Assembly: GCA_964513865.1 (NCBI GenBank)
Contig: CAZENX010000002.1
Location: forward strand, 1 to 40,959
Source of the DNA: an uncultured Methanosarcinales archaeon
GTDB taxonomy: Archaea; Nanobdellota; Nanobdellia; Woesearchaeales; PXDW01
Direction of reading: 5' to 3'
DNA length: 40,959 nucleotides
Below the pieces are notes generated by a model. It had not been told where the DNA came from. It saw only the letters and a program-made list of their open reading frames with translations, and searched no databases. This document shows positions 1 through 40,959 of this stretch, piece after piece (within the stretch, counting starts at the first letter, position 1; each line of letters starts with the position of its first letter). The position numbers were made by a program, and so were the translations under genes.

Positions 1-2356
1 GATAGGGGATTATCCATTGTATTTCATCTATTAAACCATCTTCATCATAATCAACATAATCATAAATTTCAGCAGAAACTTTGCTTTCATTTACAATATG
101 ATAAAGTTTTATAGCATCTTTTGGTACATCATCTAATAAAGTATAAGCTAAAATATTCTCATAATGTATGTCAGAACTAACCAGAATCTTTTTGTCTTTT
201 CCTTCAAGTTCCCTTTCAATAGTTCTTGGACCAGGTGTTTCATACTCTATTTCTATCTCCTGAGCAATATCTTCAATAATTAAGGTTTTATTGTCCTCAG
301 GAATGCCAACAACCATTCCTGTAATACTATTAGCTAACCATCTATAGGCATTGACAAAAATATTACCGGAATATACAACAGAACCTGTAATCAAATTTGT
401 AGAGGTTGCTTCCACAACAATATCATCTTCCTCAATCTTTATCTTTTCAGGAGGAACCGTTTCCTTAGTTCCATTAATTACTTTAGAAACATTAATCTTT
501 ACTGCTTCTTTATGAATATCAGTAGTGATATTAAAAGTTAGATTAGAGGCATTCAATCTCTTAACCCATTTTACTGGTTTATTGACAACAACAAAACCCT
601 GTGTAAGATTTTCAGTAATGTTTACTAATGAGACATTTAATATAGATATATTTGTAATATTTGCAGTTATGTTTATACTTATATTAGTAATATTCAGGCT
701 TACATTTATAGATATGTTTTCACTAATGTTCAGACTTATATTTGTTATTTCAAAAATATTAAAAATCACCTCAGAAATGCTTTCATTTATTACTTTACTG
801 TCAGAATAATTTAAAGCAGTTAAATTAATAGTAATATTATATTCATCTACATTACTAATAACATCTAAACTAGTTTGTTCAATTCCATAAGGTTTTATCT
901 CAGCAAAATAAGCCTGCTCAAATCTTGAAGTTAAATTATCTTCTGAGGATGCTCCAAGTGTTATTTCTTCTATTGTTTTGTTTAACCTATTGTTAATAAC
1001 AACAGAAACATTTTTTTTAGTAATATTTTCCTCAACAGGCTTAACTGTTTTTTTATATCTAATTTTACTAATATTAATAAAACCATTTTCAATCTCAATA
1101 ATCAAAGTAATGTTTTTATTAACATCATCTAAGAAACAGGTATCTACACATACATATTCGAATTCAATTATTTCAGGCTCTTCAGGCGTTATATTTATTT
1201 CTGGTGTAATATTTTCAGGAGTTACATTAATTTCAGGGGTAACATTTATCTCTGGGGTGATATTAGTTGGAATTGCCTCAGGAGTTTCAGGAACTTCTGG
1301 TTCAGTTACATTTTCTGGAATCTCAGTTACATTCTCAGGTATAATCTCTTCTGTAATATTTTCTGGAGTTATATTAATCTCTTCTGTTATATTTTCATCT
1401 ATAGTTTCATTAATCTCTATACTAACATTAATTGTTTCTACAGCTATTGTTTTGTTGACATTATACTCTGGATCATAAACATCAACTTTTAAGAAAATTG
1501 AGTAATTAATCAAAATAGGGGTGTCAACATTCAGTTTTGTTTCTATAATCTCATTTGCAGATAAACTTGAATAATAAGCCTGATCAAAGCTTAAGGTTAC
1601 ATTTTTATCAGAAGCAACAGCAGATAGTGTAATCTCATTTAATTCTCTATCCAAATTATTGACTATCTGCAGAGAAAAAGAATCTTTTGAAGCTAAAGAA
1701 AAAAAATCAGGAACAACCAGACTTACAGGTTGATTTAAATCGGGGGTTTCATTAGAATCAGAAAAATTATCTGAACCTTCTAATATAACCATACCTGTAA
1801 TGCCGGTTATTCCTGCTGAAGAAAGAACATCAGAGTCCAGAACAATATAGCTTATATTGTTCAGGTATACCTTTACTTTTCCATTGAGAGAGCCAGAGAC
1901 GAGGAAAGAGTCAATATTATCTTCTAAGATAAGATTATAGCTGGCACTTTCATTAAAAAATAAATTGACTTCTTCCTCAATAATCTCTGCCTCTGGACCA
2001 ATTACAAAACCAGTAATTCCTTCATATCTAACAACAAAGAATAAAATGAAGAATATGAAAAATGCAGCAGCAATTCCTGCTTTAATATAGTTCCCTTCTC
2101 TTATTATCCTCTCATAATGATTCTTTAATCTTAAACATTTATGCAAAGCTTCTTTATTCTTTCTGATATAAGAAGCTAAACTTAAATCATGAAGTCTTTT
2201 TTTTAATAATTGATTAAATTCTTTTTTAGAAATTTCACCTTGCTTTAATCTTTCTTTTTGTTCTTCTACAAATTCCAAAGCCTTTTTTTCATCCCATCTT
2301 AATATCTTGATTTTTCTATCCAAAGCTTCAATCTTTTTATGATATTTACTAGTCAT
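1..2356 (-). CDS. Large membrane-anchored, N-glycosylation-sequon-rich surface/adhesin-like protein (partial; C-terminal part runs off the left window edge)
   Basis: Not in the supplied ORF track. My manual reverse-complement translation from ATG at 2356..2354 stayed open to position 1 (about 785 codons). N-terminus is MTSKYHKKIEALDRKIKILRWDEKKALEFVEEQKERLKQGEISKKEF. One TM helix follows (AGIAAAFFIFFILFFVV), then a long ectodomain. Four ITG[FMS]V motifs, dozens of N-x-S/T sequons, and a D-rich YDYVDYDEDGLIDE segment near the window edge. Confidence 0.6.
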   Translation of the reverse strand, partial: MTSKYHKKIEALDRKIKILRWDEKKALEFVEEQKERLKQGEISKKEFNQLLKKRLHDLSLASYIRKNKEALHKCLRLKNHYERIIREGNYIKAGIAAAFFIFFILFFVVRYEGITGFVIGPEAEIIEEEVNLFFNESASYNLILEDNIDSFLVSGSLNGKVKVYLNNISYIVLDSDVLSSAGITGITGMVILEGSDNFSDSNETPDLNQPVSLVVPDFFSLASKDSFSLQIVNNLDRELNEITLSAVASDKNVTLSFDQAYYSSLSANEIIETKLNVDTPILINYSIFLKVDVYDPEYNVNKTIAVETINVSIEINETIDENITEEINITPENITEEIIPENVTEIPENVTEPEVPETPEAIPTNITPEINVTPEINVTPENITPEINITPEEPEIIEFEYVCVDTCFLDDVNKNITLIIEIENGFINISKIRYKKTVKPVEENITKKNVSVVINNRLNKTIEEITLGASSEDNLTSRFEQAYFAEIKPYGIEQTSLDVISNVDEYNITINLTALNYSDSKVINESISEVIFNIFEITNISLNISENISINVSLNITNISINITANITNISILNVSLVNITENLTQGFVVVNKPVKWVKRLNASNLTFNITTDIHKEAVKINVSKVINGTKETVPPEKIKIEEDDIVVEATSTNLITGSVVYSGNIFVNAYRWLANSITGMVVGIPEDNKTLIIEDIAQEIEIEYETPGPRTIERELEGKDKKILVSSDIHYENILAYTLLDDVPKDAIKLYHIVNESKVSAEIYDYVDYDEDGLIDEIQWIIPY
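600..750 (-). repeat. Dense array of N-x-S/T sequons inside the surface protein (low-complexity coding repeat)
   Basis: Minus-strand translation reads NISLNISENISINVSLNITNISINITANITNISILNVSLVNITENLT, at least 12 sequons in about 47 aa. Coordinates approximate. Confidence 0.6.
1165..1425 (-). repeat. Imperfect 15-18 nt tandem coding repeats encoding (I/E)N(I/V)TPE units in the surface protein
   Basis: Minus-strand translation reads ...ENITEEINITPENITEEIIPENVTEIPENVTEPEVPETPEAIPTNITPEINVTPEINVTPENITPEINITPEEPE. The units ATAAATGTTACCCCTGAA and ATTAATGTAACTCCTGAA are adjacent. Coordinates approximate. Confidence 0.6.
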
Positions 2357-2484
2357 TTTTTCTTTTTCTTTGCCCTGTTATAGCAAGTCCAAATAGTTCT
2401 ATCATCTCTATTTGTAAGAGAAGCAATTTCATGATAGCTAAGCTTCAGTTTTTCTTTTAGATAAAGAGAAATCGCCTCTAACAC
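2353..2484 (-). CDS. Small helix-turn-helix protein (sigma-70 region 4/LuxR-like HTH); start codon uncertain
   Basis: The frame is open on the minus strand from 2673 to TGA at 2355..2353. It encodes ...KIEVPSNIFKDRSLSVLEAISLYLKEKLKLSYHEIASLTNRDDRTIWTCYNRAKKKKK. The only canonical in-frame start is GTG at 2484..2482, and there is no in-frame ATG or TTG. The stop overlaps the ATG of the downstream surface-protein gene (ATGA). Confidence 0.4.
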   Translation of the reverse strand: MLEAISLYLKEKLKLSYHEIASLTNRDDRTIWTCYNRAKKKKK

Positions 2485-2784
2485 AGATAAGGAACGGTCT
2501 TTAAATATATTGCTCGGGACTTCTATCTTAGAATTAAAATTAAATTCAGCTTTCTTTGAGAGATTTTTGCCAGCTATCTTGAAACCCCTTTTATGGAAAA
2601 TATACTGTAGAGTATATCGTCGAATAATACTTACATTGTAAGTAAGAACTCCTATATATATTTTTCTATTTTTTCAGAGAAAAAGTATGAATTTAGTAAA
2701 TATATCTACTATTTAAACCTTTTGAAAATTATTTCCGAAAAAACCGGATAAAGCACTAGACATTCTTAAGGAATATTTTTAAAT

Positions 2785-3438
2785 TTGTTTTTCATCATTT
2801 TCTTTAGAGGCAAATTGATAAAAATAATTCCAAAAAATAAAAAATCATTCTCTGAACTTCTTGGAATAATGTTCGGAGATGGATGTCTTTCTAGATCAGG
2901 GGATAAACACTCAATTTATATAAGTGGGAATAAAGACGAATCTTCTTATATCAATTACATTAATTCTCTATTCAAGTCTATTTTTAATAAAGAGACAAAT
3001 GTGGGCTTTAGAAAAGATGAAAACACTTTGTTTATAAGATTTAGTGATAAAAATGTCTTTGATATATTTAAAAAATACTTGCCTATAGGAAAGAAATATG
3101 GAAAATTAGAAATACCTAACTTTATTCTTGATAATGAATACTATTTCTTTCAGTTTCTAAGAGGACTTTTTGATACAGATGGTTGTTTAGTTTTATCTAA
3201 ACAACACAAAAATAATCCATACTATCCAAGAATTGAAATAACAAGTAAATCAAAAAGATTTCTAAAGCAAATTCTATTATATCTAAAAAATGTTGGTTTT
3301 TATGGTTCAATCTCATCAAAAGGAGGAAAAAGTTATAGATTAGAACTGCCGGGGTTTGAGAATTTTAGTTTGTGGAGATTATTAATCAATTCAAAAAATC
3401 CAAAAAATTTGAAAAAATTTATATTGGTTAAAAAGTAG
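2785..3438 (+). CDS. Free-standing double-motif LAGLIDADG homing endonuclease
   Basis: Two LAGLIDADG-type motifs at the expected spacing: LLGIMFGDGCL and FLRGLFDTDGCL, about 100 aa apart. TTG start in the track; the exact start is uncertain. No flanking Hint/intein blocks. Confidence 0.8.
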   Translation: MFFIIFFRGKLIKIIPKNKKSFSELLGIMFGDGCLSRSGDKHSIYISGNKDESSYINYINSLFKSIFNKETNVGFRKDENTLFIRFSDKNVFDIFKKYLPIGKKYGKLEIPNFILDNEYYFFQFLRGLFDTDGCLVLSKQHKNNPYYPRIEITSKSKRFLKQILLYLKNVGFYGSISSKGGKSYRLELPGFENFSLWRLLINSKNPKNLKKFILVKK

Positions 3439-3444
3439 AAATCT

Positions 3445-3452
3445 TTATAAAT
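3445..3452 (+). promoter_or_regulatory. Candidate archaeal TATA box upstream of the tRNA pair
   Basis: TTTATAAA lies about 35-40 nt upstream of tRNA position 1 (3486), which allows a short 5' leader. Confidence 0.35.
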
Positions 3453-3515
3453 TACCTAAAATCACACAACTATAGTCAGAAATATGCCTCGGTAGCTTAG
3501 TAGGTTGAGCGTGCG

Positions 3516-3536
3516 AATTCTGACAAGAATCACGAA
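3516..3536 (+). other. tRNA-Asn intron 1 (non-canonical position 30/31) with a strict bulge-helix-bulge motif
   Basis: H helix CGTG(3510-3513)/CACG(3531-3534). The 3-nt bulges are CGA(3514-3516) and AAG(3535-3537). Inner helix ATTCT/AGAAT closed by a GACA loop. Cutting after the 2nd bulge nucleotide joins TGCG to G, restoring a perfect anticodon stem. Confidence 0.7.
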
Positions 3537-3543
3537 GCTGTTA

Positions 3544-3557
3544 ACCTATTAGCAGTC
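3544..3557 (+). other. tRNA-Asn intron 2 (canonical 37/38), 14 nt
   Basis: H helix CTGT(32-35)/GCAG(3552-3555), including one G-U pair. The 5' bulge is TA|A and the 3' bulge TC|A, adjacent to stem strand CCGCA. There is no inner helix (7-nt loop), so the motif is relaxed. Confidence 0.65.
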
Positions 3558-3644
3558 ACCGCAAGGTCGGCAGTTCGAGTCTGCCCCGAGGCGCTTTTTC
3601 ATTAAGGGCCTGTAGCATAGTCTGGCTGGTGCGCACGACTGATA

Positions 3645-3656
3645 GCTTTGTCTGAA
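3645..3656 (+). other. tRNA-Ile intron 1 (canonical 37/38), 12 nt
   Basis: H helix CTGA(3639-3642)/TCTG(3651-3654) with one U-U mismatch. Bulges TA|G and AA|A. Very short, relaxed BHB. Confidence 0.55.
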
Positions 3657-3678
3657 ATCGTGAGGTCCGGAGTTCAAA

Positions 3679-3709
3679 AGCTAAAAGGTTCAAACCTTTG
3701 GTTTGAAAG
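3679..3709 (+). other. tRNA-Ile intron 2 (T-loop, position 59/60), 31 nt
   Basis: The T stem CGGAG/CTCCG acts as the outer helix. H helix TTCA(3673-3676)/TGAA(3704-3707) is perfect. Bulges are AAA(3677-3679) and AGT(3708-3710). Cutting after the 2nd bulge nucleotide gives T-loop TTCAAAT. The intron holds an internal hairpin AAAGG-TTCAAA-CCTTT (3684-3699). Confidence 0.65.
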
Positions 3710-3750
3710 TCTCCGCAGGCCCATTCCATCACTGGACATCCTTACCCAAA

Positions 3751-3759
3751 TTATATAAA
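3751..3759 (+). promoter_or_regulatory. Candidate TATA box for a leaderless helicase-fragment mRNA
   Basis: TTATATAAA is centred about 27 nt upstream of ATG 3782. Confidence 0.4.
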
Positions 3760-3781
3760 TGTAATAAACTTCTTTTTTTGT

Positions 3782-5338
3782 ATGAAGGAAAAAATAAATA
3801 CAGAATATTCTGATGCTACGATAAACCTTGCATTAAACACTCTTGAAAAAAATAAACAAGCTTTAGTCTTTGTAAATACAAGAAGATCAGCTGAATCTAC
3901 TGCAGAAAAGATTTCTTTGAAAATAAAGTCCACTAATAAAAAGCTAATGGAATTAGCAGATAAAGTACTTCGTATTCTGCAAAATCCAACAAAGCAATGC
4001 AAAAGATTAGCTTTATGTATAAAAAAAGGTATTGCTTTTCATCATTCTGGCTTAACCCATAAGCAAAGAGAGCTTATAGAGGATAATTTTAGGAATGGTC
4101 TTATTAAAATAATCTGCTGTACTCCTACATTAGCATATGGTGTTGACCTTCCAGCATTCAGAACAATAATCAGGGATTTATACAGATATGGAGGAATACA
4201 TGGAACAGAAAATATTCCTGTTTTAGAATATCTGCAGATTTCTGGCAGGGCAGGAAGACCAAAATATGATTCTTTTGGTGAATCTATTGCTGTTTCAAAG
4301 TCTAAATCAAACAAAGAAAAAATAGTTGAGACATATGTAAAAGGAGAGCCAGAGGAAATCATTTCAAAACTAGCAGTTGAACCAGTTTTAAGAACATATA
4401 TTTTAAGTCTTATAGCAGGTGAATTTGTAAAAACAAAAAAAGAGCTTTTGGAATTTTTTGAAAAAACCTTCTATGCAATGCAATATGAAGATATAGAAGG
4501 TATTGAAAGAATCTTAACAAAAATTATTCATCTACTGGAAGAATGGGAATTTTTAAAATCAACAAAAGATGATTTTATATCTGCTAAAGAGATTAATGAG
4601 GACAAGCTGGAAGCAACTAAGCTAGGGAAGAGAGTTTCAGAGCTTTACATAGACCCGTTAACAGCTTTTAATATACTAACCTGCTTAAGAAAGGCTTCTT
4701 CAAAGATAATAAGAGAATTCTCTTTTTTACATGTAATATCCTCAACTCTGGAAATGAGGCCTTTATTAAAAACAAGAATGAAAGAATTTGATGAAATGCA
4801 GGAGAAAATAGCAGAATTTCAGGATTATTTGTTAATAAATGAGCCCAACATATATGAACCAGAGTATGAAGAATTTGTTGATACAATAAAAACAGCAATG
4901 ATATTCCAGGAATGGATAGATGAAAAGGACGAAGAGTTTTTATTGGAGAAGTATAATGTAAGGCCAGGAGAGCTAAGAGCAAAACTAACTATAGCTGATT
5001 GGCTGCTTTATGCAACAGAAGAACTAGCTAGGTTGCTTCAATTCCAGAATTTAATCAAGAAGATAAGAAAAACAAGGTTCAGATTAAAGTATGGTATTAA
5101 AGAAGAGCTTATGCCTCTTGTCAAGTTAAAAAACATCGGAAGAGTAAGAGCACGTACTTTATTTATAAACAAGATAAGAGATATTGGAGATGTAAAGAAA
5201 GCAGATTTAATAAAATTAGCACAATTATTAGGAAAAAACATAGCAATAGATGTGAAGAAACAGGTTGGACAGGATTTTTCTAAATTAAAGGTCAAGGAAA
5301 GAAAAAGAAAAGGCCAGATAAGTATAAAAGATTTTTAA
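3782..5338 (+). CDS. Hel308/Ski2-like DNA/RNA helicase, C-terminal fragment only (RecA2, winged helix, ratchet and HhH-like domains); RecA1 half absent
   Basis: The ORF begins at motif IV (ALVFVNTRRSAE). It then has AFHHSGL, motif V CCTPTLAYGVDLPA and motif VI QISGRAGRPKYD, followed by a long helical C-terminal region. Walker A, DEVH and SAT motifs are missing. Upstream sequence is tRNA genes plus its own TATA box. Confidence 0.8.
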   Translation: MKEKINTEYSDATINLALNTLEKNKQALVFVNTRRSAESTAEKISLKIKSTNKKLMELADKVLRILQNPTKQCKRLALCIKKGIAFHHSGLTHKQRELIEDNFRNGLIKIICCTPTLAYGVDLPAFRTIIRDLYRYGGIHGTENIPVLEYLQISGRAGRPKYDSFGESIAVSKSKSNKEKIVETYVKGEPEEIISKLAVEPVLRTYILSLIAGEFVKTKKELLEFFEKTFYAMQYEDIEGIERILTKIIHLLEEWEFLKSTKDDFISAKEINEDKLEATKLGKRVSELYIDPLTAFNILTCLRKASSKIIREFSFLHVISSTLEMRPLLKTRMKEFDEMQEKIAEFQDYLLINEPNIYEPEYEEFVDTIKTAMIFQEWIDEKDEEFLLEKYNVRPGELRAKLTIADWLLYATEELARLLQFQNLIKKIRKTRFRLKYGIKEELMPLVKLKNIGRVRARTLFINKIRDIGDVKKADLIKLAQLLGKNIAIDVKKQVGQDFSKLKVKERKRKGQISIKDF

Positions 5339-6345
5339 TCAAGCAATTCACTAACAGATTCCCTGTTATGGATTCTTGATATAACCTCTGCAAACAATTG
5401 GGCAACTGAAACCTCTTCATACCATGGATTTTTTTTGAAAAAATCTTTGTCTCTATAGATAGCATCAGTCCCAATTACTTTCTTTATTGTTCCTTTTTTG
5501 TATAATTCAGAGAACTCTTTTATAGCATCTCCATTAAAGAAACCAAAGGTAGTTGCAACATAGATGTCTTTTACACCTTCCTTTGCTATCTCATTTACAA
5601 TCTTTATTATTGTGCCGCCAGAATCTATCATGTCATCTACTAATAAGATATTTTTACCTTTGATATCCCCTATTCTTATATAACTTTCAATATCTCCTTT
5701 TAGGCTTCTTTCTTTATAATAAATAACTACATTCGCATTAAGTTTTTTTGCGTAATATTTTGCACGAGCGGTTCCGCCAATATCAGGAGAAACTACTGCA
5801 AGATTTTTTAAAATATCACTATGTTTTTCTTTGAGCTTATCAATAATAATCTTTGAAGCATGTAAATTCTGGGCTTTGGCTTTCCTGAAGAAACCTTCAA
5901 TAACACTTGAATGAAGGTCTATTGTTATAACCCTCTTTGCTCCAAGATTCTCTAGTTCCATGGCTGCAATCTGGGCAGTAATTGCCTCTCTCTCCTGTTT
6001 TCTCTCCTGTCTTGAATAAGGGTAATAAGGAATAATTACATTTATTTCCTCAGCATCAGAGTAATAGGCTGCCTGTATCAATGTTTTTAAAATCAGGAAA
6101 TCATCATTTACGCTCCTTCCTGCATAAGGGTTTCCAATGCATTGTATTATATAAACATCATTGCCTCTTATATTCTCCTTAATTGTTGTTTTGAATTCTG
6201 TATTCCTAAACTTGACTTCTTCAGTTTTTTTAATAAAATGCTTTACTTTCTTTTCTGCCAGATATTTAGAAATCCTTTCTGTAAAATATTTTCCTGATTC
6301 ACAGCTTAATAATGCTAAATTAAAATTGTTGTTACTTATTTTCAT
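5335..6345 (-). CDS. prs: Ribose-phosphate pyrophosphokinase (PRPP synthase) family protein
   Basis: Motifs YYPYSRQERK, SPDIGGTARAKYYAKKL and the PRPP-binding loop LLVDDMIDSGGT. Confidence 0.8.
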   Translation of the reverse strand: MKISNNNFNLALLSCESGKYFTERISKYLAEKKVKHFIKKTEEVKFRNTEFKTTIKENIRGNDVYIIQCIGNPYAGRSVNDDFLILKTLIQAAYYSDAEEINVIIPYYPYSRQERKQEREAITAQIAAMELENLGAKRVITIDLHSSVIEGFFRKAKAQNLHASKIIIDKLKEKHSDILKNLAVVSPDIGGTARAKYYAKKLNANVVIYYKERSLKGDIESYIRIGDIKGKNILLVDDMIDSGGTIIKIVNEIAKEGVKDIYVATTFGFFNGDAIKEFSELYKKGTIKKVIGTDAIYRDKDFFKKNPWYEEVSVAQLFAEVISRIHNRESVSELLD

Positions 6346-6413
6346 CCCCCCTTTTAAGGTGTATAAATTAAATCTTTATAAATCTTATTGAAATAGAAAA
6401 ATAAAAAGGATTT

Positions 6414-7490
6414 CTAGTTCTCATAAAATTCGTTTATTGAATCATCGTGGTTTATGGTATAAATGATTTTTGCAATAAGTTCTGCTACAGAAACAATTGT
6501 TAACCATGATTTATTCTCTTCAAGATATTCTTTGGAATGCTCAATAGTATCTGTGCTTATTAGTTCATCAAGATATTTATTATTATGTAAATCCCTGAAT
6601 CTTTCTGCTGTTGTTTTTTTCTTTTTAGGATCATCACTTAAAATTGGATGAGCAACAGCTGCTGATATTCTTCTTGCATTTTTCTCTTTAGTACTTACTA
6701 TGGCTTTCTCAAGGGTTCCACCAGTATCCACCATATCATCAACAATTATACAATCTTTTCCTTCAATATCTCCTGAGAATTTTATTACTTCTGTTTTGTT
6801 CGGAATACTATAAGAACGGGTTTTACTTGCAATAGCTGCTTCAACATGGAGTTTATCAGCAAAATATTCAGCTCTTTTGCCTCCTCCAGCATCAGGAGAT
6901 ACAATTACTAAATTATTAAGATCATACTTTTCTCTTATATATCCAAGTAAAATAGGGGTAGCATGAGGAGCTTCTGCTCTTGTATCCTTTGTTTGATAAA
7001 GTTCTCTTATATGTCTGTCGTGCATATCCAAAGCAATTAAATTATTAATATATAGCTTAAGAAACTCTGCAAGCATTCTTGAACTGCAGCATTCCCTTCC
7101 CTGTCTTACGTCTTGTCTACAATAAGCAAAATAAGGTGAAACAAGAATCAGGTCTTTTTTTCTAGGTAACGAGTCTCTTGCTGCGTCCAATGTATGAAAC
7201 ATTTCAATTAAATTCTCATTCACACTTCTCCCAAGAGCCTTATTCTGTGGCATGTCAACAACATAGGTTTCAAATTTTCTTATACTTTCAGGTATCCCAA
7301 CTTTTGTTTCACCATCAGCAAAATCAGTAACTTCTGTATCAATCAATTTGATTATTTGTTCAGAATCAGGCTCTCTTTCTTTTTTTATTTTCAAAAGCGC
7401 TTTATAAAGTTTTTTACCAAAATTTCTGCCTGCTCTAGTGGTAAGAAGTGCTATATCCTCAACAATATATCTATTATGATAATGAACCAA
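6414..7490 (-). CDS. Ribose-phosphate pyrophosphokinase family paralog (divergent)
   Basis: Motifs SPYFAYCRQDVRQ, SPDAGGGKRAEYFADKL and IIVDDMVDTGGT. TTG start preceded by GGGGGT (SD-like) 7 nt upstream. Sits in tandem with the previous prs gene. Confidence 0.7.
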   Translation of the reverse strand: MVHYHNRYIVEDIALLTTRAGRNFGKKLYKALLKIKKEREPDSEQIIKLIDTEVTDFADGETKVGIPESIRKFETYVVDMPQNKALGRSVNENLIEMFHTLDAARDSLPRKKDLILVSPYFAYCRQDVRQGRECCSSRMLAEFLKLYINNLIALDMHDRHIRELYQTKDTRAEAPHATPILLGYIREKYDLNNLVIVSPDAGGGKRAEYFADKLHVEAAIASKTRSYSIPNKTEVIKFSGDIEGKDCIIVDDMVDTGGTLEKAIVSTKEKNARRISAAVAHPILSDDPKKKKTTAERFRDLHNNKYLDELISTDTIEHSKEYLEENKSWLTIVSVAELIAKIIYTINHDDSINEFYEN

Positions 7491-7573
7491 CCTATTACCC
7501 CCACTTCTATGAATAGCTTGTCTTTATAAATATTATTTTACTTGAAAGCATAAGATTTATTATATAAGATAAA

Positions 7574-7582
7574 GTATATAAA
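7574..7582 (+). promoter_or_regulatory. Candidate TATA box (leaderless mRNA for the 7606 gene)
   Basis: GTATATAAA is centred about 27 nt upstream of ATG 7606. Confidence 0.35.
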
Positions 7583-7605
7583 TTCTTAAATATTGCTTCT
7601 TTTAA

Positions 7606-8082
7606 ATGCAGCCTTTAATCATAGGTCTTGACCCTGGAACAACTACAGCTTATGCAATACTTGACTCAAACAGAGATATAATCAAAGTTGCTTCCAGAAG
7701 AAACATAAAATTATCTACAATCATCAGAGATATCATAAGATACGGAAAACCCCTTTTGGTTGGAACAGATAAGGAAAAGATTCCAAGATTAGTGAAGAAA
7801 TTCTCATTAGCAACTGGCGCAAAGATTGTTGGTCCTTTTGAGGATAGAACTGTCAAAGAAAAGAGGTTATCAGCAACTATTAAAACAAAAAATGAGCATG
7901 AAACAGACGCATTGGCATGTGCATTTTACGCTTACGACAAATATGGAAATACCTTTAGAAAAATAAAAAATAATTTGATTAAAAATAACAAAATTGAATT
8001 ACTGGACTATGTCATGGCTATGGTCTTATTAGAGGATATAAATATATATAAAGCTGTAAAGATATTAGAATCTAAACAATAA
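7606..8082 (+). CDS. RNase H-fold (RuvC/YqgF-like) nuclease domain protein, DUF460/COG2433-like, short form
   Basis: N-terminal IIGLDPGTTTAYAILD matches the signature I recall for archaeal DUF460 proteins. Acidic residues follow later (GTDKE, HETDA). Only 158 aa. Confidence 0.5.
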   Translation: MQPLIIGLDPGTTTAYAILDSNRDIIKVASRRNIKLSTIIRDIIRYGKPLLVGTDKEKIPRLVKKFSLATGAKIVGPFEDRTVKEKRLSATIKTKNEHETDALACAFYAYDKYGNTFRKIKNNLIKNNKIELLDYVMAMVLLEDINIYKAVKILESKQ

Positions 8083-8665
8083 AGATCTTACCATTAACTG
8101 CTACAGTTATTTTTTGTTCTAATCTTACTTTTGCTTTATTGTTTATAGGAATACTTTGATAGCTAAGAGGATGTATTACTTCCACATTAGGCTTTATCTT
8201 GCTTACTATTGTCTTATACCTTTTTAAAATCTCAAAATCATCCTTTAATTCAAATGACACTCTTTTATTATTCTCTAAATTTAAGCCAGAGATCTTCTTG
8301 CCTATATTGGTTATCTTAATGTATCTTTTGTTTATCTTAATAACATCATCTTTCTTGAAATCATAGAACCTTAAACAGACGTTTACTCTGTAGATATTCT
8401 TACTTGTTTGCCTGTCTCTGGAATAGAGATGAGGGCTTTTTTTCAAAATACCTCCAAAGTTTTTTTGCAAATCATTTGCTAAGCGCTGCATATACCTTTT
8501 ATTTGTTACATATAAATCTAAACCGAGCTTTTGCTCAACTATCCTGCTTATATTGAATTTCTCAGCATGTTTCTTTAGTTTGTTCTTTATAAAATCTATT
8601 ACTTCCTGTGAAGGGTTTCTTAACTGCAGGATGCCTTCAAAATATTGCTTATTTGAGTCTTTCAT
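8072..8665 (-). CDS. NMD3-family (ribosomal large-subunit export/maturation factor-like) protein lacking the N-terminal Cys4 zinc modules
   Basis: YFEGILQLRNPS matches the NMD3 core motif (yfEaiiQlR). Also GLDLYV and a downstream OB-like part with GDVI-type KKDDVI. Only one Cys in the protein. Confidence 0.5.
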   Translation of the reverse strand: MKDSNKQYFEGILQLRNPSQEVIDFIKNKLKKHAEKFNISRIVEQKLGLDLYVTNKRYMQRLANDLQKNFGGILKKSPHLYSRDRQTSKNIYRVNVCLRFYDFKKDDVIKINKRYIKITNIGKKISGLNLENNKRVSFELKDDFEILKRYKTIVSKIKPNVEVIHPLSYQSIPINNKAKVRLEQKITVAVNGKIFIV

Positions 8666-8724
8666 ATTATGCTTAAAAAAACAAAGGTTTTTATATGTTT
8701 TGTGTAATCCTTGTTCTAGTTTGT

Positions 8725-9333
8725 ATGAAATTAAAAAAATTCAAAAAAATAATGAAGAAGATTTGGTATTTCATATGGGAGGATAACTCTATATGGAGCT
8801 GGCTGGTTAATATTATATTGGCAGTAATAATAATAAAATTCATAGTTTATCCTGTTTTGGGATTAGCTTTAGGAACATCTTATCCTATTGTAGCAGTTGT
8901 TTCAGGAAGTATGGAGCATGATTATGCTTTTGATGAATTTTGGCAGGAAAAAGGAGATTTTTACATAGATTATAATATAACCAAAGAGGATTTTTCAGAT
9001 TTCAGATTTAGAAATGGCTTTAACAAGGGAGATATAATGATTCTTACAAAAGCAACACCAGAAAATATTAAGGTAGGGGATATACTTATTTTTCAGAGCA
9101 CTGCACCAGATCCTATTATACATAGAGTTATATTTAAATGGGAGGAAAATGGCAATCACTATTTTACAACAAAGGGAGACCATAATGATGGGATAAATAC
9201 AAATGTAAAAGAAGATAAGATTAGTAAGGATAGGTTGTTAGGAAAAGCTCGGCTGAGAGTACCTTACCTTGGCTATGTGAAGATAGTTTTTGTCAAATTT
9301 TTAAATATCCTTAAAGGAATTTTTATTAAATAA
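8725..9333 (+). CDS. Signal peptidase I, archaeal/eukaryotic Sec11 type (S26B)
   Basis: A TM helix followed by VVSGSMEHDY (catalytic Ser box), GDILIF, IIHRV and TKGDHN. The track ORF starts at 8695. ATG 8725 fits a TTTTTATAT box near 8684-8692; ATG 8752 is also possible. Confidence 0.75.
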   Translation: MKLKKFKKIMKKIWYFIWEDNSIWSWLVNIILAVIIIKFIVYPVLGLALGTSYPIVAVVSGSMEHDYAFDEFWQEKGDFYIDYNITKEDFSDFRFRNGFNKGDIMILTKATPENIKVGDILIFQSTAPDPIIHRVIFKWEENGNHYFTTKGDHNDGINTNVKEDKISKDRLLGKARLRVPYLGYVKIVFVKFLNILKGIFIK

Positions 9334-9401
9334 GGTGATGGAAATCAGAGATTTCTAGCACCTCTTAAAAATTTCGGAGAAATTTTAAAAAGGTGGTATA
9401 T

Positions 9402-9725
9402 ATGATGTTTTGTCCTAGATGCGGTTCATTAATGGTTCCGAAAAAGGAAGGAGGCAAAAAGGTTCTTGCATGTACTTCATGCAAATACAAGAATAAAAAA
9501 CTAGAGGTTGCTCATTTAAAGGAAAAGATAAAGAAAGAAAAAGATGTAGAAGTCGTTGAAAATCAAGATGAAGGTCTGCCTTTGCCTCTAACAGATGCAG
9601 AATGCCCTAAATGCGGGCATAAAAAGGCATATTTCTGGACAGTTCAGACAAGAGCAGGGGATGAGCCGGAAACCAAATTCCTGAAATGCGCGAAATGCAA
9701 ACACACATGGAGAGATTATAGCTAG
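9402..9725 (+). CDS. tfs: Transcription elongation/cleavage factor TFS (RNAP subunit M-like)
   Basis: N-terminal Zn ribbon CPRCGS...CTSC. C-terminal ribbon CPKCGHKKAYFWTVQTRAGDEPETKFLKCAKCKHTW with the acidic-loop motif. AGGTGGT (SD-like) lies just upstream of ATG 9402, and the track's GTG 9393 falls inside that SD. Confidence 0.85.
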   Translation: MMFCPRCGSLMVPKKEGGKKVLACTSCKYKNKKLEVAHLKEKIKKEKDVEVVENQDEGLPLPLTDAECPKCGHKKAYFWTVQTRAGDEPETKFLKCAKCKHTWRDYS

Positions 9726-9729
9726 TTAA

Positions 9730-9975
9730 ATGGAAATAAAAAATTTTATCTCTAAAAATACTTTGAAAATCTTAGTCAAACCTAATTCTAATAAGACGGA
9801 AATAATTAATATTGACAAAAATAATAAAATAATAAAGGTAAATGTCAAAGCTCCTGCTGATAAAAACAAAGCCAATATAGAAATAATAAAATTCTTTTCA
9901 AAATTATTAAAGAGAAAGGTAATAATCAAGAAAGGGCTTAAATCAAGAGAAAAACTGCTTGAGATTAAAGCTTAA
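9730..9975 (+). CDS. DUF167 (YggU-like) family protein
   Basis: LKILVKPNSNKTEI...VNVKAPADKNKANIEIIKFFSKLL...KKGLKSREKLLEI matches the DUF167 pattern from memory. Confidence 0.6.
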   Translation: MEIKNFISKNTLKILVKPNSNKTEIINIDKNNKIIKVNVKAPADKNKANIEIIKFFSKLLKRKVIIKKGLKSREKLLEIKA

Positions 9976-10966
9976 CTTTCCTTACCTTAATCTTGGCTTC
10001 TTTTATTATTGCTTTTGACAAAGGGTCTTCATAATCCTCATGGTAAACTATCTCTTTAATGCCAGCATTTATTAAAATTTTTATACAGGTAAAGCAGGGG
10101 AAATTTGTGCAATATATTGTAGCATTTTCAACACTAATACCAGAAGAAGCTGCTTGTGCAATTGCATTTTGCTCAGCATGAACTGCTCTTGTTATTTCCT
10201 TGCTTTGCATTGGAGGTATACCCAATTGGTCTCTTAGGCAACCTCCTCTCTCATTGCAGTGTTTCAAGCCACGAGGAGGACCATTATAGCCAGTTGTCAG
10301 AATCTTCTTGTCCTTTACAATAACAGCTCCTACATTTCTACTTAAACAAGTAGATCTTTCTCTAACTAAATAAGCTAACTTCATAAAATACTCATCCCAT
10401 GAAGGCCTTTTTATTCCGATTTCTATCTTCAGGTCTTTTATTATCCTGTTTGTCTTTTTCTTTAACTCTTCTATTGTTGAGTCATTTTTTAGAATAATAT
10501 CTGCCATCTCCTTGCATTTATTTATCTGTAATTCATAAGAAGTTTTGCTTGAGTGCTTTGCATTAAGCTTTTTTATATCCTCATCTTTTTTAGGGTCTTT
10601 TTCTCTTTCTCTGTTTTTGATTCTACTCTGTCTTATTTCCAAAGGTGCATCAACAAATATGAGGGTAAAATCACCTCTTTTTTTTAAAACATTAACCTCT
10701 CCAGGGTTTGCTATGGAACTTATAACATAGTTTTTACCAGGTATAACTTTCTGCAAAACCCTTTCTGCCAATATGCCGGAACCATATCTTTTTCTCAATT
10801 GGTTTCCCAGCTTAATTAAATTGTTTCTTGTTACTTCCTTTCCTTTTTGTTCAAGCTCTTCTCTTAAGATATCTGACAGAGAATAATGAAAGAAGTTTTT
10901 TCTTACAAAGCTGTAAGCTACAGTGTTCTTTCCAGAGCCAGGGTACCCAGATAAGCCAATTATCAT
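9965..10966 (-). CDS. Fusion protein: N-terminal P-loop nucleotide/nucleoside kinase-like domain (UPF0200/dephospho-CoA-kinase-like) and C-terminal dCMP deaminase
   Basis: Walker A is IIGLSGYPGSGKNT, right after Met at 10966. The C-terminal half has VHAEQNAI (zinc/catalytic Glu) and PCFTCIKILINAGI (CxxC). The track's extra 30 N-terminal residues look non-coding. Confidence 0.75.
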   Translation of the reverse strand: MIIGLSGYPGSGKNTVAYSFVRKNFFHYSLSDILREELEQKGKEVTRNNLIKLGNQLRKRYGSGILAERVLQKVIPGKNYVISSIANPGEVNVLKKRGDFTLIFVDAPLEIRQSRIKNREREKDPKKDEDIKKLNAKHSSKTSYELQINKCKEMADIILKNDSTIEELKKKTNRIIKDLKIEIGIKRPSWDEYFMKLAYLVRERSTCLSRNVGAVIVKDKKILTTGYNGPPRGLKHCNERGGCLRDQLGIPPMQSKEITRAVHAEQNAIAQAASSGISVENATIYCTNFPCFTCIKILINAGIKEIVYHEDYEDPLSKAIIKEAKIKVRKVKL

Positions 10967-11377
10967 TTGAAAAAGAAATACCCTGAGATTAAAAAAGGTT
11001 ATTATGATTAAAAGATTATTTTTAATTATATATTTATTAATTACATCCCGCAGCATAGGTCGTGGAAAATAAGCTCTTCTCCTATATCAGAATAAATATT
11101 AGAGCTAAATAAACCATATACTTGTGCATATTTTATGTTTTTTTTCAATCTACTATTCTTCATCTTCTTTTTTGAGATATTTTTTAAGGCTTTTGTTTTT
11201 CTTTTTCTCTTCATAATCAACCATATTCATTTCTGTTTCCTCTTTTTGGTGCTTAGAAAATTACACTCCCAGATGTTAGATATAAAGGTTATATATAAAT
11301 TAAATTAATCTGAAAACTATATTTTATAACTTATTTATTTAATGTCAGTAGAATTTATAAATGTTGTGTCTGCACAG

Positions 11378-11884
11378 TTATTCTTTAATTGTTTTGTTGT
11401 TTTTATCCAGCGAAAAAAGATTTGTCAGATTATGCGAGATAATCTTCCCGTTTTCAGCACTAATCTTCATATTTAAGGTGCTGAACGCTTTGCTTATAAA
11501 AGTAAGGTTCCATAACTCTTCATTTAGATTCTGCAGAATTATAATCTTCTTCTCAGTTTTATGGGCGGGGTAATGCTCTTTCTGGAATCTTTCAGCTATA
11601 TTTAATGCCTTTTCATAAGGAATTTTTACTTTTTTTAAATCAAGTTTTTTCACTATCCCGGATTTTTTAAAAACCTCTTCTTCAGGATTTTTTGTTATAT
11701 TCTCGTTTACACAAAAAGTTACAATCTTATCTTTCTTCTTGCTATAGTACCCAATCTGCCATTCCTGCTTTATGGAAGGGTCTATCATCAGGAATGCATG
11801 CACAAGATAGTACTCTCTATTCTCTTTTCTCCATTCCTTAAATACACCAGAGTCCTCTATTTTTTTAATTAACTGTGAAATCAT
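11378..11884 (-). CDS. Hypothetical protein (168 aa)
   Basis: Long ORF with ordinary composition, and the antisense frames are closed. No motif recognised. Confidence 0.5.
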   Translation of the reverse strand: MISQLIKKIEDSGVFKEWRKENREYYLVHAFLMIDPSIKQEWQIGYYSKKKDKIVTFCVNENITKNPEEEVFKKSGIVKKLDLKKVKIPYEKALNIAERFQKEHYPAHKTEKKIIILQNLNEELWNLTFISKAFSTLNMKISAENGKIISHNLTNLFSLDKNNKTIKE

Positions 11885-11992
11885 ATAAAGATTTTAGTTA
11901 TAGTGATATAAAAAATTATTGGTTAATTATATCTTTTTATACATAAAAATATTTAAATCTATCAATTTTTAGATATTTAACCGGGGTGGATT

Positions 11993-13555
11993 ATGGGGTA
12001 TTCAGATGATGATAAAAAAGTACTTAATTATTTCTTTACTAACATAGACAAGGCTGTTTTTGCAACTAAAAACTTTCATCCAGAGGTATGGGCTTTAATG
12101 CAAGCTCGCTATAGCAGATCAAGAGAAGGACTTAGGCAAAGTTTCTTAAAGCTTTTAAAAGAGGACCCTGAAAATTTTCGAAAATTAAAGGAAGAAATAG
12201 AGAAGACAAAAGGAGGCATGCAGGCAAGGCACGCGACAGAAAAAGCGATTGAATTTATGGAGAAATGGGTTCTCGGCTATGGTCATAGCTCTATAGCTGA
12301 GGGAGCTGTAATAGGTTTGGGTTTAGAAGGAGTAAGCATATTAGTTACAAAGATTATTGAAGATAATAGATTATGCTCTTTTATTGAGAAATCAACAAGG
12401 TATGTTTCTTTTGATAGTAGCTCTTTTTATATTGATCCAAATTTAGAAAAATCAGAACATTATAGGGAAATAAAAGAGCTTTTGGATTTATTGTTCCAGA
12501 CATATAAAGAGTTGCATGAGCCAGTTTTAGAATATATAAAGAAGGTAGCTCCGCTTGAAAAAGACATGGCAGAGGCTGCATGGGAAAGGGCATGCGCTGC
12601 AAGAAGATTTGATGCTATCAGGTATCTTCTTCCTACTTGCACCAAAACAAGTTTTGGATGGACAGTAAATGCCAGACAACTGGCGCATGCTATTTCAAAG
12701 CTATTGTCTCATCCTTTAAAAGAGGCGAATCAAGTAGGGGAACAGATTAAGGAAGAAGCATCAAAAGTGCTGCCTTCTTTGTTGAGGTATGCTGACAAGA
12801 AGGATTATTTTGTAAAGACAAGGAAAGAGATGAGAGACATATCTAAAGAAATTGAGATAGAAGATGAAAATACCAACAGAGTTTCTTTAGTAAAAGGACC
12901 AGAAGATGCAGATGATATTGTTATAGCAGCAATCTTATACAGATTCAAGAAGCAGCCCTTTGAGAAGATAATGGAGAAAGTAAAATCAATGTCTCAGGAG
13001 GAAAAAGAAAAGATATTTGATGGTTATCTGAAAAATATGGGAGATTATGATTACCCAATGAGAGAGCTAGAGCATGCTCAATTCATTTTTGACATTATTA
13101 TAGATTATGGCGCATTCAGGGATTTGCAGAGGCACAGAATCTGCACCCAGACAAACCAGATATTAACCTCTGAATTAGGATATGATGTTTCTAAAGATAT
13201 TGTTGAAGCAGGTTGCGAAGAAAAATACAAAAAAGCCATGGATAAGGCAAAGGAGATTCATGAAAAGATTGTGGATAAATACCCTTTGCAGGCTCAATAC
13301 ATCTTACCATTGGGTTTTAGAAAAAGATACCTTATGACAATGAATTTAAGAGAGATATATCATCTTGTCAAGTTGAGAACAACTCCTCTTGCTCATGATT
13401 CTTATAGAAAGATTGCTTACAAAATATATGATGTTTTCAAGAAAAGATACCCTTTATTAGCGAAGTATATTGTCTGCAATTACTCAAAAGAAGAGCTTGG
13501 AAGATTAAAGGCTGAGGAAAAAACCGAGAAACTAGAAAAGGTAGGTCCGTTATAA
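11993..13555 (+). CDS. thyX: FAD-dependent thymidylate synthase ThyX, long tandem (pseudo-dimeric) form
   Basis: The N-half has DNRLCSFIEKSTRY (residues 124-137), which equals RHRx2Sx4SxRY apart from the first two residues. The C-half has FRDLQRHRICTQTNQ (RHR at 380-382). At 520 aa it is about twice the size of a single-domain ThyX. Confidence 0.75.
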   Translation: MGYSDDDKKVLNYFFTNIDKAVFATKNFHPEVWALMQARYSRSREGLRQSFLKLLKEDPENFRKLKEEIEKTKGGMQARHATEKAIEFMEKWVLGYGHSSIAEGAVIGLGLEGVSILVTKIIEDNRLCSFIEKSTRYVSFDSSSFYIDPNLEKSEHYREIKELLDLLFQTYKELHEPVLEYIKKVAPLEKDMAEAAWERACAARRFDAIRYLLPTCTKTSFGWTVNARQLAHAISKLLSHPLKEANQVGEQIKEEASKVLPSLLRYADKKDYFVKTRKEMRDISKEIEIEDENTNRVSLVKGPEDADDIVIAAILYRFKKQPFEKIMEKVKSMSQEEKEKIFDGYLKNMGDYDYPMRELEHAQFIFDIIIDYGAFRDLQRHRICTQTNQILTSELGYDVSKDIVEAGCEEKYKKAMDKAKEIHEKIVDKYPLQAQYILPLGFRKRYLMTMNLREIYHLVKLRTTPLAHDSYRKIAYKIYDVFKKRYPLLAKYIVCNYSKEELGRLKAEEKTEKLEKVGPL

Positions 13556-13556
13556 A

Positions 13557-14801
13557 ATGGAAGAGCTAAAATCAGATCCTGAAGTAAAAAAGATAATTCA
13601 AAATGAACTAGAGAGACAGAGGAATGAATTAAATATGATTCCATCTGAGAATTATTGCAGCAAAGCAGTTTTAGCTGCTTCTGGTTCTGTTTTGGTAAAT
13701 AAGTATTCAGAAGGCTATCCAAAGAAGAGATACTATCAGGGAAACAGGTTTATAGATGATATTGAGCAGCTTGCAATAGACAGAGCAAAGAAGCTTTTCA
13801 AAGCAGAGCATGCCAATGTTCAGCCAAATTCAGGTTCTCCCGCAAATATGGCTGTATATTTTGCTTTATTGGAAAGAGGAGATAAAGTGTTGGGAATGAA
13901 TCTAAGCCATGGCGGGCATTTGACTCATGGTTCTCCTGTAAATTTTTCAGGGAAGTATTATAATTTTGTTGCTTATGGTGTCGAGAAAGAAACAGAAGTT
14001 TTGGATATGGATAAAATCAGAAAATTAGCAGAGAAAGAAAAACCAAAGATGATTTTAAGTGGATATACAGCTTACCCAAGAACTATAGATTTCAAGGCAT
14101 TTCATGATATTGCTGCTTCTGTTAATGCTTATTCATTTGCAGATATTTCCCATATCGCAGGCTTGATTGTAGGAGATGCTCATCCCTCTCCATTGCCATT
14201 TACAGATGTTATTATGACTACAACACATAAAACTCTAAGAGGACCTCGTTCAGCAATCATTTTATGCAAGGAAAAGTTTGCTCAGCAAATTGATAGGGCT
14301 GTATTTCCCGGTTTGCAAGGGGGACCTCATGAGCATACAATAGCAGCAAAAGCAGTTACTTTTCAGGAAGCAATGAAACCAGAGTTTAGGGCATATACAA
14401 AGCAGATTGTAAAGAATGCAAAAGCTTTGGCTGAAAAGCTTATGTCAGAAAATATTAAACTGGTTTCAAATGGAACAGATACCCATCTTTTATTAATAGA
14501 TTTGATAAATACAAAGGCAATTGGAAAACCGGGAATGGGAAAAGAGATAGCAGTTGCTTTGGAGGAGGCAGGCATTGTTGTAAATGCAAATACGATTCCT
14601 TTTGACCCTTCCACTCCTTTTAACCCTTCTGGTATAAGGTTAGGCACTCCAATATTAACAACAAGAGGAATGAAAGAGCAGGAGATGGAATTAATAGGAA
14701 AATACATGGCAGATATTATCAAAAATTATAAGGATGAAGCCTTAAAGAAAAAAATAAAAGGAAAAGTCTTAGAGCTTTGCAATAATTTTATTTTCTACTA
14801 A
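13557..14801 (+). CDS. glyA: Serine hydroxymethyltransferase
   Basis: Motifs NKYSEGYPKKRYYQG and the PLP-lysine box TTTHKTLRGPR, plus VFPGLQGGPHEH. Confidence 0.9.
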   Translation: MEELKSDPEVKKIIQNELERQRNELNMIPSENYCSKAVLAASGSVLVNKYSEGYPKKRYYQGNRFIDDIEQLAIDRAKKLFKAEHANVQPNSGSPANMAVYFALLERGDKVLGMNLSHGGHLTHGSPVNFSGKYYNFVAYGVEKETEVLDMDKIRKLAEKEKPKMILSGYTAYPRTIDFKAFHDIAASVNAYSFADISHIAGLIVGDAHPSPLPFTDVIMTTTHKTLRGPRSAIILCKEKFAQQIDRAVFPGLQGGPHEHTIAAKAVTFQEAMKPEFRAYTKQIVKNAKALAEKLMSENIKLVSNGTDTHLLLIDLINTKAIGKPGMGKEIAVALEEAGIVVNANTIPFDPSTPFNPSGIRLGTPILTTRGMKEQEMELIGKYMADIIKNYKDEALKKKIKGKVLELCNNFIFY

Positions 14802-14802
14802 G

Positions 14803-16140
14803 ATGAAAATCATAAAAGCCGGATATGATAAATATCTTAACAAAGATATTAAAAAGATTATTTTTGACAAGATTCCCGACAAAAAAATCTTTTCCTCAGG
14901 AGATGTTATATTCGGAAATCCTGTTTCTAATATTGCTATTGCTTTTATTTATACATGGAAATCAGACAAAGCTCCCGAGAAGATACATGATTTGTTTGTG
15001 AAATTATCAAATTATGCCGCTGTAACAGGTTATTGGAGAACAACTAATGGAGGAAAGTATGTGTTTGCCAATATACTCTCAAATCCCAACATAAACAAAT
15101 TAGTTGTCCTGGTTTTTGAAAAGGAAGATAATGGGCATCTGTTGGTTGATGCTTTAAGGAATCTATGGGTAAAAGGTGTTGATAAAGAAGGCATTATTGT
15201 AGATAGCAAATGTCCTAATCCAAAATTTGAAGGGATTCCAAATGAAGCCCTTAATAGAGTAAGAAAACAGGCTGATCTAGTTATTTTGAAAAGGATAAAA
15301 GATTTTTCATTAGCTGAAGATTTAATAAAAGCACAGATTCAGGAGCCGGAGAATGCTTTTCATGTTGATAATTTCAAGAATTTGGAATTTTATTCAAATT
15401 TTTCTGATAAAAAATTGATGTATGATGATGGAATCAGGTTTGATAAACCTTTTATTATTGATTTTTCATCAATTGCAGAAAAGGTTAAATTTGATAAAAA
15501 AAAGTTCCAGTTATCCCAATCTATTGAGGTAGAAGATTTAGATGAAGCAGTCAGGCAGGTAGCAGCTTTTATTTATGGGCATGGTGATTTAACAGAGGAT
15601 CAGAGGGGCATAAAAACCTTTGAGTACCGCTCTTTTTCTCTAACTGTTAGGGATGCTTTATCCAAAATGCCGGAGCATTTTTCTGCTGAATATTTAAAAA
15701 AATATGTAAAAGAGTTTATGGAAGGTGTAGGGGAAAAGTTAGATGATTTTGTTTATACCTATCATGATAGAATCTTCAAAAAATGGGGGGATCAGTTTGA
15801 GAAAGCTGTTAATATTTTGAAGAAAGACCCAAATACAAGAAGAGCTTTAATTTCATTATGGGATTCTGAAAAAGATATTTTATCGGTTAATCCGCCTTGT
15901 TTAGATTTTATATGGCCCTGCATTAGAAATAATAAGCTTGAGTTTCATGTTGTTTACAGAAGCCACCATCTTGCAACAGTTGATAAAGATGGTAAATTGA
16001 TAAAAGGAGAAGGAGCATTAGTCCCTAATCTTTATGCGATTGCCATAATGCAGCAAAAGATGGCAAAAGAATTAAATATGGAAAGGGGTTACCTCTATCT
16101 GACAGATTTTAGTGGGCATTTATATATGACGGAAAAATGA
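14803..16140 (+). CDS. Fusion protein: N-terminal MtrA-like (corrinoid-binding Rossmann-type) domain and C-terminal thymidylate synthase (ThyA) fold domain
   Basis: The C-terminal part aligns by eye to E. coli ThyA: DQFEKAVNILKKDPNTRRALISLWD, NPPCLDF (Cys366 at the nucleophile position), KLEFHVVYRSHH (Arg386), LVPNLYAIAI (Asn409) and GHLY. The N-terminal part (about residues 30-180) resembles MtrA as I remember it: GNPVSNIAIAF, ANILSNPNINKLVVLV, EDNGH (His112 at the position of the Co-ligating His), GVDKEGIIV. Confidence 0.65.
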   Translation: MKIIKAGYDKYLNKDIKKIIFDKIPDKKIFSSGDVIFGNPVSNIAIAFIYTWKSDKAPEKIHDLFVKLSNYAAVTGYWRTTNGGKYVFANILSNPNINKLVVLVFEKEDNGHLLVDALRNLWVKGVDKEGIIVDSKCPNPKFEGIPNEALNRVRKQADLVILKRIKDFSLAEDLIKAQIQEPENAFHVDNFKNLEFYSNFSDKKLMYDDGIRFDKPFIIDFSSIAEKVKFDKKKFQLSQSIEVEDLDEAVRQVAAFIYGHGDLTEDQRGIKTFEYRSFSLTVRDALSKMPEHFSAEYLKKYVKEFMEGVGEKLDDFVYTYHDRIFKKWGDQFEKAVNILKKDPNTRRALISLWDSEKDILSVNPPCLDFIWPCIRNNKLEFHVVYRSHHLATVDKDGKLIKGEGALVPNLYAIAIMQQKMAKELNMERGYLYLTDFSGHLYMTEK

Positions 16141-16841
16141 AAGGGAAATTTGTAATGATTGATGGGCTTGACGGTTCTGGTAAAGGGGTAGCAGTTGATG
16201 CTCTTAAAGAATCTACATTATCAAAAGGGAAGAAGGTTATTGATTTAAGGGAATTCTGGAAAAAGCAAGAAGGGTTTCCTGATATTTCAGATTATGATGT
16301 TATTATATCTGCAGAACCTACTTTTACAAATATAGGTAAGAATATAAGGGAAAGATTAATCAGGAAAGGGACAACCCATTCTGCAAAAGAGATTGCTGAA
16401 GCTTATTCTAATGATAGACTAGAACTTTATCAAAAAATTATTTTGCCAGCTTTAGAGCAAGGAAAAATAATTATACAGGAAAGAGGAGTAGTAACTTCCT
16501 TGGTTTATCAACCATTAATGAAAAATGGTTATATATTAGAGAAGATAAAAAATCTTGAAGGTAATAAATTTTGTATGGAGCATGCACCTGATTTACTAGT
16601 AATAATTGTTGTAAAGCCAGAGGTTGTTATAGAAAGATTAAAAGAAAGAGGAAAAAAAGATAATGCGATATTTGAAAAATTAGAGTTTCAAAAAAGGATA
16701 GAGAAGATATATGAAAGCGAGTGGCTTAAGCAGGAATTTGAAGCAAGAGGCTCAAAAGTTGTTTACCTTGACACAAATCCTCCTAAAACAGTTGAAGATA
16801 CAAAGAAAAAAATAATAGAGTTATTTGAAGAATTAATTTAA
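16137..16841 (+). CDS. tmk: Thymidylate (dTMP) kinase family protein
   Basis: P-loop FVMIDGLDGSGKG, NDRLELY (DR motif) and ERGVVTSLVYQ. The start overlaps the upstream stop (ATGA). Confidence 0.75.
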   Translation: MKGKFVMIDGLDGSGKGVAVDALKESTLSKGKKVIDLREFWKKQEGFPDISDYDVIISAEPTFTNIGKNIRERLIRKGTTHSAKEIAEAYSNDRLELYQKIILPALEQGKIIIQERGVVTSLVYQPLMKNGYILEKIKNLEGNKFCMEHAPDLLVIIVVKPEVVIERLKERGKKDNAIFEKLEFQKRIEKIYESEWLKQEFEARGSKVVYLDTNPPKTVEDTKKKIIELFEELI

Positions 16842-17261
16842 TCCAGTACTTCCAAAGCCGCCTTCTCCTCTTTTTGTTTTATCTAACTCAGGAACTTCTT
16901 CTATTTCTGCTGTCTCTATCTTGTTTATTATCATTTGAGCTATCTTCATACCTTTTTCTATTTTAAAATCTTCATTACTATGGTTTATCATAATGACTCC
17001 TATTATGCCTCTGTAGCCAGCATCAATTGTTCCCGGAGTGTTTAAAACAGTGATACCATGATTTGATGCTAAACCAGATTTTGGCCTTACTTGGGCCTCA
17101 TAACCCTCAGGAACCGCAATTTTTATACCACTGGATACAATTTTTCTTTCCCCTACTTTTAGAACAACATCTTCAGCAGAATATAGGTCCATTCCTGCAT
17201 CACCGGGATGAGCATATTTCGGCAAAGGAACATCCGCAATCTTCTGAATTTTTATTTTCAT
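16833..17261 (-). CDS. dut: dUTP diphosphatase (trimeric dUTPase)
   Basis: Motifs AGMDLYS, RPKSGL, GTIDAGYRG and C-terminal RGEGGFGSTG. The likely start is MKIKIQK at 17261 rather than the track start at 17321. The 3' end overlaps tmk by 9 nt, convergently. Confidence 0.85.
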   Translation of the reverse strand: MKIKIQKIADVPLPKYAHPGDAGMDLYSAEDVVLKVGERKIVSSGIKIAVPEGYEAQVRPKSGLASNHGITVLNTPGTIDAGYRGIIGVIMINHSNEDFKIEKGMKIAQMIINKIETAEIEEVPELDKTKRGEGGFGSTGLN

Positions 17262-17461
17262 TTCAATTTTCCTCGAAAATTGTAATGTGCTTAGAAAAGC
17301 TTTGCTTTTCTTGCATACCAAAAATGCTTTTGCATTTTTTAGTGTCCCAGAAATCTCTGATTTTTAAGGACATTCATTAAAAGAAAAAGTACTCATATTT
17401 AAATAATATTGCTTTGGAGAATATAATTAGATTTAAATATAATTAAATTTTTTATTTAAAA

Positions 17462-18040
17462 ATGTTTGATGGACAAACTCTTGTTGAAAAAATTGACTCT
17501 GATTTGAAGTACATCAAGAACTTAAACGCTCCTGAATATAATGTTTTTCAGGTGCAAAAAGATACTTCTATCTATGTCTTGAAATTTTCGCCTCTTGACA
17601 AAAGGCGTGGTGTTAACCACATCTTAAATGAAAAAAGAGCTTTAAAAAAAGCAAAAAACATTAATGGGATTACCCATCTAGTTAAAGATTATGGAATTAT
17701 AAATAATACTATTGCTATTCTAAAAGAATATGCTGATGGACATAATTTACAATATATTGGGGCTATTAGAGATGGAAAAAATCTCAAATCTCAAATCAGG
17801 AAAATAGTTTATGAATTGCATAATTTGGGTATGTCATTCATAGATCCTAGTGAAACTAACATAATTATTTCTCATGATAGGTCTAAAGCGACTCTAATAG
17901 ACTTGGGAACTTGTATATTTAAGGAAGATTCTGTAGAAAAATTTAATGCATGGGAAAAAGAGGATATTTCTCATTTAAGTGATGTATTTAAAGATTATTT
18001 CTTAAAGAAAAATCAAACTGCAAAATTTCTTTATGGTTAA
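17462..18040 (+). CDS. Small atypical protein-kinase-like protein (Bud32/RIO-like fold), with a degenerate catalytic loop
   Basis: YVLKF (VAIK-like Lys), ILKEYADGHNL (hinge), LHNLGMSFIDPSETNIII (in place of HGDLxxxN) and LIDLGT (DFG-like). No glycine-rich loop seen. Confidence 0.4.
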   Translation: MFDGQTLVEKIDSDLKYIKNLNAPEYNVFQVQKDTSIYVLKFSPLDKRRGVNHILNEKRALKKAKNINGITHLVKDYGIINNTIAILKEYADGHNLQYIGAIRDGKNLKSQIRKIVYELHNLGMSFIDPSETNIIISHDRSKATLIDLGTCIFKEDSVEKFNAWEKEDISHLSDVFKDYFLKKNQTAKFLYG

Positions 18041-18071
18041 GTTTTTAAATTAAACTTATTTTCTAGATTTT

Positions 18072-18992
18072 ATGAAACCAGAAGTGAAAAAATTATTAGA
18101 AAATCAGCAATATAAAATTATAGGCAAGAATGCTGCTGTTAAGATATGCACATGGACAAAGAAATCTTTAAGAGATGAGGATTTCTGCTATAAAGAAAAG
18201 TTTTATGGCATTAAGAGTCATCTTTGCTGTCAGATAACCCCTTGTGTTAATTATTGCCAGCAATCCTGCATCTTCTGTTGGAGGCCTGTTGAGCATACAG
18301 AAGGAATAAAAATGAAGGAGTATGATGAGCCAAAGGAAATTATAAAAGGAGTAATTGAAGGGCAAAGGAAATTATTAAGTGGTTTTGGAGGCAATGAAAA
18401 GGTAAACAGGAAAAAATTTTTTGAGGCAAAGAATCCAAAACAATTTGCTATTTCGTTGGCAGGAGAGCCAACTTTGTATCTTAAGTTAAATGAATTAATA
18501 AATGAACTCAATGAAATAGGAACAACCTTTGTTGTAAGTAATGGTTTAAATCCTGAGGTTTTAAAAAAAATAAAACCTACTCAGCTTTATGTTTCATTAG
18601 ATGCTCCAAATGAGGAAATCTATAAAAAAATTTGCAGGCCTGCTGTTAAGGATGGATGGAAAAAGTTAATGAAATCTTTATCTTTACTTAAGAAGATAAA
18701 AAGAAGCTGTATTAGAATAACATTAGTTAAAGGTTTGAATATGATATATCCTAAAAAATATGCTAAATTGATTGAAAAGGCTTCTCCCAAATTTGTTGAG
18801 GTAAAGGCATACATGTTTGTTGGCTACTCAAGACAAAGATTAAACATAAAGAATATGCCCTTACATAATGAAGTTAAGGAATTTGCTGAAAAAATAGCTG
18901 AAAGCTCAGGTTATAAAATAATCGATGAAAAGAAAGAATCAAGGGTTGTTTTATTGATGAAAGAAGATAAAAATAGGTTTATAAAGTTATGA
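18072..18992 (+). CDS. taw1: tRNA 4-demethylwyosine synthase (radical SAM, Taw1/TYW1 family)
   Basis: Radical SAM CQQSCIFC (Cx3Cx2C), preceded by the extra Cys set (KICTW...FCYK...LCCQITPC) typical of Taw1. Size 306 aa. Confidence 0.75.
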   Translation: MKPEVKKLLENQQYKIIGKNAAVKICTWTKKSLRDEDFCYKEKFYGIKSHLCCQITPCVNYCQQSCIFCWRPVEHTEGIKMKEYDEPKEIIKGVIEGQRKLLSGFGGNEKVNRKKFFEAKNPKQFAISLAGEPTLYLKLNELINELNEIGTTFVVSNGLNPEVLKKIKPTQLYVSLDAPNEEIYKKICRPAVKDGWKKLMKSLSLLKKIKRSCIRITLVKGLNMIYPKKYAKLIEKASPKFVEVKAYMFVGYSRQRLNIKNMPLHNEVKEFAEKIAESSGYKIIDEKKESRVVLLMKEDKNRFIKL

Positions 18993-19563
18993 TTTTCCCC
19001 TTATAGCCAGGATTAATTACTTTTGTTTTTCCAATATTATCTGATTTTCCATCATTCTCATGCAGATGCCCGCATATTGCTACTAAAGGTTTTGTTTTCT
19101 CTATAAATTTTCTTATAGACATGTTTCCTGCATGCCCATCTAATAATTCATCTACCTTTGTCCTATAAGGTGGTGCATGTGTAACTAAAACAAATCTTTT
19201 GTTTTTTAAATCCTTAAATTTTTTCATTGCAACTTCAAATTCAGGGTCTTCTTTTTCAAAACCTCCTCCTCCATATCCTAAAAAGATTAAATCATCTAAG
19301 GTATAGGTTTTATTGTGTATAAATTCAATATTCTTATATTTGCTACAAGCTTTTTTTAAGATGTTCTCACTCTCATGATTCCCATGTATCATCAAAACAG
19401 GCTTATTGAATCTATTTAGTTTTGAAAGTAAATAATCCAATCTTTCCTCGAAAATAGAGATATCTCCTGCACATACAAGAGCATCTACCTTCTTTGCCTT
19501 TTCTTTTAATTCTTTTAGTGCTCTGGTGCTTCCATGCAGGTCAACGAATAATAATAGTTTCAT
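18979..19563 (-). CDS. Metallophosphoesterase (calcineurin-like, YfcE/MJ0936-type)
   Basis: Motifs LFVDLHGS, CAGDIS, IHGNHES, VTHAPP and CGHLHE. Confidence 0.75.
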   Translation of the reverse strand: MKLLLFVDLHGSTRALKELKEKAKKVDALVCAGDISIFEERLDYLLSKLNRFNKPVLMIHGNHESENILKKACSKYKNIEFIHNKTYTLDDLIFLGYGGGGFEKEDPEFEVAMKKFKDLKNKRFVLVTHAPPYRTKVDELLDGHAGNMSIRKFIEKTKPLVAICGHLHENDGKSDNIGKTKVINPGYKGKIITL

Positions 19564-19783
19564 ATTTTTAGGGGATTTTTACTAATATTTAAGGTTTTTT
19601 ATAATTAGAAAAACGAGAAATAACGCCTTAAATTAAAAAAAATATAAAAAATAAAGCTTTTTTTAATAAAAAAAGGAAAAATAAACATATAAATTTAAAA
19701 AATAGAAACATTTATATATAATAAATTATATTTAGTAGGTTATAATAAAATGTTAGATAATATAATCCAAAAATCAGGAGTTG

Positions 19784-20407
19784 ATGAATAAAATGTTTAA
19801 AGCCAATATACAAAACATAAATGGAACTATTGATGATAAGATAGTCAATTCTATATATGTTGACTTAAATACTACTATAAAAAAAAATTTGAATGGAATC
19901 TATATAAATCCTTGGAAAGTTATTAAAGATTATGTCTCTGAGGCTTCTAAAAAACGTATTACTACTTATAAATTGAAGATTCCAAAAAAATATAAGAAAC
20001 GTTTTTTCAGTAAAAAATATGATGAGATAAGATTAGAATTTATGGTTATACCTGAAAATCAAATCACAATTAATGATGACAAAAGATACGAATCTAATTT
20101 TAATAATCTGAAGAAAGCTTCAATTGCATCCATTAAGAATAACAAATTTAATAAAAAAATAGATAATATAAAAATAAACGATAGTGTACTAGAGGATTAT
20201 AAATTTGGCAATGGAGTAATAAAATATCTGGCTGCTATAACAAAAACAGGAAACTATTTTATATCTGATAAAGATATTAGATTTTTTAATGATTATCCTT
20301 TAATGTTTATATCATTAATGAATGGAAAAATAAGATATGATAAAGACAATAATAAAGCCCCAACAAAATATATTTCTATAATGAACCCACAAACTCTTCC
20401 TGTTTAA
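19784..20407 (+). CDS. Hypothetical Asn/Lys-rich protein
   Basis: Long ORF after a 217-bp extremely AT-rich spacer. No motif recognised. Confidence 0.4.
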   Translation: MNKMFKANIQNINGTIDDKIVNSIYVDLNTTIKKNLNGIYINPWKVIKDYVSEASKKRITTYKLKIPKKYKKRFFSKKYDEIRLEFMVIPENQITINDDKRYESNFNNLKKASIASIKNNKFNKKIDNIKINDSVLEDYKFGNGVIKYLAAITKTGNYFISDKDIRFFNDYPLMFISLMNGKIRYDKDNNKAPTKYISIMNPQTLPV

Positions 20408-20468
20408 AGTTGAAAATTTTGATTAAATAACAAAAATTATAAATAGTTTCTTTATTTCATATTCCAGA

Positions 20469-21065
20469 ATGCAATTTTACAAGCAAACAACAAATTATAC
20501 GTGCGCATCAGCGGCTTTGCTTATGATTATAAATCATTTCAAGCCTTTGTATAGGTTAAGCAGGAAGAATGAATTTGAAATATGGAAAAGTTCTGTTATT
20601 CTGCCAATAAGGGCTGCTTCTATTTATGGCTTGGCAATATATGCTCATGAGCAAGGTTTAAAAATGAAAATATGGGCCCAAAGTTTAAATTATGATTTCC
20701 CTGACTACAGGTTTAAAGGCTATACAAAAGATGATGTTGAAGATGCCAAGTTCATGTCTGATAATTATCTGAAAAGATTAAAGAGACTGAATATTCCAAT
20801 AGATGAAAGGGACTTCACAATATCAGATATAAAGAGATTTCTGAATCAGGGAAAGATATTAATGGTCAGGTTAGATGCAGGGGTCTTCAGAACAACAGGA
20901 AGAACCTCTAATTATGTTGTTGTTTCTGGTATGAGAAACAATTATTTTGTGATATATGATCCTTTGCAGGGCAAGATTCATGTAAGTGAGGAAAAGCTGA
21001 AAGAAGCTTTAAAGGATTTAGTGGAAAGAAGAAAAAGAGACCATAAGATGATTATTTTTGGATAA
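20469..21065 (+). CDS. Peptidase C39-like (papain-fold) domain protein
   Basis: N-terminal YKQTTNYTCASAALLMI resembles the Q..x..C motif of C39-like peptidases. The later NYVVVSG...YDP resembles the His-strand, but Asn replaces the expected His. Confidence 0.45.
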   Translation: MQFYKQTTNYTCASAALLMIINHFKPLYRLSRKNEFEIWKSSVILPIRAASIYGLAIYAHEQGLKMKIWAQSLNYDFPDYRFKGYTKDDVEDAKFMSDNYLKRLKRLNIPIDERDFTISDIKRFLNQGKILMVRLDAGVFRTTGRTSNYVVVSGMRNNYFVIYDPLQGKIHVSEEKLKEALKDLVERRKRDHKMIIFG

Positions 21066-21387
21066 AATGTATTCTATCATTTTGATAATTTTCTACCAAT
21101 TTTTCTAATTTGCCAATAGAAATACCTATTTTTGCTGAAATTAGTGCTAGTGTTTCTAAACTTTTTTTCTTATTATAATATTTTATTCCAGGAGAAAATA
21201 TAGATTCTACATGAGCTTTATAACCATACTTTACATAATCTTTAGCTAATTTTACCATCTCATCATTCTTAAGATACCTCCTCAATGTAGGTTTGAGTAT
21301 ATTTAATAAAATACAAATCTCTTTTTGTTTTGCTCCTAATGCATTATAGAAGTAAATCCCAAATTGTTTTTCTATGCTTGTTGTCAT
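21052..21387 (-). CDS. Hypothetical small protein, possible HTH
   Basis: KQKEICILLNILKPTLRRYLK looks like a helix-turn-helix. A second ISAKIGISIGKLEKLV segment is similar. Confidence 0.4.
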   Translation of the reverse strand: MTTSIEKQFGIYFYNALGAKQKEICILLNILKPTLRRYLKNDEMVKLAKDYVKYGYKAHVESIFSPGIKYYNKKKSLETLALISAKIGISIGKLEKLVENYQNDRIHFIQK

Positions 21388-21493
21388 TTTAAGTATCTTT
21401 TTTATTTTTAATGTCCTCCTCTTTTAATACCATTTTTTATATTAATAGTATAATTTTTGACACATATACAGAAACCTTTTTTTATAAATACTC

Positions 21494-22027
21494 TTATCTC
21501 GTCACTACCAATTTATGTTTATTAAAATAATTTACTGCTTTTTCAGCAAGATTGTCTTTAATCTTTTTATTTAATCTTTTTCCTGCTCTTATACCTGCTT
21601 CTATTCCTTTTATTCCACCATAAACTACAAGGCCACTTATTATACCTAAAGATATTGAATAACCAAGTGCAGGAACAATCATCTTTGGATTTTTAATAAC
21701 CACACCTATCTTATCTATATATCCAGTTAATCCGTCTCTACTTCCATAAACTATTTGCATTGCCTTTTCATTTAAATTGTATATTAAATTTCCTAAAAAA
21801 GCAACAGTCCCACTAGCATAACTTATCATTTTTCTTTTATCATTTGGTTTACCAAAAACAAAATCAATGAACTTCTCAAAATCCCCTTTTTTTTCTTTAT
21901 TAATATATTCAACTGCTTTAGAATTAGGTATAGGATAATTATACTCCCTTACATGATCATCAATACTATCTTCTGCCATATATACATTACGAAATAACTT
22001 ATATATAAATCTTTCTATTATCACCAC
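21494..22027 (-). CDS. Hypothetical membrane-associated protein
   Basis: GTG start in the track; an alternative ATG (MAEDS) is at 21979. Gly-rich hydrophobic segments GTVAFLGNLIY and ALGYSISLGIISGLVVYGGI. Confidence 0.4.
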   Translation of the reverse strand: MVIIERFIYKLFRNVYMAEDSIDDHVREYNYPIPNSKAVEYINKEKKGDFEKFIDFVFGKPNDKRKMISYASGTVAFLGNLIYNLNEKAMQIVYGSRDGLTGYIDKIGVVIKNPKMIVPALGYSISLGIISGLVVYGGIKGIEAGIRAGKRLNKKIKDNLAEKAVNYFNKHKLVVTR

Positions 22028-22034
22028 TAAATAG

Positions 22035-22613
22035 TTACAATATCAACCTTAGAATAAAGATAACTGCTGCAGCAACTAATGGCATGATGATGTTATCATT
22101 AATTTTCAAATATCTAAAATCAATTGCTTCTACAAGCATGGCAAAAAAGCTGGCTATGAATGCTTCAAAGGGATTTACAAAAAGCATTGCTCCTAAAAAA
22201 GCAAACAACATTCCTGTTAAGGTTCCTTCATATAGCCTATTTTTATTAAAAGGATGTTGCAATTTTCCAAATCTTTTTCCCACCAACACGCTAATAGAAT
22301 CCCCTAGAGTCAGGATTGCAATAGAAGCCAGAGCTATATCTTTAGGAAACAATCTGACAACCAAAAAACAACCAATGAAAAAAGTAAGCATTCCTAATGC
22401 CGGAAATCTCTTTCTTACTTCTGCTCTTTCAAAATTATTTACCCACCATGTTATTATTGGTATTTTAATTTTTGTCTGTATAAAAGAGCCGAGAGTAATT
22501 GCAATTATTGCCAAGAATAACATAAAAGCATTAATTAAATCAAAATAATATAATGTGATAATGCCTGCACCTAGAAAGATATGAAAAAGCTGTCTTTTTA
22601 ATTCGAATTTCAT
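22035..22613 (-). CDS. Polyprenol (dolichol) kinase / CTP-dependent cytidylyltransferase-family membrane protein
   Basis: Six hydrophobic segments and the family motif LTLGDSISVLVGKRFGK. Confidence 0.55.
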   Translation of the reverse strand: MKFELKRQLFHIFLGAGIITLYYFDLINAFMLFLAIIAITLGSFIQTKIKIPIITWWVNNFERAEVRKRFPALGMLTFFIGCFLVVRLFPKDIALASIAILTLGDSISVLVGKRFGKLQHPFNKNRLYEGTLTGMLFAFLGAMLFVNPFEAFIASFFAMLVEAIDFRYLKINDNIIMPLVAAAVIFILRLIL

Positions 22614-22614
22614 T

Positions 22615-23121
22615 TTAAAATAAGCTAATTAAACCTTTGCTGCTTAAACTTAAGATAGTAACAATAATGCCTGCAATAGTAACTCCAATTAAATCTGCAA
22701 TAATAAATTTCTTAAATTTTAAGCCAATAGCATAAGCACCTAATGCACCAGTATAAACGCCTGATCCTGGCAAAGGTATTGCAATAAACAAACCCACTCC
22801 TAATTCTCCAAATTTGTCAACGTATTTCTTAATTCTTCTTTGGGGTCTGGCAATAATTTTATTATAATATTTGCTAAATAATTTAAATCTCAAGAGATAT
22901 TTTACAACAGTATTCAAAATCAGATATATAATAATCCCCAAGACAAAGTTAGTTATGACGCAAACAAAAAAAACAGTATACCATGGCATATCTAAGCCGA
23001 CCAAAGCAAGACCAAAGGGTAACTTAACAGTTCCTGCTAAAATACCTGCTGGAATACTATATCTTAACTCTAAAAAAGGTATTAAAGTAAGCAGTATCAA
23101 CAACAGTATTTTATTAAGCAT
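22615..23121 (-). CDS. Small multidrug-export-like membrane protein (COG2426 type)
   Basis: The N-terminal LELRYSIPAGI motif and 4-5 TM segments match my memory of this family. Confidence 0.5.
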   Translation of the reverse strand: MLNKILLLILLTLIPFLELRYSIPAGILAGTVKLPFGLALVGLDMPWYTVFFVCVITNFVLGIIIYLILNTVVKYLLRFKLFSKYYNKIIARPQRRIKKYVDKFGELGVGLFIAIPLPGSGVYTGALGAYAIGLKFKKFIIADLIGVTIAGIIVTILSLSSKGLISLF

Positions 23122-23143
23122 AATAGAATTTATTTTTATTAAT

Positions 23144-24367
23144 TTATAAATTTATCTTAATAACCCTTTCTTTTATGTACTTTTCTTTAATTAAATCTTT
23201 CAATAATTTCTTTGGCTCTAGATATTTTCTCTTTACCTTTGCATATACCCTCCTGTTTTTTGTTATTGTTCTTTTGTATAATTTTCTAAACAAATCCAGA
23301 TGCTCTTTTTTACTAATAGGAGGGCCTGGATGTAGAATTTCCTTTGATAATCTTTCCTTTTTTATTATAAAATAAAATTTAGCTTTTAATTTCTTGTCCC
23401 ATTCCCAATCTTTGTATAATATATTAAAATCATTATTACCTAATCCTTTCAAAAGGTAATCAAGTGCTTTTTTAAGCTTGCTGCCAACAACATCCTCCTT
23501 ACCTTTTTTTGCTTTTATTTCTAAAATTATTAGATAATCTTTACCAGCTATTTTTTTTAACTCAGTTTCATCTATCTTTTTCTTAATAAAAAAGCTTTCA
23601 CTAGGTCTTTTCAAGAATTCCTTTGCTTTTTTTCTGAAAATATCATAGTTCTCCTTATTTAAAGCAGCAGCTGCATTTCTATCCGGCTGTATTGGATCAA
23701 CTATCACTAATGGTCCCTGGGTTTTTGATTTGTTTAATTCAAACAAAACATCTTTATGGTATTTTTTTATGTCAATTATCTCTTTATCCTTCCATCTTGA
23801 AGCTTTTCTTAAAAGATTAATAAAACCTTTATAATGGATAACTAATATATCCAAAATGTGCCCGGAGAATCCTCTAATATAAGATTCAGCCCCATATATT
23901 CCCTGGGCTTTGCAGAATGCTTTTGCCAACCTTATATCATCCTTTATTTTTTTATTGGCATTTTTATTAACAAAATTAACATGCAAAGGGCTCATGTCTG
24001 TTACATTCTCTATCTTTTTGTAATCCTTTACCTTTAAAACAGGAACTATTTCAAATATTAACTTATTATAAAGCTGATAATAATCCCTGCTTCCATGGAC
24101 CTTTTTTATTCTTAAATTCTTTATTGCCTTTCCTAAAAGCTTTGATATATCCTTTCCCTTATACGAATAATCAAATATTACAAATAAATCTACATCATAG
24201 TCATCTTTAAGAAAAGTTCCTTTAGCTATTGAGCCCCCTTTTATGCATTTTGCCTTTAATCTTGCTTTTCTTAATAATTTGTTTATTCTGCCAACTACTT
24301 CATCAACCTCTTTAAAAACCTCTTTATCAGGCCTAATCTCTTCTTTTAATTGTTCTAAAAACTCCAT
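23144..24367 (-). CDS. cca: CCA-adding tRNA nucleotidyltransferase, archaeal class I
   Basis: GGSIAKGTFLKDDYDVDLFVIF (GS...DxD polbeta-type NTase motif). Size 407 aa. Consistent with the tRNA genes here lacking encoded CCA. Confidence 0.8.
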   Translation of the reverse strand: MEFLEQLKEEIRPDKEVFKEVDEVVGRINKLLRKARLKAKCIKGGSIAKGTFLKDDYDVDLFVIFDYSYKGKDISKLLGKAIKNLRIKKVHGSRDYYQLYNKLIFEIVPVLKVKDYKKIENVTDMSPLHVNFVNKNANKKIKDDIRLAKAFCKAQGIYGAESYIRGFSGHILDILVIHYKGFINLLRKASRWKDKEIIDIKKYHKDVLFELNKSKTQGPLVIVDPIQPDRNAAAALNKENYDIFRKKAKEFLKRPSESFFIKKKIDETELKKIAGKDYLIILEIKAKKGKEDVVGSKLKKALDYLLKGLGNNDFNILYKDWEWDKKLKAKFYFIIKKERLSKEILHPGPPISKKEHLDLFRKLYKRTITKNRRVYAKVKRKYLEPKKLLKDLIKEKYIKERVIKINL

Positions 24368-24427
24368 AGCCCTAAATAAAAAGAGTATGTTTAAAAAGAT
24401 TTCTCTAAATAAGAAAAAAAGAAAAAC

Positions 24428-24435
24428 TTTATATA
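24428..24435 (+). promoter_or_regulatory. Candidate TATA box for the MNT/HEPN pair (leaderless)
   Basis: TTTATATA is centred about 27 nt upstream of ATG 24459. Confidence 0.4.
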
Positions 24436-24458
24436 CTAATTGTTATATTTATAACGAT

Positions 24459-25022
24459 ATGGTCAAAAAAGTAACGATATACTCTGCATTAGAGCCTTTC
24501 TTAATTAAACCCAGAGAGAAACTCCATCTTGCTGATATTTCAAGAGAGATAAACCAACCTCATCCTACAGTAAGGCAATGGCTGAATTATTTTGAAGAAA
24601 AGGGAGTTCTTAATAAAGAGAAAAAAGGAAGATTAACTTTGTATTCTTTAAATCTTGGAAATCCTAATATATTTGATTATTTAGTTATAGCAGAAAAAAA
24701 CAAGCTGATAAAAAAAAATGAGAAATGGCCTGTTCTTGCAGAGCTTGTTTCCTATATTAATAATCTTAATATTAATGCAGCCATATTTGGTTCTGCAGCA
24801 GATTCATTTAATTCGGCTAATGATATAGATATCCTGGTAGTTGGTAAATTTGATGTTAAAGAGCTTAAGAAATTTTCAAAAAAACTAAATAAAGAACTAC
24901 ATATTATTAATGTTAATAGTTTTGAAAAGATATCCAATTCATTAAGAATAGAGGTTATAAAAAAACATCTTTTGATAAAAGGGAGTGAAAATTTTGTGAG
25001 GTGGATGGTATGCCAACAATAA
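24459..25022 (+). CDS. wHTH-fused minimal nucleotidyltransferase (MNT-type, antitoxin-like)
   Basis: N-terminal winged-HTH-like LADISREINQPHPTVRQWLNYFEEKGVL. NTase motif IFGSAADSFNSANDIDILVVG. The track ORF start (24243) lies inside cca on the opposite strand, so I trimmed it to ATG 24459. Confidence 0.7.
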   Translation: MVKKVTIYSALEPFLIKPREKLHLADISREINQPHPTVRQWLNYFEEKGVLNKEKKGRLTLYSLNLGNPNIFDYLVIAEKNKLIKKNEKWPVLAELVSYINNLNINAAIFGSAADSFNSANDIDILVVGKFDVKELKKFSKKLNKELHIINVNSFEKISNSLRIEVIKKHLLIKGSENFVRWMVCQQ

Positions 25023-25474
25023 AGTGGTGCAAAAAACAGAAGAAAGGAATTAAATTAATAGATCCAAATGATAATCTATTCAGGGAATATATCCAGACAG
25101 CAGAAGAAACACTTGATATCTTGAAAAGTATAAAAGGGAAATCAAAAATTTGGCTGGCAACAACCAAATATTATTGTGAGTATTTTTCTGTTTATGCTTT
25201 ATTAATGAAGATTGGTGTAAAATGTGAGATACATGATTGTACTATTTCTTTATGCAGTTTACTTGAAGAAATGCAAGTTATTCCTAAAGGGTATACGACA
25301 ATACTGCAGGAAGACAAAGAGTTGAGGATAGATAACCAGTATTATCTAAAAAACAGGGACGTTCCTCTTGATTATAATAAAATTGTTGATTTTGTCATTA
25401 CAATAAAGAATATTGGCATCAAAATGACAAATGATAAGATAAATGAAATTAGAGATAACATAAAGAAATACTAA
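25010..25474 (+). CDS. HEPN domain protein (toxin-like partner of the MNT)
   Basis: Overlaps the NTase gene by 13 nt. All-helical, about 150 aa, with ELRIDNQYY (an R-x4-Y/H-like HEPN motif). Confidence 0.6.
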   Translation: MPTIKWCKKQKKGIKLIDPNDNLFREYIQTAEETLDILKSIKGKSKIWLATTKYYCEYFSVYALLMKIGVKCEIHDCTISLCSLLEEMQVIPKGYTTILQEDKELRIDNQYYLKNRDVPLDYNKIVDFVITIKNIGIKMTNDKINEIRDNIKKY

Positions 25475-25552
25475 TTAATCTAGCTTTATGCCAAATCTTT
25501 TTGCAAATATTTATAAATCTTATAAGATAAATAAATTAAAAAGAGGGATTAA

Positions 25553-26749
25553 ATGGATATAACATTAACTTACCTTACATACCTTGGCATTGTTCTTCTT
25601 ATTGGTTTATTGATGAGCATACTGGCTAAAAAATTAAGGATACCTAACATCTTATTGTTAATCTTAAGTGGAATTGCATTAGCAAATATAAAATACAAAG
25701 GAGAAACCTTGATGAGTTTTGAGCCTGCTTTCCTTATAGGAATAGCTTTGCTTGCTTTGGTTATGATTGTCTTTGACAGCAGCTCCAAATTCAAGTGGAG
25801 GGAATTTGACTCATTATCATTCAGGGTTTTGAAACTAATTATGATATTTCTTTTTTTGAATGTTATATTTCTTTCAACAGCAACATATTTTGTAATCGGG
25901 CTTAGTTCAATTCCTATGGCTATAATATTTGCAATAGTTATGTCAGGAACAGACCCTGCTACTGTTTTAAGCTTATTTAAAACCAAGATAAACAGGATAG
26001 TTGAGATTTTAAGGATAGAGGCAGTATTGAATACACCCTTAATTGTTTTGCTTCCTTTTGTGATTTTGGATGCAATGAATATAAAATTAGGCGTATTGTC
26101 AAGATTTCTTGAGCAGGGGGTTCCTTTTTTACAGCAGATAGTAACAGGTATTGGAGCAGGTGTAATATTAGGAGTTATTGTCTTTAAGCTGATGAGGAAA
26201 TTCTATTCAGAAGAGCTTTCCCCTCTGGCAGTAATGGTAACTGCCATATTAGGTTATGTTCTTGCAGAGAATCTTGGAGGAAATGGTGTTTTGGCAGTTA
26301 CTACATTGGGAGTCATGTTTGGCAATATGTATTTAAAAGAGAAAACGTCATTGAAGGAGTTTTCAGATATCTTTTCAAATGCTCTGGAAATACTTGTATT
26401 TGTCTTATTGGGTTTTATGGTTCCTATTGTCTTTTCCCTGCAGTTCTTCCTTAAATCATTGCTTATTTTCGCAATGATTATACTAATCAGGTATATTGCC
26501 ATACTAATCACATTCAGGAGAGAGAAGAATTTTACTCCAAAAAACAAGATATTTATGGCAATGAATGCCTCAAAAGGTATTGCTGTTGCTGTAATAGCAT
26601 TTTCCTTTTCATTGAGGAACATTGCAGGAATGGGCATCATACTTGATTTAATCCTGATAATGATGATATACAGCATAGTTCTTTCAACCATAGTTGCAAA
26701 GCTTTCTAAATTCTTCATAAAAGTAGATATTGATGAAAAATGCCAATAA
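25553..26749 (+). CDS. Cation/proton (Na+/H+) antiporter, CPA family
   Basis: About 11 TM segments. MSGTDPATVL (TDP motif of NhaP-type exchangers). Confidence 0.75.
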   Translation: MDITLTYLTYLGIVLLIGLLMSILAKKLRIPNILLLILSGIALANIKYKGETLMSFEPAFLIGIALLALVMIVFDSSSKFKWREFDSLSFRVLKLIMIFLFLNVIFLSTATYFVIGLSSIPMAIIFAIVMSGTDPATVLSLFKTKINRIVEILRIEAVLNTPLIVLLPFVILDAMNIKLGVLSRFLEQGVPFLQQIVTGIGAGVILGVIVFKLMRKFYSEELSPLAVMVTAILGYVLAENLGGNGVLAVTTLGVMFGNMYLKEKTSLKEFSDIFSNALEILVFVLLGFMVPIVFSLQFFLKSLLIFAMIILIRYIAILITFRREKNFTPKNKIFMAMNASKGIAVAVIAFSFSLRNIAGMGIILDLILIMMIYSIVLSTIVAKLSKFFIKVDIDEKCQ

Positions 26750-27492
26750 AGATAGGTCCAGGCGGAACTTCTGGGTTAGGTTATGATGAAGGTTTGAAAG
26801 AGATTAAAAATCTTAACTTAGATGCTCTTGAAGTGGAATTTACCTATGGAGTCAGGATGAGTAATATGGAAGCTAAAAAGATTGGGGAGATGGCTAAAGG
26901 CATTATATTAAGTGTTCATGGACCTTACTATATCAATTTAGCTTCTTTGGAACCTGATAAAGTAAAAGCTTCTGAAAAAAGGATATTGGATAGCTGCGAA
27001 AGAGCTCATTATCTTAATGCTAGATATGTAGTTTTTCATGCTGGTTTTTATGGAAAAAAGGATAAAGAAGAGATTTACCGGATTATTAAAAAAGAGTTAA
27101 TTGATTTGAAAGAAACAATAAATAGGAATAAATGGAATTCTAGATTATGCCCTGAAACAACAGGCAAGAAATCACAGTTTGGTAGCTTAGAAGAATTGCA
27201 AAGGTTGAAAAAAGAGATAGATGTTGATTATTGTGTTGATTTTGCTCATTTATTGGCAAGAGAAGGAAAGATAGATTATAAAAAATTACTGAAGAAATTA
27301 CCTAAAAAATTCCATTCCCATTACTCAGGCATTGAATATACAGAAAAAGGCGAGAGAAGACATCTTAATGTTGATATTTCTGATTTTAAAAAACTAGCAA
27401 ATGAACTGAAAAAACAGGATAAGGATATTATTATTATTTGTGAAAGCCCAGATCCTTTTGGGGATGCTGTTAAGATGAAAAAGATTTTATAG
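26740..27492 (+). CDS. Xylose-isomerase-like TIM-barrel protein (AP endonuclease family 2 / endonuclease IV-like)
   Basis: LDALEVEF, SVHGPYYINLAS, YVVFHAGFY, CPETTG and DFAHL resemble the metal-binding strands of Endo IV-like enzymes. Confidence 0.55.
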   Translation: MPIKIGPGGTSGLGYDEGLKEIKNLNLDALEVEFTYGVRMSNMEAKKIGEMAKGIILSVHGPYYINLASLEPDKVKASEKRILDSCERAHYLNARYVVFHAGFYGKKDKEEIYRIIKKELIDLKETINRNKWNSRLCPETTGKKSQFGSLEELQRLKKEIDVDYCVDFAHLLAREGKIDYKKLLKKLPKKFHSHYSGIEYTEKGERRHLNVDISDFKKLANELKKQDKDIIIICESPDPFGDAVKMKKIL

Positions 27493-27529
27493 AATGTGAG
27501 ACTATGATGGGGTTTGTAGGTGAAGAGAT

Positions 27530-28111
27530 TTATTCAAGCGTGGGAATCTCAAGAATAATAGAATGTAACTTTATGAAAATATCACGAACCTCTAATTTGA
27601 AATCTAAAACTAATGAACCCACATCAGTATAAGTGGAAAGTACTTTGTTCTTAAATGCGAATTTATCTCCATCAGTTAACGACCTTAATGCATCTTCATG
27701 TCTTAAATTGTGTTGAAATGCATTCCTAACCGCACCAATTGCTTTTAGACTAATTATGATATCTTTATCAATGAATTTCTTCCTTTTTTTGTTTTCTAAC
27801 ATTTTAAGTAGTTCAATCTTAGAGAAAAAGTCAATATGTCTTGATTTTAAGAAATTACTTAGAATTCCTTGTTGAGGGTTTTTATTTTGAGTTAAATATA
27901 AACAAATAATTGAATCGCATAGCATTTCAGTAAATAGCTGCCCATTAAGAAAAACGTTCCTAATATTCTTTTGATTCAATGCTTTATCGATGTTGTATTC
28001 TGTGAAAGTATATTTTCCATTTTTATGAGTTATTATACCATCATATTCTTTTTTGCTCATAGAATCATACTTGTTAATTGCCATTATAAATTTTGTTATT
28101 TTCCATGTCAA
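27530..28111 (-). CDS. HEPN-superfamily protein with intact R-x4-H motif (Abi/Swt1-like putative RNase)
   Basis: AIGAVRNAFQH gives Arg129 (27727..27725) and His134 (27712..27710) in an RNxxxH context. Helical protein of about 190 aa. An alternative start is at 28084. Confidence 0.55.
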   Translation of the reverse strand: MTWKITKFIMAINKYDSMSKKEYDGIITHKNGKYTFTEYNIDKALNQKNIRNVFLNGQLFTEMLCDSIICLYLTQNKNPQQGILSNFLKSRHIDFFSKIELLKMLENKKRKKFIDKDIIISLKAIGAVRNAFQHNLRHEDALRSLTDGDKFAFKNKVLSTYTDVGSLVLDFKLEVRDIFIKLHSIILEIPTLE

Positions 28112-28152
28112 TAATAGAAAGATTTTAAAATTATTTATGATTACTATTCAAT

Positions 28153-29238
28153 ATGACTTTAAAGGAAAAAATCTTTTTAGCAATTATACTAGCTTTAATT
28201 GGAATCATTTGTGGTATTCTAGCAATAAAAATTACTCCTCCAAGCAACCAATATAAAGAGTATGTACTCCATGGAAAAGTTATACCTTCAGATAAGATAA
28301 CAATTGCCAGACCTGGAAATGTTTATGTTTATTATCCATACCACAACATGAATTTTCTTAGCCAAAGTAGATTAATTGCTCTAAATAACATTGAATGGAT
28401 TAATGAAACACATGGTGAATTTGAGATATCATTTAAAGTGCCACTTAGTCTAACCAAAGTTGTATTGACCGTTCAAAGTTCAACATGCAATAATGAAATT
28501 GTCGATTTAAGAGAGGTTTTGCCTAATATTGAGTTGGTTTGGGGAAATCAAAGTTGTGAGGGGAGATATATACCCAAAGAAGATAAAGAACTTGTTTTAA
28601 AGAGGGTTAGAAATTCATTAAATAATTTGGATGGAAGATTAGTAAACATGCCTTTTAATTCAACAGAAAAACAAAATATAAAGAGCGCTATTGAAGATGC
28701 ATGGGACAATTTAGGCCAATCTGATAGTCTGGAAGGAAAAAATGAAACCTTATTATACGCGTATTATTCTTTATGGTATTCCGAAAAAGCAGACTTTATG
28801 GAAGTATTATATAGGTTAAAATATTGTCTTGAAAATGTAACTGATGTCTTAGCTATCCATAGTAATAAATGTTATATCCCAAATAATGAAGATTATGAAG
28901 ATTATAAAACATCTAATAACACTTATGCTTTTTCAAAGAATTCAGGCATTTTAACTAAACACCCTTATGAAACAATAGATATTGATATAATGAAAGAAGA
29001 AATAAGTTATCTACAAAGAAGAAGAGGTGACCTTTCACAAGCTAAGAGTGATTGTGAATCTGCTTTAGGTAATATTGGAGATACATTTGATTTTCAAAAA
29101 CCTTATTGTGAAGCAAGAAGAATCTTCATGAATTTGACTTATACTTTTGGAGCAGTATTTCTTTTCTTTTTGGGATATTTAATTAAAGATATAATTGAAA
29201 AATGGCCAGAATTAAAAAAAATAAAAAGAAAAAAATAG
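28153..29238 (+). CDS. Hypothetical bitopic surface protein (N- and C-terminal TM helices, Cys- and sequon-containing ectodomain)
   Basis: TM helices FLAIILALIGIICGILAI and FGAVFLFFLGYLI. Several N-x-S/T sites and paired cysteines between them. Confidence 0.5.
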   Translation: MTLKEKIFLAIILALIGIICGILAIKITPPSNQYKEYVLHGKVIPSDKITIARPGNVYVYYPYHNMNFLSQSRLIALNNIEWINETHGEFEISFKVPLSLTKVVLTVQSSTCNNEIVDLREVLPNIELVWGNQSCEGRYIPKEDKELVLKRVRNSLNNLDGRLVNMPFNSTEKQNIKSAIEDAWDNLGQSDSLEGKNETLLYAYYSLWYSEKADFMEVLYRLKYCLENVTDVLAIHSNKCYIPNNEDYEDYKTSNNTYAFSKNSGILTKHPYETIDIDIMKEEISYLQRRRGDLSQAKSDCESALGNIGDTFDFQKPYCEARRIFMNLTYTFGAVFLFFLGYLIKDIIEKWPELKKIKRKK

Positions 29239-29249
29239 TTGAAGAAGCT

Positions 29250-29663
29250 ACTATGTCTATCATAGTAATAGTGGTTGGAGTAATTGCAATAATTTTTAAA
29301 CAAATAATATTTGGAATTATTTTCATAGGAATTGGAGGAGGAATCATTGGGTTAAATAAAGATTTAAGAGAGTTTATTATATCTTTTTTTATATATTTAG
29401 CTAATAAAGAAAAAAATGAAAAAAGTCAAAATATGGAAAATGTTTCAGAAAGTGCCCAACAATCAGATCTTTTAGCTGGAGGAGATATAGCTGGTAGGGA
29501 CATTAAAAAAACATTCTACTTCACACCTGATAATAAATTTAAGATGTGTCCTAAATGCAAGCAAATGACATTTGAGCATGACAAACCTGTAGATACTTTT
29601 AAAATCGAATATTGGGTTTGTAGAAATCCTGAATGTGGATATGAAGAAGAAAGAAAAAAATAA
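29250..29663 (+). CDS. Hypothetical membrane protein with C-terminal zinc ribbon
   Basis: Two hydrophobic segments, a GGDIAGRDI motif, then CPKCKQ...CRNPECG (CxxC...CxxxxC). The track start at 29202 overlaps the previous gene, so ATG 29250 is preferred. Confidence 0.45.
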   Translation, partial: TMSIIVIVVGVIAIIFKQIIFGIIFIGIGGGIIGLNKDLREFIISFFIYLANKEKNEKSQNMENVSESAQQSDLLAGGDIAGRDIKKTFYFTPDNKFKMCPKCKQMTFEHDKPVDTFKIEYWVCRNPECGYEEERKK

Positions 29664-29665
29664 TC

Positions 29666-30370
29666 TTATCTTTTTTTAGAAAACGTATTTATTACAAAGG
29701 AATTTCCTATGATGTATACTAACACACCAACAACAACATATAAGCCAAACCATTTTGCTGCTTCTAAATAGTTTCCAGCAAAGATAGCAGGAACAACACC
29801 AACAGTAAAAATTAGTACTGTGAATCCAGCCATAAGTCCTCCAAAAAAACTTATGGTGTAGTCTTTGTGCAGAATAAATGAATCATGTTTATTTATTATA
29901 GGTTGCTCTGCTCTTGATTTTTGAATGGAGTTTTTGCCTTTTATATATAAAATGAACGTAAATGGTATAAAGCTAATAATAAGTAGAATAATCTTAAAAT
30001 ATGTATAAAAACCAATATTTGAAAAAAGGATAAGTATAATTATAGCAGCAAGAAAAATCTCTAAAATTGTACCTATGAAATTAGAAAGTAATTTATTTAA
30101 ATTTTGTAAAAAATAATTTCTATTGTTCCTATTAGCTAAAAAGATTATAAAACCTATGGAAAATAAAACAAGTCCTATGATGGCTAAGTTATTAATCCAA
30201 ACAGGGTATTCATAGTTAAATTCTTGTTGACCCCAATATAAGATTCCTTTCTCAGTGGGTAAATCGGGGTTTACAGGCCATTTTGCAGCAGCCCAAAACA
30301 AAATGAATATAAATATAATAACAGAAGGTATAATAAACGCTCTTCGTATCCGATTTAAAACATTATTCAT
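29666..30370 (-). CDS. Hypothetical polytopic membrane protein (about 6 TM)
   Basis: A long ORF dominated by hydrophobic segments. No motif recognised. Confidence 0.45.
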   Translation of the reverse strand: MNNVLNRIRRAFIIPSVIIFIFILFWAAAKWPVNPDLPTEKGILYWGQQEFNYEYPVWINNLAIIGLVLFSIGFIIFLANRNNRNYFLQNLNKLLSNFIGTILEIFLAAIIILILFSNIGFYTYFKIILLIISFIPFTFILYIKGKNSIQKSRAEQPIINKHDSFILHKDYTISFFGGLMAGFTVLIFTVGVVPAIFAGNYLEAAKWFGLYVVVGVLVYIIGNSFVINTFSKKR

Positions 30371-30496
30371 TTTTTATTACCATACCATTAAAAACTAATA
30401 GGAATAAATATATATAAAACTTTCTAATGATTATCAAATATTCTTCGAATACAACTTTCAGTTAACTTTTTAAATAAATATTAATCATCATCATGT

Positions 30497-30862
30497 ATGA
30501 AAATCTTATTAGACACCAACTTTCTGCTTATCCCTGCTCAGTTCAGGGTAGATATCTTTGCAGAGATAGAAAGAATCATGAAAGAGCCTTACAAACTATA
30601 CATTCTAAAGCAGACAATAGACGAACTAAACAAAATAATAGAAAAACAGAGAGGAAAGCATAGAGAAGCAGCTAAATTAGCTTTACAACTTATAAAACAA
30701 AAAGGCTTAAATACTATTAGAATTTCCTCAAAAGGTAGTGTCGACGATATTATTAAAAATATAGCTAAAAACTATATAGTAGCTACTCAGGATAAAGAGC
30801 TAAAAAAATCCTTAAAAAAGGTAATAACTTTAAGAGCAAAAAAATATCTGGTGATAAGCTAA
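30497..30862 (+). CDS. PIN-domain nuclease, Fcf1/Utp24-like (rRNA maturation type)
   Basis: MKILLDTNFLL (first acidic residue) and VATQDKELKKSL (third acidic motif). Sits in the conserved archaeal position directly upstream of rpoE'. Confidence 0.65.
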   Translation: MKILLDTNFLLIPAQFRVDIFAEIERIMKEPYKLYILKQTIDELNKIIEKQRGKHREAAKLALQLIKQKGLNTIRISSKGSVDDIIKNIAKNYIVATQDKELKKSLKKVITLRAKKYLVIS

Positions 30863-30863
30863 A

Positions 30864-31433
30864 ATGTTTTACAAAATGCTGATTAATGATTATATAAGAG
30901 TACCTCCTAAACTTTTTGAAAAAAACGTAGAGGAAGCTATAACAGAGCAAATTAAGAAACAATATGAAGGATATATATCTGATGATTTAGGCGTAGTTAT
31001 AGATGTTGCCTCAATAGAAAAGATTGGAGAAGGCATTATTGTTCCAGGAGATGGTGCTCCTTTTTATGATACAACCTTCACTTTAATTACATTCAAACCA
31101 GAGATGCAGGAAGTTATAAACGGAAAGATAAAGGATATAACTGATTTTGGTGCTTTCATAACAATGGGCCCGATAGAAGGAATGATTCATGTTTCCCAGA
31201 CTATGGATGATTTTGTTTCATTCTCAAAAGACAAGGTGTTGATAGGAAAGGATACCAAAAAAAGCTTAAAGGTTAATGATAAGTGCAAGGCAAGAATCAT
31301 AGCAGTAAGCTATAAGGATATTGCTAATCCAAAATTAGGCTTGACAATGAGGCAGAAAGGTCTGGGAAGGGTTGATTGGATTGAAGAGGAATTCTCCGAA
31401 GAGCCTAAAAAGGAGAAAGAAAAGAAAAAATGA
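30864..31433 (+). CDS. rpoE: DNA-directed RNA polymerase subunit E' (Rpo7) with S1 domain
   Basis: N-terminal Rpo7 fold sequence (IRVPPKLF...GVVIDV...GDGAPFYDTTF). S1 domain GKIKDITDFGAFITMGPIEGMIHVSQ. Confidence 0.85.
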   Translation: MFYKMLINDYIRVPPKLFEKNVEEAITEQIKKQYEGYISDDLGVVIDVASIEKIGEGIIVPGDGAPFYDTTFTLITFKPEMQEVINGKIKDITDFGAFITMGPIEGMIHVSQTMDDFVSFSKDKVLIGKDTKKSLKVNDKCKARIIAVSYKDIANPKLGLTMRQKGLGRVDWIEEEFSEEPKKEKEKKK

Positions 31434-31618
31434 GCAAGAAAAAGGTTTGTAAATCTTGTAAGGCATTTTATCATGGAGAAATATGCCCTATCTGCAAAAG
31501 CAACCAGACAGCAGCTGTCTGGCAGGGAAGAATAAATATATTGGATGCTAATAAGTCAGACATTGCCAAAAAAATGGGCATAGGCATTAAAGGGGAATAT
31601 GCTATCAAAATAAGATGA
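31430..31618 (+). CDS. spt4: Transcription elongation factor Spt4 (RpoE'')
   Basis: 62 aa with Zn ribbon CKSCKAF...CPICKS. ATGA overlap with rpoE'. Confidence 0.8.
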   Translation: MSKKKVCKSCKAFYHGEICPICKSNQTAAVWQGRINILDANKSDIAKKMGIGIKGEYAIKIR

Positions 31619-32139
31619 ATTTAGAATTATTAAAGGAAAAAGAAGTACCTATCTTATCTAGGAAAAGGTATACTTATATTCTGGAAGCAGAGAAAGCAAC
31701 TCCATCAAGATTAGAGTTGTTAAAAGAGATTGCCAAGAAACTAAATACAGCTGAAAAATTGATTGTTATAAAGCACATATATTCCCAATATGGTTCATCT
31801 AAGGTTAAGGTAATAGTTAATGCATATAAAAAAGAAGAAGATCTGAAAAAGTTTGAGCATGAAAGTTTAATAAACAGGCACCATAAAAAAACAAAGGAAG
31901 AGATAGAACAGGAAGAAAAGGAAAAAGCAGAAAAGGAAGCAGAAGCCCAAAGGAAAAAGGAAGAAGCTGAAGCAGCAAAACAGGAATTGAAACAGGAAGC
32001 AGAGGAAAAGAAGGTAGAAGAAAAACCTGCTGAAGCAGCAAAAGTTCCTGAAGAAAAGCCTGAAGAAGTGAAAGAGGAAGCACCTAAAGAACCAAAAGAA
32101 GAGAAAAAAGAAGAAGCTGTTGAAGATAAAAAACAATAA
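31615..32139 (+). CDS. rps24e: Ribosomal protein eS24 with a K/E/A-rich C-terminal extension of about 85 aa
   Basis: N-terminal about 90 aa, [32 protein letters not shown]...[21 protein letters not shown], fits eS24. The remainder is [24 protein letters not shown]... Confidence 0.75.
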
Positions 32140-32141
32140 AA

Positions 32142-32309
32142 ATGGCAAAAAAACAAAGGAAGAAGAAACCAGCAACACAGGTCTGGAAATTATACGAAGG
32201 AAATAAAAGAAAGAACAAGACATGTCCTAAATGTGGACCTGGTATATTTCTTGCAGAACATAAGGACAGATTAAGCTGCGGCAAATGCGGCTATATGGAA
32301 AAGAAATAA
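32142..32309 (+). CDS. rps27ae: Ribosomal protein eS27ae (zinc ribbon), 55 aa; below the ORF-track length cutoff
   Basis: Manual translation gives [55 protein letters not shown], ending at TAA 32307..32309. CPKCG...CGKCG ribbon. Sits in the conserved position after eS24. Confidence 0.8.
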
Positions 32310-32310
32310 T

Positions 32311-32925
32311 TTAGTTTTCTGTATTTTTTATTAATGTGAATTGATCTAAATAATTATGGCCTTTTACATTACCCATACGCATATCAAGTTCTGAATAATT
32401 TTGTGAGATACTGTAATCATTTACAACATTTTTAACAACTGGTGCTTTTTCCATTGTATCAATTAGAGGTTTACCTTCAACTTTTATCCCTAAATATTTA
32501 AAATCAAGTGCTTCAAAAAGCAAGCTAGCTACTCCATCTCCTTCTCTTTTGATATCATCAGCTCTTGCTCCTTGAGACCATTTGATACCTCTACGATATT
32601 TTTCCCATTCTTCTTCATTCATATTTCTGACTATTTCTGATTCTTTATATAATTCTTCTACAACATCCTTGTATATTCTAACTGCTTTTATCGCAGTTGG
32701 AACAAACTCAACTATCGTTTTCTTATCATAACCTAAATGGGGTTCTCCTATATTTTCTAAAAGATATTGTCTTATTTCATCCTCTTTTGATAATATCAAA
32801 TCTAAATCAAGACCTAATTTTTTTATATGTTCTTTTAGTTCAGAATAAAATTCTTCAAGAGTATCCTCTATACCAGAAGATGTAAATTCATCATCTTTAT
32901 TATCTTTATCCATGGTAGCCATCAA
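32311..32925 (-). CDS. Hypothetical acidic protein (204 aa)
   Basis: Long ORF with no recognised motif. Confidence 0.45.
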   Translation of the reverse strand: MMATMDKDNKDDEFTSSGIEDTLEEFYSELKEHIKKLGLDLDLILSKEDEIRQYLLENIGEPHLGYDKKTIVEFVPTAIKAVRIYKDVVEELYKESEIVRNMNEEEWEKYRRGIKWSQGARADDIKREGDGVASLLFEALDFKYLGIKVEGKPLIDTMEKAPVVKNVVNDYSISQNYSELDMRMGNVKGHNYLDQFTLIKNTEN

Positions 32926-32957
32926 ATATTCAAAGTTATATATAAATTTAACCCTTA

Positions 32958-33707
32958 TTACGAAGATAGAATTGATTTTATTTGCTTTACCGGTTCATCT
33001 GCTCTTGTTATATAAGACCCAATTACAAGGTTATTAGCTCCTGCCTTTACTACAACCGGAATAGTTTCTTCATTCATGCCTCCGTCAACCTGAATCATTA
33101 ATTTTTTATGTTTTTCTCTTAATTCTTTAATCTTATTGGTAACATTATCTGTATATTTTTGCCCTCCTGAACCTGATGAAACACTCATAAGCAGAACCAT
33201 ATCAAGCAAATCAAACATTTCTTCTTTTATATTCTCTAAAGAAGTATTTGGCTCTAAAGCTAACCCAACCTTAAAACCCTTATCTTTTATTTCCTTTAAT
33301 TTGTTGTAAACCAGTAATACGTTTTTTTTATTTATTTCCTTAAATTTATTAATCAAGTCATAATCTTTGCTATCATACTTTCCTAAACCTTTCCTGTAAG
33401 ATTCTATGTGTATTGTTATCATTGTATCTTTTTTATTCTCAACAATATTATTCAAAAATTCAATTAATTTGTCAGGCTCAGAAACCATCAAATGAAAATC
33501 AAACTTAACATAATCTTTAAATTTATTATACAATTCAGATAATGCCTCCTCAGAAAACTTATTCTTGTCAGGAATGAAAGGCTTTCTCATTATATCAATA
33601 TGAATCCATTCTATACCTGAAGATAATATTTTTCTAATCTTCTCAAAAGAATTTTCCAGATTAGGCTCGTATTCAAGAATCGACGGAGATATTATTATTT
33701 TATTCAT
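32958..33707 (-). CDS. Ribulose-phosphate 3-epimerase-like TIM-barrel protein
   Basis: ISPSILEY, IHIDIMRKPFIP, FHLMVSEP and QVDGGMNEETIPVVVKAGANNLVIGS match Rpe strand motifs. An insertion of about 30 aa is present. Confidence 0.65.
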   Translation of the reverse strand: MNKIIISPSILEYEPNLENSFEKIRKILSSGIEWIHIDIMRKPFIPDKNKFSEEALSELYNKFKDYVKFDFHLMVSEPDKLIEFLNNIVENKKDTMITIHIESYRKGLGKYDSKDYDLINKFKEINKKNVLLVYNKLKEIKDKGFKVGLALEPNTSLENIKEEMFDLLDMVLLMSVSSGSGGQKYTDNVTNKIKELREKHKKLMIQVDGGMNEETIPVVVKAGANNLVIGSYITRADEPVKQIKSILSS

Positions 33708-34254
33708 TTAAAATCTTTTTTATTACTTCATACTTATTTTTGGCAATTTCTTTTGCTTCAGGTATTGTTAATTTTTTCCAACAGGATTTATACTTCTCAA
33801 TTAACCATTCCCTTGCTGTTGGAATATTCTCTTTTCTGAGGTTATATGCAAAAAAAGCCAAATCTAAAAAGTTTTCAAAATGAGAAAGAGCATCAGCATT
33901 TGCAACAATCTTTGCTTCTTTTGTTTTAGGTGGATAATTTTCATCAGAAGAATGAGTTAAAATACATTCTTTTACTTTTTCAATTCTGTCTTTAGGATAA
34001 CCTAGATTTTTAAGTATCTGCTCAGCTTCTTCAGAACCAAGTACATGATGATTCTCTCTTATCCCCTCTTTAATCTTTATGATATCATGTAGCCATGCAG
34101 CAATTTCTACTATTTCTTCATCAGCATTTAATTTTTTAGCTAATATCTTTGAATATTTAACTACTGTCTCAACATGGTTTTTCCAATCCCATTTTTGATT
34201 TTTACATAAATCAATTACAATTGATTTTACCTTATCAATCATTTTATTCATCAT
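33700..34254 (-). CDS. HD-domain metal-dependent phosphohydrolase
   Basis: H...HD signature (NHVETV...AAWLHDIIK). The start could be 34254, 34251 or 34242. Confidence 0.7.
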   Translation of the reverse strand: MMNKMIDKVKSIVIDLCKNQKWDWKNHVETVVKYSKILAKKLNADEEIVEIAAWLHDIIKIKEGIRENHHVLGSEEAEQILKNLGYPKDRIEKVKECILTHSSDENYPPKTKEAKIVANADALSHFENFLDLAFFAYNLRKENIPTAREWLIEKYKSCWKKLTIPEAKEIAKNKYEVIKKILNE

Positions 34255-35119
34255 CTGTTCCCTGCATAGCAAGTATATCTTCAGTTGTTAGTTTCTCGCC
34301 ACGTTTCATCTTCTCTTCTGCTTCTCTTCTCTTACCCTCTAAAGTTTTTTCTTCTGCTTCTCTTTTCTTTTCTCTGAAATGTTCTTTTATTGCTTCTACT
34401 TTTCCGCTTATTTTGTTTAGCTCTTCTAACTTTGCTTTTAACTGTTCATTTAATTTTGCAAACTCTCCTTTCTTTTCATTGAATCTTCTATAAGCTTCTT
34501 TTTCTCTTTTCTTAAAAACATCAAACTGCTTTAATGATTTAATCATTAACTCATGATTCTCCTGGCTTTTCTTAGCCTTTTCCTGTATTTGTTTATGAGT
34601 ATTGTCAGCCTCTTTCTTCATGCTATCAATACTTTCAGAAAGTTTGTTAGCCTGTCCCTGCATCTCTATTACGGATTTAGATTCTGCCAGCTGCTTTTTT
34701 AAATTATTTATTATTTTCATAATCTCCTGCTCTTTTTTAAAAGAAAGAGCTTCTGTTTCTATCTTATACTCCAATTTTTCTATATCCTGTTTTATTTTAG
34801 AAGGCTCTTTTTTAATATGGTGTTTTTTTAGAAATAAAACCTTTTCTTTATTCAGGGTTTTTATATGAGAAATCTCTTTTCTTGCCTGGTCATTAAGCTG
34901 TCTTCTTTTTTCCTTCGAGTCACGCACTTCTTGGGTTAACTTATCGCGGTTTTCTTTTGAATCTTTTATTACGTTCCTTAACTTAGAAACCTCTTTTTTA
35001 TTTTCCTGGCTTTTTTCAAACCACGATTCCTTTACATTGTTGATTTCATTTAGTCTTCTCTGTAGCTGGATGATTTCCTTTTTAAGCAAACCAAATTTTG
35101 CACTGTCTCTGTTTGACAT
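34244..35119 (-). CDS. Archaeal coiled-coil protein (K/E-rich, COG1340-like)
   Basis: A 291-aa heptad-like K/E/Q-rich sequence throughout. Co-oriented with and immediately downstream of the stalk operon. Confidence 0.55.
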   Translation of the reverse strand: MSNRDSAKFGLLKKEIIQLQRRLNEINNVKESWFEKSQENKKEVSKLRNVIKDSKENRDKLTQEVRDSKEKRRQLNDQARKEISHIKTLNKEKVLFLKKHHIKKEPSKIKQDIEKLEYKIETEALSFKKEQEIMKIINNLKKQLAESKSVIEMQGQANKLSESIDSMKKEADNTHKQIQEKAKKSQENHELMIKSLKQFDVFKKREKEAYRRFNEKKGEFAKLNEQLKAKLEELNKISGKVEAIKEHFREKKREAEEKTLEGKRREAEEKMKRGEKLTTEDILAMQGTDDE

Positions 35120-35169
35120 ATCATACCACTCTTTTTATTGGGGTTGCCAATAAAAATATAATAAAAAAT

Positions 35170-35478
35170 CTATCCGAACAAACTTCCTAAACCAGCAGCA
35201 GCCTGTTCCTCTGATTTCTTGTCTTCTTCCTTTTTCTCTTCTTTCTTCTCTTGTTTTGCTTCTCCTTCTGCTTTAGCAGCTGGTGCTGCAGCTACCTGAA
35301 CAGCTGAAGCTTTTTCTATAGCTTCATCAATATTAACGCCTTCAAGAGCAGCAACCAAAGCCTTGACTCTGGCTTCATCTACCTTGACTCCTGCAGCAGT
35401 CAGCACCTTTTTAACAGATGCCTCATCTACTTTCTGCCCGGCTTTGTGCAAAAGCATTGCAGCATATACATATTCCAT
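35170..35478 (-). CDS. rpl12: Ribosomal stalk protein P1 (aL12)
   Basis: [12 protein letters not shown]-terminus, an Ala-rich hinge, an acidic tail and the conserved terminal GLGSLFG. Confidence 0.9.
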
Positions 35479-35523
35479 TTTTCTTTCCTCCTTATAGTTG
35501 TTGAATAATGAATATAAATCTTG

Positions 35524-36834
35524 TTATTTTTTCTTTTGTATTCTTTCCTGAATCTTTTTCAGATTCTCTTCAGCTTTTTTCATGTCTTCCTCTGTCACTT
35601 CTTGTTTGGATTCAACTTTCTCTTCTTTAATATCTTCTAATTTTTCTTCTACCTTCTTTTCCTCTGCTTCTTTCTCTTCGGTTTTTTCAGGTTCTTCTGT
35701 AATCTCTTCTTTTGCCTCTTCACTTTCTTTAGTTTCCTTTTTTGGTTGTTCCTGTTCTTCTGTTTCTTCTTCCTTCTCTTTTTTTTGTTCTATTTTAGTT
35801 TCTTTCTCTTTTTCCTCCTTTGTTTCTTTTTTTGTAGTTTCTTCTTTCTTTTCAGGTTCTTTTATTTCTTCAACTTTTTCTTCTTCAATTTTTTCCTCTT
35901 TTGTTTCTTTAGGTTTCTCTTCTGTTTTGCTAGTTGCTTCTTTCACCTCTTCTTGTTTTTCTTTGACTTCTTCCATTTTCTTTTCCTCTTGTTTTTCAGG
36001 AATATTAAGTTTATTAGCTAAATCTTTCATTTGTGCCTCAGCTTTTGAAATCAGATTCTTTGTGGTTAAATCAGTAATTAAATCTTTGCTTATTGCTAAA
36101 TTTTTAGAATCATTAAATGCCTTTGATAATAAAAACTGAATATTGTCTTTGGTTATATATCCTGCCTCTAAAGCTAAATTAAAAACAGCTCTTGCAGCAT
36201 TTTGAATGTCTGCCAGATACTTTGATTCATCTATTGCCAAAACATCTTTTTTGAAGATATCTCCATTTTCATATACAGCTATTATATTTAAACCAATCTC
36301 CATTGGTTCTATACCTAATCTTGTCAAAACCTTTGCTTTATCCTCTGTTATAACTTCCCCTTCTTTTGCCACCAAAGAATCCTCTTTTATAGCCACTTTC
36401 CCGTTTTCTATACCAGCTTTAATTCCTGCCTGTCCTAACTCTCCTATAATTGGTCCAGGTGCAAATCCTGTCGGACCTGCTGGAACTACGATATCCTTAG
36501 GAGCTTTCTGTCCTGGTTTTGCAGCTGCCTTGGATTTGCTTTTTTCCAAAAGCTTATATAATTTGAAAGGGTTCTCTTTTGAGAATATCAAAGCAGGCAT
36601 TCCTTCTAAATAAGGTTCAATCTCTTTTATCTTCTCTTTTGAGGATTTTTCTATTGCTAATTTTAATAACCTTCTCTTTGTCATTTTTATGACTATTGTA
36701 TCCCTTAAAGAAGACACCATCTGCTGTAATTGTTTTGCTGGCAGATTTTCCATATTTACAGCTGCTATAATCGGATAAGTATCTATTAATTTACTAAAAT
36801 CTTCTACAGTTTTTTTCTTTTGTTCTGATGTCAT
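35524..36834 (-). CDS. rplP0: Ribosomal stalk protein P0 (uL10) with a long K/E-rich C-terminal extension
   Basis: The uL10 core has YPIIAAVNMENLPAKQLQQM, GMPALIF, PAGPTGFAPGPIIGELGQAGI and GIEPMEIGL. The last 150 aa or so are EEKK/ETKE low complexity ending KKIQERIQKKK. Confidence 0.85.
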   Translation of the reverse strand: MTSEQKKKTVEDFSKLIDTYPIIAAVNMENLPAKQLQQMVSSLRDTIVIKMTKRRLLKLAIEKSSKEKIKEIEPYLEGMPALIFSKENPFKLYKLLEKSKSKAAAKPGQKAPKDIVVPAGPTGFAPGPIIGELGQAGIKAGIENGKVAIKEDSLVAKEGEVITEDKAKVLTRLGIEPMEIGLNIIAVYENGDIFKKDVLAIDESKYLADIQNAARAVFNLALEAGYITKDNIQFLLSKAFNDSKNLAISKDLITDLTTKNLISKAEAQMKDLANKLNIPEKQEEKKMEEVKEKQEEVKEATSKTEEKPKETKEEKIEEEKVEEIKEPEKKEETTKKETKEEKEKETKIEQKKEKEEETEEQEQPKKETKESEEAKEEITEEPEKTEEKEAEEKKVEEKLEDIKEEKVESKQEVTEEDMKKAEENLKKIQERIQKKK

Positions 36835-36835
36835 T

Positions 36836-37483
36836 TTATATTATCCTTATTGGTTTGCCCATTGTTAATTTGATGTAAGCAGAGCTTATGTTATGCTTTT
36901 CATTTGGTAAGTGATGTATAAGCTGGTCATAGATTGTTTTTATATTATCTATAATCTCTTCATCTTTCATCTCTTCGTTTCCAGCTATGCAATGAACTAC
37001 TGGCGAGGTTTTTGCAGAAATTTTTATAGTTTTTTGCAGTTTTTTATATAAAGGTTCTAAGCTGGCAGTTGGAGGAACTATGCAACCTGCTTTAGGGTTT
37101 GGCATCTTTCCTTTTGGTCCTAAAACCTTACCGAAAGATGTTGCTATCTGGGGCATAATATTTGCCTGAGCTATAAAGAAATCATATTCTTTTGCCAGCT
37201 TTTTTGCTAATTTTTTATCTTTCTGGTATTTCTCAAACTCTGATTGTAAAATAACAGAATCACATATCCCTTTTGCATTCTTTGCTAATTCAGGACCAAC
37301 TAAAGCACATATCTTGGTTTTTTTGCCTTTTGAAAAATGTAATTGCATGAAGAATTCTATCTGAGCTTCTGTCTTTTTCATATCAAGGTTCTTTAGATTA
37401 ATAATTAAGTCAAAAGTCTGCTTAAAATTTCTTTTAGATTCTCGTGCTTTTGTCAAAGCTTCTTTTAATTTCGCATTGTCCAT
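36836..37483 (-). CDS. rpl1: Ribosomal protein uL1
   Basis: FDLIINLKNLDMKK, GKVLGPKGKMPNPKAG and the gene order L1-P0-P1. GGAGGG (SD) lies 5 nt upstream of the ATG (37489..37494 on the plus strand as ccctcc). Confidence 0.85.
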   Translation of the reverse strand: MDNAKLKEALTKARESKRNFKQTFDLIINLKNLDMKKTEAQIEFFMQLHFSKGKKTKICALVGPELAKNAKGICDSVILQSEFEKYQKDKKLAKKLAKEYDFFIAQANIMPQIATSFGKVLGPKGKMPNPKAGCIVPPTASLEPLYKKLQKTIKISAKTSPVVHCIAGNEEMKDEEIIDNIKTIYDQLIHHLPNEKHNISSAYIKLTMGKPIRII

Positions 37484-37574
37484 TTCTACCCTCCTACCAA
37501 AGTAGTTATCGGGATTTCTATGCCTGAGAAAATAGTAGCTATTTATAAATATAACTGTTTTTCTTAATAATACA

Positions 37575-38273
37575 ATGAAAAAATATACAAAAGATATAGG
37601 TTTTGCTTTAATTATAAGAAAAAAACCAATTGATAGTTATTTAGTTGATGTGTTTAAGAATGCTTATTCTATAAACAAGAGATTTTTTAAAAAAACACCA
37701 AAAAAATTTAAAATTATTATATGCGATAATGAAGAAGAATTCAAAAAAGAGGCTAAGTATGAGTATAGGAAGTATATTACCGGTACTGTTCTAAGAAACA
37801 ATAATTTAGTAATGAGAAGTCTTGGTTTTGTTCTTAAAATAGGAAGGTGGGATAAAAATGGATATAAAAATCTTGTTAATCACGAGGTAAATCATGCTTT
37901 CTGGTGTAGTTTATATAAAACTTGGAATCCTATATGGTTAGTTGAAGGTTTGGCAAATTATATTGGAACAAATTTCATTCTAAAAAGAAAAGAGTTAGCT
38001 AAAGTGATAAAAGAATATAAGGTTAATTCTTCTATTTTAAATTACAGGCCTTTGGTAAGATATTTTAAAGAAGGACACTATCCTAGATATCCTGTCTGGA
38101 GTAATTTTACAGATTATATTGCAAAAAGATATTCTGCTAACAAACTAATAAAATTAATGAACGAATTTTCTAAAAATCCCACAAAAAAGAATTATATAAT
38201 TATATTCAAGAAAATATTTGGCAAAAGTGATAAAGAAATGTTTAATGATTTTATTAAGTTTTTAAGATGCTAA
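37575..38273 (+). CDS. Zinc metallopeptidase, MA clan (Peptidase_MA_2-like)
   Basis: HExxH as NHEVNHAFW, followed by WLVEGLANYIG (the third ligand Glu region). Confidence 0.6.
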   Translation: MKKYTKDIGFALIIRKKPIDSYLVDVFKNAYSINKRFFKKTPKKFKIIICDNEEEFKKEAKYEYRKYITGTVLRNNNLVMRSLGFVLKIGRWDKNGYKNLVNHEVNHAFWCSLYKTWNPIWLVEGLANYIGTNFILKRKELAKVIKEYKVNSSILNYRPLVRYFKEGHYPRYPVWSNFTDYIAKRYSANKLIKLMNEFSKNPTKKNYIIIFKKIFGKSDKEMFNDFIKFLRC

Positions 38274-38681
38274 CAGAACCATAGCTGCTAATGCTAATAT
38301 TATCCCAATACCTTGCTTTAATGTAACTGGCTCTTTTAATATTATAAAACTAAGAATTATAGCAATTAATGGATACAATGCAGTCATTGTAACTACAACT
38401 GAGGCTTTTCCTTTAGCCAAGGCATAAAAAAAGAATATTCCTCCTAAACCACCTGCTAAACCTGCTAATATTGCAATAATTATTCCTTTAGTATGTATAA
38501 CCGGACTAAATTTTACCCAACATAGAACTCCCAAAACAACAATGGTGCCACCGACTGCCTGAAATATAACTAGACTCTTGGGGTCAAGATATTTAGTAGC
38601 TAATTTAGGAAGAAAAGCCCAAATACCCCAGAGAAATAATGCAAATAGTCCATATATAAACCAGTCATTCATTTTGCGCAT
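38262..38681 (-). CDS. EamA-domain (DMT superfamily) small membrane transporter
   Basis: 139 aa with 4-5 TM segments and Gly-rich helices (LAGLAGGLGGIFFFYALAKG), as in single EamA repeats. Confidence 0.6.
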   Translation of the reverse strand: MRKMNDWFIYGLFALFLWGIWAFLPKLATKYLDPKSLVIFQAVGGTIVVLGVLCWVKFSPVIHTKGIIIAILAGLAGGLGGIFFFYALAKGKASVVVTMTALYPLIAIILSFIILKEPVTLKQGIGIILALAAMVLLAS

Positions 38682-38725
38682 CTTGAATTAAGTAGTGGTT
38701 TTATCTTATAAAGGTTTCTTTTTCA

Positions 38726-39349
38726 TTATCCAGCTATAACAGATATCTCTCCAAAATCACATATCTTACAGGTAGCATCTAGCTCTATCCAATCAGTTCC
38801 TTTTATTTTGTAGCCTTCTCTTGCTTGTGGGAGATAAATCTTATTATAAACATGATTAGGTTTAAAGATAAATTCTGTTTTTACTCCAATAGCTTCCATT
38901 AAATTTGCAAGAAGAACTGCATGGTCATCACAATCTCCTCCTTTTGTTATCAATGTCTCTTTAGCACCTTTTACATATTCATATGGAGGATCACTTATGT
39001 AGATGATATTGTTTCTAACAAAATAATATATTGCCTTTGTTTGACAAATTTTATTAGAGTCGCAACCGTAAGAAGCTATCTTATCTGCTATCATCTTAAT
39101 TTCCTGGTCATTTGGATTTACTAATTTATAATAATCACTTCTTGTTGAAATATTTATCCTGTTTTCTGGCATTAAGTCAGCAGAAACAACCTCTTCAATA
39201 GAAGGTATATCTTTTGGTTCAGGATCTAGCTTAACAGCATAATAAGGTATTACCATTAATACAACCAATAATAGTAATATTATGGCTAAAATTATCCTTA
39301 AAGGCGTCCACCATGGTTTTGGTTCTTCTTTTTCTTCAATTTTCTCCAT
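38726..39349 (-). CDS. Transglutaminase-like cysteine protease domain protein, membrane anchored
   Basis: N-terminal TM (ILAIILLLLVVLMVI). Core motif KGGDCDDHAVLLANLMEAIGV (catalytic Cys) with downstream H and D. Confidence 0.65.
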   Translation of the reverse strand: MEKIEEKEEPKPWWTPLRIILAIILLLLVVLMVIPYYAVKLDPEPKDIPSIEEVVSADLMPENRINISTRSDYYKLVNPNDQEIKMIADKIASYGCDSNKICQTKAIYYFVRNNIIYISDPPYEYVKGAKETLITKGGDCDDHAVLLANLMEAIGVKTEFIFKPNHVYNKIYLPQAREGYKIKGTDWIELDATCKICDFGEISVIAG

Positions 39350-39408
39350 TTTAGCTTAATAATTTAAAAAAGTTTATAAATTATTTGTAATTTTACACAT
39401 ATATCAAA

Positions 39409-40095
39409 ATGGAAAATATACCTGAACATCTGGGGATAATTGTTGATGGCAATAGGAGGTTTGCTAAACGCTTAAATCAGGATCCAAAAAAAGGTCATGA
39501 ATATGGAGCAAAGAAATTAGGGGATGTATTAAAATGGTGCAAGGAACTCGGTATTAAAAAGCTTACCTTGTTTATTTTTTCCCTTGAAAATTTTCATAGA
39601 CCAAAGGAAGAATTTGATTATCTGATGAATATTTTCAGAAAGGAATTTGATAAGCTAAAGGATGATAAAAGATTACAGGACCTTAACATTAAGGTAAGAG
39701 TCATAGGAAGAATTGAGCTTTTCCCAAAGGATATACAGGAAAAGATAAAAGAGGTTATGGAGAAAACAAAAGATAATGACAAATATGAGCTAAACTTTGC
39801 TTTTGGTTATAGTGGAAGAGCAGAGATAGTGGATGCAACAAAAAAGATAATACAGGGAAAACTGAGACCAGAGGATATAGACGAGAAAAGCTTTGCAGAA
39901 TATCTTTACCTAAATGATGATGTTGATTTAATCATAAGAACTTCAGGAGAAAAAAGAACCTCTGGTTTCCTGCTATGGCAGGGCTCTTACGCAGAGTATG
40001 TTTTTGTAAATAAGTTATGGCCAGAGTTTGAAAAAGAGGATTTTGTAAAAGCCATTAAAGATTATTCTGGAAGGGAAAGAAGGTTTGGGGGGTAA
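39409..40095 (+). CDS. uppS: Cis-prenyltransferase (undecaprenyl/dolichyl diphosphate synthase family)
   Basis: HLGIIVDGNRRFA, FSLENFHRP, IRTSGEKRTSGFLLWQ and ERRFGG. Confidence 0.9.
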   Translation: MENIPEHLGIIVDGNRRFAKRLNQDPKKGHEYGAKKLGDVLKWCKELGIKKLTLFIFSLENFHRPKEEFDYLMNIFRKEFDKLKDDKRLQDLNIKVRVIGRIELFPKDIQEKIKEVMEKTKDNDKYELNFAFGYSGRAEIVDATKKIIQGKLRPEDIDEKSFAEYLYLNDDVDLIIRTSGEKRTSGFLLWQGSYAEYVFVNKLWPEFEKEDFVKAIKDYSGRERRFGG

Positions 40096-40917
40096 TTATA
40101 TTTCTTTTATTTTATTATAAACTTCGTCTATCAATATTTTAGGAGTAGAAGCTCCAGCAGTAATACCAACTTTTCTTACATTATCAAACCATTCTTCTTT
40201 TAACTCTTTGTAGTTTTCAATATGCTTTGTTTCTATGTTTTTTGAGCATACATCAAACAATTTTTTTGTGTTATTGCTTTTTTTAGAGCCTATAACTATC
40301 ATTAAATCAACTTTTTTAGCAATTTCTTTTGCTTCACTTTGTCTTTCTTTTGTTGTTGGACAAATTGTATCATAACAAACAACTTCTTTTGCTGTTGTTT
40401 TTATTTTTTCCATTATCTTATTAACCTTATCAACATCTTCAGTTGTTTGCACTACAATACCTATTTTCTTGTCTTTTAGTTTTATTATATCTTCATTATT
40501 CTCAATCACAATATAATTCTTTAGGTTACCTATAATTCCTTTAACTTCTGTATGCTCTGCCTTTCCTATCACTGCAACGAGATATCCTTTTTTTTCAAGC
40601 TCTTTTGCTATTTGATGAACTTTCGCAACCAAAGGGCAGGTAGCATCAATTATATTGATACCTCTACTTTTTGCTTCTTCTTTTATATGATTAGGAACAC
40701 CATGTGCAGAGATAACTACATTTTTAGTATCTGCTTCTTCTAAAGCATTGATGCTTTTTATCCCTTTTTTTATTAAACTATCTACAACATATTCATTATG
40801 AATAAGGCTGCCAAGAATATTTATTTTTGATTTCTTGCTTTCTTCTACAATATTAAGTGCTCTTTCTACCCCAAAACAAAATCCAGTATTTTTTGCTAGT
40901 ATTATTTCTCTAAACAT
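40096..40917 (-). CDS. ispH: 4-hydroxy-3-methylbut-2-enyl diphosphate reductase (IspH/LytB family)
   Basis: The three cluster cysteines sit in family context: NTGFCFGVERA, ATCPLVAKVH and DTICPTTKERQ. Also HNEYVV. The likely start is MFREIILAK (40917) rather than the track's TTG at 40938. Confidence 0.8.
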   Translation of the reverse strand: MFREIILAKNTGFCFGVERALNIVEESKKSKINILGSLIHNEYVVDSLIKKGIKSINALEEADTKNVVISAHGVPNHIKEEAKSRGINIIDATCPLVAKVHQIAKELEKKGYLVAVIGKAEHTEVKGIIGNLKNYIVIENNEDIIKLKDKKIGIVVQTTEDVDKVNKIMEKIKTTAKEVVCYDTICPTTKERQSEAKEIAKKVDLMIVIGSKKSNNTKKLFDVCSKNIETKHIENYKELKEEWFDNVRKVGITAGASTPKILIDEVYNKIKEI

Positions 40918-40959
40918 TTCTTTCGAGTATAAAATCAATTAATTCTTTTAATTTACTAA

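Follow-up and report, generated by a model that had tools for sequence, protein, structure and literature searches.

[quoted passage not shown]

The contig analysed here in its entirety (the window, 40,959 nt) is of Woesearchaeota-like DPANN lineage and carries two adjacent stretches that take the shape of tRNAs only when two segments are removed from each. The question raised by this locus is whether these stretches are functional genes interrupted by introns, as a preliminary description of the DNA had claimed, and, if so, how introns outside the canonical 37/38 site could be excised. The reading reached here is that they are very probably two functional tRNA genes in a conserved tandem, each with two bulge-helix-bulge (BHB) introns spliced by proteins (Table 1). 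The identity of the genes, the boundaries of the introns and the geometry of the BHBs are established, as are conservation and covariation. Both genes are multi-intron genes, with at least two introns of which at least one lies outside position 37/38. Neither encodes the CCA end, and the discriminator base is G in tRNA-Asn and A in tRNA-Ile.

Table 1. Features of the tRNA-Asn/tRNA-Ile locus, in window coordinates.
Feature	Position	Strand	Basis
TATA-box-like TTTATAAA	3444..3451	+	42 nt upstream of tRNA-Asn; read from sequence
tRNA-Asn(GTT) gene, 108 nt, two introns	3486..3593	+	Read from sequence; Rfam 46 bits; ARAGORN after excision; orthologues
tRNA-Asn exon 1, positions 1-30	3486..3515	+	Cloverleaf after excision; orthologues
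D-stem 5' strand and D loop of tRNA-Asn	3495..3508	+	Pairs with 3541-3553 in folds
tRNA-Asn intron 1, 21 nt, non-canonical 30/31	3516..3536	+	BHB register; 31 homologous variants
tRNA-Asn exon 2, positions 31-37, GCTGTTA, anticodon GTT	3537..3543	+	Cloverleaf; orthologues
tRNA-Asn intron 2, 14 nt, canonical 37/38	3544..3557	+	BHB register; ARAGORN; orthologues
tRNA-Asn exon 3, positions 38-73	3558..3593	+	ARAGORN after excision; L099 identity
Intergenic spacer CTTTTTCATTAA, 12 nt	3594..3605	+	Read from sequence
tRNA-Ile(GAT) gene, 118 nt, two introns	3606..3723	+	Read from sequence; ARAGORN after excision; 110 orthologues parsed
tRNA-Ile exon 1, positions 1-37	3606..3644	+	Cloverleaf after excision; orthologues
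tRNA-Ile intron 1, 12 nt, canonical 37/38	3645..3656	+	BHB register; orthologues
tRNA-Ile exon 2, positions 38-59	3657..3678	+	Cloverleaf after excision; orthologues
tRNA-Ile intron 2, 31 nt, non-canonical T-loop 59/60	3679..3709	+	BHB register; 13 genes
T-arm-mimic hairpin AAAGG-TTCAAA-CCTTT inside the 59/60 intron	3684..3699	+	Decoy T arm for Rfam
tRNA-Ile exon 3, positions 60-73	3710..3723	+	ARAGORN; joined exons match L075 and L109

Standard tRNA finders pass over this locus, as had been predicted for it. ARAGORN at default settings and Rfam at its gathering threshold each reported zero tRNAs in the 41-kb window, which only shows that such genes escape these tools. When one intron was allowed, ARAGORN mistyped tRNA-Asn as tRNA-Gln(CTG) and missed tRNA-Ile, and the Rfam tRNA model run with lax filters scored 46 bits on the tRNA-Asn gene, where it placed 44 inserted nt in the anticodon arm. 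After excision of the four segments, ARAGORN recognised a 73-nt tRNA-Asn(GTT) and a 75-nt tRNA-Ile(GAT), both of them canonical cloverleafs without a mismatch in any stem and with 7 nt in the anticodon loop and the T loop.

In a BHB, a 4-bp helix separates two 3-nt bulges on opposite strands, and EndA cuts each bulge behind its second nucleotide, as in the BHB-EndA structure. BHB cores are present at all four inserts in the register fixed by the cloverleaf, for which the joint chance is about 2e-6. At the 30/31 site of tRNA-Asn, the H helix (3510-3513 CGTG with 3531-3534 CACG, 4/4 pairs) is flanked by the bulges 3514-3516 CG·A and 3535-3537 AA·G (the dot marks the predicted cut) and by an inner hairpin of 5 bp (3517-3521 ATTCT with 3526-3530 AGAAT). 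At the 37/38 site of the same gene, 3538-3541 CTGT pairs with 3552-3555 GCAG in 4/4 positions between the bulges TA·A and TC·A, and an alternative cut that removes 3545-3558 yields an identical product. In tRNA-Ile, the 37/38 H helix (3639-3642 CTGA with 3651-3654 TCTG; bulges TA·G and AA·A) has 3/4 pairs owing to a U33.U mismatch, and the alternative excision of 3644-3655 again gives the same product. The 59/60 H helix (3673-3676 TTCA with 3704-3707 TGAA, 4/4; bulges 3677-3679 AA·A and 3708-3710 AG·T) uses the T stem as its outer helix of 5 bp (3668-3672 with 3711-3715). All the BHB elements listed in the preliminary description, together with the four intron boundaries and both anticodons, were thus recovered at their positions and in register, in agreement with ARAGORN and with the orthologues discussed below. 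In the strict hBHBh' motif, the substrate of narrow-specificity alpha4 or alpha'2 EndA, helices of at least 2-3 bp stack directly on either side of the core. The non-canonical BHBs do not fully have this strict form: the outer helix at 30/31 has 2 bp only, unless it is extended by the D-arm:intron-2 helix described below, and the 59/60 site is of the hBH type because a directly stacked inner helix is absent (one G.U pair in the window; 54% paired over 13 genes). Both 37/38 introns also lack an inner helix.

The BHB motif by itself is not diagnostic, since a loose scan for BHB sites in the two precursors performed no better than shuffles (10 sites versus a shuffled mean of 12.4, and 28 versus 18.1; no enrichment). 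Unconstrained minimum free energy (MFE) folds of both precursors computed with RNAfold did not form the BHBs and were not counted as evidence for them. The significance of the motifs derives instead from the register that restores the cloverleaf and from the comparative data. For the 30/31 intron of tRNA-Asn, 31 distinct variants with lengths of 14-38 nt were found; in 30 of them the H helix is fully paired (4/4), as against one at most at any shifted register. Across these variants 96% of the H-helix cells are paired, a value attained by none of 500 shuffles (87.7% paired), and 28 cells are changed on both sides where 10.2 are expected. Position 4 of this helix is G-C in 18 variants, A-U in 10 and G-U in 2, and nucleotide 28 changes in step with its intron partner as well as with nucleotide 42 (G/C/C in 18, A/T/T in 10). 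The 59/60 intron of tRNA-Ile was found in 13 genes, none of them from a Micrarchaeota-labelled MAG; its H helix has 4/4 pairs in nine and 3/4 in four and never reaches 4/4 at another register, the T stem is 100% and the H helix 92% paired, and a compensatory change turns A57-U (eight genes) into G57-C (two genes). For the 37/38 intron of tRNA-Ile, 62 relatives could be compared, of which 37 have 3/4 and 15 have 4/4 pairs at the register of the window, whereas at most two reach 4/4 at any shifted one. In the relatives, up to four introns occur in a single tRNA-Asn gene; these cases were verified individually, the automatic parser having mis-split some canonical introns.

These data bear directly on the possibility that both loci are decaying tRNA pseudogenes with accumulated insertions that are never removed, so that no functional tRNA is made. 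Their rejection by standard finders would fit such decay, as would the transcriptional layout: the 12-nt spacer holds no separate TATA box for tRNA-Ile, and a T-run (CTTTTT) that could end transcription before tRNA-Ile lies immediately 3' of tRNA-Asn. However, the insert sequences and lengths drift freely and yet the BHB cores are kept with compensatory changes, the exons fit the cloverleaf perfectly and reach 100% identity with orthologues that have no intron, and the architecture recurs across dozens of genomes and contigs. Moreover, no second tRNA-Asn or tRNA-Ile gene was seen on the contig, and a custom scan that looked for more tRNA genes by an intact T arm and acceptor stem recovered tRNA-Asn alone. 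Decay is accordingly very unlikely. The order tRNA-Asn then tRNA-Ile, with a spacer of 2-15 nt, is found in 15 genes including the window, and a similar TTTATAAA stands upstream of both tRNA-Asn and tRNA-Ile in L001 and L002. The TTTATAAA in front of tRNA-Asn is a putative archaeal promoter for the pair, which is probably transcribed as a single precursor.

The orthologues also fix the layout of the two genes, because all four spliced junctions are found as contiguous DNA in relatives that lack the respective intron. An uninterrupted GCGTGCGGCTGTTA, without the 30/31 intron, is present in L003 (GCA_028279725.1) and 24 other tRNA-Asn genes, and orthologous tRNA-Asn genes contain a contiguous CTGTTAACCGCA that equals the spliced 37/38 junction. 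Similarly, 49 tRNA-Ile orthologues have CTGATAATCG without the 37/38 intron, and the T loop TTCRAAT is uninterrupted in L001 and 95 other tRNA-Ile genes. The spliced tRNA-Asn of the window is 100% identical to a contiguous 45 nt in L099, and the 3' half of tRNA-Ile, with exons 2 and 3 joined, shows the same full identity to an uninterrupted stretch of L075 and of L109. Against this background a different layout or identity is extremely unlikely. In the tRNA-Gln(CTG) at 3486-3594 returned by ARAGORN with the -i option, with a 24-nt intron, the anticodon stem contains a G.A mismatch and the variable arm is aberrantly long, and this single-intron call is contradicted by the orthologues, as are the spurious Ser and Arg calls obtained at lowered ARAGORN stringency. 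The tRNA that Rfam aligns at 3606-3705, with the AAAGG/CCTTT hairpin inside the 59/60 intron as its T arm, scores only 13.8 bits (E = 5.9), far under the 29-bit threshold, and has a broken acceptor stem. Orthologues without the 30/31 or the 59/60 intron show GTT, GAT and normal T arms contiguously. The hairpin itself exists as first described and misleads Rfam, but its T-loop-like loop is not conserved: the homologous 31-nt intron of L003 keeps the stem with a different loop (AAGG-ATCATG-CCTT), and the hairpin is absent from the remaining 59/60 introns compared. As a functional element it was rejected on these grounds.

Retention of the inserts as expansion segments is disfavoured by tRNA structure, as a 31-nt insert kept in the T loop would abolish the T-loop/D-loop interaction. 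That the inserts are such segments, group I or group II introns, or a small mobile insertion rather than BHB introns is extremely improbable. In favour of such elements, an ORF for a LAGLIDADG endonuclease is situated 48 nt upstream, and Woesearchaeota are among the archaea with known group I introns (PMC6125680). However, the inserts measure 12-31 nt, far below the size of ribozyme introns or mobile elements, no intron family was matched by Rfam, four of four inserts fit the BHB register, and the ORF lies outside the tRNA genes. The linkage of this ORF to tRNA-Asn is limited to the window and its closest relative, distant LAGLIDADG homologues lie near tRNA-Ile in two other loci in other orientations, and a role as intron-homing factor was discarded in view of this restricted linkage and the lack of correlation with intron content.

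With the four inserts taken as BHB introns, the two genes would differ in how their splice sites are presented. In tRNA-Ile the two BHBs would be independent of each other, the one at 59/60 being stacked on the T stem. In tRNA-Asn, in contrast, they would compete for nucleotides 27-28 and 32-33, and the 30/31 BHB would require the D-stem 3' strand. The canonical tRNA-Asn intron begins with 10 nt (3544-3553, ACCTATTAGC) that are complementary to D-arm sequence. The resulting helix, in which 3541-3553 (U35-A37 plus intron nucleotides 1-10) takes part, is present in the MFE fold of the unspliced tRNA-Asn and also when the fold is constrained to contain the BHB. By binding the D-arm 5' strand and D loop, these nucleotides could free the D-stem 3' strand and lengthen the outer helix of the 30/31 BHB.

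This D-arm:intron-2 helix is conserved in the relatives and tracks the variation of the D arm. Compared with shuffled introns, the duplex has a mean z-score of -3.1 in 26 genes with the 30/31 intron and of -0.62 in 15 genes without it (Mann-Whitney p = 6e-6), and pairing of the D arm with its own intron is stronger than with the introns of genes that have another D arm (-11.6 versus -9.0 kcal/mol, p = 3e-4), both p-values being optimistic because the related sequences are phylogenetically non-independent. Position N16 and intron nucleotide 5 combine as C-G in nine genes, U-A in five and U-G in two. A BHB-containing fold is better than a cloverleaf-like one in 26 of 26 precursors, and shuffling of intron 2 reduces this advantage from 5.85 to 2.44 kcal/mol. 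RNAalifold on the 26 relatives returned the D stem and anticodon stem only, not the D-arm:intron-2 helix, and the canonical intron is missing in five of the 31 variants that carry the 30/31 intron, which indicates that the helper helix is not obligatory.

The competition between the BHBs and the pairing of the D arm with intron 2 make it likely that the 30/31 intron is removed before the 37/38 intron: excision at 30/31 would be followed by refolding to the cloverleaf, and the 37/38 intron would leave last. This suggests that the canonical intron of tRNA-Asn helps to present the 30/31 splice site and imposes the order of splicing. A broader proposal, to which somewhat less than even weight is given, is that in one Woesearchaeota-like clade, with up to four introns per gene, the 37/38 intron acts as a built-in guide that, through its pairing with the D arm, keeps the precursor in an alternative fold, provides the 30/31 BHB with its long outer helix, forces the order 30/31 then 37/38, and may allow an alpha4-type enzyme to use the 30/31 site. 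EndA of the alpha4 type with an extra 'L3' loop has been reported in multiple DPANN lineages, with one Woesearchaeota genome in the sample (PMC5829648); the preliminary description had suggested an enzyme of broad specificity, epsilon2 or heterotetrameric. After cutting by EndA, presumably at the positions within the bulges given above, the exons would be joined by an RtcB-type ligase, the ends trimmed by RNase P and RNase Z, and the CCA end probably added by the CCA-adding enzyme, the gene of which lies on the contig (23144-24367). A Pfam search of about 58 ORFs of the 41-kb contig found neither EndA nor an RtcB-type ligase, and tblastn with the EndA of M. jannaschii gave nothing usable in the fetched DNA.

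In themselves these are two more well-supported multi-intron tRNA genes of a known class, and their use is chiefly in annotation: with ARAGORN or Rfam at default settings the contig would be listed as tRNA-free, and tRNA-Asn and tRNA-Ile(GAU) would then seem absent from a small DPANN genome. Of greater value is the comparative set, which comprises the 31 variants of the tRNA-Asn 30/31 intron, the 13 tRNA-Ile genes with a 59/60 intron, the tandem, the four-intron genes, and the covariation between canonical intron and D arm, which is confined to genes with the 30/31 intron. It offers natural substrates and a hypothesis that can be addressed by mutation, both on how an EndA of limited specificity handles non-canonical sites and on what sets the order in which introns are removed. 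With four introns, a single 73-nt tRNA gene exceeds the maximum of three per tRNA gene quoted in a 2014 review (PMC4033280).

The intron positions 30/31 and 59/60 and multi-intron tRNAs of DPANN archaea are already published; both sites are among the non-canonical ones listed in PMC4090602, and, as a correction of detail to the preliminary description, disrupted tRNA genes had been reported in this DPANN lineage before. DPANN genome sets including Woesearchaeota RBG_13_36_6 show, like the window, increased tRNA disruption and multiple introns, associated with L3-loop EndA (Kaneta et al., 2018; PMC5829648), but that study gives proportions per genome and does not describe the tRNA-Asn 30/31 intron, the tRNA-Ile 59/60 intron, the tandem or the D-arm complementarity. 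A close counterpart of the tRNA-Ile intron is in the pre-tRNA-Cys(GCA) of another DPANN archaeon with many disrupted tRNA genes, ARMAN-2 (Candidatus Micrarchaeum acidiphilum), where a relaxed hBH-type BHB at T-loop position 59/60 is likewise placed on the T stem and is cleaved in vitro by the ARMAN-2 EndA (Fujishima et al., 2011; PMC3239211). That intron has 13 nt and interrupts tRNA-Cys (PMC3239211), as opposed to 31 nt in the tRNA-Ile of the window. The ARMAN-2 enzyme is of the epsilon2 type; the alpha4 type with L3 loop is reported from multiple DPANN lineages (PMC5829648).

[quoted passage not shown] They belong, however, to a different lineage, the Crenarchaeota with (alpha-beta)2 EndA, and their spread is attributed there to transposition, by which similar introns reach different tRNAs, whereas in the relatives of the window one intron site is kept within a single tRNA species across many genomes. 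The nuclear tRNA-Ile(UAU) of Cyanidioschyzon merolae contains three BHB introns distributed over several arms, among them one in the T loop and one at 37/38, and the latter is the last to be excised (Soma et al., 2013; PMC3728597). This order is experimental in C. merolae and deduced in the tRNA-Asn of the window; the former is a eukaryote, in which the order is attributed to BHB stability or position (PMC3728597) and not to pairing of an intron with a distant part of an exon. Disruption at 30/31 is also known from the split tRNA-Lys(CUU) of Nanoarchaeum equitans and Staphylothermus, cited in PMC4090602, in which complementary non-tRNA sequence beside the splice site forms a long helix that presents the BHB. 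There two genes are joined in trans through their leaders, whereas the tRNA-Asn of the window has an intron in cis, and its proposed helper helix would be formed between the D arm and the second intron.

The two tRNA-like genes at positions 3486-3723, which are read from the sequence as lying head-to-tail with a spacer of 12 nt, escape standard finders: neither ARAGORN in its default mode nor Rfam at gathering thresholds reports a tRNA in the 40,959-nt window. Under lax filters, 3486-3593 reaches 46 bits with the Rfam tRNA model, which needs a 44-nt insert in the anticodon arm for this, and the tRNA-Ile gene reaches 13.8 bits, with an internal hairpin taken as the T arm. When a single intron is permitted, ARAGORN misses the second gene and wrongly types the first as tRNA-Gln(CTG), a call that we reject. 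After removal of four segments (Table), ARAGORN recognizes a tRNA-Asn(GTT) of 73 nt and a tRNA-Ile(GAT) of 75 nt in which all stems are perfect and the loops read CUGUUAA, CUGAUAA, UUCGAGU and UUCAAAU. The observation made in the preliminary description, i.e., two introns in each gene that cause standard finders to miss or mistype them, is thereby confirmed and its interpretation supported; its coordinates and all the sequence elements it quoted agree with the window sequence. It also described a hairpin within the 59/60 intron that copies the T arm (AAAGG-TTCAAA-CCTTT). This hairpin is present at 3684-3699 and resembles a T arm enough to be used by the Rfam tRNA model, but its loop is not kept in the homologous intron of the related locus L003 (GCA_028279725.1).

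Table. Introns of the two tRNA genes and other features of the contig. Intron segments are those whose excision gives the ARAGORN cloverleaf.
Feature	Position (strand)	Central helix (H)	H pairs	Further details
tRNA-Asn intron 30/31	3516-3536	CGTG/CACG	4/4	outer helix 2 bp, inner helix 5 bp
tRNA-Asn intron 37/38	3544-3557	CTGT/GCAG	4/4	
tRNA-Ile intron 37/38	3645-3656	CTGA/TCTG	3/4, U.U mismatch	
tRNA-Ile intron 59/60	3679-3709	TTCA/TGAA	4/4	outer helix is the 5-bp T stem
TATA-like TTTATAAA	42 nt upstream of tRNA-Asn			read from sequence
Open frame with repeats	2-2377 (-)			at least 792 aa, runs past window start
LAGLIDADG endonuclease ORF	2785-3438 (+)			ends 48 nt upstream of tRNA-Asn
Hel308/Ski2-like helicase	3782-5338 (+)			C-terminal half only
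ThyX ORF	11993-13555 (+)			520 aa, two Thy1 stretches
MtrA-like/partial ThyA ORF	14803-16140 (+)			next-but-one ORF after ThyX
CCA-adding enzyme gene	23144-24367			
Ribosomal protein P0 (L10)	35524-36834 (-)			436 aa

The bulge-helix-bulge (BHB) motif consists of a 4-bp helix (H) with a 3-nt bulge on each side, on opposite strands, and is cleaved after the second bulge nucleotide. Each junction was tested only at the register set by the cloverleaf, and the joint chance of four BHB cores at these dictated registers is about 2e-6. When scanned for loosely and at any register, BHB-like sites are as frequent in shuffled sequence as in the precursors themselves; the motif alone is therefore no proof, and its weight lies in its coincidence with the junctions that restore a cloverleaf. 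All four junctions are verified by natural intron-less alleles, since positions 22-66 of the spliced tRNA-Asn match an unbroken stretch of DNA in the related locus L099 at 100% identity, as does the 3' half of the spliced tRNA-Ile, including the T arm, in L075 and L109.

These relatives comprise three contigs collected via the neighbouring 518-aa helicase, the protein that assigns the contig to Candidatus Woesearchaeota (DPANN), and 119 further genome loci retrieved with an intron-neutral tRNA-Ile pattern. Among the 111 tRNA-Ile(GAT) genes parsed, 45 are intron-less and 45 contain the canonical intron only, while 15 have a T-arm insert and six a variable-region insert. The latter (L020, L042, L090, L101, L111 and L114) always have the canonical intron alongside. 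Beside the parsed tRNA-Ile genes, 25 of 29 tRNA-Asn(GTT) genes are contiguous (...GCGTGCGGCTGTTA...) and four carry a 30/31 insert. The 59/60 intron of the window is homologous to that of L003 (equal length, 21/31 positions identical by eye), and is absent from L001, a closer relative than L003; L002 has an intron at 53/54 instead. Intron gain and loss are thus ongoing. The 53/54 intron (H CCGG/ACGG, 3/4 pairs) is found in the tRNA-Ile(GAT) genes of L002 (640-778) and L089. All 59/60 introns of tRNA-Ile occur in metagenome-assembled genomes (MAGs) that are labelled Woesearchaeota, unlabelled, or titled Methanosarcinales/Euryarchaeota, and none in Micrarchaeota MAGs. The Woesearchaeota-type Asn-Ile tandem and the same intron types are present in many 'uncultured Methanosarcinales archaeon' MAGs from binchicken/SRP co-assemblies (L010, L036, L040-L044, L046, L047, L071, L072, L087-L090, L092, L098, L102, L108, L115 and L118), the record titles of which look taxonomically wrong.

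Both non-canonical introns are conserved in structure. When metagenomes were scanned for tRNA-Asn genes interrupted between G30 and G31 by any insert of 12-40 nt, 33 contigs emerged, each with a genuine tRNA-Asn gene; the 30/31 intron comes in 31 distinct variants, 14-38 nt long. The H helix is complete (4/4) in 30 of these and has 3/4 pairs in the other, while at shifted registers it is complete in at most one of the 31. Its last pair is G-C in 18, A-U in 10 and G-U in two, and nucleotide 28 covaries both with its intron partner and with its mature partner, nucleotide 42. At the fixed register 96% of the alignment cells are paired versus 87.7% in shuffles (0/500), and slid registers give 18-65%. 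In tRNA-Ile, 13 of the 15 T-arm inserts lie at 59/60 and leave a UUCRAAU loop; H is 4/4 in nine and 3/4 in four, never 4/4 at other registers, with an A57-U to G57-C exchange and a T stem that is 100% paired. As the inner helix lacks direct stacking (54% paired), the motif is of the relaxed hBH type.

Following established archaeal tRNA splicing, EndA would cut in the bulges and RtcB would then ligate the exons. The two BHBs of tRNA-Ile are independent of each other and fit the cloverleaf, unlike those of tRNA-Asn. There, the 30/31 BHB takes C25-G28 for one strand of H and builds its short outer helix from A23-G24 and C32-U33, so that this motif clashes with the D stem, the upper end of the anticodon stem and the 37/38 H helix (C32-U35). 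As long as the 30/31 intron is present, the 37/38 BHB has an outer helix of 1 bp; once that intron is gone, the 5-bp anticodon stem takes this role. The minimum-free-energy fold of the precursor (-44.5 kcal/mol) contains an unexpected helix, in which 3495-3508 (D-arm 5' strand and D loop) pairs with 3541-3553 (U35-A37 and nucleotides 1-10 of the canonical intron), prolonging the outer helix of the 30/31 BHB. By nearest-neighbour energies, which are approximations, the 30/31 BHB has -37.5 kcal/mol with this helix and -25.6 kcal/mol without it, a cloverleaf-like fold with the 37/38 BHB -28.4 kcal/mol, and the best fold with the BHB core forced, which retains the helix, -42.0 kcal/mol. Among relatives this complementarity is both conserved and specific: the duplex has a mean z of -3.1 in 26 genes that carry a 30/31 intron versus -0.62 in 15 genes with the canonical intron only (p = 6e-6), statistics limited by the shared descent of the sequences. 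The helix tracks changes in the D arm: nucleotide 5 of the intron is A or G where its partner, residue 16, is T or C, CUACC...CUGAG introns go with GCUCAGCCGGUAG-type D arms, and a D arm pairs more strongly with the intron of its own gene than with introns from genes that have a different D arm (p = 3e-4). In 26/26 precursors the best fold that contains the BHB is more stable than the best cloverleaf-like one, and shuffling the 5' part of the canonical intron lowers this margin from 5.85 to 2.44 kcal/mol. RNAalifold on the relatives did not recover the helix, and five variants carry a 30/31 intron without a canonical one. From the complementarity and the fold energies, we propose that the canonical intron of tRNA-Asn helps to present the 30/31 site and that the 30/31 intron would be spliced first.

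The Asn-then-Ile tandem, with spacers of 2-15 nt, is found in 15 genes including that of the window. A TATA-like element precedes tRNA-Asn and none is seen in front of the window tRNA-Ile; a single dicistronic precursor is the likeliest arrangement, with the CTTTTT run after tRNA-Asn as a caveat. CCA is not encoded in either gene. The contig, which is the whole window, has a CCA-adding enzyme gene and no EndA or RtcB gene. The free-standing, double-motif LAGLIDADG ORF may be a tRNA-gene-associated homing endonuclease. It is paired with tRNA-Asn in L001 as well (70% amino acid identity), and distant homologues (31-34%) lie ~30-200 nt from tRNA-Ile in L071 and L096, in differing orientations. 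Its presence does not correlate with intron content.

The helicase retains Helicase_C, HTH_61 and archaeal helicase domain 4 without the RecA1/DEAD domain, and no DEAD-domain ORF exists on the contig. It has thousands of homologues at E <= 1e-20, those among the 120 matches listed being ~500-580 aa, mostly ~518, and seems to be a short or split form shared across the lineage rather than a local truncation. ThyX, double the usual length, and the MtrA-like/ThyA ORF lie within a dTMP-synthesis cluster with SHMT, thymidylate kinase and dUTPase. The N-x-T/S and EINITPE-like repeats abundant in the long minus-strand frame indicate that it probably encodes a surface or secreted protein; the low-complexity plus-strand ORFs at 525-809 and 978-1478 are its antisense shadows. 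The extreme local AT skew (-0.44) at the unusually long P0 gene suggests a low-complexity C-terminal extension.

Sites 30/31 and 59/60 are both among the published non-canonical archaeal intron positions (PMC4090602), and the epsilon2 EndA of ARMAN-2 cuts a 59/60 hBH intron in that organism's own pre-tRNA-Cys in vitro (PMC3239211). Thermoproteales are the classic case of multi-intron tRNAs (PMC4033280). For several DPANN genomes, including one from Woesearchaeota, tRNA genes were predicted by Kaneta et al. (2018), who connected the increased disruption of tRNA genes in multiple DPANN lineages with EndAs of the alpha4 type that bear an L3 loop (PMC5829648). From these published sites and the DPANN disruption, the earlier interpretation is right and the phenomenon already known. 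New members are contributed by the window, in a lineage for which such genes were expected, and the suggested epsilon2 or heterotetrameric EndA is doubtful from the literature. What may be new lies in the related loci and their analysis rather than in the basic architecture of the window. The persistence of the Asn 30/31 and Ile 59/60 introns at fixed sites of specific tRNAs in many Woesearchaeota-like genomes may be one such point. Another may be the presence of four introns in one tRNA-Asn(GTT) gene (30/31, 37/38, 43/44 or 44/45, and 59/60) in the metagenome contigs L127 (CEPX01401268.1), L129 (Ga0190359_1001363), L139 (Ga0137829_11240567) and L154 (Ga0208373_1051289). Each site has a BHB core, with H mostly 4/4, 3/4 at two sites and 2/4 at one (59/60 of L139), and excision gives a tRNA-Asn(GTT) of 73 nt in all four. 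A 2014 review sets the maximum per archaeal tRNA gene at three (PMC4033280), and a full-text literature search found no archaeal four-intron tRNA. A third candidate is the D-arm complementarity of the canonical intron, with its tie to the 30/31 intron. No description of any of the three was found in the searchable literature, which covers primary papers partially. The four-intron relatives and the testable hypothesis of inter-intron cooperation add somewhat to the interest. The order proposed for tRNA-Asn has a precedent in C. merolae, in which an ordered pathway that removes the 37/38 intron last was shown experimentally (PMC3728597).

Follow-up and report, generated by a model that had tools for sequence, protein, structure and literature searches.

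Two thymidylate synthase folds, one fused to an MtrA-like domain, in a deoxypyrimidine operon of a Woesearchaeota-like archaeon

The window studied here, a stretch of DNA of 40,959 nucleotides, contains an operon with two thymidylate synthase folds, a tandem flavin-dependent enzyme (ThyX) and a protein in which an MtrA-like domain is fused to a small ThyA-like domain. This operon and its neighbours form a conserved deoxypyrimidine module in a DPANN archaeon resembling Woesearchaeota, and within the small archaeal ThyA family the fusion stands apart as a subfamily of its own, "type III", specific to this lineage. Our tentative proposal, held with considerable reserve, is that the fusion may be a second dTMP-forming enzyme that is linked to a corrinoid and works in parallel with the folate-dependent one, the organism being a scavenger of cofactors. 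If this is true, thymine would be made with a different cofactor by a B12-domain ThyA beside an ordinary synthase in one operon. We found no paper on the type III family in the literature, and the databases name its members "thymidylate synthase".

Positions 9730-17321 of the window carry a DUF167 gene, a kinase::dCMP deaminase gene, a hypothetical gene, thyX-glyA-(MtrA-like::ThyA-like)-tmk and a convergent dut (table 1). This order, described in an earlier note on the same DNA, was confirmed by the open reading frames and by profile searches for ThyX, ThyA, MtrA, dCMP deaminase and Tmk, which matched their families, with TIGR03283 below its cut-off. The spacings given there (1 nt, 1 nt and a 4-nt overlap) are likewise those read in the sequence: TAA-a-ATG at thyX/glyA, TAA-g-ATG at glyA/fusion and ATGA at fusion/tmk. 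The claim of a common transcript for the two synthase folds, glyA and a Tmk-family kinase is supported, and the AT-rich region upstream of thyX is a putative operon promoter. In such a module the deaminase and Dut would supply dUMP, a synthase would convert it to dTMP and Tmk would form dTDP, with GlyA loading one-carbon units onto folate.

Table 1. Features of the deoxypyrimidine cluster, in window coordinates
Feature	Position	Strand	Evidence
DUF167/YggU-family small protein	9730..9975	+	PF02594, 63.6 bits
P-loop kinase-like domain (AAA_17) fused to dCMP deaminase	9965..11056	-	PF00383 93 bits; AAA_17 match
Conserved 168-aa hypothetical protein, weak PepSY-like match	11378..11884	-	PF03413 18 bits, below cut-off
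AT-rich intergenic region 5' of thyX	11885..11992	+	TATA-like 'atatttaaat' and GGGGTGG Shine-Dalgarno-like motif, read from the sequence
Tandem (two-half) flavin-dependent thymidylate synthase ThyX, 520 aa	11993..13555	+	TIGR02170 99.7, above cut-off 87.9; PF02511 in two stretches
Serine hydroxymethyltransferase GlyA, bacterial folate type	13557..14801	+	PRK00011 597 bits
MtrA-like::ThyA-like fusion protein, 445 aa	14803..16140	+	
Predicted cobamide-binding MtrA-fold N-domain, residues 1-235	14803..15507	+	PF04208 57 bits vs cut-off 25
His112 codon (MtrA His84, cobalt ligand), within invariant DNGH motif	15136..15138	+	Alignment to 5laa
Small archaeal-type ThyA-like domain, residues 240-445	15520..16140	+	PF00303 27.2 vs 24.3; TIGR03283 101.5 vs 174.55
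Nucleophile Cys366 codon (E. coli Cys146)	15898..15900	+	
RSHH (His389 replaces folate-activating Asp169), subfamily-specific 12-aa insertion and invariant GEGA	15958..16026	+	
Tmk-family dNMP kinase	16137..16841	+	TIGR00041 98.5 vs cut-off 83.25, partial coverage
dUTPase (Dut), convergent with tmk	16833..17321	-	PRK00601 190.6 bits

The two domains of the fusion protein

The N-domain resembles MtrA, the cobamide-binding subunit of the methanogen enzyme methyl-H4MPT:coenzyme M methyltransferase (PDB 5LAA, 5L8X). A sequence search matched it to 5laa with E = 2.7e-14, and its AF2 model (pLDDT 92.5) aligned by Foldseek with the same Rossmann-like structure (TM 0.74-0.77, 32% identity); nothing but MtrA structures was found in the PDB by Foldseek at E < 1e-3. 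In MtrA, His84 is the cobalt ligand, and Thr53, Asn55, Asn64 and Asp17 make further contacts with cobalamin (PMC4915002). The corresponding residues of the fusion (H112, T80, N82, N90 and D34, respectively) are invariant, His112 being present in 24 of 24 aligned sequences and in all 120 family members, the contacts to the nucleotide tail are kept, and the NPNI motif is also shared. Unlike MtrA, the fusion lacks a transmembrane helix and mtrB-H neighbours, reaches only 53.5 with TIGR01111 (cut-off 249) and is joined to a nucleotide-modifying domain. The alignment also places Thr at the position of MtrA Glu54, which hydrogen-bonds the ligand His.

The ThyA-like domain has the TS fold according to Foldseek (E about 1e-12, top match 9iqu). 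Eleven of its residues are invariant (R268, E304, Y320, R346, R347, C366, R386, S387, N409, H439 and Y441), and to judge from them the dUMP site is complete throughout the subfamily. The residues pointed out in the earlier note (Cys366, Arg386-Ser387-His388-His389 and Asn409) were verified, as were His439 and Tyr441, but the insertion after RSHH has 12 residues and not 15. The equivalent of Asp169 is His in 120/120 subfamily members and is followed by this insertion, with a spacing of 19 between His389 and Asn409; in every other type of ThyA the spacing is 7, and neither stand-alone archaeal ThyA nor the other types of fusion have lost the Asp. The title of PDB entry 1bjg reports that the D169N mutant does not allow cofactor ring opening, and D169N in phage TS homologues marks a switch of cofactor from folate to flavin (PMC13326640).

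Three known groups of proteins are comparable with this domain. The small archaeal ThyA (TIGR03283), stand-alone proteins of 200-230 aa in methanogens and Asgard archaea, share with it the TS fold, the nucleophile Cys, the Arg quartet, the Ser, the Asn177 equivalent and HxY, end just past HLY, and likewise lack the Trp80/Trp83 region and the C-terminal tail of bacterial ThyA. In contrast to them, the fusion falls below the equivalog cut-off, has His for Asp169 and the insertion, carries the MtrA-fold domain and adjoins a second, conventional synthase. The phage flavin-dependent 5-hydroxy-dCMP synthases (AfhB of phage HY126, PDB 9IQU/9IQC; RB69 gp48) have a small TS fold that gives the best structural match (TM 0.70), and in them too a changed Asp169 position goes with giving up folate. 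However, these viral enzymes combine D169N with N177D (dCMP substrate), use flavin and O2 and have no fused domain, whereas the fusion has His, keeps the Asn and is cellular, from organisms described as fermentative. Finally, the bifunctional DHFR-TS of protozoa and plants also place a cofactor-handling alpha/beta domain N-terminal to TS, and Foldseek aligns the TS halves, but the N-domain of the fusion is unrelated to DHFR (no PF00186 match), and DHFR in the relatives is a separate gene beside ThyA.

Fusion types and their neighbourhoods

The fusion family comprises at least 120 protein clusters from Woesearchaeota/Nanoarchaeota, and the survey of gene order proposed in the earlier note found the neighbourhood in 30 loci; this recurrence argues that the architecture is not due to chance. 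The change of Asp to His and the insertion define one monophyletic subfamily, type III. The MtrA-like::ThyA architecture itself is widespread, a fact overlooked in the earlier note: DPANN and Chloroflexi have at least three types of it, every one under the annotation thymidylate synthase. Every type III protein has the cobalt-ligand His, and so do about 16 of type I; as the latter also have the Asp, the two residues are not strictly alternative. Type II fusions keep the MtrA-like domain and have lost this His, which means that the domain must have a role independent of cobalt ligation. Equally uncharacterised are the MtrA-like::ThyA::PF14251 proteins of Aenigmatarchaeota, some Woesearchaeota and Chloroflexi, which share the N-terminal domain and the small ThyA. 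They differ in keeping Asp169 and the short loop, in an added C-terminal 'PterinBD-DUF4346' domain and in the loss of the cobalt-ligand His in about 157 of 160 (just 3 retain it), and no second synthase is clustered in the four type I/II loci examined.

In 11 of the 30 related loci the fusion is clustered with a conventional synthase, either ThyX or ThyA(-DHFR). In a syntenic relative with 74% identity (L035), ThyA-DHFR lies exactly at the position of ThyX in the window. The fusion is the constant element while its partner is exchanged, and nowhere, where the context is visible, does it appear clearly to be the sole synthase. The conventional folate-dependent synthase is the tandem ThyX here and ThyA plus DHFR in the relatives, and the unmistakable ThyA-DHFR pair argues that this slot encodes thymidylate synthase activity. 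The first half of ThyX keeps GHSS..E and S-T-R-Y and has DNR in place of RHR; the second keeps RHR and lacks the Ser/Arg/Tyr motif. It is very improbable that this half-degenerate homologue is the odd one out and the fusion the real thymidylate synthase: each half misses part of the canonical motifs, but the missing parts are complementary, composite sites built across subunits would presumably survive, the equivalog cut-off of TIGR02170 is exceeded and the same slot is filled by ThyA-DHFR in the relative.

ThyA and ThyX are usually mutually exclusive, as the earlier note had it, but exceptions are known: Mycobacterium and Corynebacterium carry both thyA and thyX. Such genomes (e.g. Mycobacterium tuberculosis) and isozyme pairs of the MetE/MetH type similarly serve one essential step with two enzymes that are non-homologous or differ in cofactor. 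Here, in contrast, the two are in one operon, the ThyA-type member is cofactor-divergent and has a corrinoid domain, and its partner alternates between ThyX and ThyA-DHFR.

In most loci the gene after the fusion is of the Tmk family. At least three subfamilies are represented, canonical members included (152-166 bits; L009 and L022 among these loci), and this association makes it likely that the product of the fusion is a Tmk substrate.

Possible role of the fusion

Under the corrinoid-linked proposal, the fusion would bind dUMP, Cys366 would add to C6 and C5 would be alkylated to yield dTMP, which Tmk, translationally coupled to the fusion, would then take over. Activation of 5,10-methylene-tetrahydrofolate in the classical way, with the help of Asp169, would not take place; instead, the one-carbon unit would be handled via a cobamide held His-on by His112. 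In the simplest scheme the C5 enolate would attack methyl-Co(III), leaving Co(I), and a pterin or some other donor would put a methyl group back on the cobalt. For an organism that has to scavenge both folate and cobamide, keeping two synthases that differ in cofactor would make sense, and the same logic of cofactor alternatives is seen in MetE/MetH and in the ribonucleotide reductase classes. Scavenging fits the lineage, since complete cofactor pathways, cobalamin included, are rare in Woesearchaeota (PMC8421398). The methyl source is left unexplained by the scheme, because genes for a corrinoid transporter, a reductive activase or an MtrH/MetH-like methyltransferase, like all other B12 genes, are missing both from the recurrent neighbours of the fusion (30 loci, 10 kb to either side) and from the 41-kb window. 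Other observations also speak against a corrinoid role: Glu54 is replaced by Thr and the type II domain persists without the His, hydrogen bonding to a pterin would still be possible for a His in place of Asp169, and every operon partner (GlyA, with FolC and DHFR in the related loci) is a folate gene. Overall, the suggestion of the earlier note that one of the two synthases is not a plain CH2-H4folate enzyme has gained comparative support from the exchanged partner, the monophyletic Asp-to-His change with its insertion, the invariant cobalt-ligand His and the Asp169 precedent.

It is rather unlikely that the fusion is simply a pterin-dependent thymidylate synthase of the ordinary archaeal kind, with methylene-pterin as donor of carbon and hydride and the MtrA-like domain as a structural, oligomerisation or cofactor-tail-binding appendage inherited from the common ancestor of the MtrA::ThyA fusions. 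The co-occurrence with ThyX or ThyA-DHFR may then be redundancy after horizontal acquisition of bacterial genes, in line with the nucleotide-metabolism genes that Woesearchaeota took up from bacteria (PMC8421398), or the fusion may have specialised in another pterin, for example a host-derived carrier of the methanopterin type. The complete dUMP site, the folate operons and the His-less N-domain of type II are consistent with this, as are the other MtrA::ThyA types, which look like the sole synthase in their own neighbourhoods and bear the annotation thymidylate synthase. However, the Asp needed for ring opening is invariantly His in this subfamily only, and neither the cobalt-ligand His nor the tail-binding residues vary across 120 clusters, which is unexpected in a purely structural domain. 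An SDR-family reductase (L035) or a nitroreductase-family protein (L037) beside the fusion could reduce dihydropterin, but each occurs in a single locus, and redundancy does not explain a fixed fusion with an exchanged partner.

Production of a different C5-substituted deoxyuridylate, such as 5-hydroxymethyl-dUMP, to be phosphorylated by a neighbouring Tmk-like kinase, is unlikely. The complete conventional synthase in the same operon, the phage homologues in which substitution of Asp169 marks a change of both product and cofactor, and the structural match to the phage dCMP hydroxylase AfhB (9iqu) point in this direction, together with L016, L019, L020 and L021, where a tandem pair of unlike Tmk-family kinases comes after the fusion, and L036, where a weak nucleoside-deoxyribosyltransferase/DNPH1-like ORF does. 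Nevertheless, the idea of a modified pyrimidine as in phages, raised in the earlier note, received no specific support: Asn409 and the deoxyribose-binding His439/Tyr441 are those of dUMP methylases, the family was absent from the viral contigs searched, and no glycosyltransferase, extra modification enzyme or dedicated polymerase recurs near the fusion. The downstream gene, nearly always a Tmk-family kinase, is not of one specialised subfamily, it is not obvious what a corrinoid domain would do in hydroxymethylation, and a cellular genome with its thymine replaced or supplemented in bulk would be an extraordinary case.

That the fusion is a catalytically inactive nucleotide-binding regulator or scaffold for pyrimidine enzymes is highly unlikely: it is never demonstrably the sole synthase, has lost the folate-activating Asp and is frameshifted or truncated in L022, L027 and L028, but sequences only about 50% identical all retain the nucleophile Cys, the four phosphate-binding Arg and the counterparts of Glu58 and Tyr94, which argues for selection on catalysis and not on binding alone.

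Other genes of the module

The best PDB matches of GlyA are the SHMT of S. aureus, Geobacillus and E. coli (450-490 bits). The 3' ends of tmk and dut overlap by 9 nt, and the lengths of homologues suggest that translation probably starts at Met21 (17261) in dut and at Met31 (10966) in the kinase::dCMP deaminase gene. The product of the latter matches the dCMP deaminase 2hvv and the kinase-like protein SSO1041 (3h0k) in the PDB, the PADLOC dCTPase profile with 235 bits and NF041025 with 180, below the cut-off of 400; kinase and deaminase are separate adjoining genes in L012, L016 and L023. The DUF167 gene adjoins the kinase gene in at least 10 related loci. The 168-aa protein found no relative in a PDB search, and its homologues adjoin dut in L004, L009, L010, L016, L022, L023, L027 and L029.

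Gene content of the operon and the fusion family

Profile searches recovered all ORFs of the operon region at the coordinates proposed in the earlier note and upheld each of its gene assignments, with the starts of the deaminase and Dut genes probably to be corrected to 10966 and 17261, respectively. The junctions between the four plus-strand genes, read from the sequence, are TAA-a-ATG, TAA-g-ATG and ATGA, in agreement with the spacing given in that note. GlyA is of the bacterial folate type, and the Tmk-family kinase passes the dTMP kinase model marginally (98.5 versus 83.25), with partial coverage. The 168-aa hypothetical protein (hyp168) has no informative Pfam or PDB match, apart from a weak PepSY-like one; its homologues, of 165-170 aa, adjoin dut in at least nine of the numbered homologous loci (L004, L009, L010, L016, L022, L023, L027, L029 and L035). 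The window is archaeal and DPANN-like, with a G+C content of about 30% and genes for an archaeal CCA-adding enzyme, TFS, an Rpb7-like subunit, L10/L12/L1, TYW1 and Nmd3. The nearest relatives of the fusion, the 445-aa MtrA-like::ThyA-like protein, are found in Woesearchaeota and Nanoarchaeota MAGs. Scans of the window matched no RNA elements or riboswitches in Rfam and found no tRNAs.

Coordinates of features in the window and in homologous loci (L numbers)
Feature	Location	Strand	Basis or remark
AAA_17-type P-loop kinase domain::dCMP deaminase	9965-11056	-	profile match
hyp168, 168 aa	11378-11884	-	no significant family
ThyX, 520 aa	11993-13555	+	TIGR02170 99.7 versus cut-off 87.9
GlyA	13557-14801	+	PRK00011, 597 bits
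Fusion, MtrA-like N-part and ThyA-like C-part	14803-16140	+	PF04208, PF00303
Tmk-family kinase	16137-16841	+	barely exceeds TIGR00041 cut-off
Dut	16833-17321	-	profile search
LAGLIDADG homing-endonuclease-like ORF	2785-3438	+	just upstream of helicase ORF
Region of LAGLIDADG and helicase ORFs	2785-5338		plus strand; Hel308-type archaeal helicase
Two tandem PRPP-synthetase-like paralogues	5335-7490	-	
Ribosomal protein L10/P0 ORF, 436 aa	35524-36834	-	only first 175 aa match L10 domains
IspH/LytB and cis-prenyltransferase	39409-40938		
Tandem ThyX	L009:221-1825		
Broken fusion gene	L022:2150-3554		frameshift-split or truncated
Broken fusion gene	L027:10001-11146		frameshift-split or truncated
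Broken fusion gene	L028:2405-3671		frameshift-split or truncated
ORF related to fusion N-domain	L026:9983-10990		JADGEQ010000023.1, labelled Desulfobacteraceae
Fusion	L019-L021: about 10001-11340		
SDR-family reductase	L035:9322-10002		directly adjoins fusion
Nucleoside 2-deoxyribosyltransferase/DNPH1-like ORF	L036:7187-7585		weak match; directly adjoins fusion
Nitroreductase-family flavoprotein	L037:2708-3421		directly adjoins fusion

A search of 5.8 billion proteins gave 138 matches to the fusion, and the best 120 of these are about 445 aa long and carry both domains. Both domains are strongly conserved in a 24-member alignment, despite a mutual identity of only about 50%. The family is already present in public databases, machine-annotated as "thymidylate synthase", "thymidylate synthase (methanogen type)" or "MtrA". 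A wider profile search of 1.8 billion representatives gave 2609 matches, and typing was based on Pfam scans, two further searches and an hmmalign table of 445 sampled proteins. By sequence, the fusion belongs to a larger, unrecognised superfamily of three types. Type I (about 16 proteins) combines an MtrA-like domain retaining the cobalt-ligand His with a ThyA domain carrying Asp or Glu at the position of Asp169, the folate-activating residue of E. coli ThyA. Type II (about 160 proteins from Aenigmatarchaeota, some Woesearchaeota and Chloroflexi) has an MtrA-like domain, a ThyA domain with Asp and a C-terminal PF14251 "PterinBD-DUF4346" domain, and the cobalt-ligand His is present in only three of its members. 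Type III, to which the window protein belongs, comprises 120 proteins in which the cobalt-ligand His is always present and the Asp169 equivalent is always His; the C-terminal domain is absent. Stand-alone small ThyA proteins (about 58, from Asgard and other lineages) have RS[N/H/Q]D followed by seven residues to the Asn.

Cys366, the RSHH motif at residues 386-389 and Asn409 are as the earlier note described them, but the insertion that it gave as 15 aa is 12 residues long and bears an invariant GEGA. Both RSHH and the insertion accompany the strict retention of the cobalt-ligand His. Type III is monophyletic in a rough neighbour-joining tree of the ThyA domains, and these two peculiarities are therefore the signature of a single derived clade. 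Type III loci vary in G+C content between 0.23 and 0.55. Twelve contigs (L003, L006, L007, L013, L015, L016, L019, L020, L024 and L027-L029) are recorded as 'uncultured Methanosarcinales archaeon', probably a mis-assignment, because their gene content and synteny match Woesearchaeota loci. The broken fusion genes of L022, L027 and L028 are either assembly errors or occasional pseudogenes.

Conserved sites of the two domains

The C-terminal domain matches PF00303 (27.2 versus a gathering score of 24.3) and, in Foldseek, thymidylate synthase structures at E ~1e-12. It does not reach the equivalog models of the bacterial type (TIGR03284, 24.2 versus 108.35) or the methanogen type (TIGR03283, 101.5 versus 174.55). 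Using the residue roles of E. coli ThyA, we mapped the dUMP site onto the fusion with alignments, and each residue has an invariant counterpart in the 24-sequence alignment: Arg21 (R268), Glu58 (E304), Tyr94 (Y320), Arg126 and Arg127 (R346, R347), the nucleophile Cys146 (C366), Arg166 and Ser167 (R386, S387), Asn177 (N409), and His207 and Tyr209 (H439, Y441). Like the small archaeal ThyAs, the fusion ends four residues past HLY and lacks the Trp80/Trp83 segment and the C-terminal tail.

The Asp169 equivalent is His389 in 120 of 120 members. Asp169 binds the pterin and promotes ring opening of CH2-H4folate (PDB 1bjg title; PMC13326640), and the D169N mutant "does not promote opening of the cofactor imidazolidine ring" (PDB 1bjg title). 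In a 2026 study, D169N was diagnostic of phage thymidylate synthase homologues that had exchanged folate for flavin (PMC13326640). One of these phage enzymes, AfhB (9iqu), is structurally the closest match to the fusion. The flavin-dependent pyrimidine hydroxylases of the AfhB type carry the signature D169N plus N177D (PMC13326640), whereas the fusion has His and Asn at these positions.

The N-terminal domain matches PF04208 (57.4 versus a gathering score of 25) and aligns to PDB 5laa, the cobalamin complex of an MtrA homologue, with E = 2.7e-14. Modelled alone it gave a pLDDT of 92.5 and a pTM of 0.89, and a Foldseek comparison of this model with the PDB returned only MtrA structures (TM 0.74-0.77), with no other match below E 1e-3. 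In MtrA the cobalt is ligated by His84, to which Glu54 is hydrogen-bonded; Asn55 binds a propionamide, and the nucleotide tail is held by Asp17, Lys52, Thr53, Gly57 and Asn64 (PMC4915002). His84 aligns to the invariant H112 of the fusion, within a DNGH motif, and Asp17, Thr53, Asn55, Gly57 and Asn64 correspond to D34, T80, N82, G83/G84 and N90, all invariant or nearly so. Glu54 is replaced by an invariant Thr81. The MtrA equivalog model TIGR01111 is not reached (53.5 versus 249), no mtrB-H genes lie near the fusion in 30 loci, and the C-terminal helix that anchors MtrA in the membrane is absent, because ThyA follows. An AF2 model of the full-length fusion (pLDDT 88.5, pTM 0.82) suggests that the domains have a defined mutual arrangement.

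Proteins with the N-domain only also occur (P0123, P0129, P0130, P0142 and P0144 among the fusion-related proteins retrieved). The ORF in L026 is 60% identical to N-domain residues 7-229 and runs on into unrelated sequence; the contig is otherwise bacterial-looking, and the ORF reflects either chimeric assembly or the transfer of a fragment.

Genomic context of type III loci

A conventional synthase lies within the same cluster in 11 of 30 distinct type III loci, against no second synthase within 8-10 kb in four type I/II loci, a contrast that is suggestive but based on numbers too small for statistics. In L001, L003, L004, L006, L010, L011, L012, L027 and L035 this is a ThyA of 288 aa with canonical RSCD and C-terminus, followed by DHFR in all but L006, which yielded no DHFR ORF; the window and L009 have a ThyX instead. 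The operon takes the form ThyA-DHFR-GlyA-FolC-fusion-Tmk in L003 and L004, fusion-ThyA-DHFR(-GlyA) in L001, L010 and L012, and ThyX-Tmk-fusion-Tmk in L009. The most informative comparison is with L035, whose fusion is 74% identical to that of the window and whose flanks are syntenic with it, with DUF460, NMD3, TFS and DUF167 on one side and Dut, a hyp168 homologue, TYW1 and a metallophosphoesterase on the other. In L035 the fusion is preceded by ThyA-DHFR-GlyA, at the place taken by ThyX-GlyA in the window. One conventional synthase has been displaced by the other in situ, with the fusion unchanged, which provides an example of ThyX and ThyA-DHFR being exchanged at one operon position between close relatives.

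The window ThyX is a tandem of two Thy1 halves, as is that of L009. The first half keeps GHSS..E and S-T-R-Y, with DNR in place of RHR; the second keeps RHR and lacks the Ser/Arg/Tyr motif. The parts of the RHR(x7)S motif lie in different halves, and this complementary degeneration suggests a pseudo-dimer that has only half as many active sites as usual. The protein is most likely the working folate/flavin synthase, since it passes its equivalog cut-off and a relative has ThyA-DHFR in its slot.

All ORFs of 28 loci were clustered and the recurrent ones annotated. Other recurring neighbours are a divergent P-loop kinase with or without dCMP deaminase, DUF167, Dut, hyp168, and deoxynucleoside and Tmk-family kinases. 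No B12 transport, activase, MtrH or pterin:corrinoid methyltransferase gene was recurrent among these clustered ORFs, and none was found in the rest of the window. Four loci (L016, L019, L020 and L021) have two tandem Tmk-family kinases, in the order deoxynucleoside kinase, fusion, 'FDFPQY'-type Tmk and window-type Tmk. The kinases that directly follow the fusion represent at least three Tmk subfamilies, including canonical ones (152-166 bits), and a kinase dedicated to a modified nucleotide was therefore rejected as a simple rule. A dedicated reductase was likewise rejected, as the SDR (L035) and nitroreductase (L037) neighbours are non-recurrent. These two and the deoxyribosyltransferase-like ORF of L036, each seen at a single locus, could be pterin, corrinoid or nucleotide-handling helpers.

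The kinase::deaminase matches the PADLOC anti-phage dCTPase with 235 bits over both domains (model positions 155-502 of 630) and misses the full-length model NF041025 (180 versus a cut-off of 400). It has the look of a housekeeping protein related to the defence dCTP deaminases, which might even derive from such a protein. In relatives, the kinase and deaminase domains are encoded by separate adjacent genes.

Candidate mechanisms and wider implications

The complete dUMP site and the linkage to Tmk argue that dUMP is the substrate of the fusion and that a Tmk-type kinase takes up its product, for which dTMP is the simplest candidate. The invariant replacement of Asp169 argues against the classical cofactor chemistry. 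The one cofactor-binding module in the protein has the MtrA fold and retains both cobalt ligand and tail pocket, and we therefore tentatively favour a cobamide-linked methylation of dUMP. Cys366 would add to C6 of dUMP, and the C5 enolate would take a methyl group from methyl-Co(III). By analogy, this would resemble the chemistry of SAM-dependent C5-pyrimidine methyltransferases and polar methyl transfer from methylcobalamin to carbon. A corrinoid-linked fusion kept beside a folate-dependent synthase would suit a cofactor-scavenging organism; in Woesearchaeota complete cofactor pathways are rare and bacterial nucleotide and MEP-pathway genes have been acquired (PMC8421398), and the window encodes IspH. 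Somewhat less likely is a bolder reading, in which type III forms a third mechanistic class of thymidylate synthase: the cobamide of the MtrA-fold domain would carry a fully reduced methyl group to the Cys-activated C5 of dUMP, with no formation of dihydrofolate and no need for flavin. Should 5-methyl-tetrahydrofolate be the methyl source, salvaged "trapped" methyl-folate would also be freed as H4folate for GlyA and the conventional synthase.

The cobamide model has weak points: the His-Glu relay has Thr in place of Glu54, type II retains the MtrA-like domain without its His, type I has His and Asp together, and all operon partners of the fusion are folate enzymes. Because of these, and of the lack of corrinoid partner genes, two other readings are retained. 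The fusion may be an ordinary pterin-dependent ThyA with an MtrA-like appendage, which seems somewhat unlikely; the His at the Asp169 position could bind pterin. That it makes another C5-substituted dUMP, such as 5-hydroxymethyl-dUMP, we regard as unlikely: its co-occurrence with a full synthase, the Tmk paralogues in tandem and the precedent set by Asp169 variants speak for such a product, but modification genes are absent, the family is absent from viruses, Asn409 is retained and the kinase subfamily varies. That the fusion is inactive seems less likely still, given the invariance of its catalytic residues. A viral origin or DNA hypermodification context and a defence role were rejected, as a search of IMG/VR found no relative and PADLOC gave no match to the fusion.

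On present evidence the fusion is a member of the ThyA family whose cofactor site is altered and to which a domain of corrinoid type is joined. A search of the full-text literature found nothing on the MtrA::ThyA fusion or its three types, nor on the His/Asp/PF14251 pattern or the co-operonic pairing with an interchangeable ThyX or ThyA-DHFR. Thymidylate synthesis ranks among the most thoroughly studied steps of DNA precursor metabolism, and only two enzyme classes, ThyA and ThyX, are known for it; the one-carbon donor used by small archaeal ThyAs (TIGR03283) is not known to have been reconstituted. A cobamide mechanism, if true, would be a categorically new route to thymidylate, and the linkage of a ThyA fold to a B12-type cofactor would represent both a third route and a new kind of corrinoid-dependent C-methylation. 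The labels "thymidylate synthase" and "MtrA" are probably too specific, with hundreds of DPANN and Chloroflexi proteins carrying an unexplained domain, and reading these proteins simply as ThyA, or as a sign of Mtr, may make metabolic reconstructions misleading. In ancestral reconstructions MtrA (arCOG03221) is counted toward a methanogenic archaeal ancestor (PMC13473441); such orthologue-based inference could be confounded by ThyA-fused domains of the MtrA fold, which are common in DPANN and even in Chloroflexi.

Elsewhere in the window, the Pfam matches of the helicase ORF start at Helicase_C, with no N-terminal DEAD/ResIII-type domain, and the LAGLIDADG ORF may represent an intein, or a mobile element that interrupts the helicase gene. 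IspH/LytB, of the bacterial MEP pathway, lies with a cis-prenyltransferase in this archaeal contig, in keeping with the published occurrence of the pathway in Woesearchaeota, where it is apparently specific to subgroup J and probably a bacterial acquisition (PMC8421398). Strand composition is extreme in the L10/P0 region, with an AT skew to -0.44 and a GC skew of -0.34.

Follow-up and report, generated by a model that had tools for sequence, protein, structure and literature searches.

To our knowledge thymidylate is made by two routes only, those of ThyA and ThyX, both of which serve as targets for drugs and as markers in studies of genome evolution. One gene of a tiny symbiotic archaeon joins a domain resembling the corrinoid protein MtrA to a domain with the ThyA fold, and the question is what such a protein does in a cell that also encodes ThyX. 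We studied it in a window of 40,959 nucleotides (contig CAZENX010000002.1, assembly GCA_964513865.1). A first-pass annotation had read the gene as a possible corrinoid-linked pyrimidine methyltransferase, a reading that is partly supported here, corrinoid binding and a corrinoid methyl relay being putative.

The reading frame runs from 14803 to 16140 on the plus strand, exactly as first annotated. All of the motifs quoted for its 445-residue product were located where they had been placed: GNPVS at 38-42, ILSNPNINKL at 91-100, GH at 111-112 and RSHH at 386-389. The full-length AF2 model is of high confidence (pLDDT 91.7, pTM 0.87), and in Foldseek it matched ThyA-fold structures at E~1e-11. 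The two-domain build exceeds chance by far and is conserved across the family. Its parts are as follows.

14803..16140, plus strand: complete MtrA-like/ThyA-like fusion reading frame, 445 aa plus stop (Pfam, NCBIfam, phmmer, AF2 model)
14803..14892, plus strand: residues 1-30, a clade-specific N-terminal β-hairpin extension ahead of the MtrA-homologous part, with K18 and F30 invariant (AF2 strands E2-9 and E14-20; the MtrA alignment begins at about residue 30)
14890..15372, plus strand: residues ~30-190, a Rossmann-like domain of the MtrA fold, the corrinoid-binding type (Pfam MtrA, 5LAA, Foldseek)
15421..15441, plus strand: invariant inter-domain motif Y207-D-D-G-x-R-F213 (alignment)
15520..16137, plus strand: residues ~240-445, a short (methanogen-type) ThyA-fold domain that stops four residues past the HxY motif (TIGR03283; Foldseek matches to ThyA and 9iqu; hhalign against the canonical ThyA of locus L001)

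The inter-domain motif has kin in other archaeal fusions that possess the histidine (Y/F-D-x-G-A-F/Y), and it also resembles the DPGAF at the end of soluble MtrA.

The N-terminal half is a genuine MtrA-fold domain, as had been supposed from its motifs. The Pfam MtrA profile (PF04208) matched residues 68-190 (E=1.8e-15, 57.4 bits against a gathering threshold of 25), and phmmer aligned residues 32-188 with PDB 5LAA (E=2.7e-14). The structural comparison with MtrA that the first-pass annotation had proposed gave the same answer: for the N-domain model (pLDDT 90.9), MtrA structures were the only significant Foldseek matches, with 5LAA at E=1.2e-10 and TMt 0.76 and the best non-MtrA match at E=0.045. 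The score against TIGR01111, the model for MtrA proper, was 53.5 bits, below the cutoff of 249.15, and residue 190 is followed by the ThyA domain, not by a transmembrane helix. The structure 5LAA is that of a Methanothermus fervidus MtrA homologue with cobalamin, which is contacted by D17, T53, N55, N64, H84, I111 and P112 (PMC4915002). Counterparts of several of these contacts lie in the following stretches of the fusion gene.

15037..15051, plus strand: R79-T80-T81-N82-G83, equivalent to MtrA K52-T53-E54-N55-L56, with T80 and N82 preserving cobalamin tail/propionamide contact positions (alignment)
15070..15072, plus strand: N90, equivalent to MtrA N64, which hydrogen-bonds to the cobalamin nucleotide tail; invariant (alignment)
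15127..15138, plus strand: invariant loop D109-N110-G111-H112, in which His112 (15136-15138) pairs with His84, the cobalt ligand of MtrA (alignment)

In the phmmer alignment GH111-112 is paired with GH83-84 of 5LAA, so that the suspected ligand histidine does fall at the MtrA site, and a check of its conservation found it unchanged in all 39 members of the family alignment. Throughout these 39 diverse sequences (50-78% identity) D34, T80, N82, N90, DNGH109-112, N139 and P140 are all invariant, and they map onto the 5LAA contacts D17, T53, N55, N64, H84, I111 and P112. MtrA Glu54, the hydrogen-bond partner of the ligand histidine, is replaced by an invariant Thr81 in the fusion family, and the position is Ala in most other His-bearing fusions. 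In a set of 91 relatives with both domains, T80, N82 and P140 are found together with His112 and are lost with it (Fisher p = 8e-7, 2e-5 and 7e-6, respectively, kinship among sequences being ignored); because the sequences lacking the histidine group into only one or two large clades of CPR, this co-variation rests on few independent losses. It is somewhat more likely than not that the N-domain binds a corrinoid. The pLDDT of the His-loop is higher when the whole protein is modelled than when the N-domain is modelled alone, a hint that the loop may pack against the C-domain.

The assignment of residues 240-445 to the ThyA fold was likewise borne out. The methanogen-type ThyA model TIGR03283 matched residues 240-442 at E=4e-29, with a score of 101.5 bits against an equivalog cutoff of 174.55; the Pfam Thymidylat_synt match (PF00303) is marginal, at 27.2 bits against a gathering threshold of 24.3, and the fold is confirmed by the Foldseek matches. 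The catalytic cysteine is intact. Residue equivalences were taken from an hhalign alignment of the family with the canonical ThyA of L001.

15838..15843, plus strand: R346-R347, invariant, aligned with the "DRR" arginine pair of canonical ThyA that binds the dUMP phosphate (alignment)
15898..15900, plus strand: Cys366 in PPC, at the position of the ThyA catalytic nucleophile, invariant throughout the superfamily (alignment with the Cys of canonical PPFCH)
15958..15969, plus strand: R386-S387-H388-H389, aligned with canonical "RSCD", an invariant His389 standing in place of the pterin-anchoring Asp (hhalign)
15970..16014, plus strand: residues 390-404, a loop with a 13-residue insertion relative to canonical ThyA and an invariant G402-E403-G404-A405 (alignment)
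16027..16029, plus strand: N409, aligned with the uracil-specifying Asn of canonical "VPFN" (alignment)
16111..16125, plus strand: S437-G-H439-L-Y441, invariant, aligned with canonical "DTHIY", whose His and Tyr bind the deoxyribose 3'-OH (alignment)

The dUMP-binding set (R346/R347, R386/S387, N409 and H439/Y441) is thus aligned and invariant, and the ThyA half very probably binds and activates dUMP. Also conserved are E304 and Y318/Y320, which we take to be the counterparts of E58 and Y94, residues of the methylene and hydride chemistry. The Asp of RSxD that anchors the pterin is D169 in the established numbering of E. coli ThyA. Its replacement in RSHH, to which the first-pass annotation had drawn attention, is invariant in the family, peculiar to this clade and coupled with the 13-residue insertion at the cofactor pocket; the insertion is found only in this clade and in P0128 and P0132. 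Ranked by target coverage, the top structural match in Foldseek was the flavin-dependent dCMP hydroxylase 9iqc/9iqu (TMt 0.74), and its use of flavin indicates that a ThyA fold can take a non-folate cofactor. An analogy with DHFR-TS was rejected: Foldseek matched DHFR-TS structures through the TS half only (rmsd >20 Å), and the N-domain alone matched MtrA only.

The genes around the fusion belong to deoxythymidylate metabolism.

9965..11056, minus strand: P-loop kinase fused to dCMP deaminase, a supplier of dUMP (profile matches, neighbour clustering)
11993..13555, plus strand: thyX, a 520-aa flavin-dependent thymidylate synthase, with a 1-nt spacer to glyA (Pfam Thy1 5e-54; TIGR02170 99.7 against a cutoff of 87.9)
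13557..14801, plus strand: glyA, serine hydroxymethyltransferase, with a 1-nt spacer to the fusion gene (Pfam SHMT 1e-153; NF000586 597 bits)
16137..16841, plus strand: tmk, dTMP kinase, whose ATG overlaps the stop codon of the fusion gene (ATGA; TIGR00041 98.5 against a cutoff of 83.25)
16833..17321, minus strand: dUTP diphosphatase, a supplier of dUMP (profile matches)

The fusion gene is part of a tight thyX-glyA-fusion-tmk operon. Among the approximately 35 annotated reading frames of the window there is no Mtr, Mcr or other methanogenesis gene, in agreement with the first-pass annotation, and the window has no glycosyltransferase or other hypermodification gene.

The two-domain fusion forms a conserved Woesearchaeota/Nanoarchaeota family of no fewer than 138 clusters (90% identity). 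When the neighbourhood proteins of 18 family loci were clustered all against all, the only recurrent neighbours were genes of the dTMP pathway and a small protein similar to PF1765. Tmk adjoins the fusion in about 10 of the 18 loci, lying within about 170 bp downstream in seven, and the kinase half of the P-loop kinase/dCMP deaminase is a conserved neighbour in nine; GlyA, dUTPase and the kinase/dCMP deaminase all recur. The nearby Tmk-like kinases are of two different types, both of which are present in L013 and L016. A survey of whether the fusion is restricted to genomes with ThyX had been suggested, and no such tie emerged: ThyX is adjacent to the fusion in this window only, and canonical ThyA and DHFR adjoin it in five other genomes (L001/2, L006, L007, L009 and L010), each of which has the complete ThyA-DHFR-GlyA set beside it. 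The fusion therefore appears to supplement an ordinary thymidylate synthase instead of replacing it, and its coexistence with ThyA and DHFR or with ThyX argues for a non-redundant cofactor requirement.

The partners of known corrinoid methyltransferases were sought within 7 kb of the fusion in the 18 loci and in the window. We found no MtrH or other pterin-binding corrinoid:substrate methyltransferase, no reductive activase (RamA type, SAM/flavodoxin domain) and no B12 transporter, and the fusion protein itself has no pterin-binding methyl-donor:corrinoid methyltransferase domain (MtrH, MeTr, MetH). Woesearchaeota rarely encode cobalamin synthesis and rely on partners for cofactors (PMC8421398).

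By sequence comparison, the Woesearchaeota fusion is one branch of a large superfamily of MtrA-like/ThyA-like fusions, so far undescribed, that extends to other archaea and to CPR bacteria, and whose members are currently labelled only "thymidylate synthase" or "hypothetical". A large CPR branch has lost the ligand histidine and the cobalamin-contact residues and has kept its dTMP operons, which indicates that the MtrA-like domain can act without a His-ligated corrinoid. The locus of one CPR relative is a dCTP deaminase-fusion-Tmk operon with no second thymidylate synthase in the surrounding 8 kb, an arrangement in favour of dTMP synthesis as the superfamily function. The canonical RSxD is kept in other His-bearing archaeal fusions, so that most of the superfamily combines a corrinoid domain with a pterin pocket; one of these, P0134 (RSND), scores 210.6 against TIGR03283, above the equivalog cutoff, as does the standalone P0151 (194.9). 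In a neighbor-joining tree of the C-domains, which is rough and star-like and gives no ordering of events, fusions with the histidine branch among standalone methanogen-type ThyA sequences, and those without it gather in one or two large clades of CPR. Three deep-branching fusions with the histidine (P0210, P0128 and P0146) have surroundings reminiscent of mobile elements or viruses, in which DNA methylases, MazG and a dNMP kinase are encoded. Viral origin and hypermodification were considered and are kept only as a minor rival: scans of IMG/VR with the family alignment A1, P0210 and P0128 found nothing, GenBank phages had standalone short ThyA genes and no fusion, and the sole match in PHROGs was a Cas4-like nuclease.

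As the likeliest of the readings considered, though short of probable, we tentatively propose that the fusion is a second, corrinoid-dependent enzyme of deoxythymidylate metabolism that methylates C5 of dUMP. Its product would on balance be dTMP. That the protein-bound corrinoid is the direct methyl donor is possible but doubtful, and it is rather unlikely that the full scheme holds, namely that thymidylate synthases include a third mechanistic class, whose His-ligated methyl-Co(III) corrinoid passes its methyl group directly to C5 of dUMP, activated by Cys366, without pterin oxidation or flavin, and whose Co(I) is re-methylated from 5-methyl-H4-pterin. In such a scheme Cys366 would add to C6 of dUMP, as in all ThyA-family enzymes, making C5 nucleophilic. 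Methyl-Co(III) on the His112-ligated corrinoid would supply the methyl group, docked in a pterin pocket opened and remodelled by the change of Asp to His389 and by the 13-residue loop, with no C-terminal lid, and this step would replace methylene capture from CH2-H4-pterin and hydride transfer. The dTMP would be handed to Tmk, and the Co(I) left behind would be re-methylated by a further donor and partner, the donor possibly being 5-methyl-H4-pterin. The organism would then have a B12-dependent isozyme beside a B12-independent ThyX or ThyA/DHFR, comparable to MetH and MetE. Against the corrinoid proposal stand the change of Glu54 to Thr81, the conservation of E304 and Y318/Y320, the lack of a loading or activating partner nearby, the scarcity of B12 synthesis in Woesearchaeota, the His-less CPR relatives and the RSxD of other His-bearing fusions.

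Several of these points could also be explained by an ordinary short archaeal thymidylate synthase that depends on a methylene-pterin, which we regard as a possible, somewhat unlikely alternative. The MtrA-like domain would then be non-catalytic or accessory (a scaffold, an oligomerisation element, a binder of the C1-carrier tail or an evolutionary leftover), and RSHH and the loop would only retune the pocket for a scavenged pterin, whether folate or methanopterin-like. The CPR relatives without the histidine or contact residues, being the only visible thymidylate synthases in their operons, fit this account, as do the P0134 C-domain with its equivalog-level score, the conserved glutamate and tyrosines, the position of glyA, supplier of CH2-H4-pterin, directly upstream, the absence of corrinoid-handling partners near the 18 loci and the NCBI annotation of family members simply as "thymidylate synthase". 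It would be surprising, however, for a leftover to keep its ligand histidine and tail-binding residues invariant at such sequence divergence in a genome-reduced lineage, and the corrinoid-site residues co-vary as a unit over the superfamily. Nor does an ordinary enzyme account for the replaced pterin-ring anchor and rebuilt cofactor-site loop, and a plain duplicate synthase is hard to rationalise where a canonical ThyA-DHFR-GlyA set adjoins the fusion.

The coexistence with a normal synthase would be accounted for if the ThyA-like half made a product other than dTMP, such as 5-hydroxymethyl-dUMP or a pyrimidine nucleotide otherwise modified at C5, for use in salvage or in modifying DNA, with the corrinoid domain aiding unusual C1 or redox chemistry. 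A conventional synthase accompanies the fusion wherever this is visible, viral ThyA-fold paralogues are hydroxymethylases or hydroxylases, the dCMP hydroxylase 9iqu, T4-type gp42 and MilA are among the best structural matches, the deep-branching members lie in regions resembling mobile elements or viruses, and there are two types of Tmk-like kinase near the fusion. We nevertheless consider this improbable: N409 is the Asn of dUMP/thymidylate-type enzymes and not the Asp of cytosine-specific ones, the overlapping downstream kinase passes the dTMP kinase equivalog cutoff, a CPR relative fills the synthase slot of a dTMP operon, and both the viral sequences searched and the window's gene content are negative for this idea. 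Still less likely, and in our view very improbable, is a corrinoid domain that acts as a sensor, B12 binding or its redox or light state switching a conventional synthase and so tying dTMP to a host-derived vitamin signal. Such a role would reconcile conserved corrinoid-binding residues with the absence of methyl-loading and activation machinery nearby, in organisms dependent on partners for cofactors; it leaves the remodelled pterin pocket unexplained, and we know of no MtrA-fold domain that serves as a sensor, nor did the literature searched yield one.

In the portions of the literature covered by our searches (MtrA with thymidylate synthase, DUF4346, DPANN ThyA/ThyX and flavin dCMP hydroxylase), no MtrA-like/ThyA-like architecture was described and, as the first-pass annotation had it, none of the characterised thymidylate synthases encountered has a corrinoid domain. 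If the corrinoid-dependent methylation of dUMP is correct, a B12-linked thymidylate route would be added to ThyA and ThyX, and the fusion would provide the first case of an MtrA-type corrinoid domain employed elsewhere than in energy metabolism, as well as the first of a nucleotide carbon methylated with the help of cobalamin. Cofactor-scavenging DPANN cells could then use methyl-folate or methyl-methanopterin from hosts such as methanogens, and could escape the "methyl trap" although they had neither MetH nor DHFR. Should the corrinoid prove to be only accessory, there is still a large unrecognised fusion superfamily common to the two great groups of ultra-small symbionts, the DPANN archaea and CPR bacteria, and the cofactor of the archaeal short ThyA, an acknowledged gap in the literature, gains a soluble, single-polypeptide candidate for experiment.

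Among known systems, the N-domain is closest to MtrA, the corrinoid subunit of methyl-H4MPT:CoM methyltransferase, and its cytoplasmic homologues (PF04208; 5LAA, 5L8X, 8Q3V), with which it shares the fold, 31% identity and the NPNI motif; MtrA H84, D17, T53, N55, N64 and P112 correspond to H112, D34, T80, N82, N90 and P140. Unlike MtrA, the fusion has no transmembrane helix and no Mtr partners, has Thr for Glu54 and an extra N-terminal β-hairpin, and is covalently joined to a nucleotide-modifying domain in a non-methanogenic DPANN archaeon. The C-domain shares with the methanogen-type thymidylate synthases (TIGR03283, ~200-240 aa) the short build that ends after HxY without the canonical C-terminal lid, and the catalytic Cys, RR pair, RS, Asn and HxY; it differs from them in RSHH for RSxD, in the cofactor-loop insertion and in the attached MtrA-like domain. 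The cofactor and biochemistry of the standalone methanogen-type ThyA are themselves poorly characterised (PMC9012536, PMC9931769). Canonical ThyA and protozoan DHFR-TS have the same catalytic fold and nucleotide-binding residues, and DHFR-TS also places an α/β domain N-terminal to a C-terminal TS. The fusion N-domain is not a DHFR, however, having no DHFR match in Pfam or NCBIfam, and a separate DHFR gene is present in five related genomes.

The likeness proposed to MetH and to MtaABC- and MtrAH-type systems is that of a His-ligated corrinoid shuttling a methyl group to an activated nucleophile. In contrast to those systems, neither the fusion protein nor its neighbourhood includes a pterin-binding TIM-barrel or an activation domain, and a nucleotide carbon nucleophile as acceptor would be without precedent in the cobalamin-dependent methyltransferase class. 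The phage enzyme AfhB (9iqu/9iqc) is a short ThyA fold with a non-folate cofactor, as is proposed for the fusion, although it uses free flavin, acts on dCMP, lacks a corrinoid domain and is only 21% identical. The CPR (Patescibacteria) proteins have a homologous core, the same domain order and the same dTMP-operon setting with dCTP deaminase and Tmk. Unlike the archaeal fusion, they are without the histidine and cobalamin contacts, retain RSxD and carry an extra C-terminal DUF4346 (PF14251), a domain with which the TIGR00284 DHPS-like proteins likewise end.

The fusion gene (14803-16140, plus strand) is an intact open reading frame of 445 residues, and every motif quoted in the first-pass annotation was found where that annotation had placed it. 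The N-terminal half matches Pfam MtrA with 57.4 bits (cutoff 25; E=1.8e-15), and residues 32-188 align to 5LAA, the cobalamin-bound MtrA homologue of Methanothermus fervidus (E=2.7e-14), with GH111-112 over GH83-84. In Foldseek, an AF2 model of residues 1-215 (pLDDT 90.9) matched nothing but MtrA structures significantly: 5LAA came first (E=1.2e-10, target-normalised TM score 0.76), followed by 5L8X and 9QTS/9QTR, and the next match was at E=0.045. The proposed N-terminal resemblance to MtrA is thus borne out by profile, alignment and structure comparison. In the full-length model (pLDDT 91.7, pTM 0.87) the pLDDT of the His loop rises to 95, from 77-87 in the N-domain model; this predicted change is a hint, and our sole clue, to the inter-domain geometry.

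In 5LAA, His84 ligates cobalt and is hydrogen-bonded by Glu54, the propionamides are bound by Asn55 and residue 82, the nucleotide tail is bound by D17, K52, T53, G57 and N64, and I111 and P112 lie within a conserved GAIPY/F-xEN segment (Wagner et al. 2016, PMC4915002). We mapped contacts to the fusion by sequence alignment with 5LAA and took their status from a family alignment of 39 members with 50-78% identity to the window protein.

MtrA contacts, their fusion equivalents and family status
D17: D34, invariant
K52: R/K79, conserved basic
T53: T80, invariant
E54: T81, changed, invariant Thr
N55: N82, invariant
N64: N90, invariant
H84: H112, invariant
I111: N139, invariant Asn
P112: P140, invariant
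E115: E143, nearly invariant (at least 90%)

His112, suggested earlier as the cobalt-ligand position, does align with H84 of 5LAA and is invariant among the 39 members. By this mapping the ligand histidine and tail-pocket residues are kept, the Glu partner of the histidine excepted. In MtrA, Glu54 couples the ligand to the conformational change of sodium pumping, a coupling that a soluble enzyme would presumably not need. The fusion therefore has two domains, one of them a genuine MtrA fold in which the cobalamin ligand and pocket residues are kept; judged from these residues, its N domain probably binds a corrinoid.

By word-indexed search the family comprises at least 138 clusters (90% identity), and almost every one is a protein of about 445 residues with both Pfam domains. 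Where a taxon is given it is Woesearchaeota, Nanoarchaeota or Nanobdellota, and the annotation reads "thymidylate synthase", "MtrA" or "hypothetical". The same taxa emerged when species-representative genomes were scanned. Both halves are under strong constraint in the 39-member alignment, with invariant residues in the N domain (D34, G38, T80, T81, N82, G83, N90, N94-P95-N96, D109-N110-G111-H112, N139-P140), the linker (Y207, D208, G210, R212) and the C domain (R268, E304, Y318, Y320, R346, R347, C366, R386, S387, H389, G402-E403-G404-A405, N409, H439, Y441).

An exhaustive profile search extended the relatives to 2662 (E<1e-3), or 653 under the stricter limit of E<1e-10; two-domain proteins of 390-520 residues are numerous among them. 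Among 91 two-domain relatives aligned to the family HMMs, the 17 that keep His112 have T80 in 14, N82 in 11 and P140 in 13, against 13, 9 and 13, respectively, of the 74 that lack it (Fisher p of 8e-7, 2e-5 and 7e-6, although the proteins without it fall into one or two large clades, so that few independent events are represented). N90 and the NPN motif seem structural, being present in nearly all 91. The co-occurrence of T80, N82 and P140 with His112 suggests that the contact set is kept or lost as one unit, as would be expected of a real ligand site.

The C-terminal half is a marginal match to Pfam Thymidylat_synt (27.2, cutoff 24.3). Residues 240-442 match the methanogen-type ThyA family TIGR03283 at E=4e-29 and 101.5 bits, under the equivalog cutoff of 174.55. 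Foldseek with the full-length model matched ThyA-fold structures at E~1e-11, the best by target coverage being 9iqu, a short flavin-dependent phage dCMP hydroxylase (target-normalised TM score 0.74). Residues were mapped by profile-profile alignment with the canonical ThyA encoded beside the fusion at one locus (L001), which matches solved thymidylate synthase (TS) structures over its full length at 8e-73.

Fusion residues and the canonical ThyA motifs aligned with them
R346/R347: DRR
PPC366: PPFCH
R386-S387-H388-H389: RSCD, then a 13-residue insertion
VP-N409: VPFN
SGH439-L-Y441: DTHIY

The residues that in ThyA enzymes act as catalytic Cys, clamp the dUMP phosphate, specify uracil (the Asn) and bind the 3'-OH are all intact, and the fusion very likely activates dUMP. 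In such enzymes the pterin ring is anchored by the Asp of RSxD, and the cofactor site is lined by the loop that follows. Among 145 relatives, the combination of RSHH and the long loop is confined to the window's clade and two deep relatives (P0128, P0132); almost all the rest, fused and standalone alike, carry RS[H/N/Q]D with a spacer of 3 residues. This survey and the family alignment establish that the altered folate-binding residue is real, derived and invariant, and its clade-specific occurrence with the long loop makes the H389 change part of a larger remodelling of the cofactor pocket. All short-type proteins, the fusion included, end 1-20 residues past HxY and so have no canonical C-terminal lid. 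The ThyA fold of the fusion keeps all its nucleotide-activating residues, whereas its pterin pocket is rebuilt.

The contig is archaeal by its marker genes (archaeal helicase domain 4, NMD3, wyosine synthesis, archaeal CCA enzyme, Rpb7, S24e). Other features of the window are:

2785-3438, plus strand: LAGLIDADG homing-endonuclease-like ORF, 217 aa
5335-6345 and 6414-7490, minus strand: adjacent PRPP synthetase paralogues, 336 and 358 aa, upstream of the deoxypyrimidine cluster
9965-11056, minus strand: P-loop kinase fused to a dCMP/CMP deaminase, 363 aa; best NCBIfam match "anti-phage dCTP deaminase" at 180 bits, below the cutoff of 400
11993-13555, plus strand: ThyX, 520 aa, above the thyX equivalog cutoff (TIGR02170)

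No rRNA, tRNA or Rfam match was found across the window, and the LAGLIDADG ORF may belong to an intein or an intron or be free-standing. Positions 34001-36000 are strongly negative in GC skew (-0.34) and AT skew (-0.44) relative to the rest of the window and overlap minus-strand ORFs at 34244-35119 and 35524-36834. The window ThyX is about twice the usual length, with two to three matched stretches, as in a tandem duplication.

The genes run thyX, glyA, fusion, tmk, with gaps of 1 nt and 1 nt and then a 4-nt ATGA overlap; Tmk is above the TIGR00041 cutoff, and a dUTPase and the kinase-dCMP deaminase gene lie close by. Across 18 family loci, Tmk is a neighbour in about 10 (in 7 within ~170 bp downstream), a small P-loop kinase in 9, GlyA in 6 and dUTPase in 4. 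That kinase corresponds to the kinase half of the 9965-11056 gene, unfused and usually divergently adjacent to the fusion. Two loci (L013, L016) have two Tmk-like kinase types, one immediately downstream and the second 0.8-3.6 kb off. The fusion is not specifically tied to ThyX, a restriction the first-pass annotation had proposed to survey: five genomes have canonical ThyA and DHFR instead, directly beside the fusion in three (L001/2, L009, L010) and ~3.7 kb away in two (L006, L007). These neighbours place the fusion in the dTMP pathway, operon-coupled to dTMP kinase, yet beside a conventional TS of either type, so that it is not the organism's only TS. Its product is likely to be dTMP. As had been remarked, the contig has no other methanogenesis genes, and it has neither corrinoid genes nor methyltransferase-activation genes. 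The neighbourhoods of the 18 loci likewise yielded no methyl-loading enzyme, activase or transporter.

The wider superfamily breaks the pattern. Other His-bearing fusions, from Thermoprotei-labelled and other archaea, keep the canonical RSxD; one (P0134) scores 210.6 bits, above the methanogen-ThyA equivalog cutoff. Some occur in ordinary cellular contexts (L024), others in hypothetical-rich regions resembling mobile elements. A much larger branch, in the Patescibacteria (CPR), joins a His-less MtrA-like domain, a ThyA-like domain and DUF4346 under the NCBI name "thymidylate synthase". These and other outlying loci are:

L026, 6841-10872: Patescibacteria cluster of dCTP deaminase, His-less fusion with DUF4346, Tmk and a dCTP deaminase/dUTPase-like gene
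L021, 8001-9569; L022, 8001-9416; L023, 8001-9398: deep-branching His-bearing fusions P0210, P0128 and P0146
L019, 9983-10990: 335-aa ORF on a contig labelled Desulfobacteraceae, 60% identical to the family N domain over ~229 residues

The L026 gene order, with no second TS within 8 kb of the fusion, is good contextual evidence that the superfamily makes dTMP. DUF4346 (PF14251), the C-terminal ~85 aa of P0292, P0293 and P0303, also matches the C-terminal end of the TIGR00284 "dihydropteroate synthase-like protein", and in P0329 (302 aa) it accompanies a His-bearing MtrA-like domain alone, which hints that the MtrA-like/DUF4346 module may partner with various pterin-dependent enzymes. Around P0210, P0128 and P0146 are runs of hypothetical genes, a resolvase, an integrase, DNA methylases, a Cas4-like nuclease, MazG and a Tmk/dNK-like kinase, suggesting archaeal viruses or mobile elements; IMG/VR and GenBank phages gave no match for fusions of this type. 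The L019 ORF keeps DNGH, continues as unrelated sequence past ~229 residues and lies in a ~1.2-kb low-GC patch amid bacterial genes with 40-45% GC; it represents either a fragment of a transferred gene or a chimeric assembly.

We tentatively read the fusion as a corrinoid-dependent dUMP methylase, a reading held somewhat short of even odds because a loading or activating partner is missing, Glu54 is lost and relatives break the pattern. The CPR branch is His-less, so the MtrA-like domain can work without a His-ligated corrinoid; together with the His-bearing fusions that retain RSxD, this branch shows that a corrinoid site and a remodelled pterin site do not go together in general. This suits a conventional pterin-dependent TS with an accessory MtrA-like domain, which we consider rather unlikely given the rebuilt pocket in the window's clade. 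A different C5-modified product, to which the 9iqu match might point, is improbable beside the Tmk coupling. That the MtrA-like domain is a B12 sensor would agree with its intact ligand site, and is very improbable.

In the methylase reading, Cys366 would activate dUMP, as across ThyA-family enzymes, and the bound corrinoid would assist delivery of the one-carbon unit. Direct SN2 transfer of a methyl group, from methyl-Co(III) onto the carbanion at C5, would be the most parsimonious chemistry, needing no pterin hydride and hence no DHFR, and no flavin either. Such transfer would explain the missing pterin anchor and open pocket, although a corrinoid as the direct methyl donor is itself unlikely. 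Woesearchaeota seldom encode cobalamin synthesis and may associate with methanogens (PMC8421398), so the corrinoid would have to be scavenged.

The literature searched contained no description of the MtrA-ThyA fusion or of DUF4346, and recent reviews describe the biochemistry of archaeal ThyA as essentially unexplored (PMC9012536, PMC9931769). Each domain is of a known kind; what is new is their combination, the pocket remodelling specific to this clade and the occurrence across DPANN and CPR. A categorically new, cobamide-dependent TS class is doubtful. The proposed C5 methyl transfer would share its logic with both the SAM-dependent C5-pyrimidine methyltransferases and the MetH half-reaction, and the fusion alongside a corrinoid-independent TS would parallel the MetH/MetE pair.
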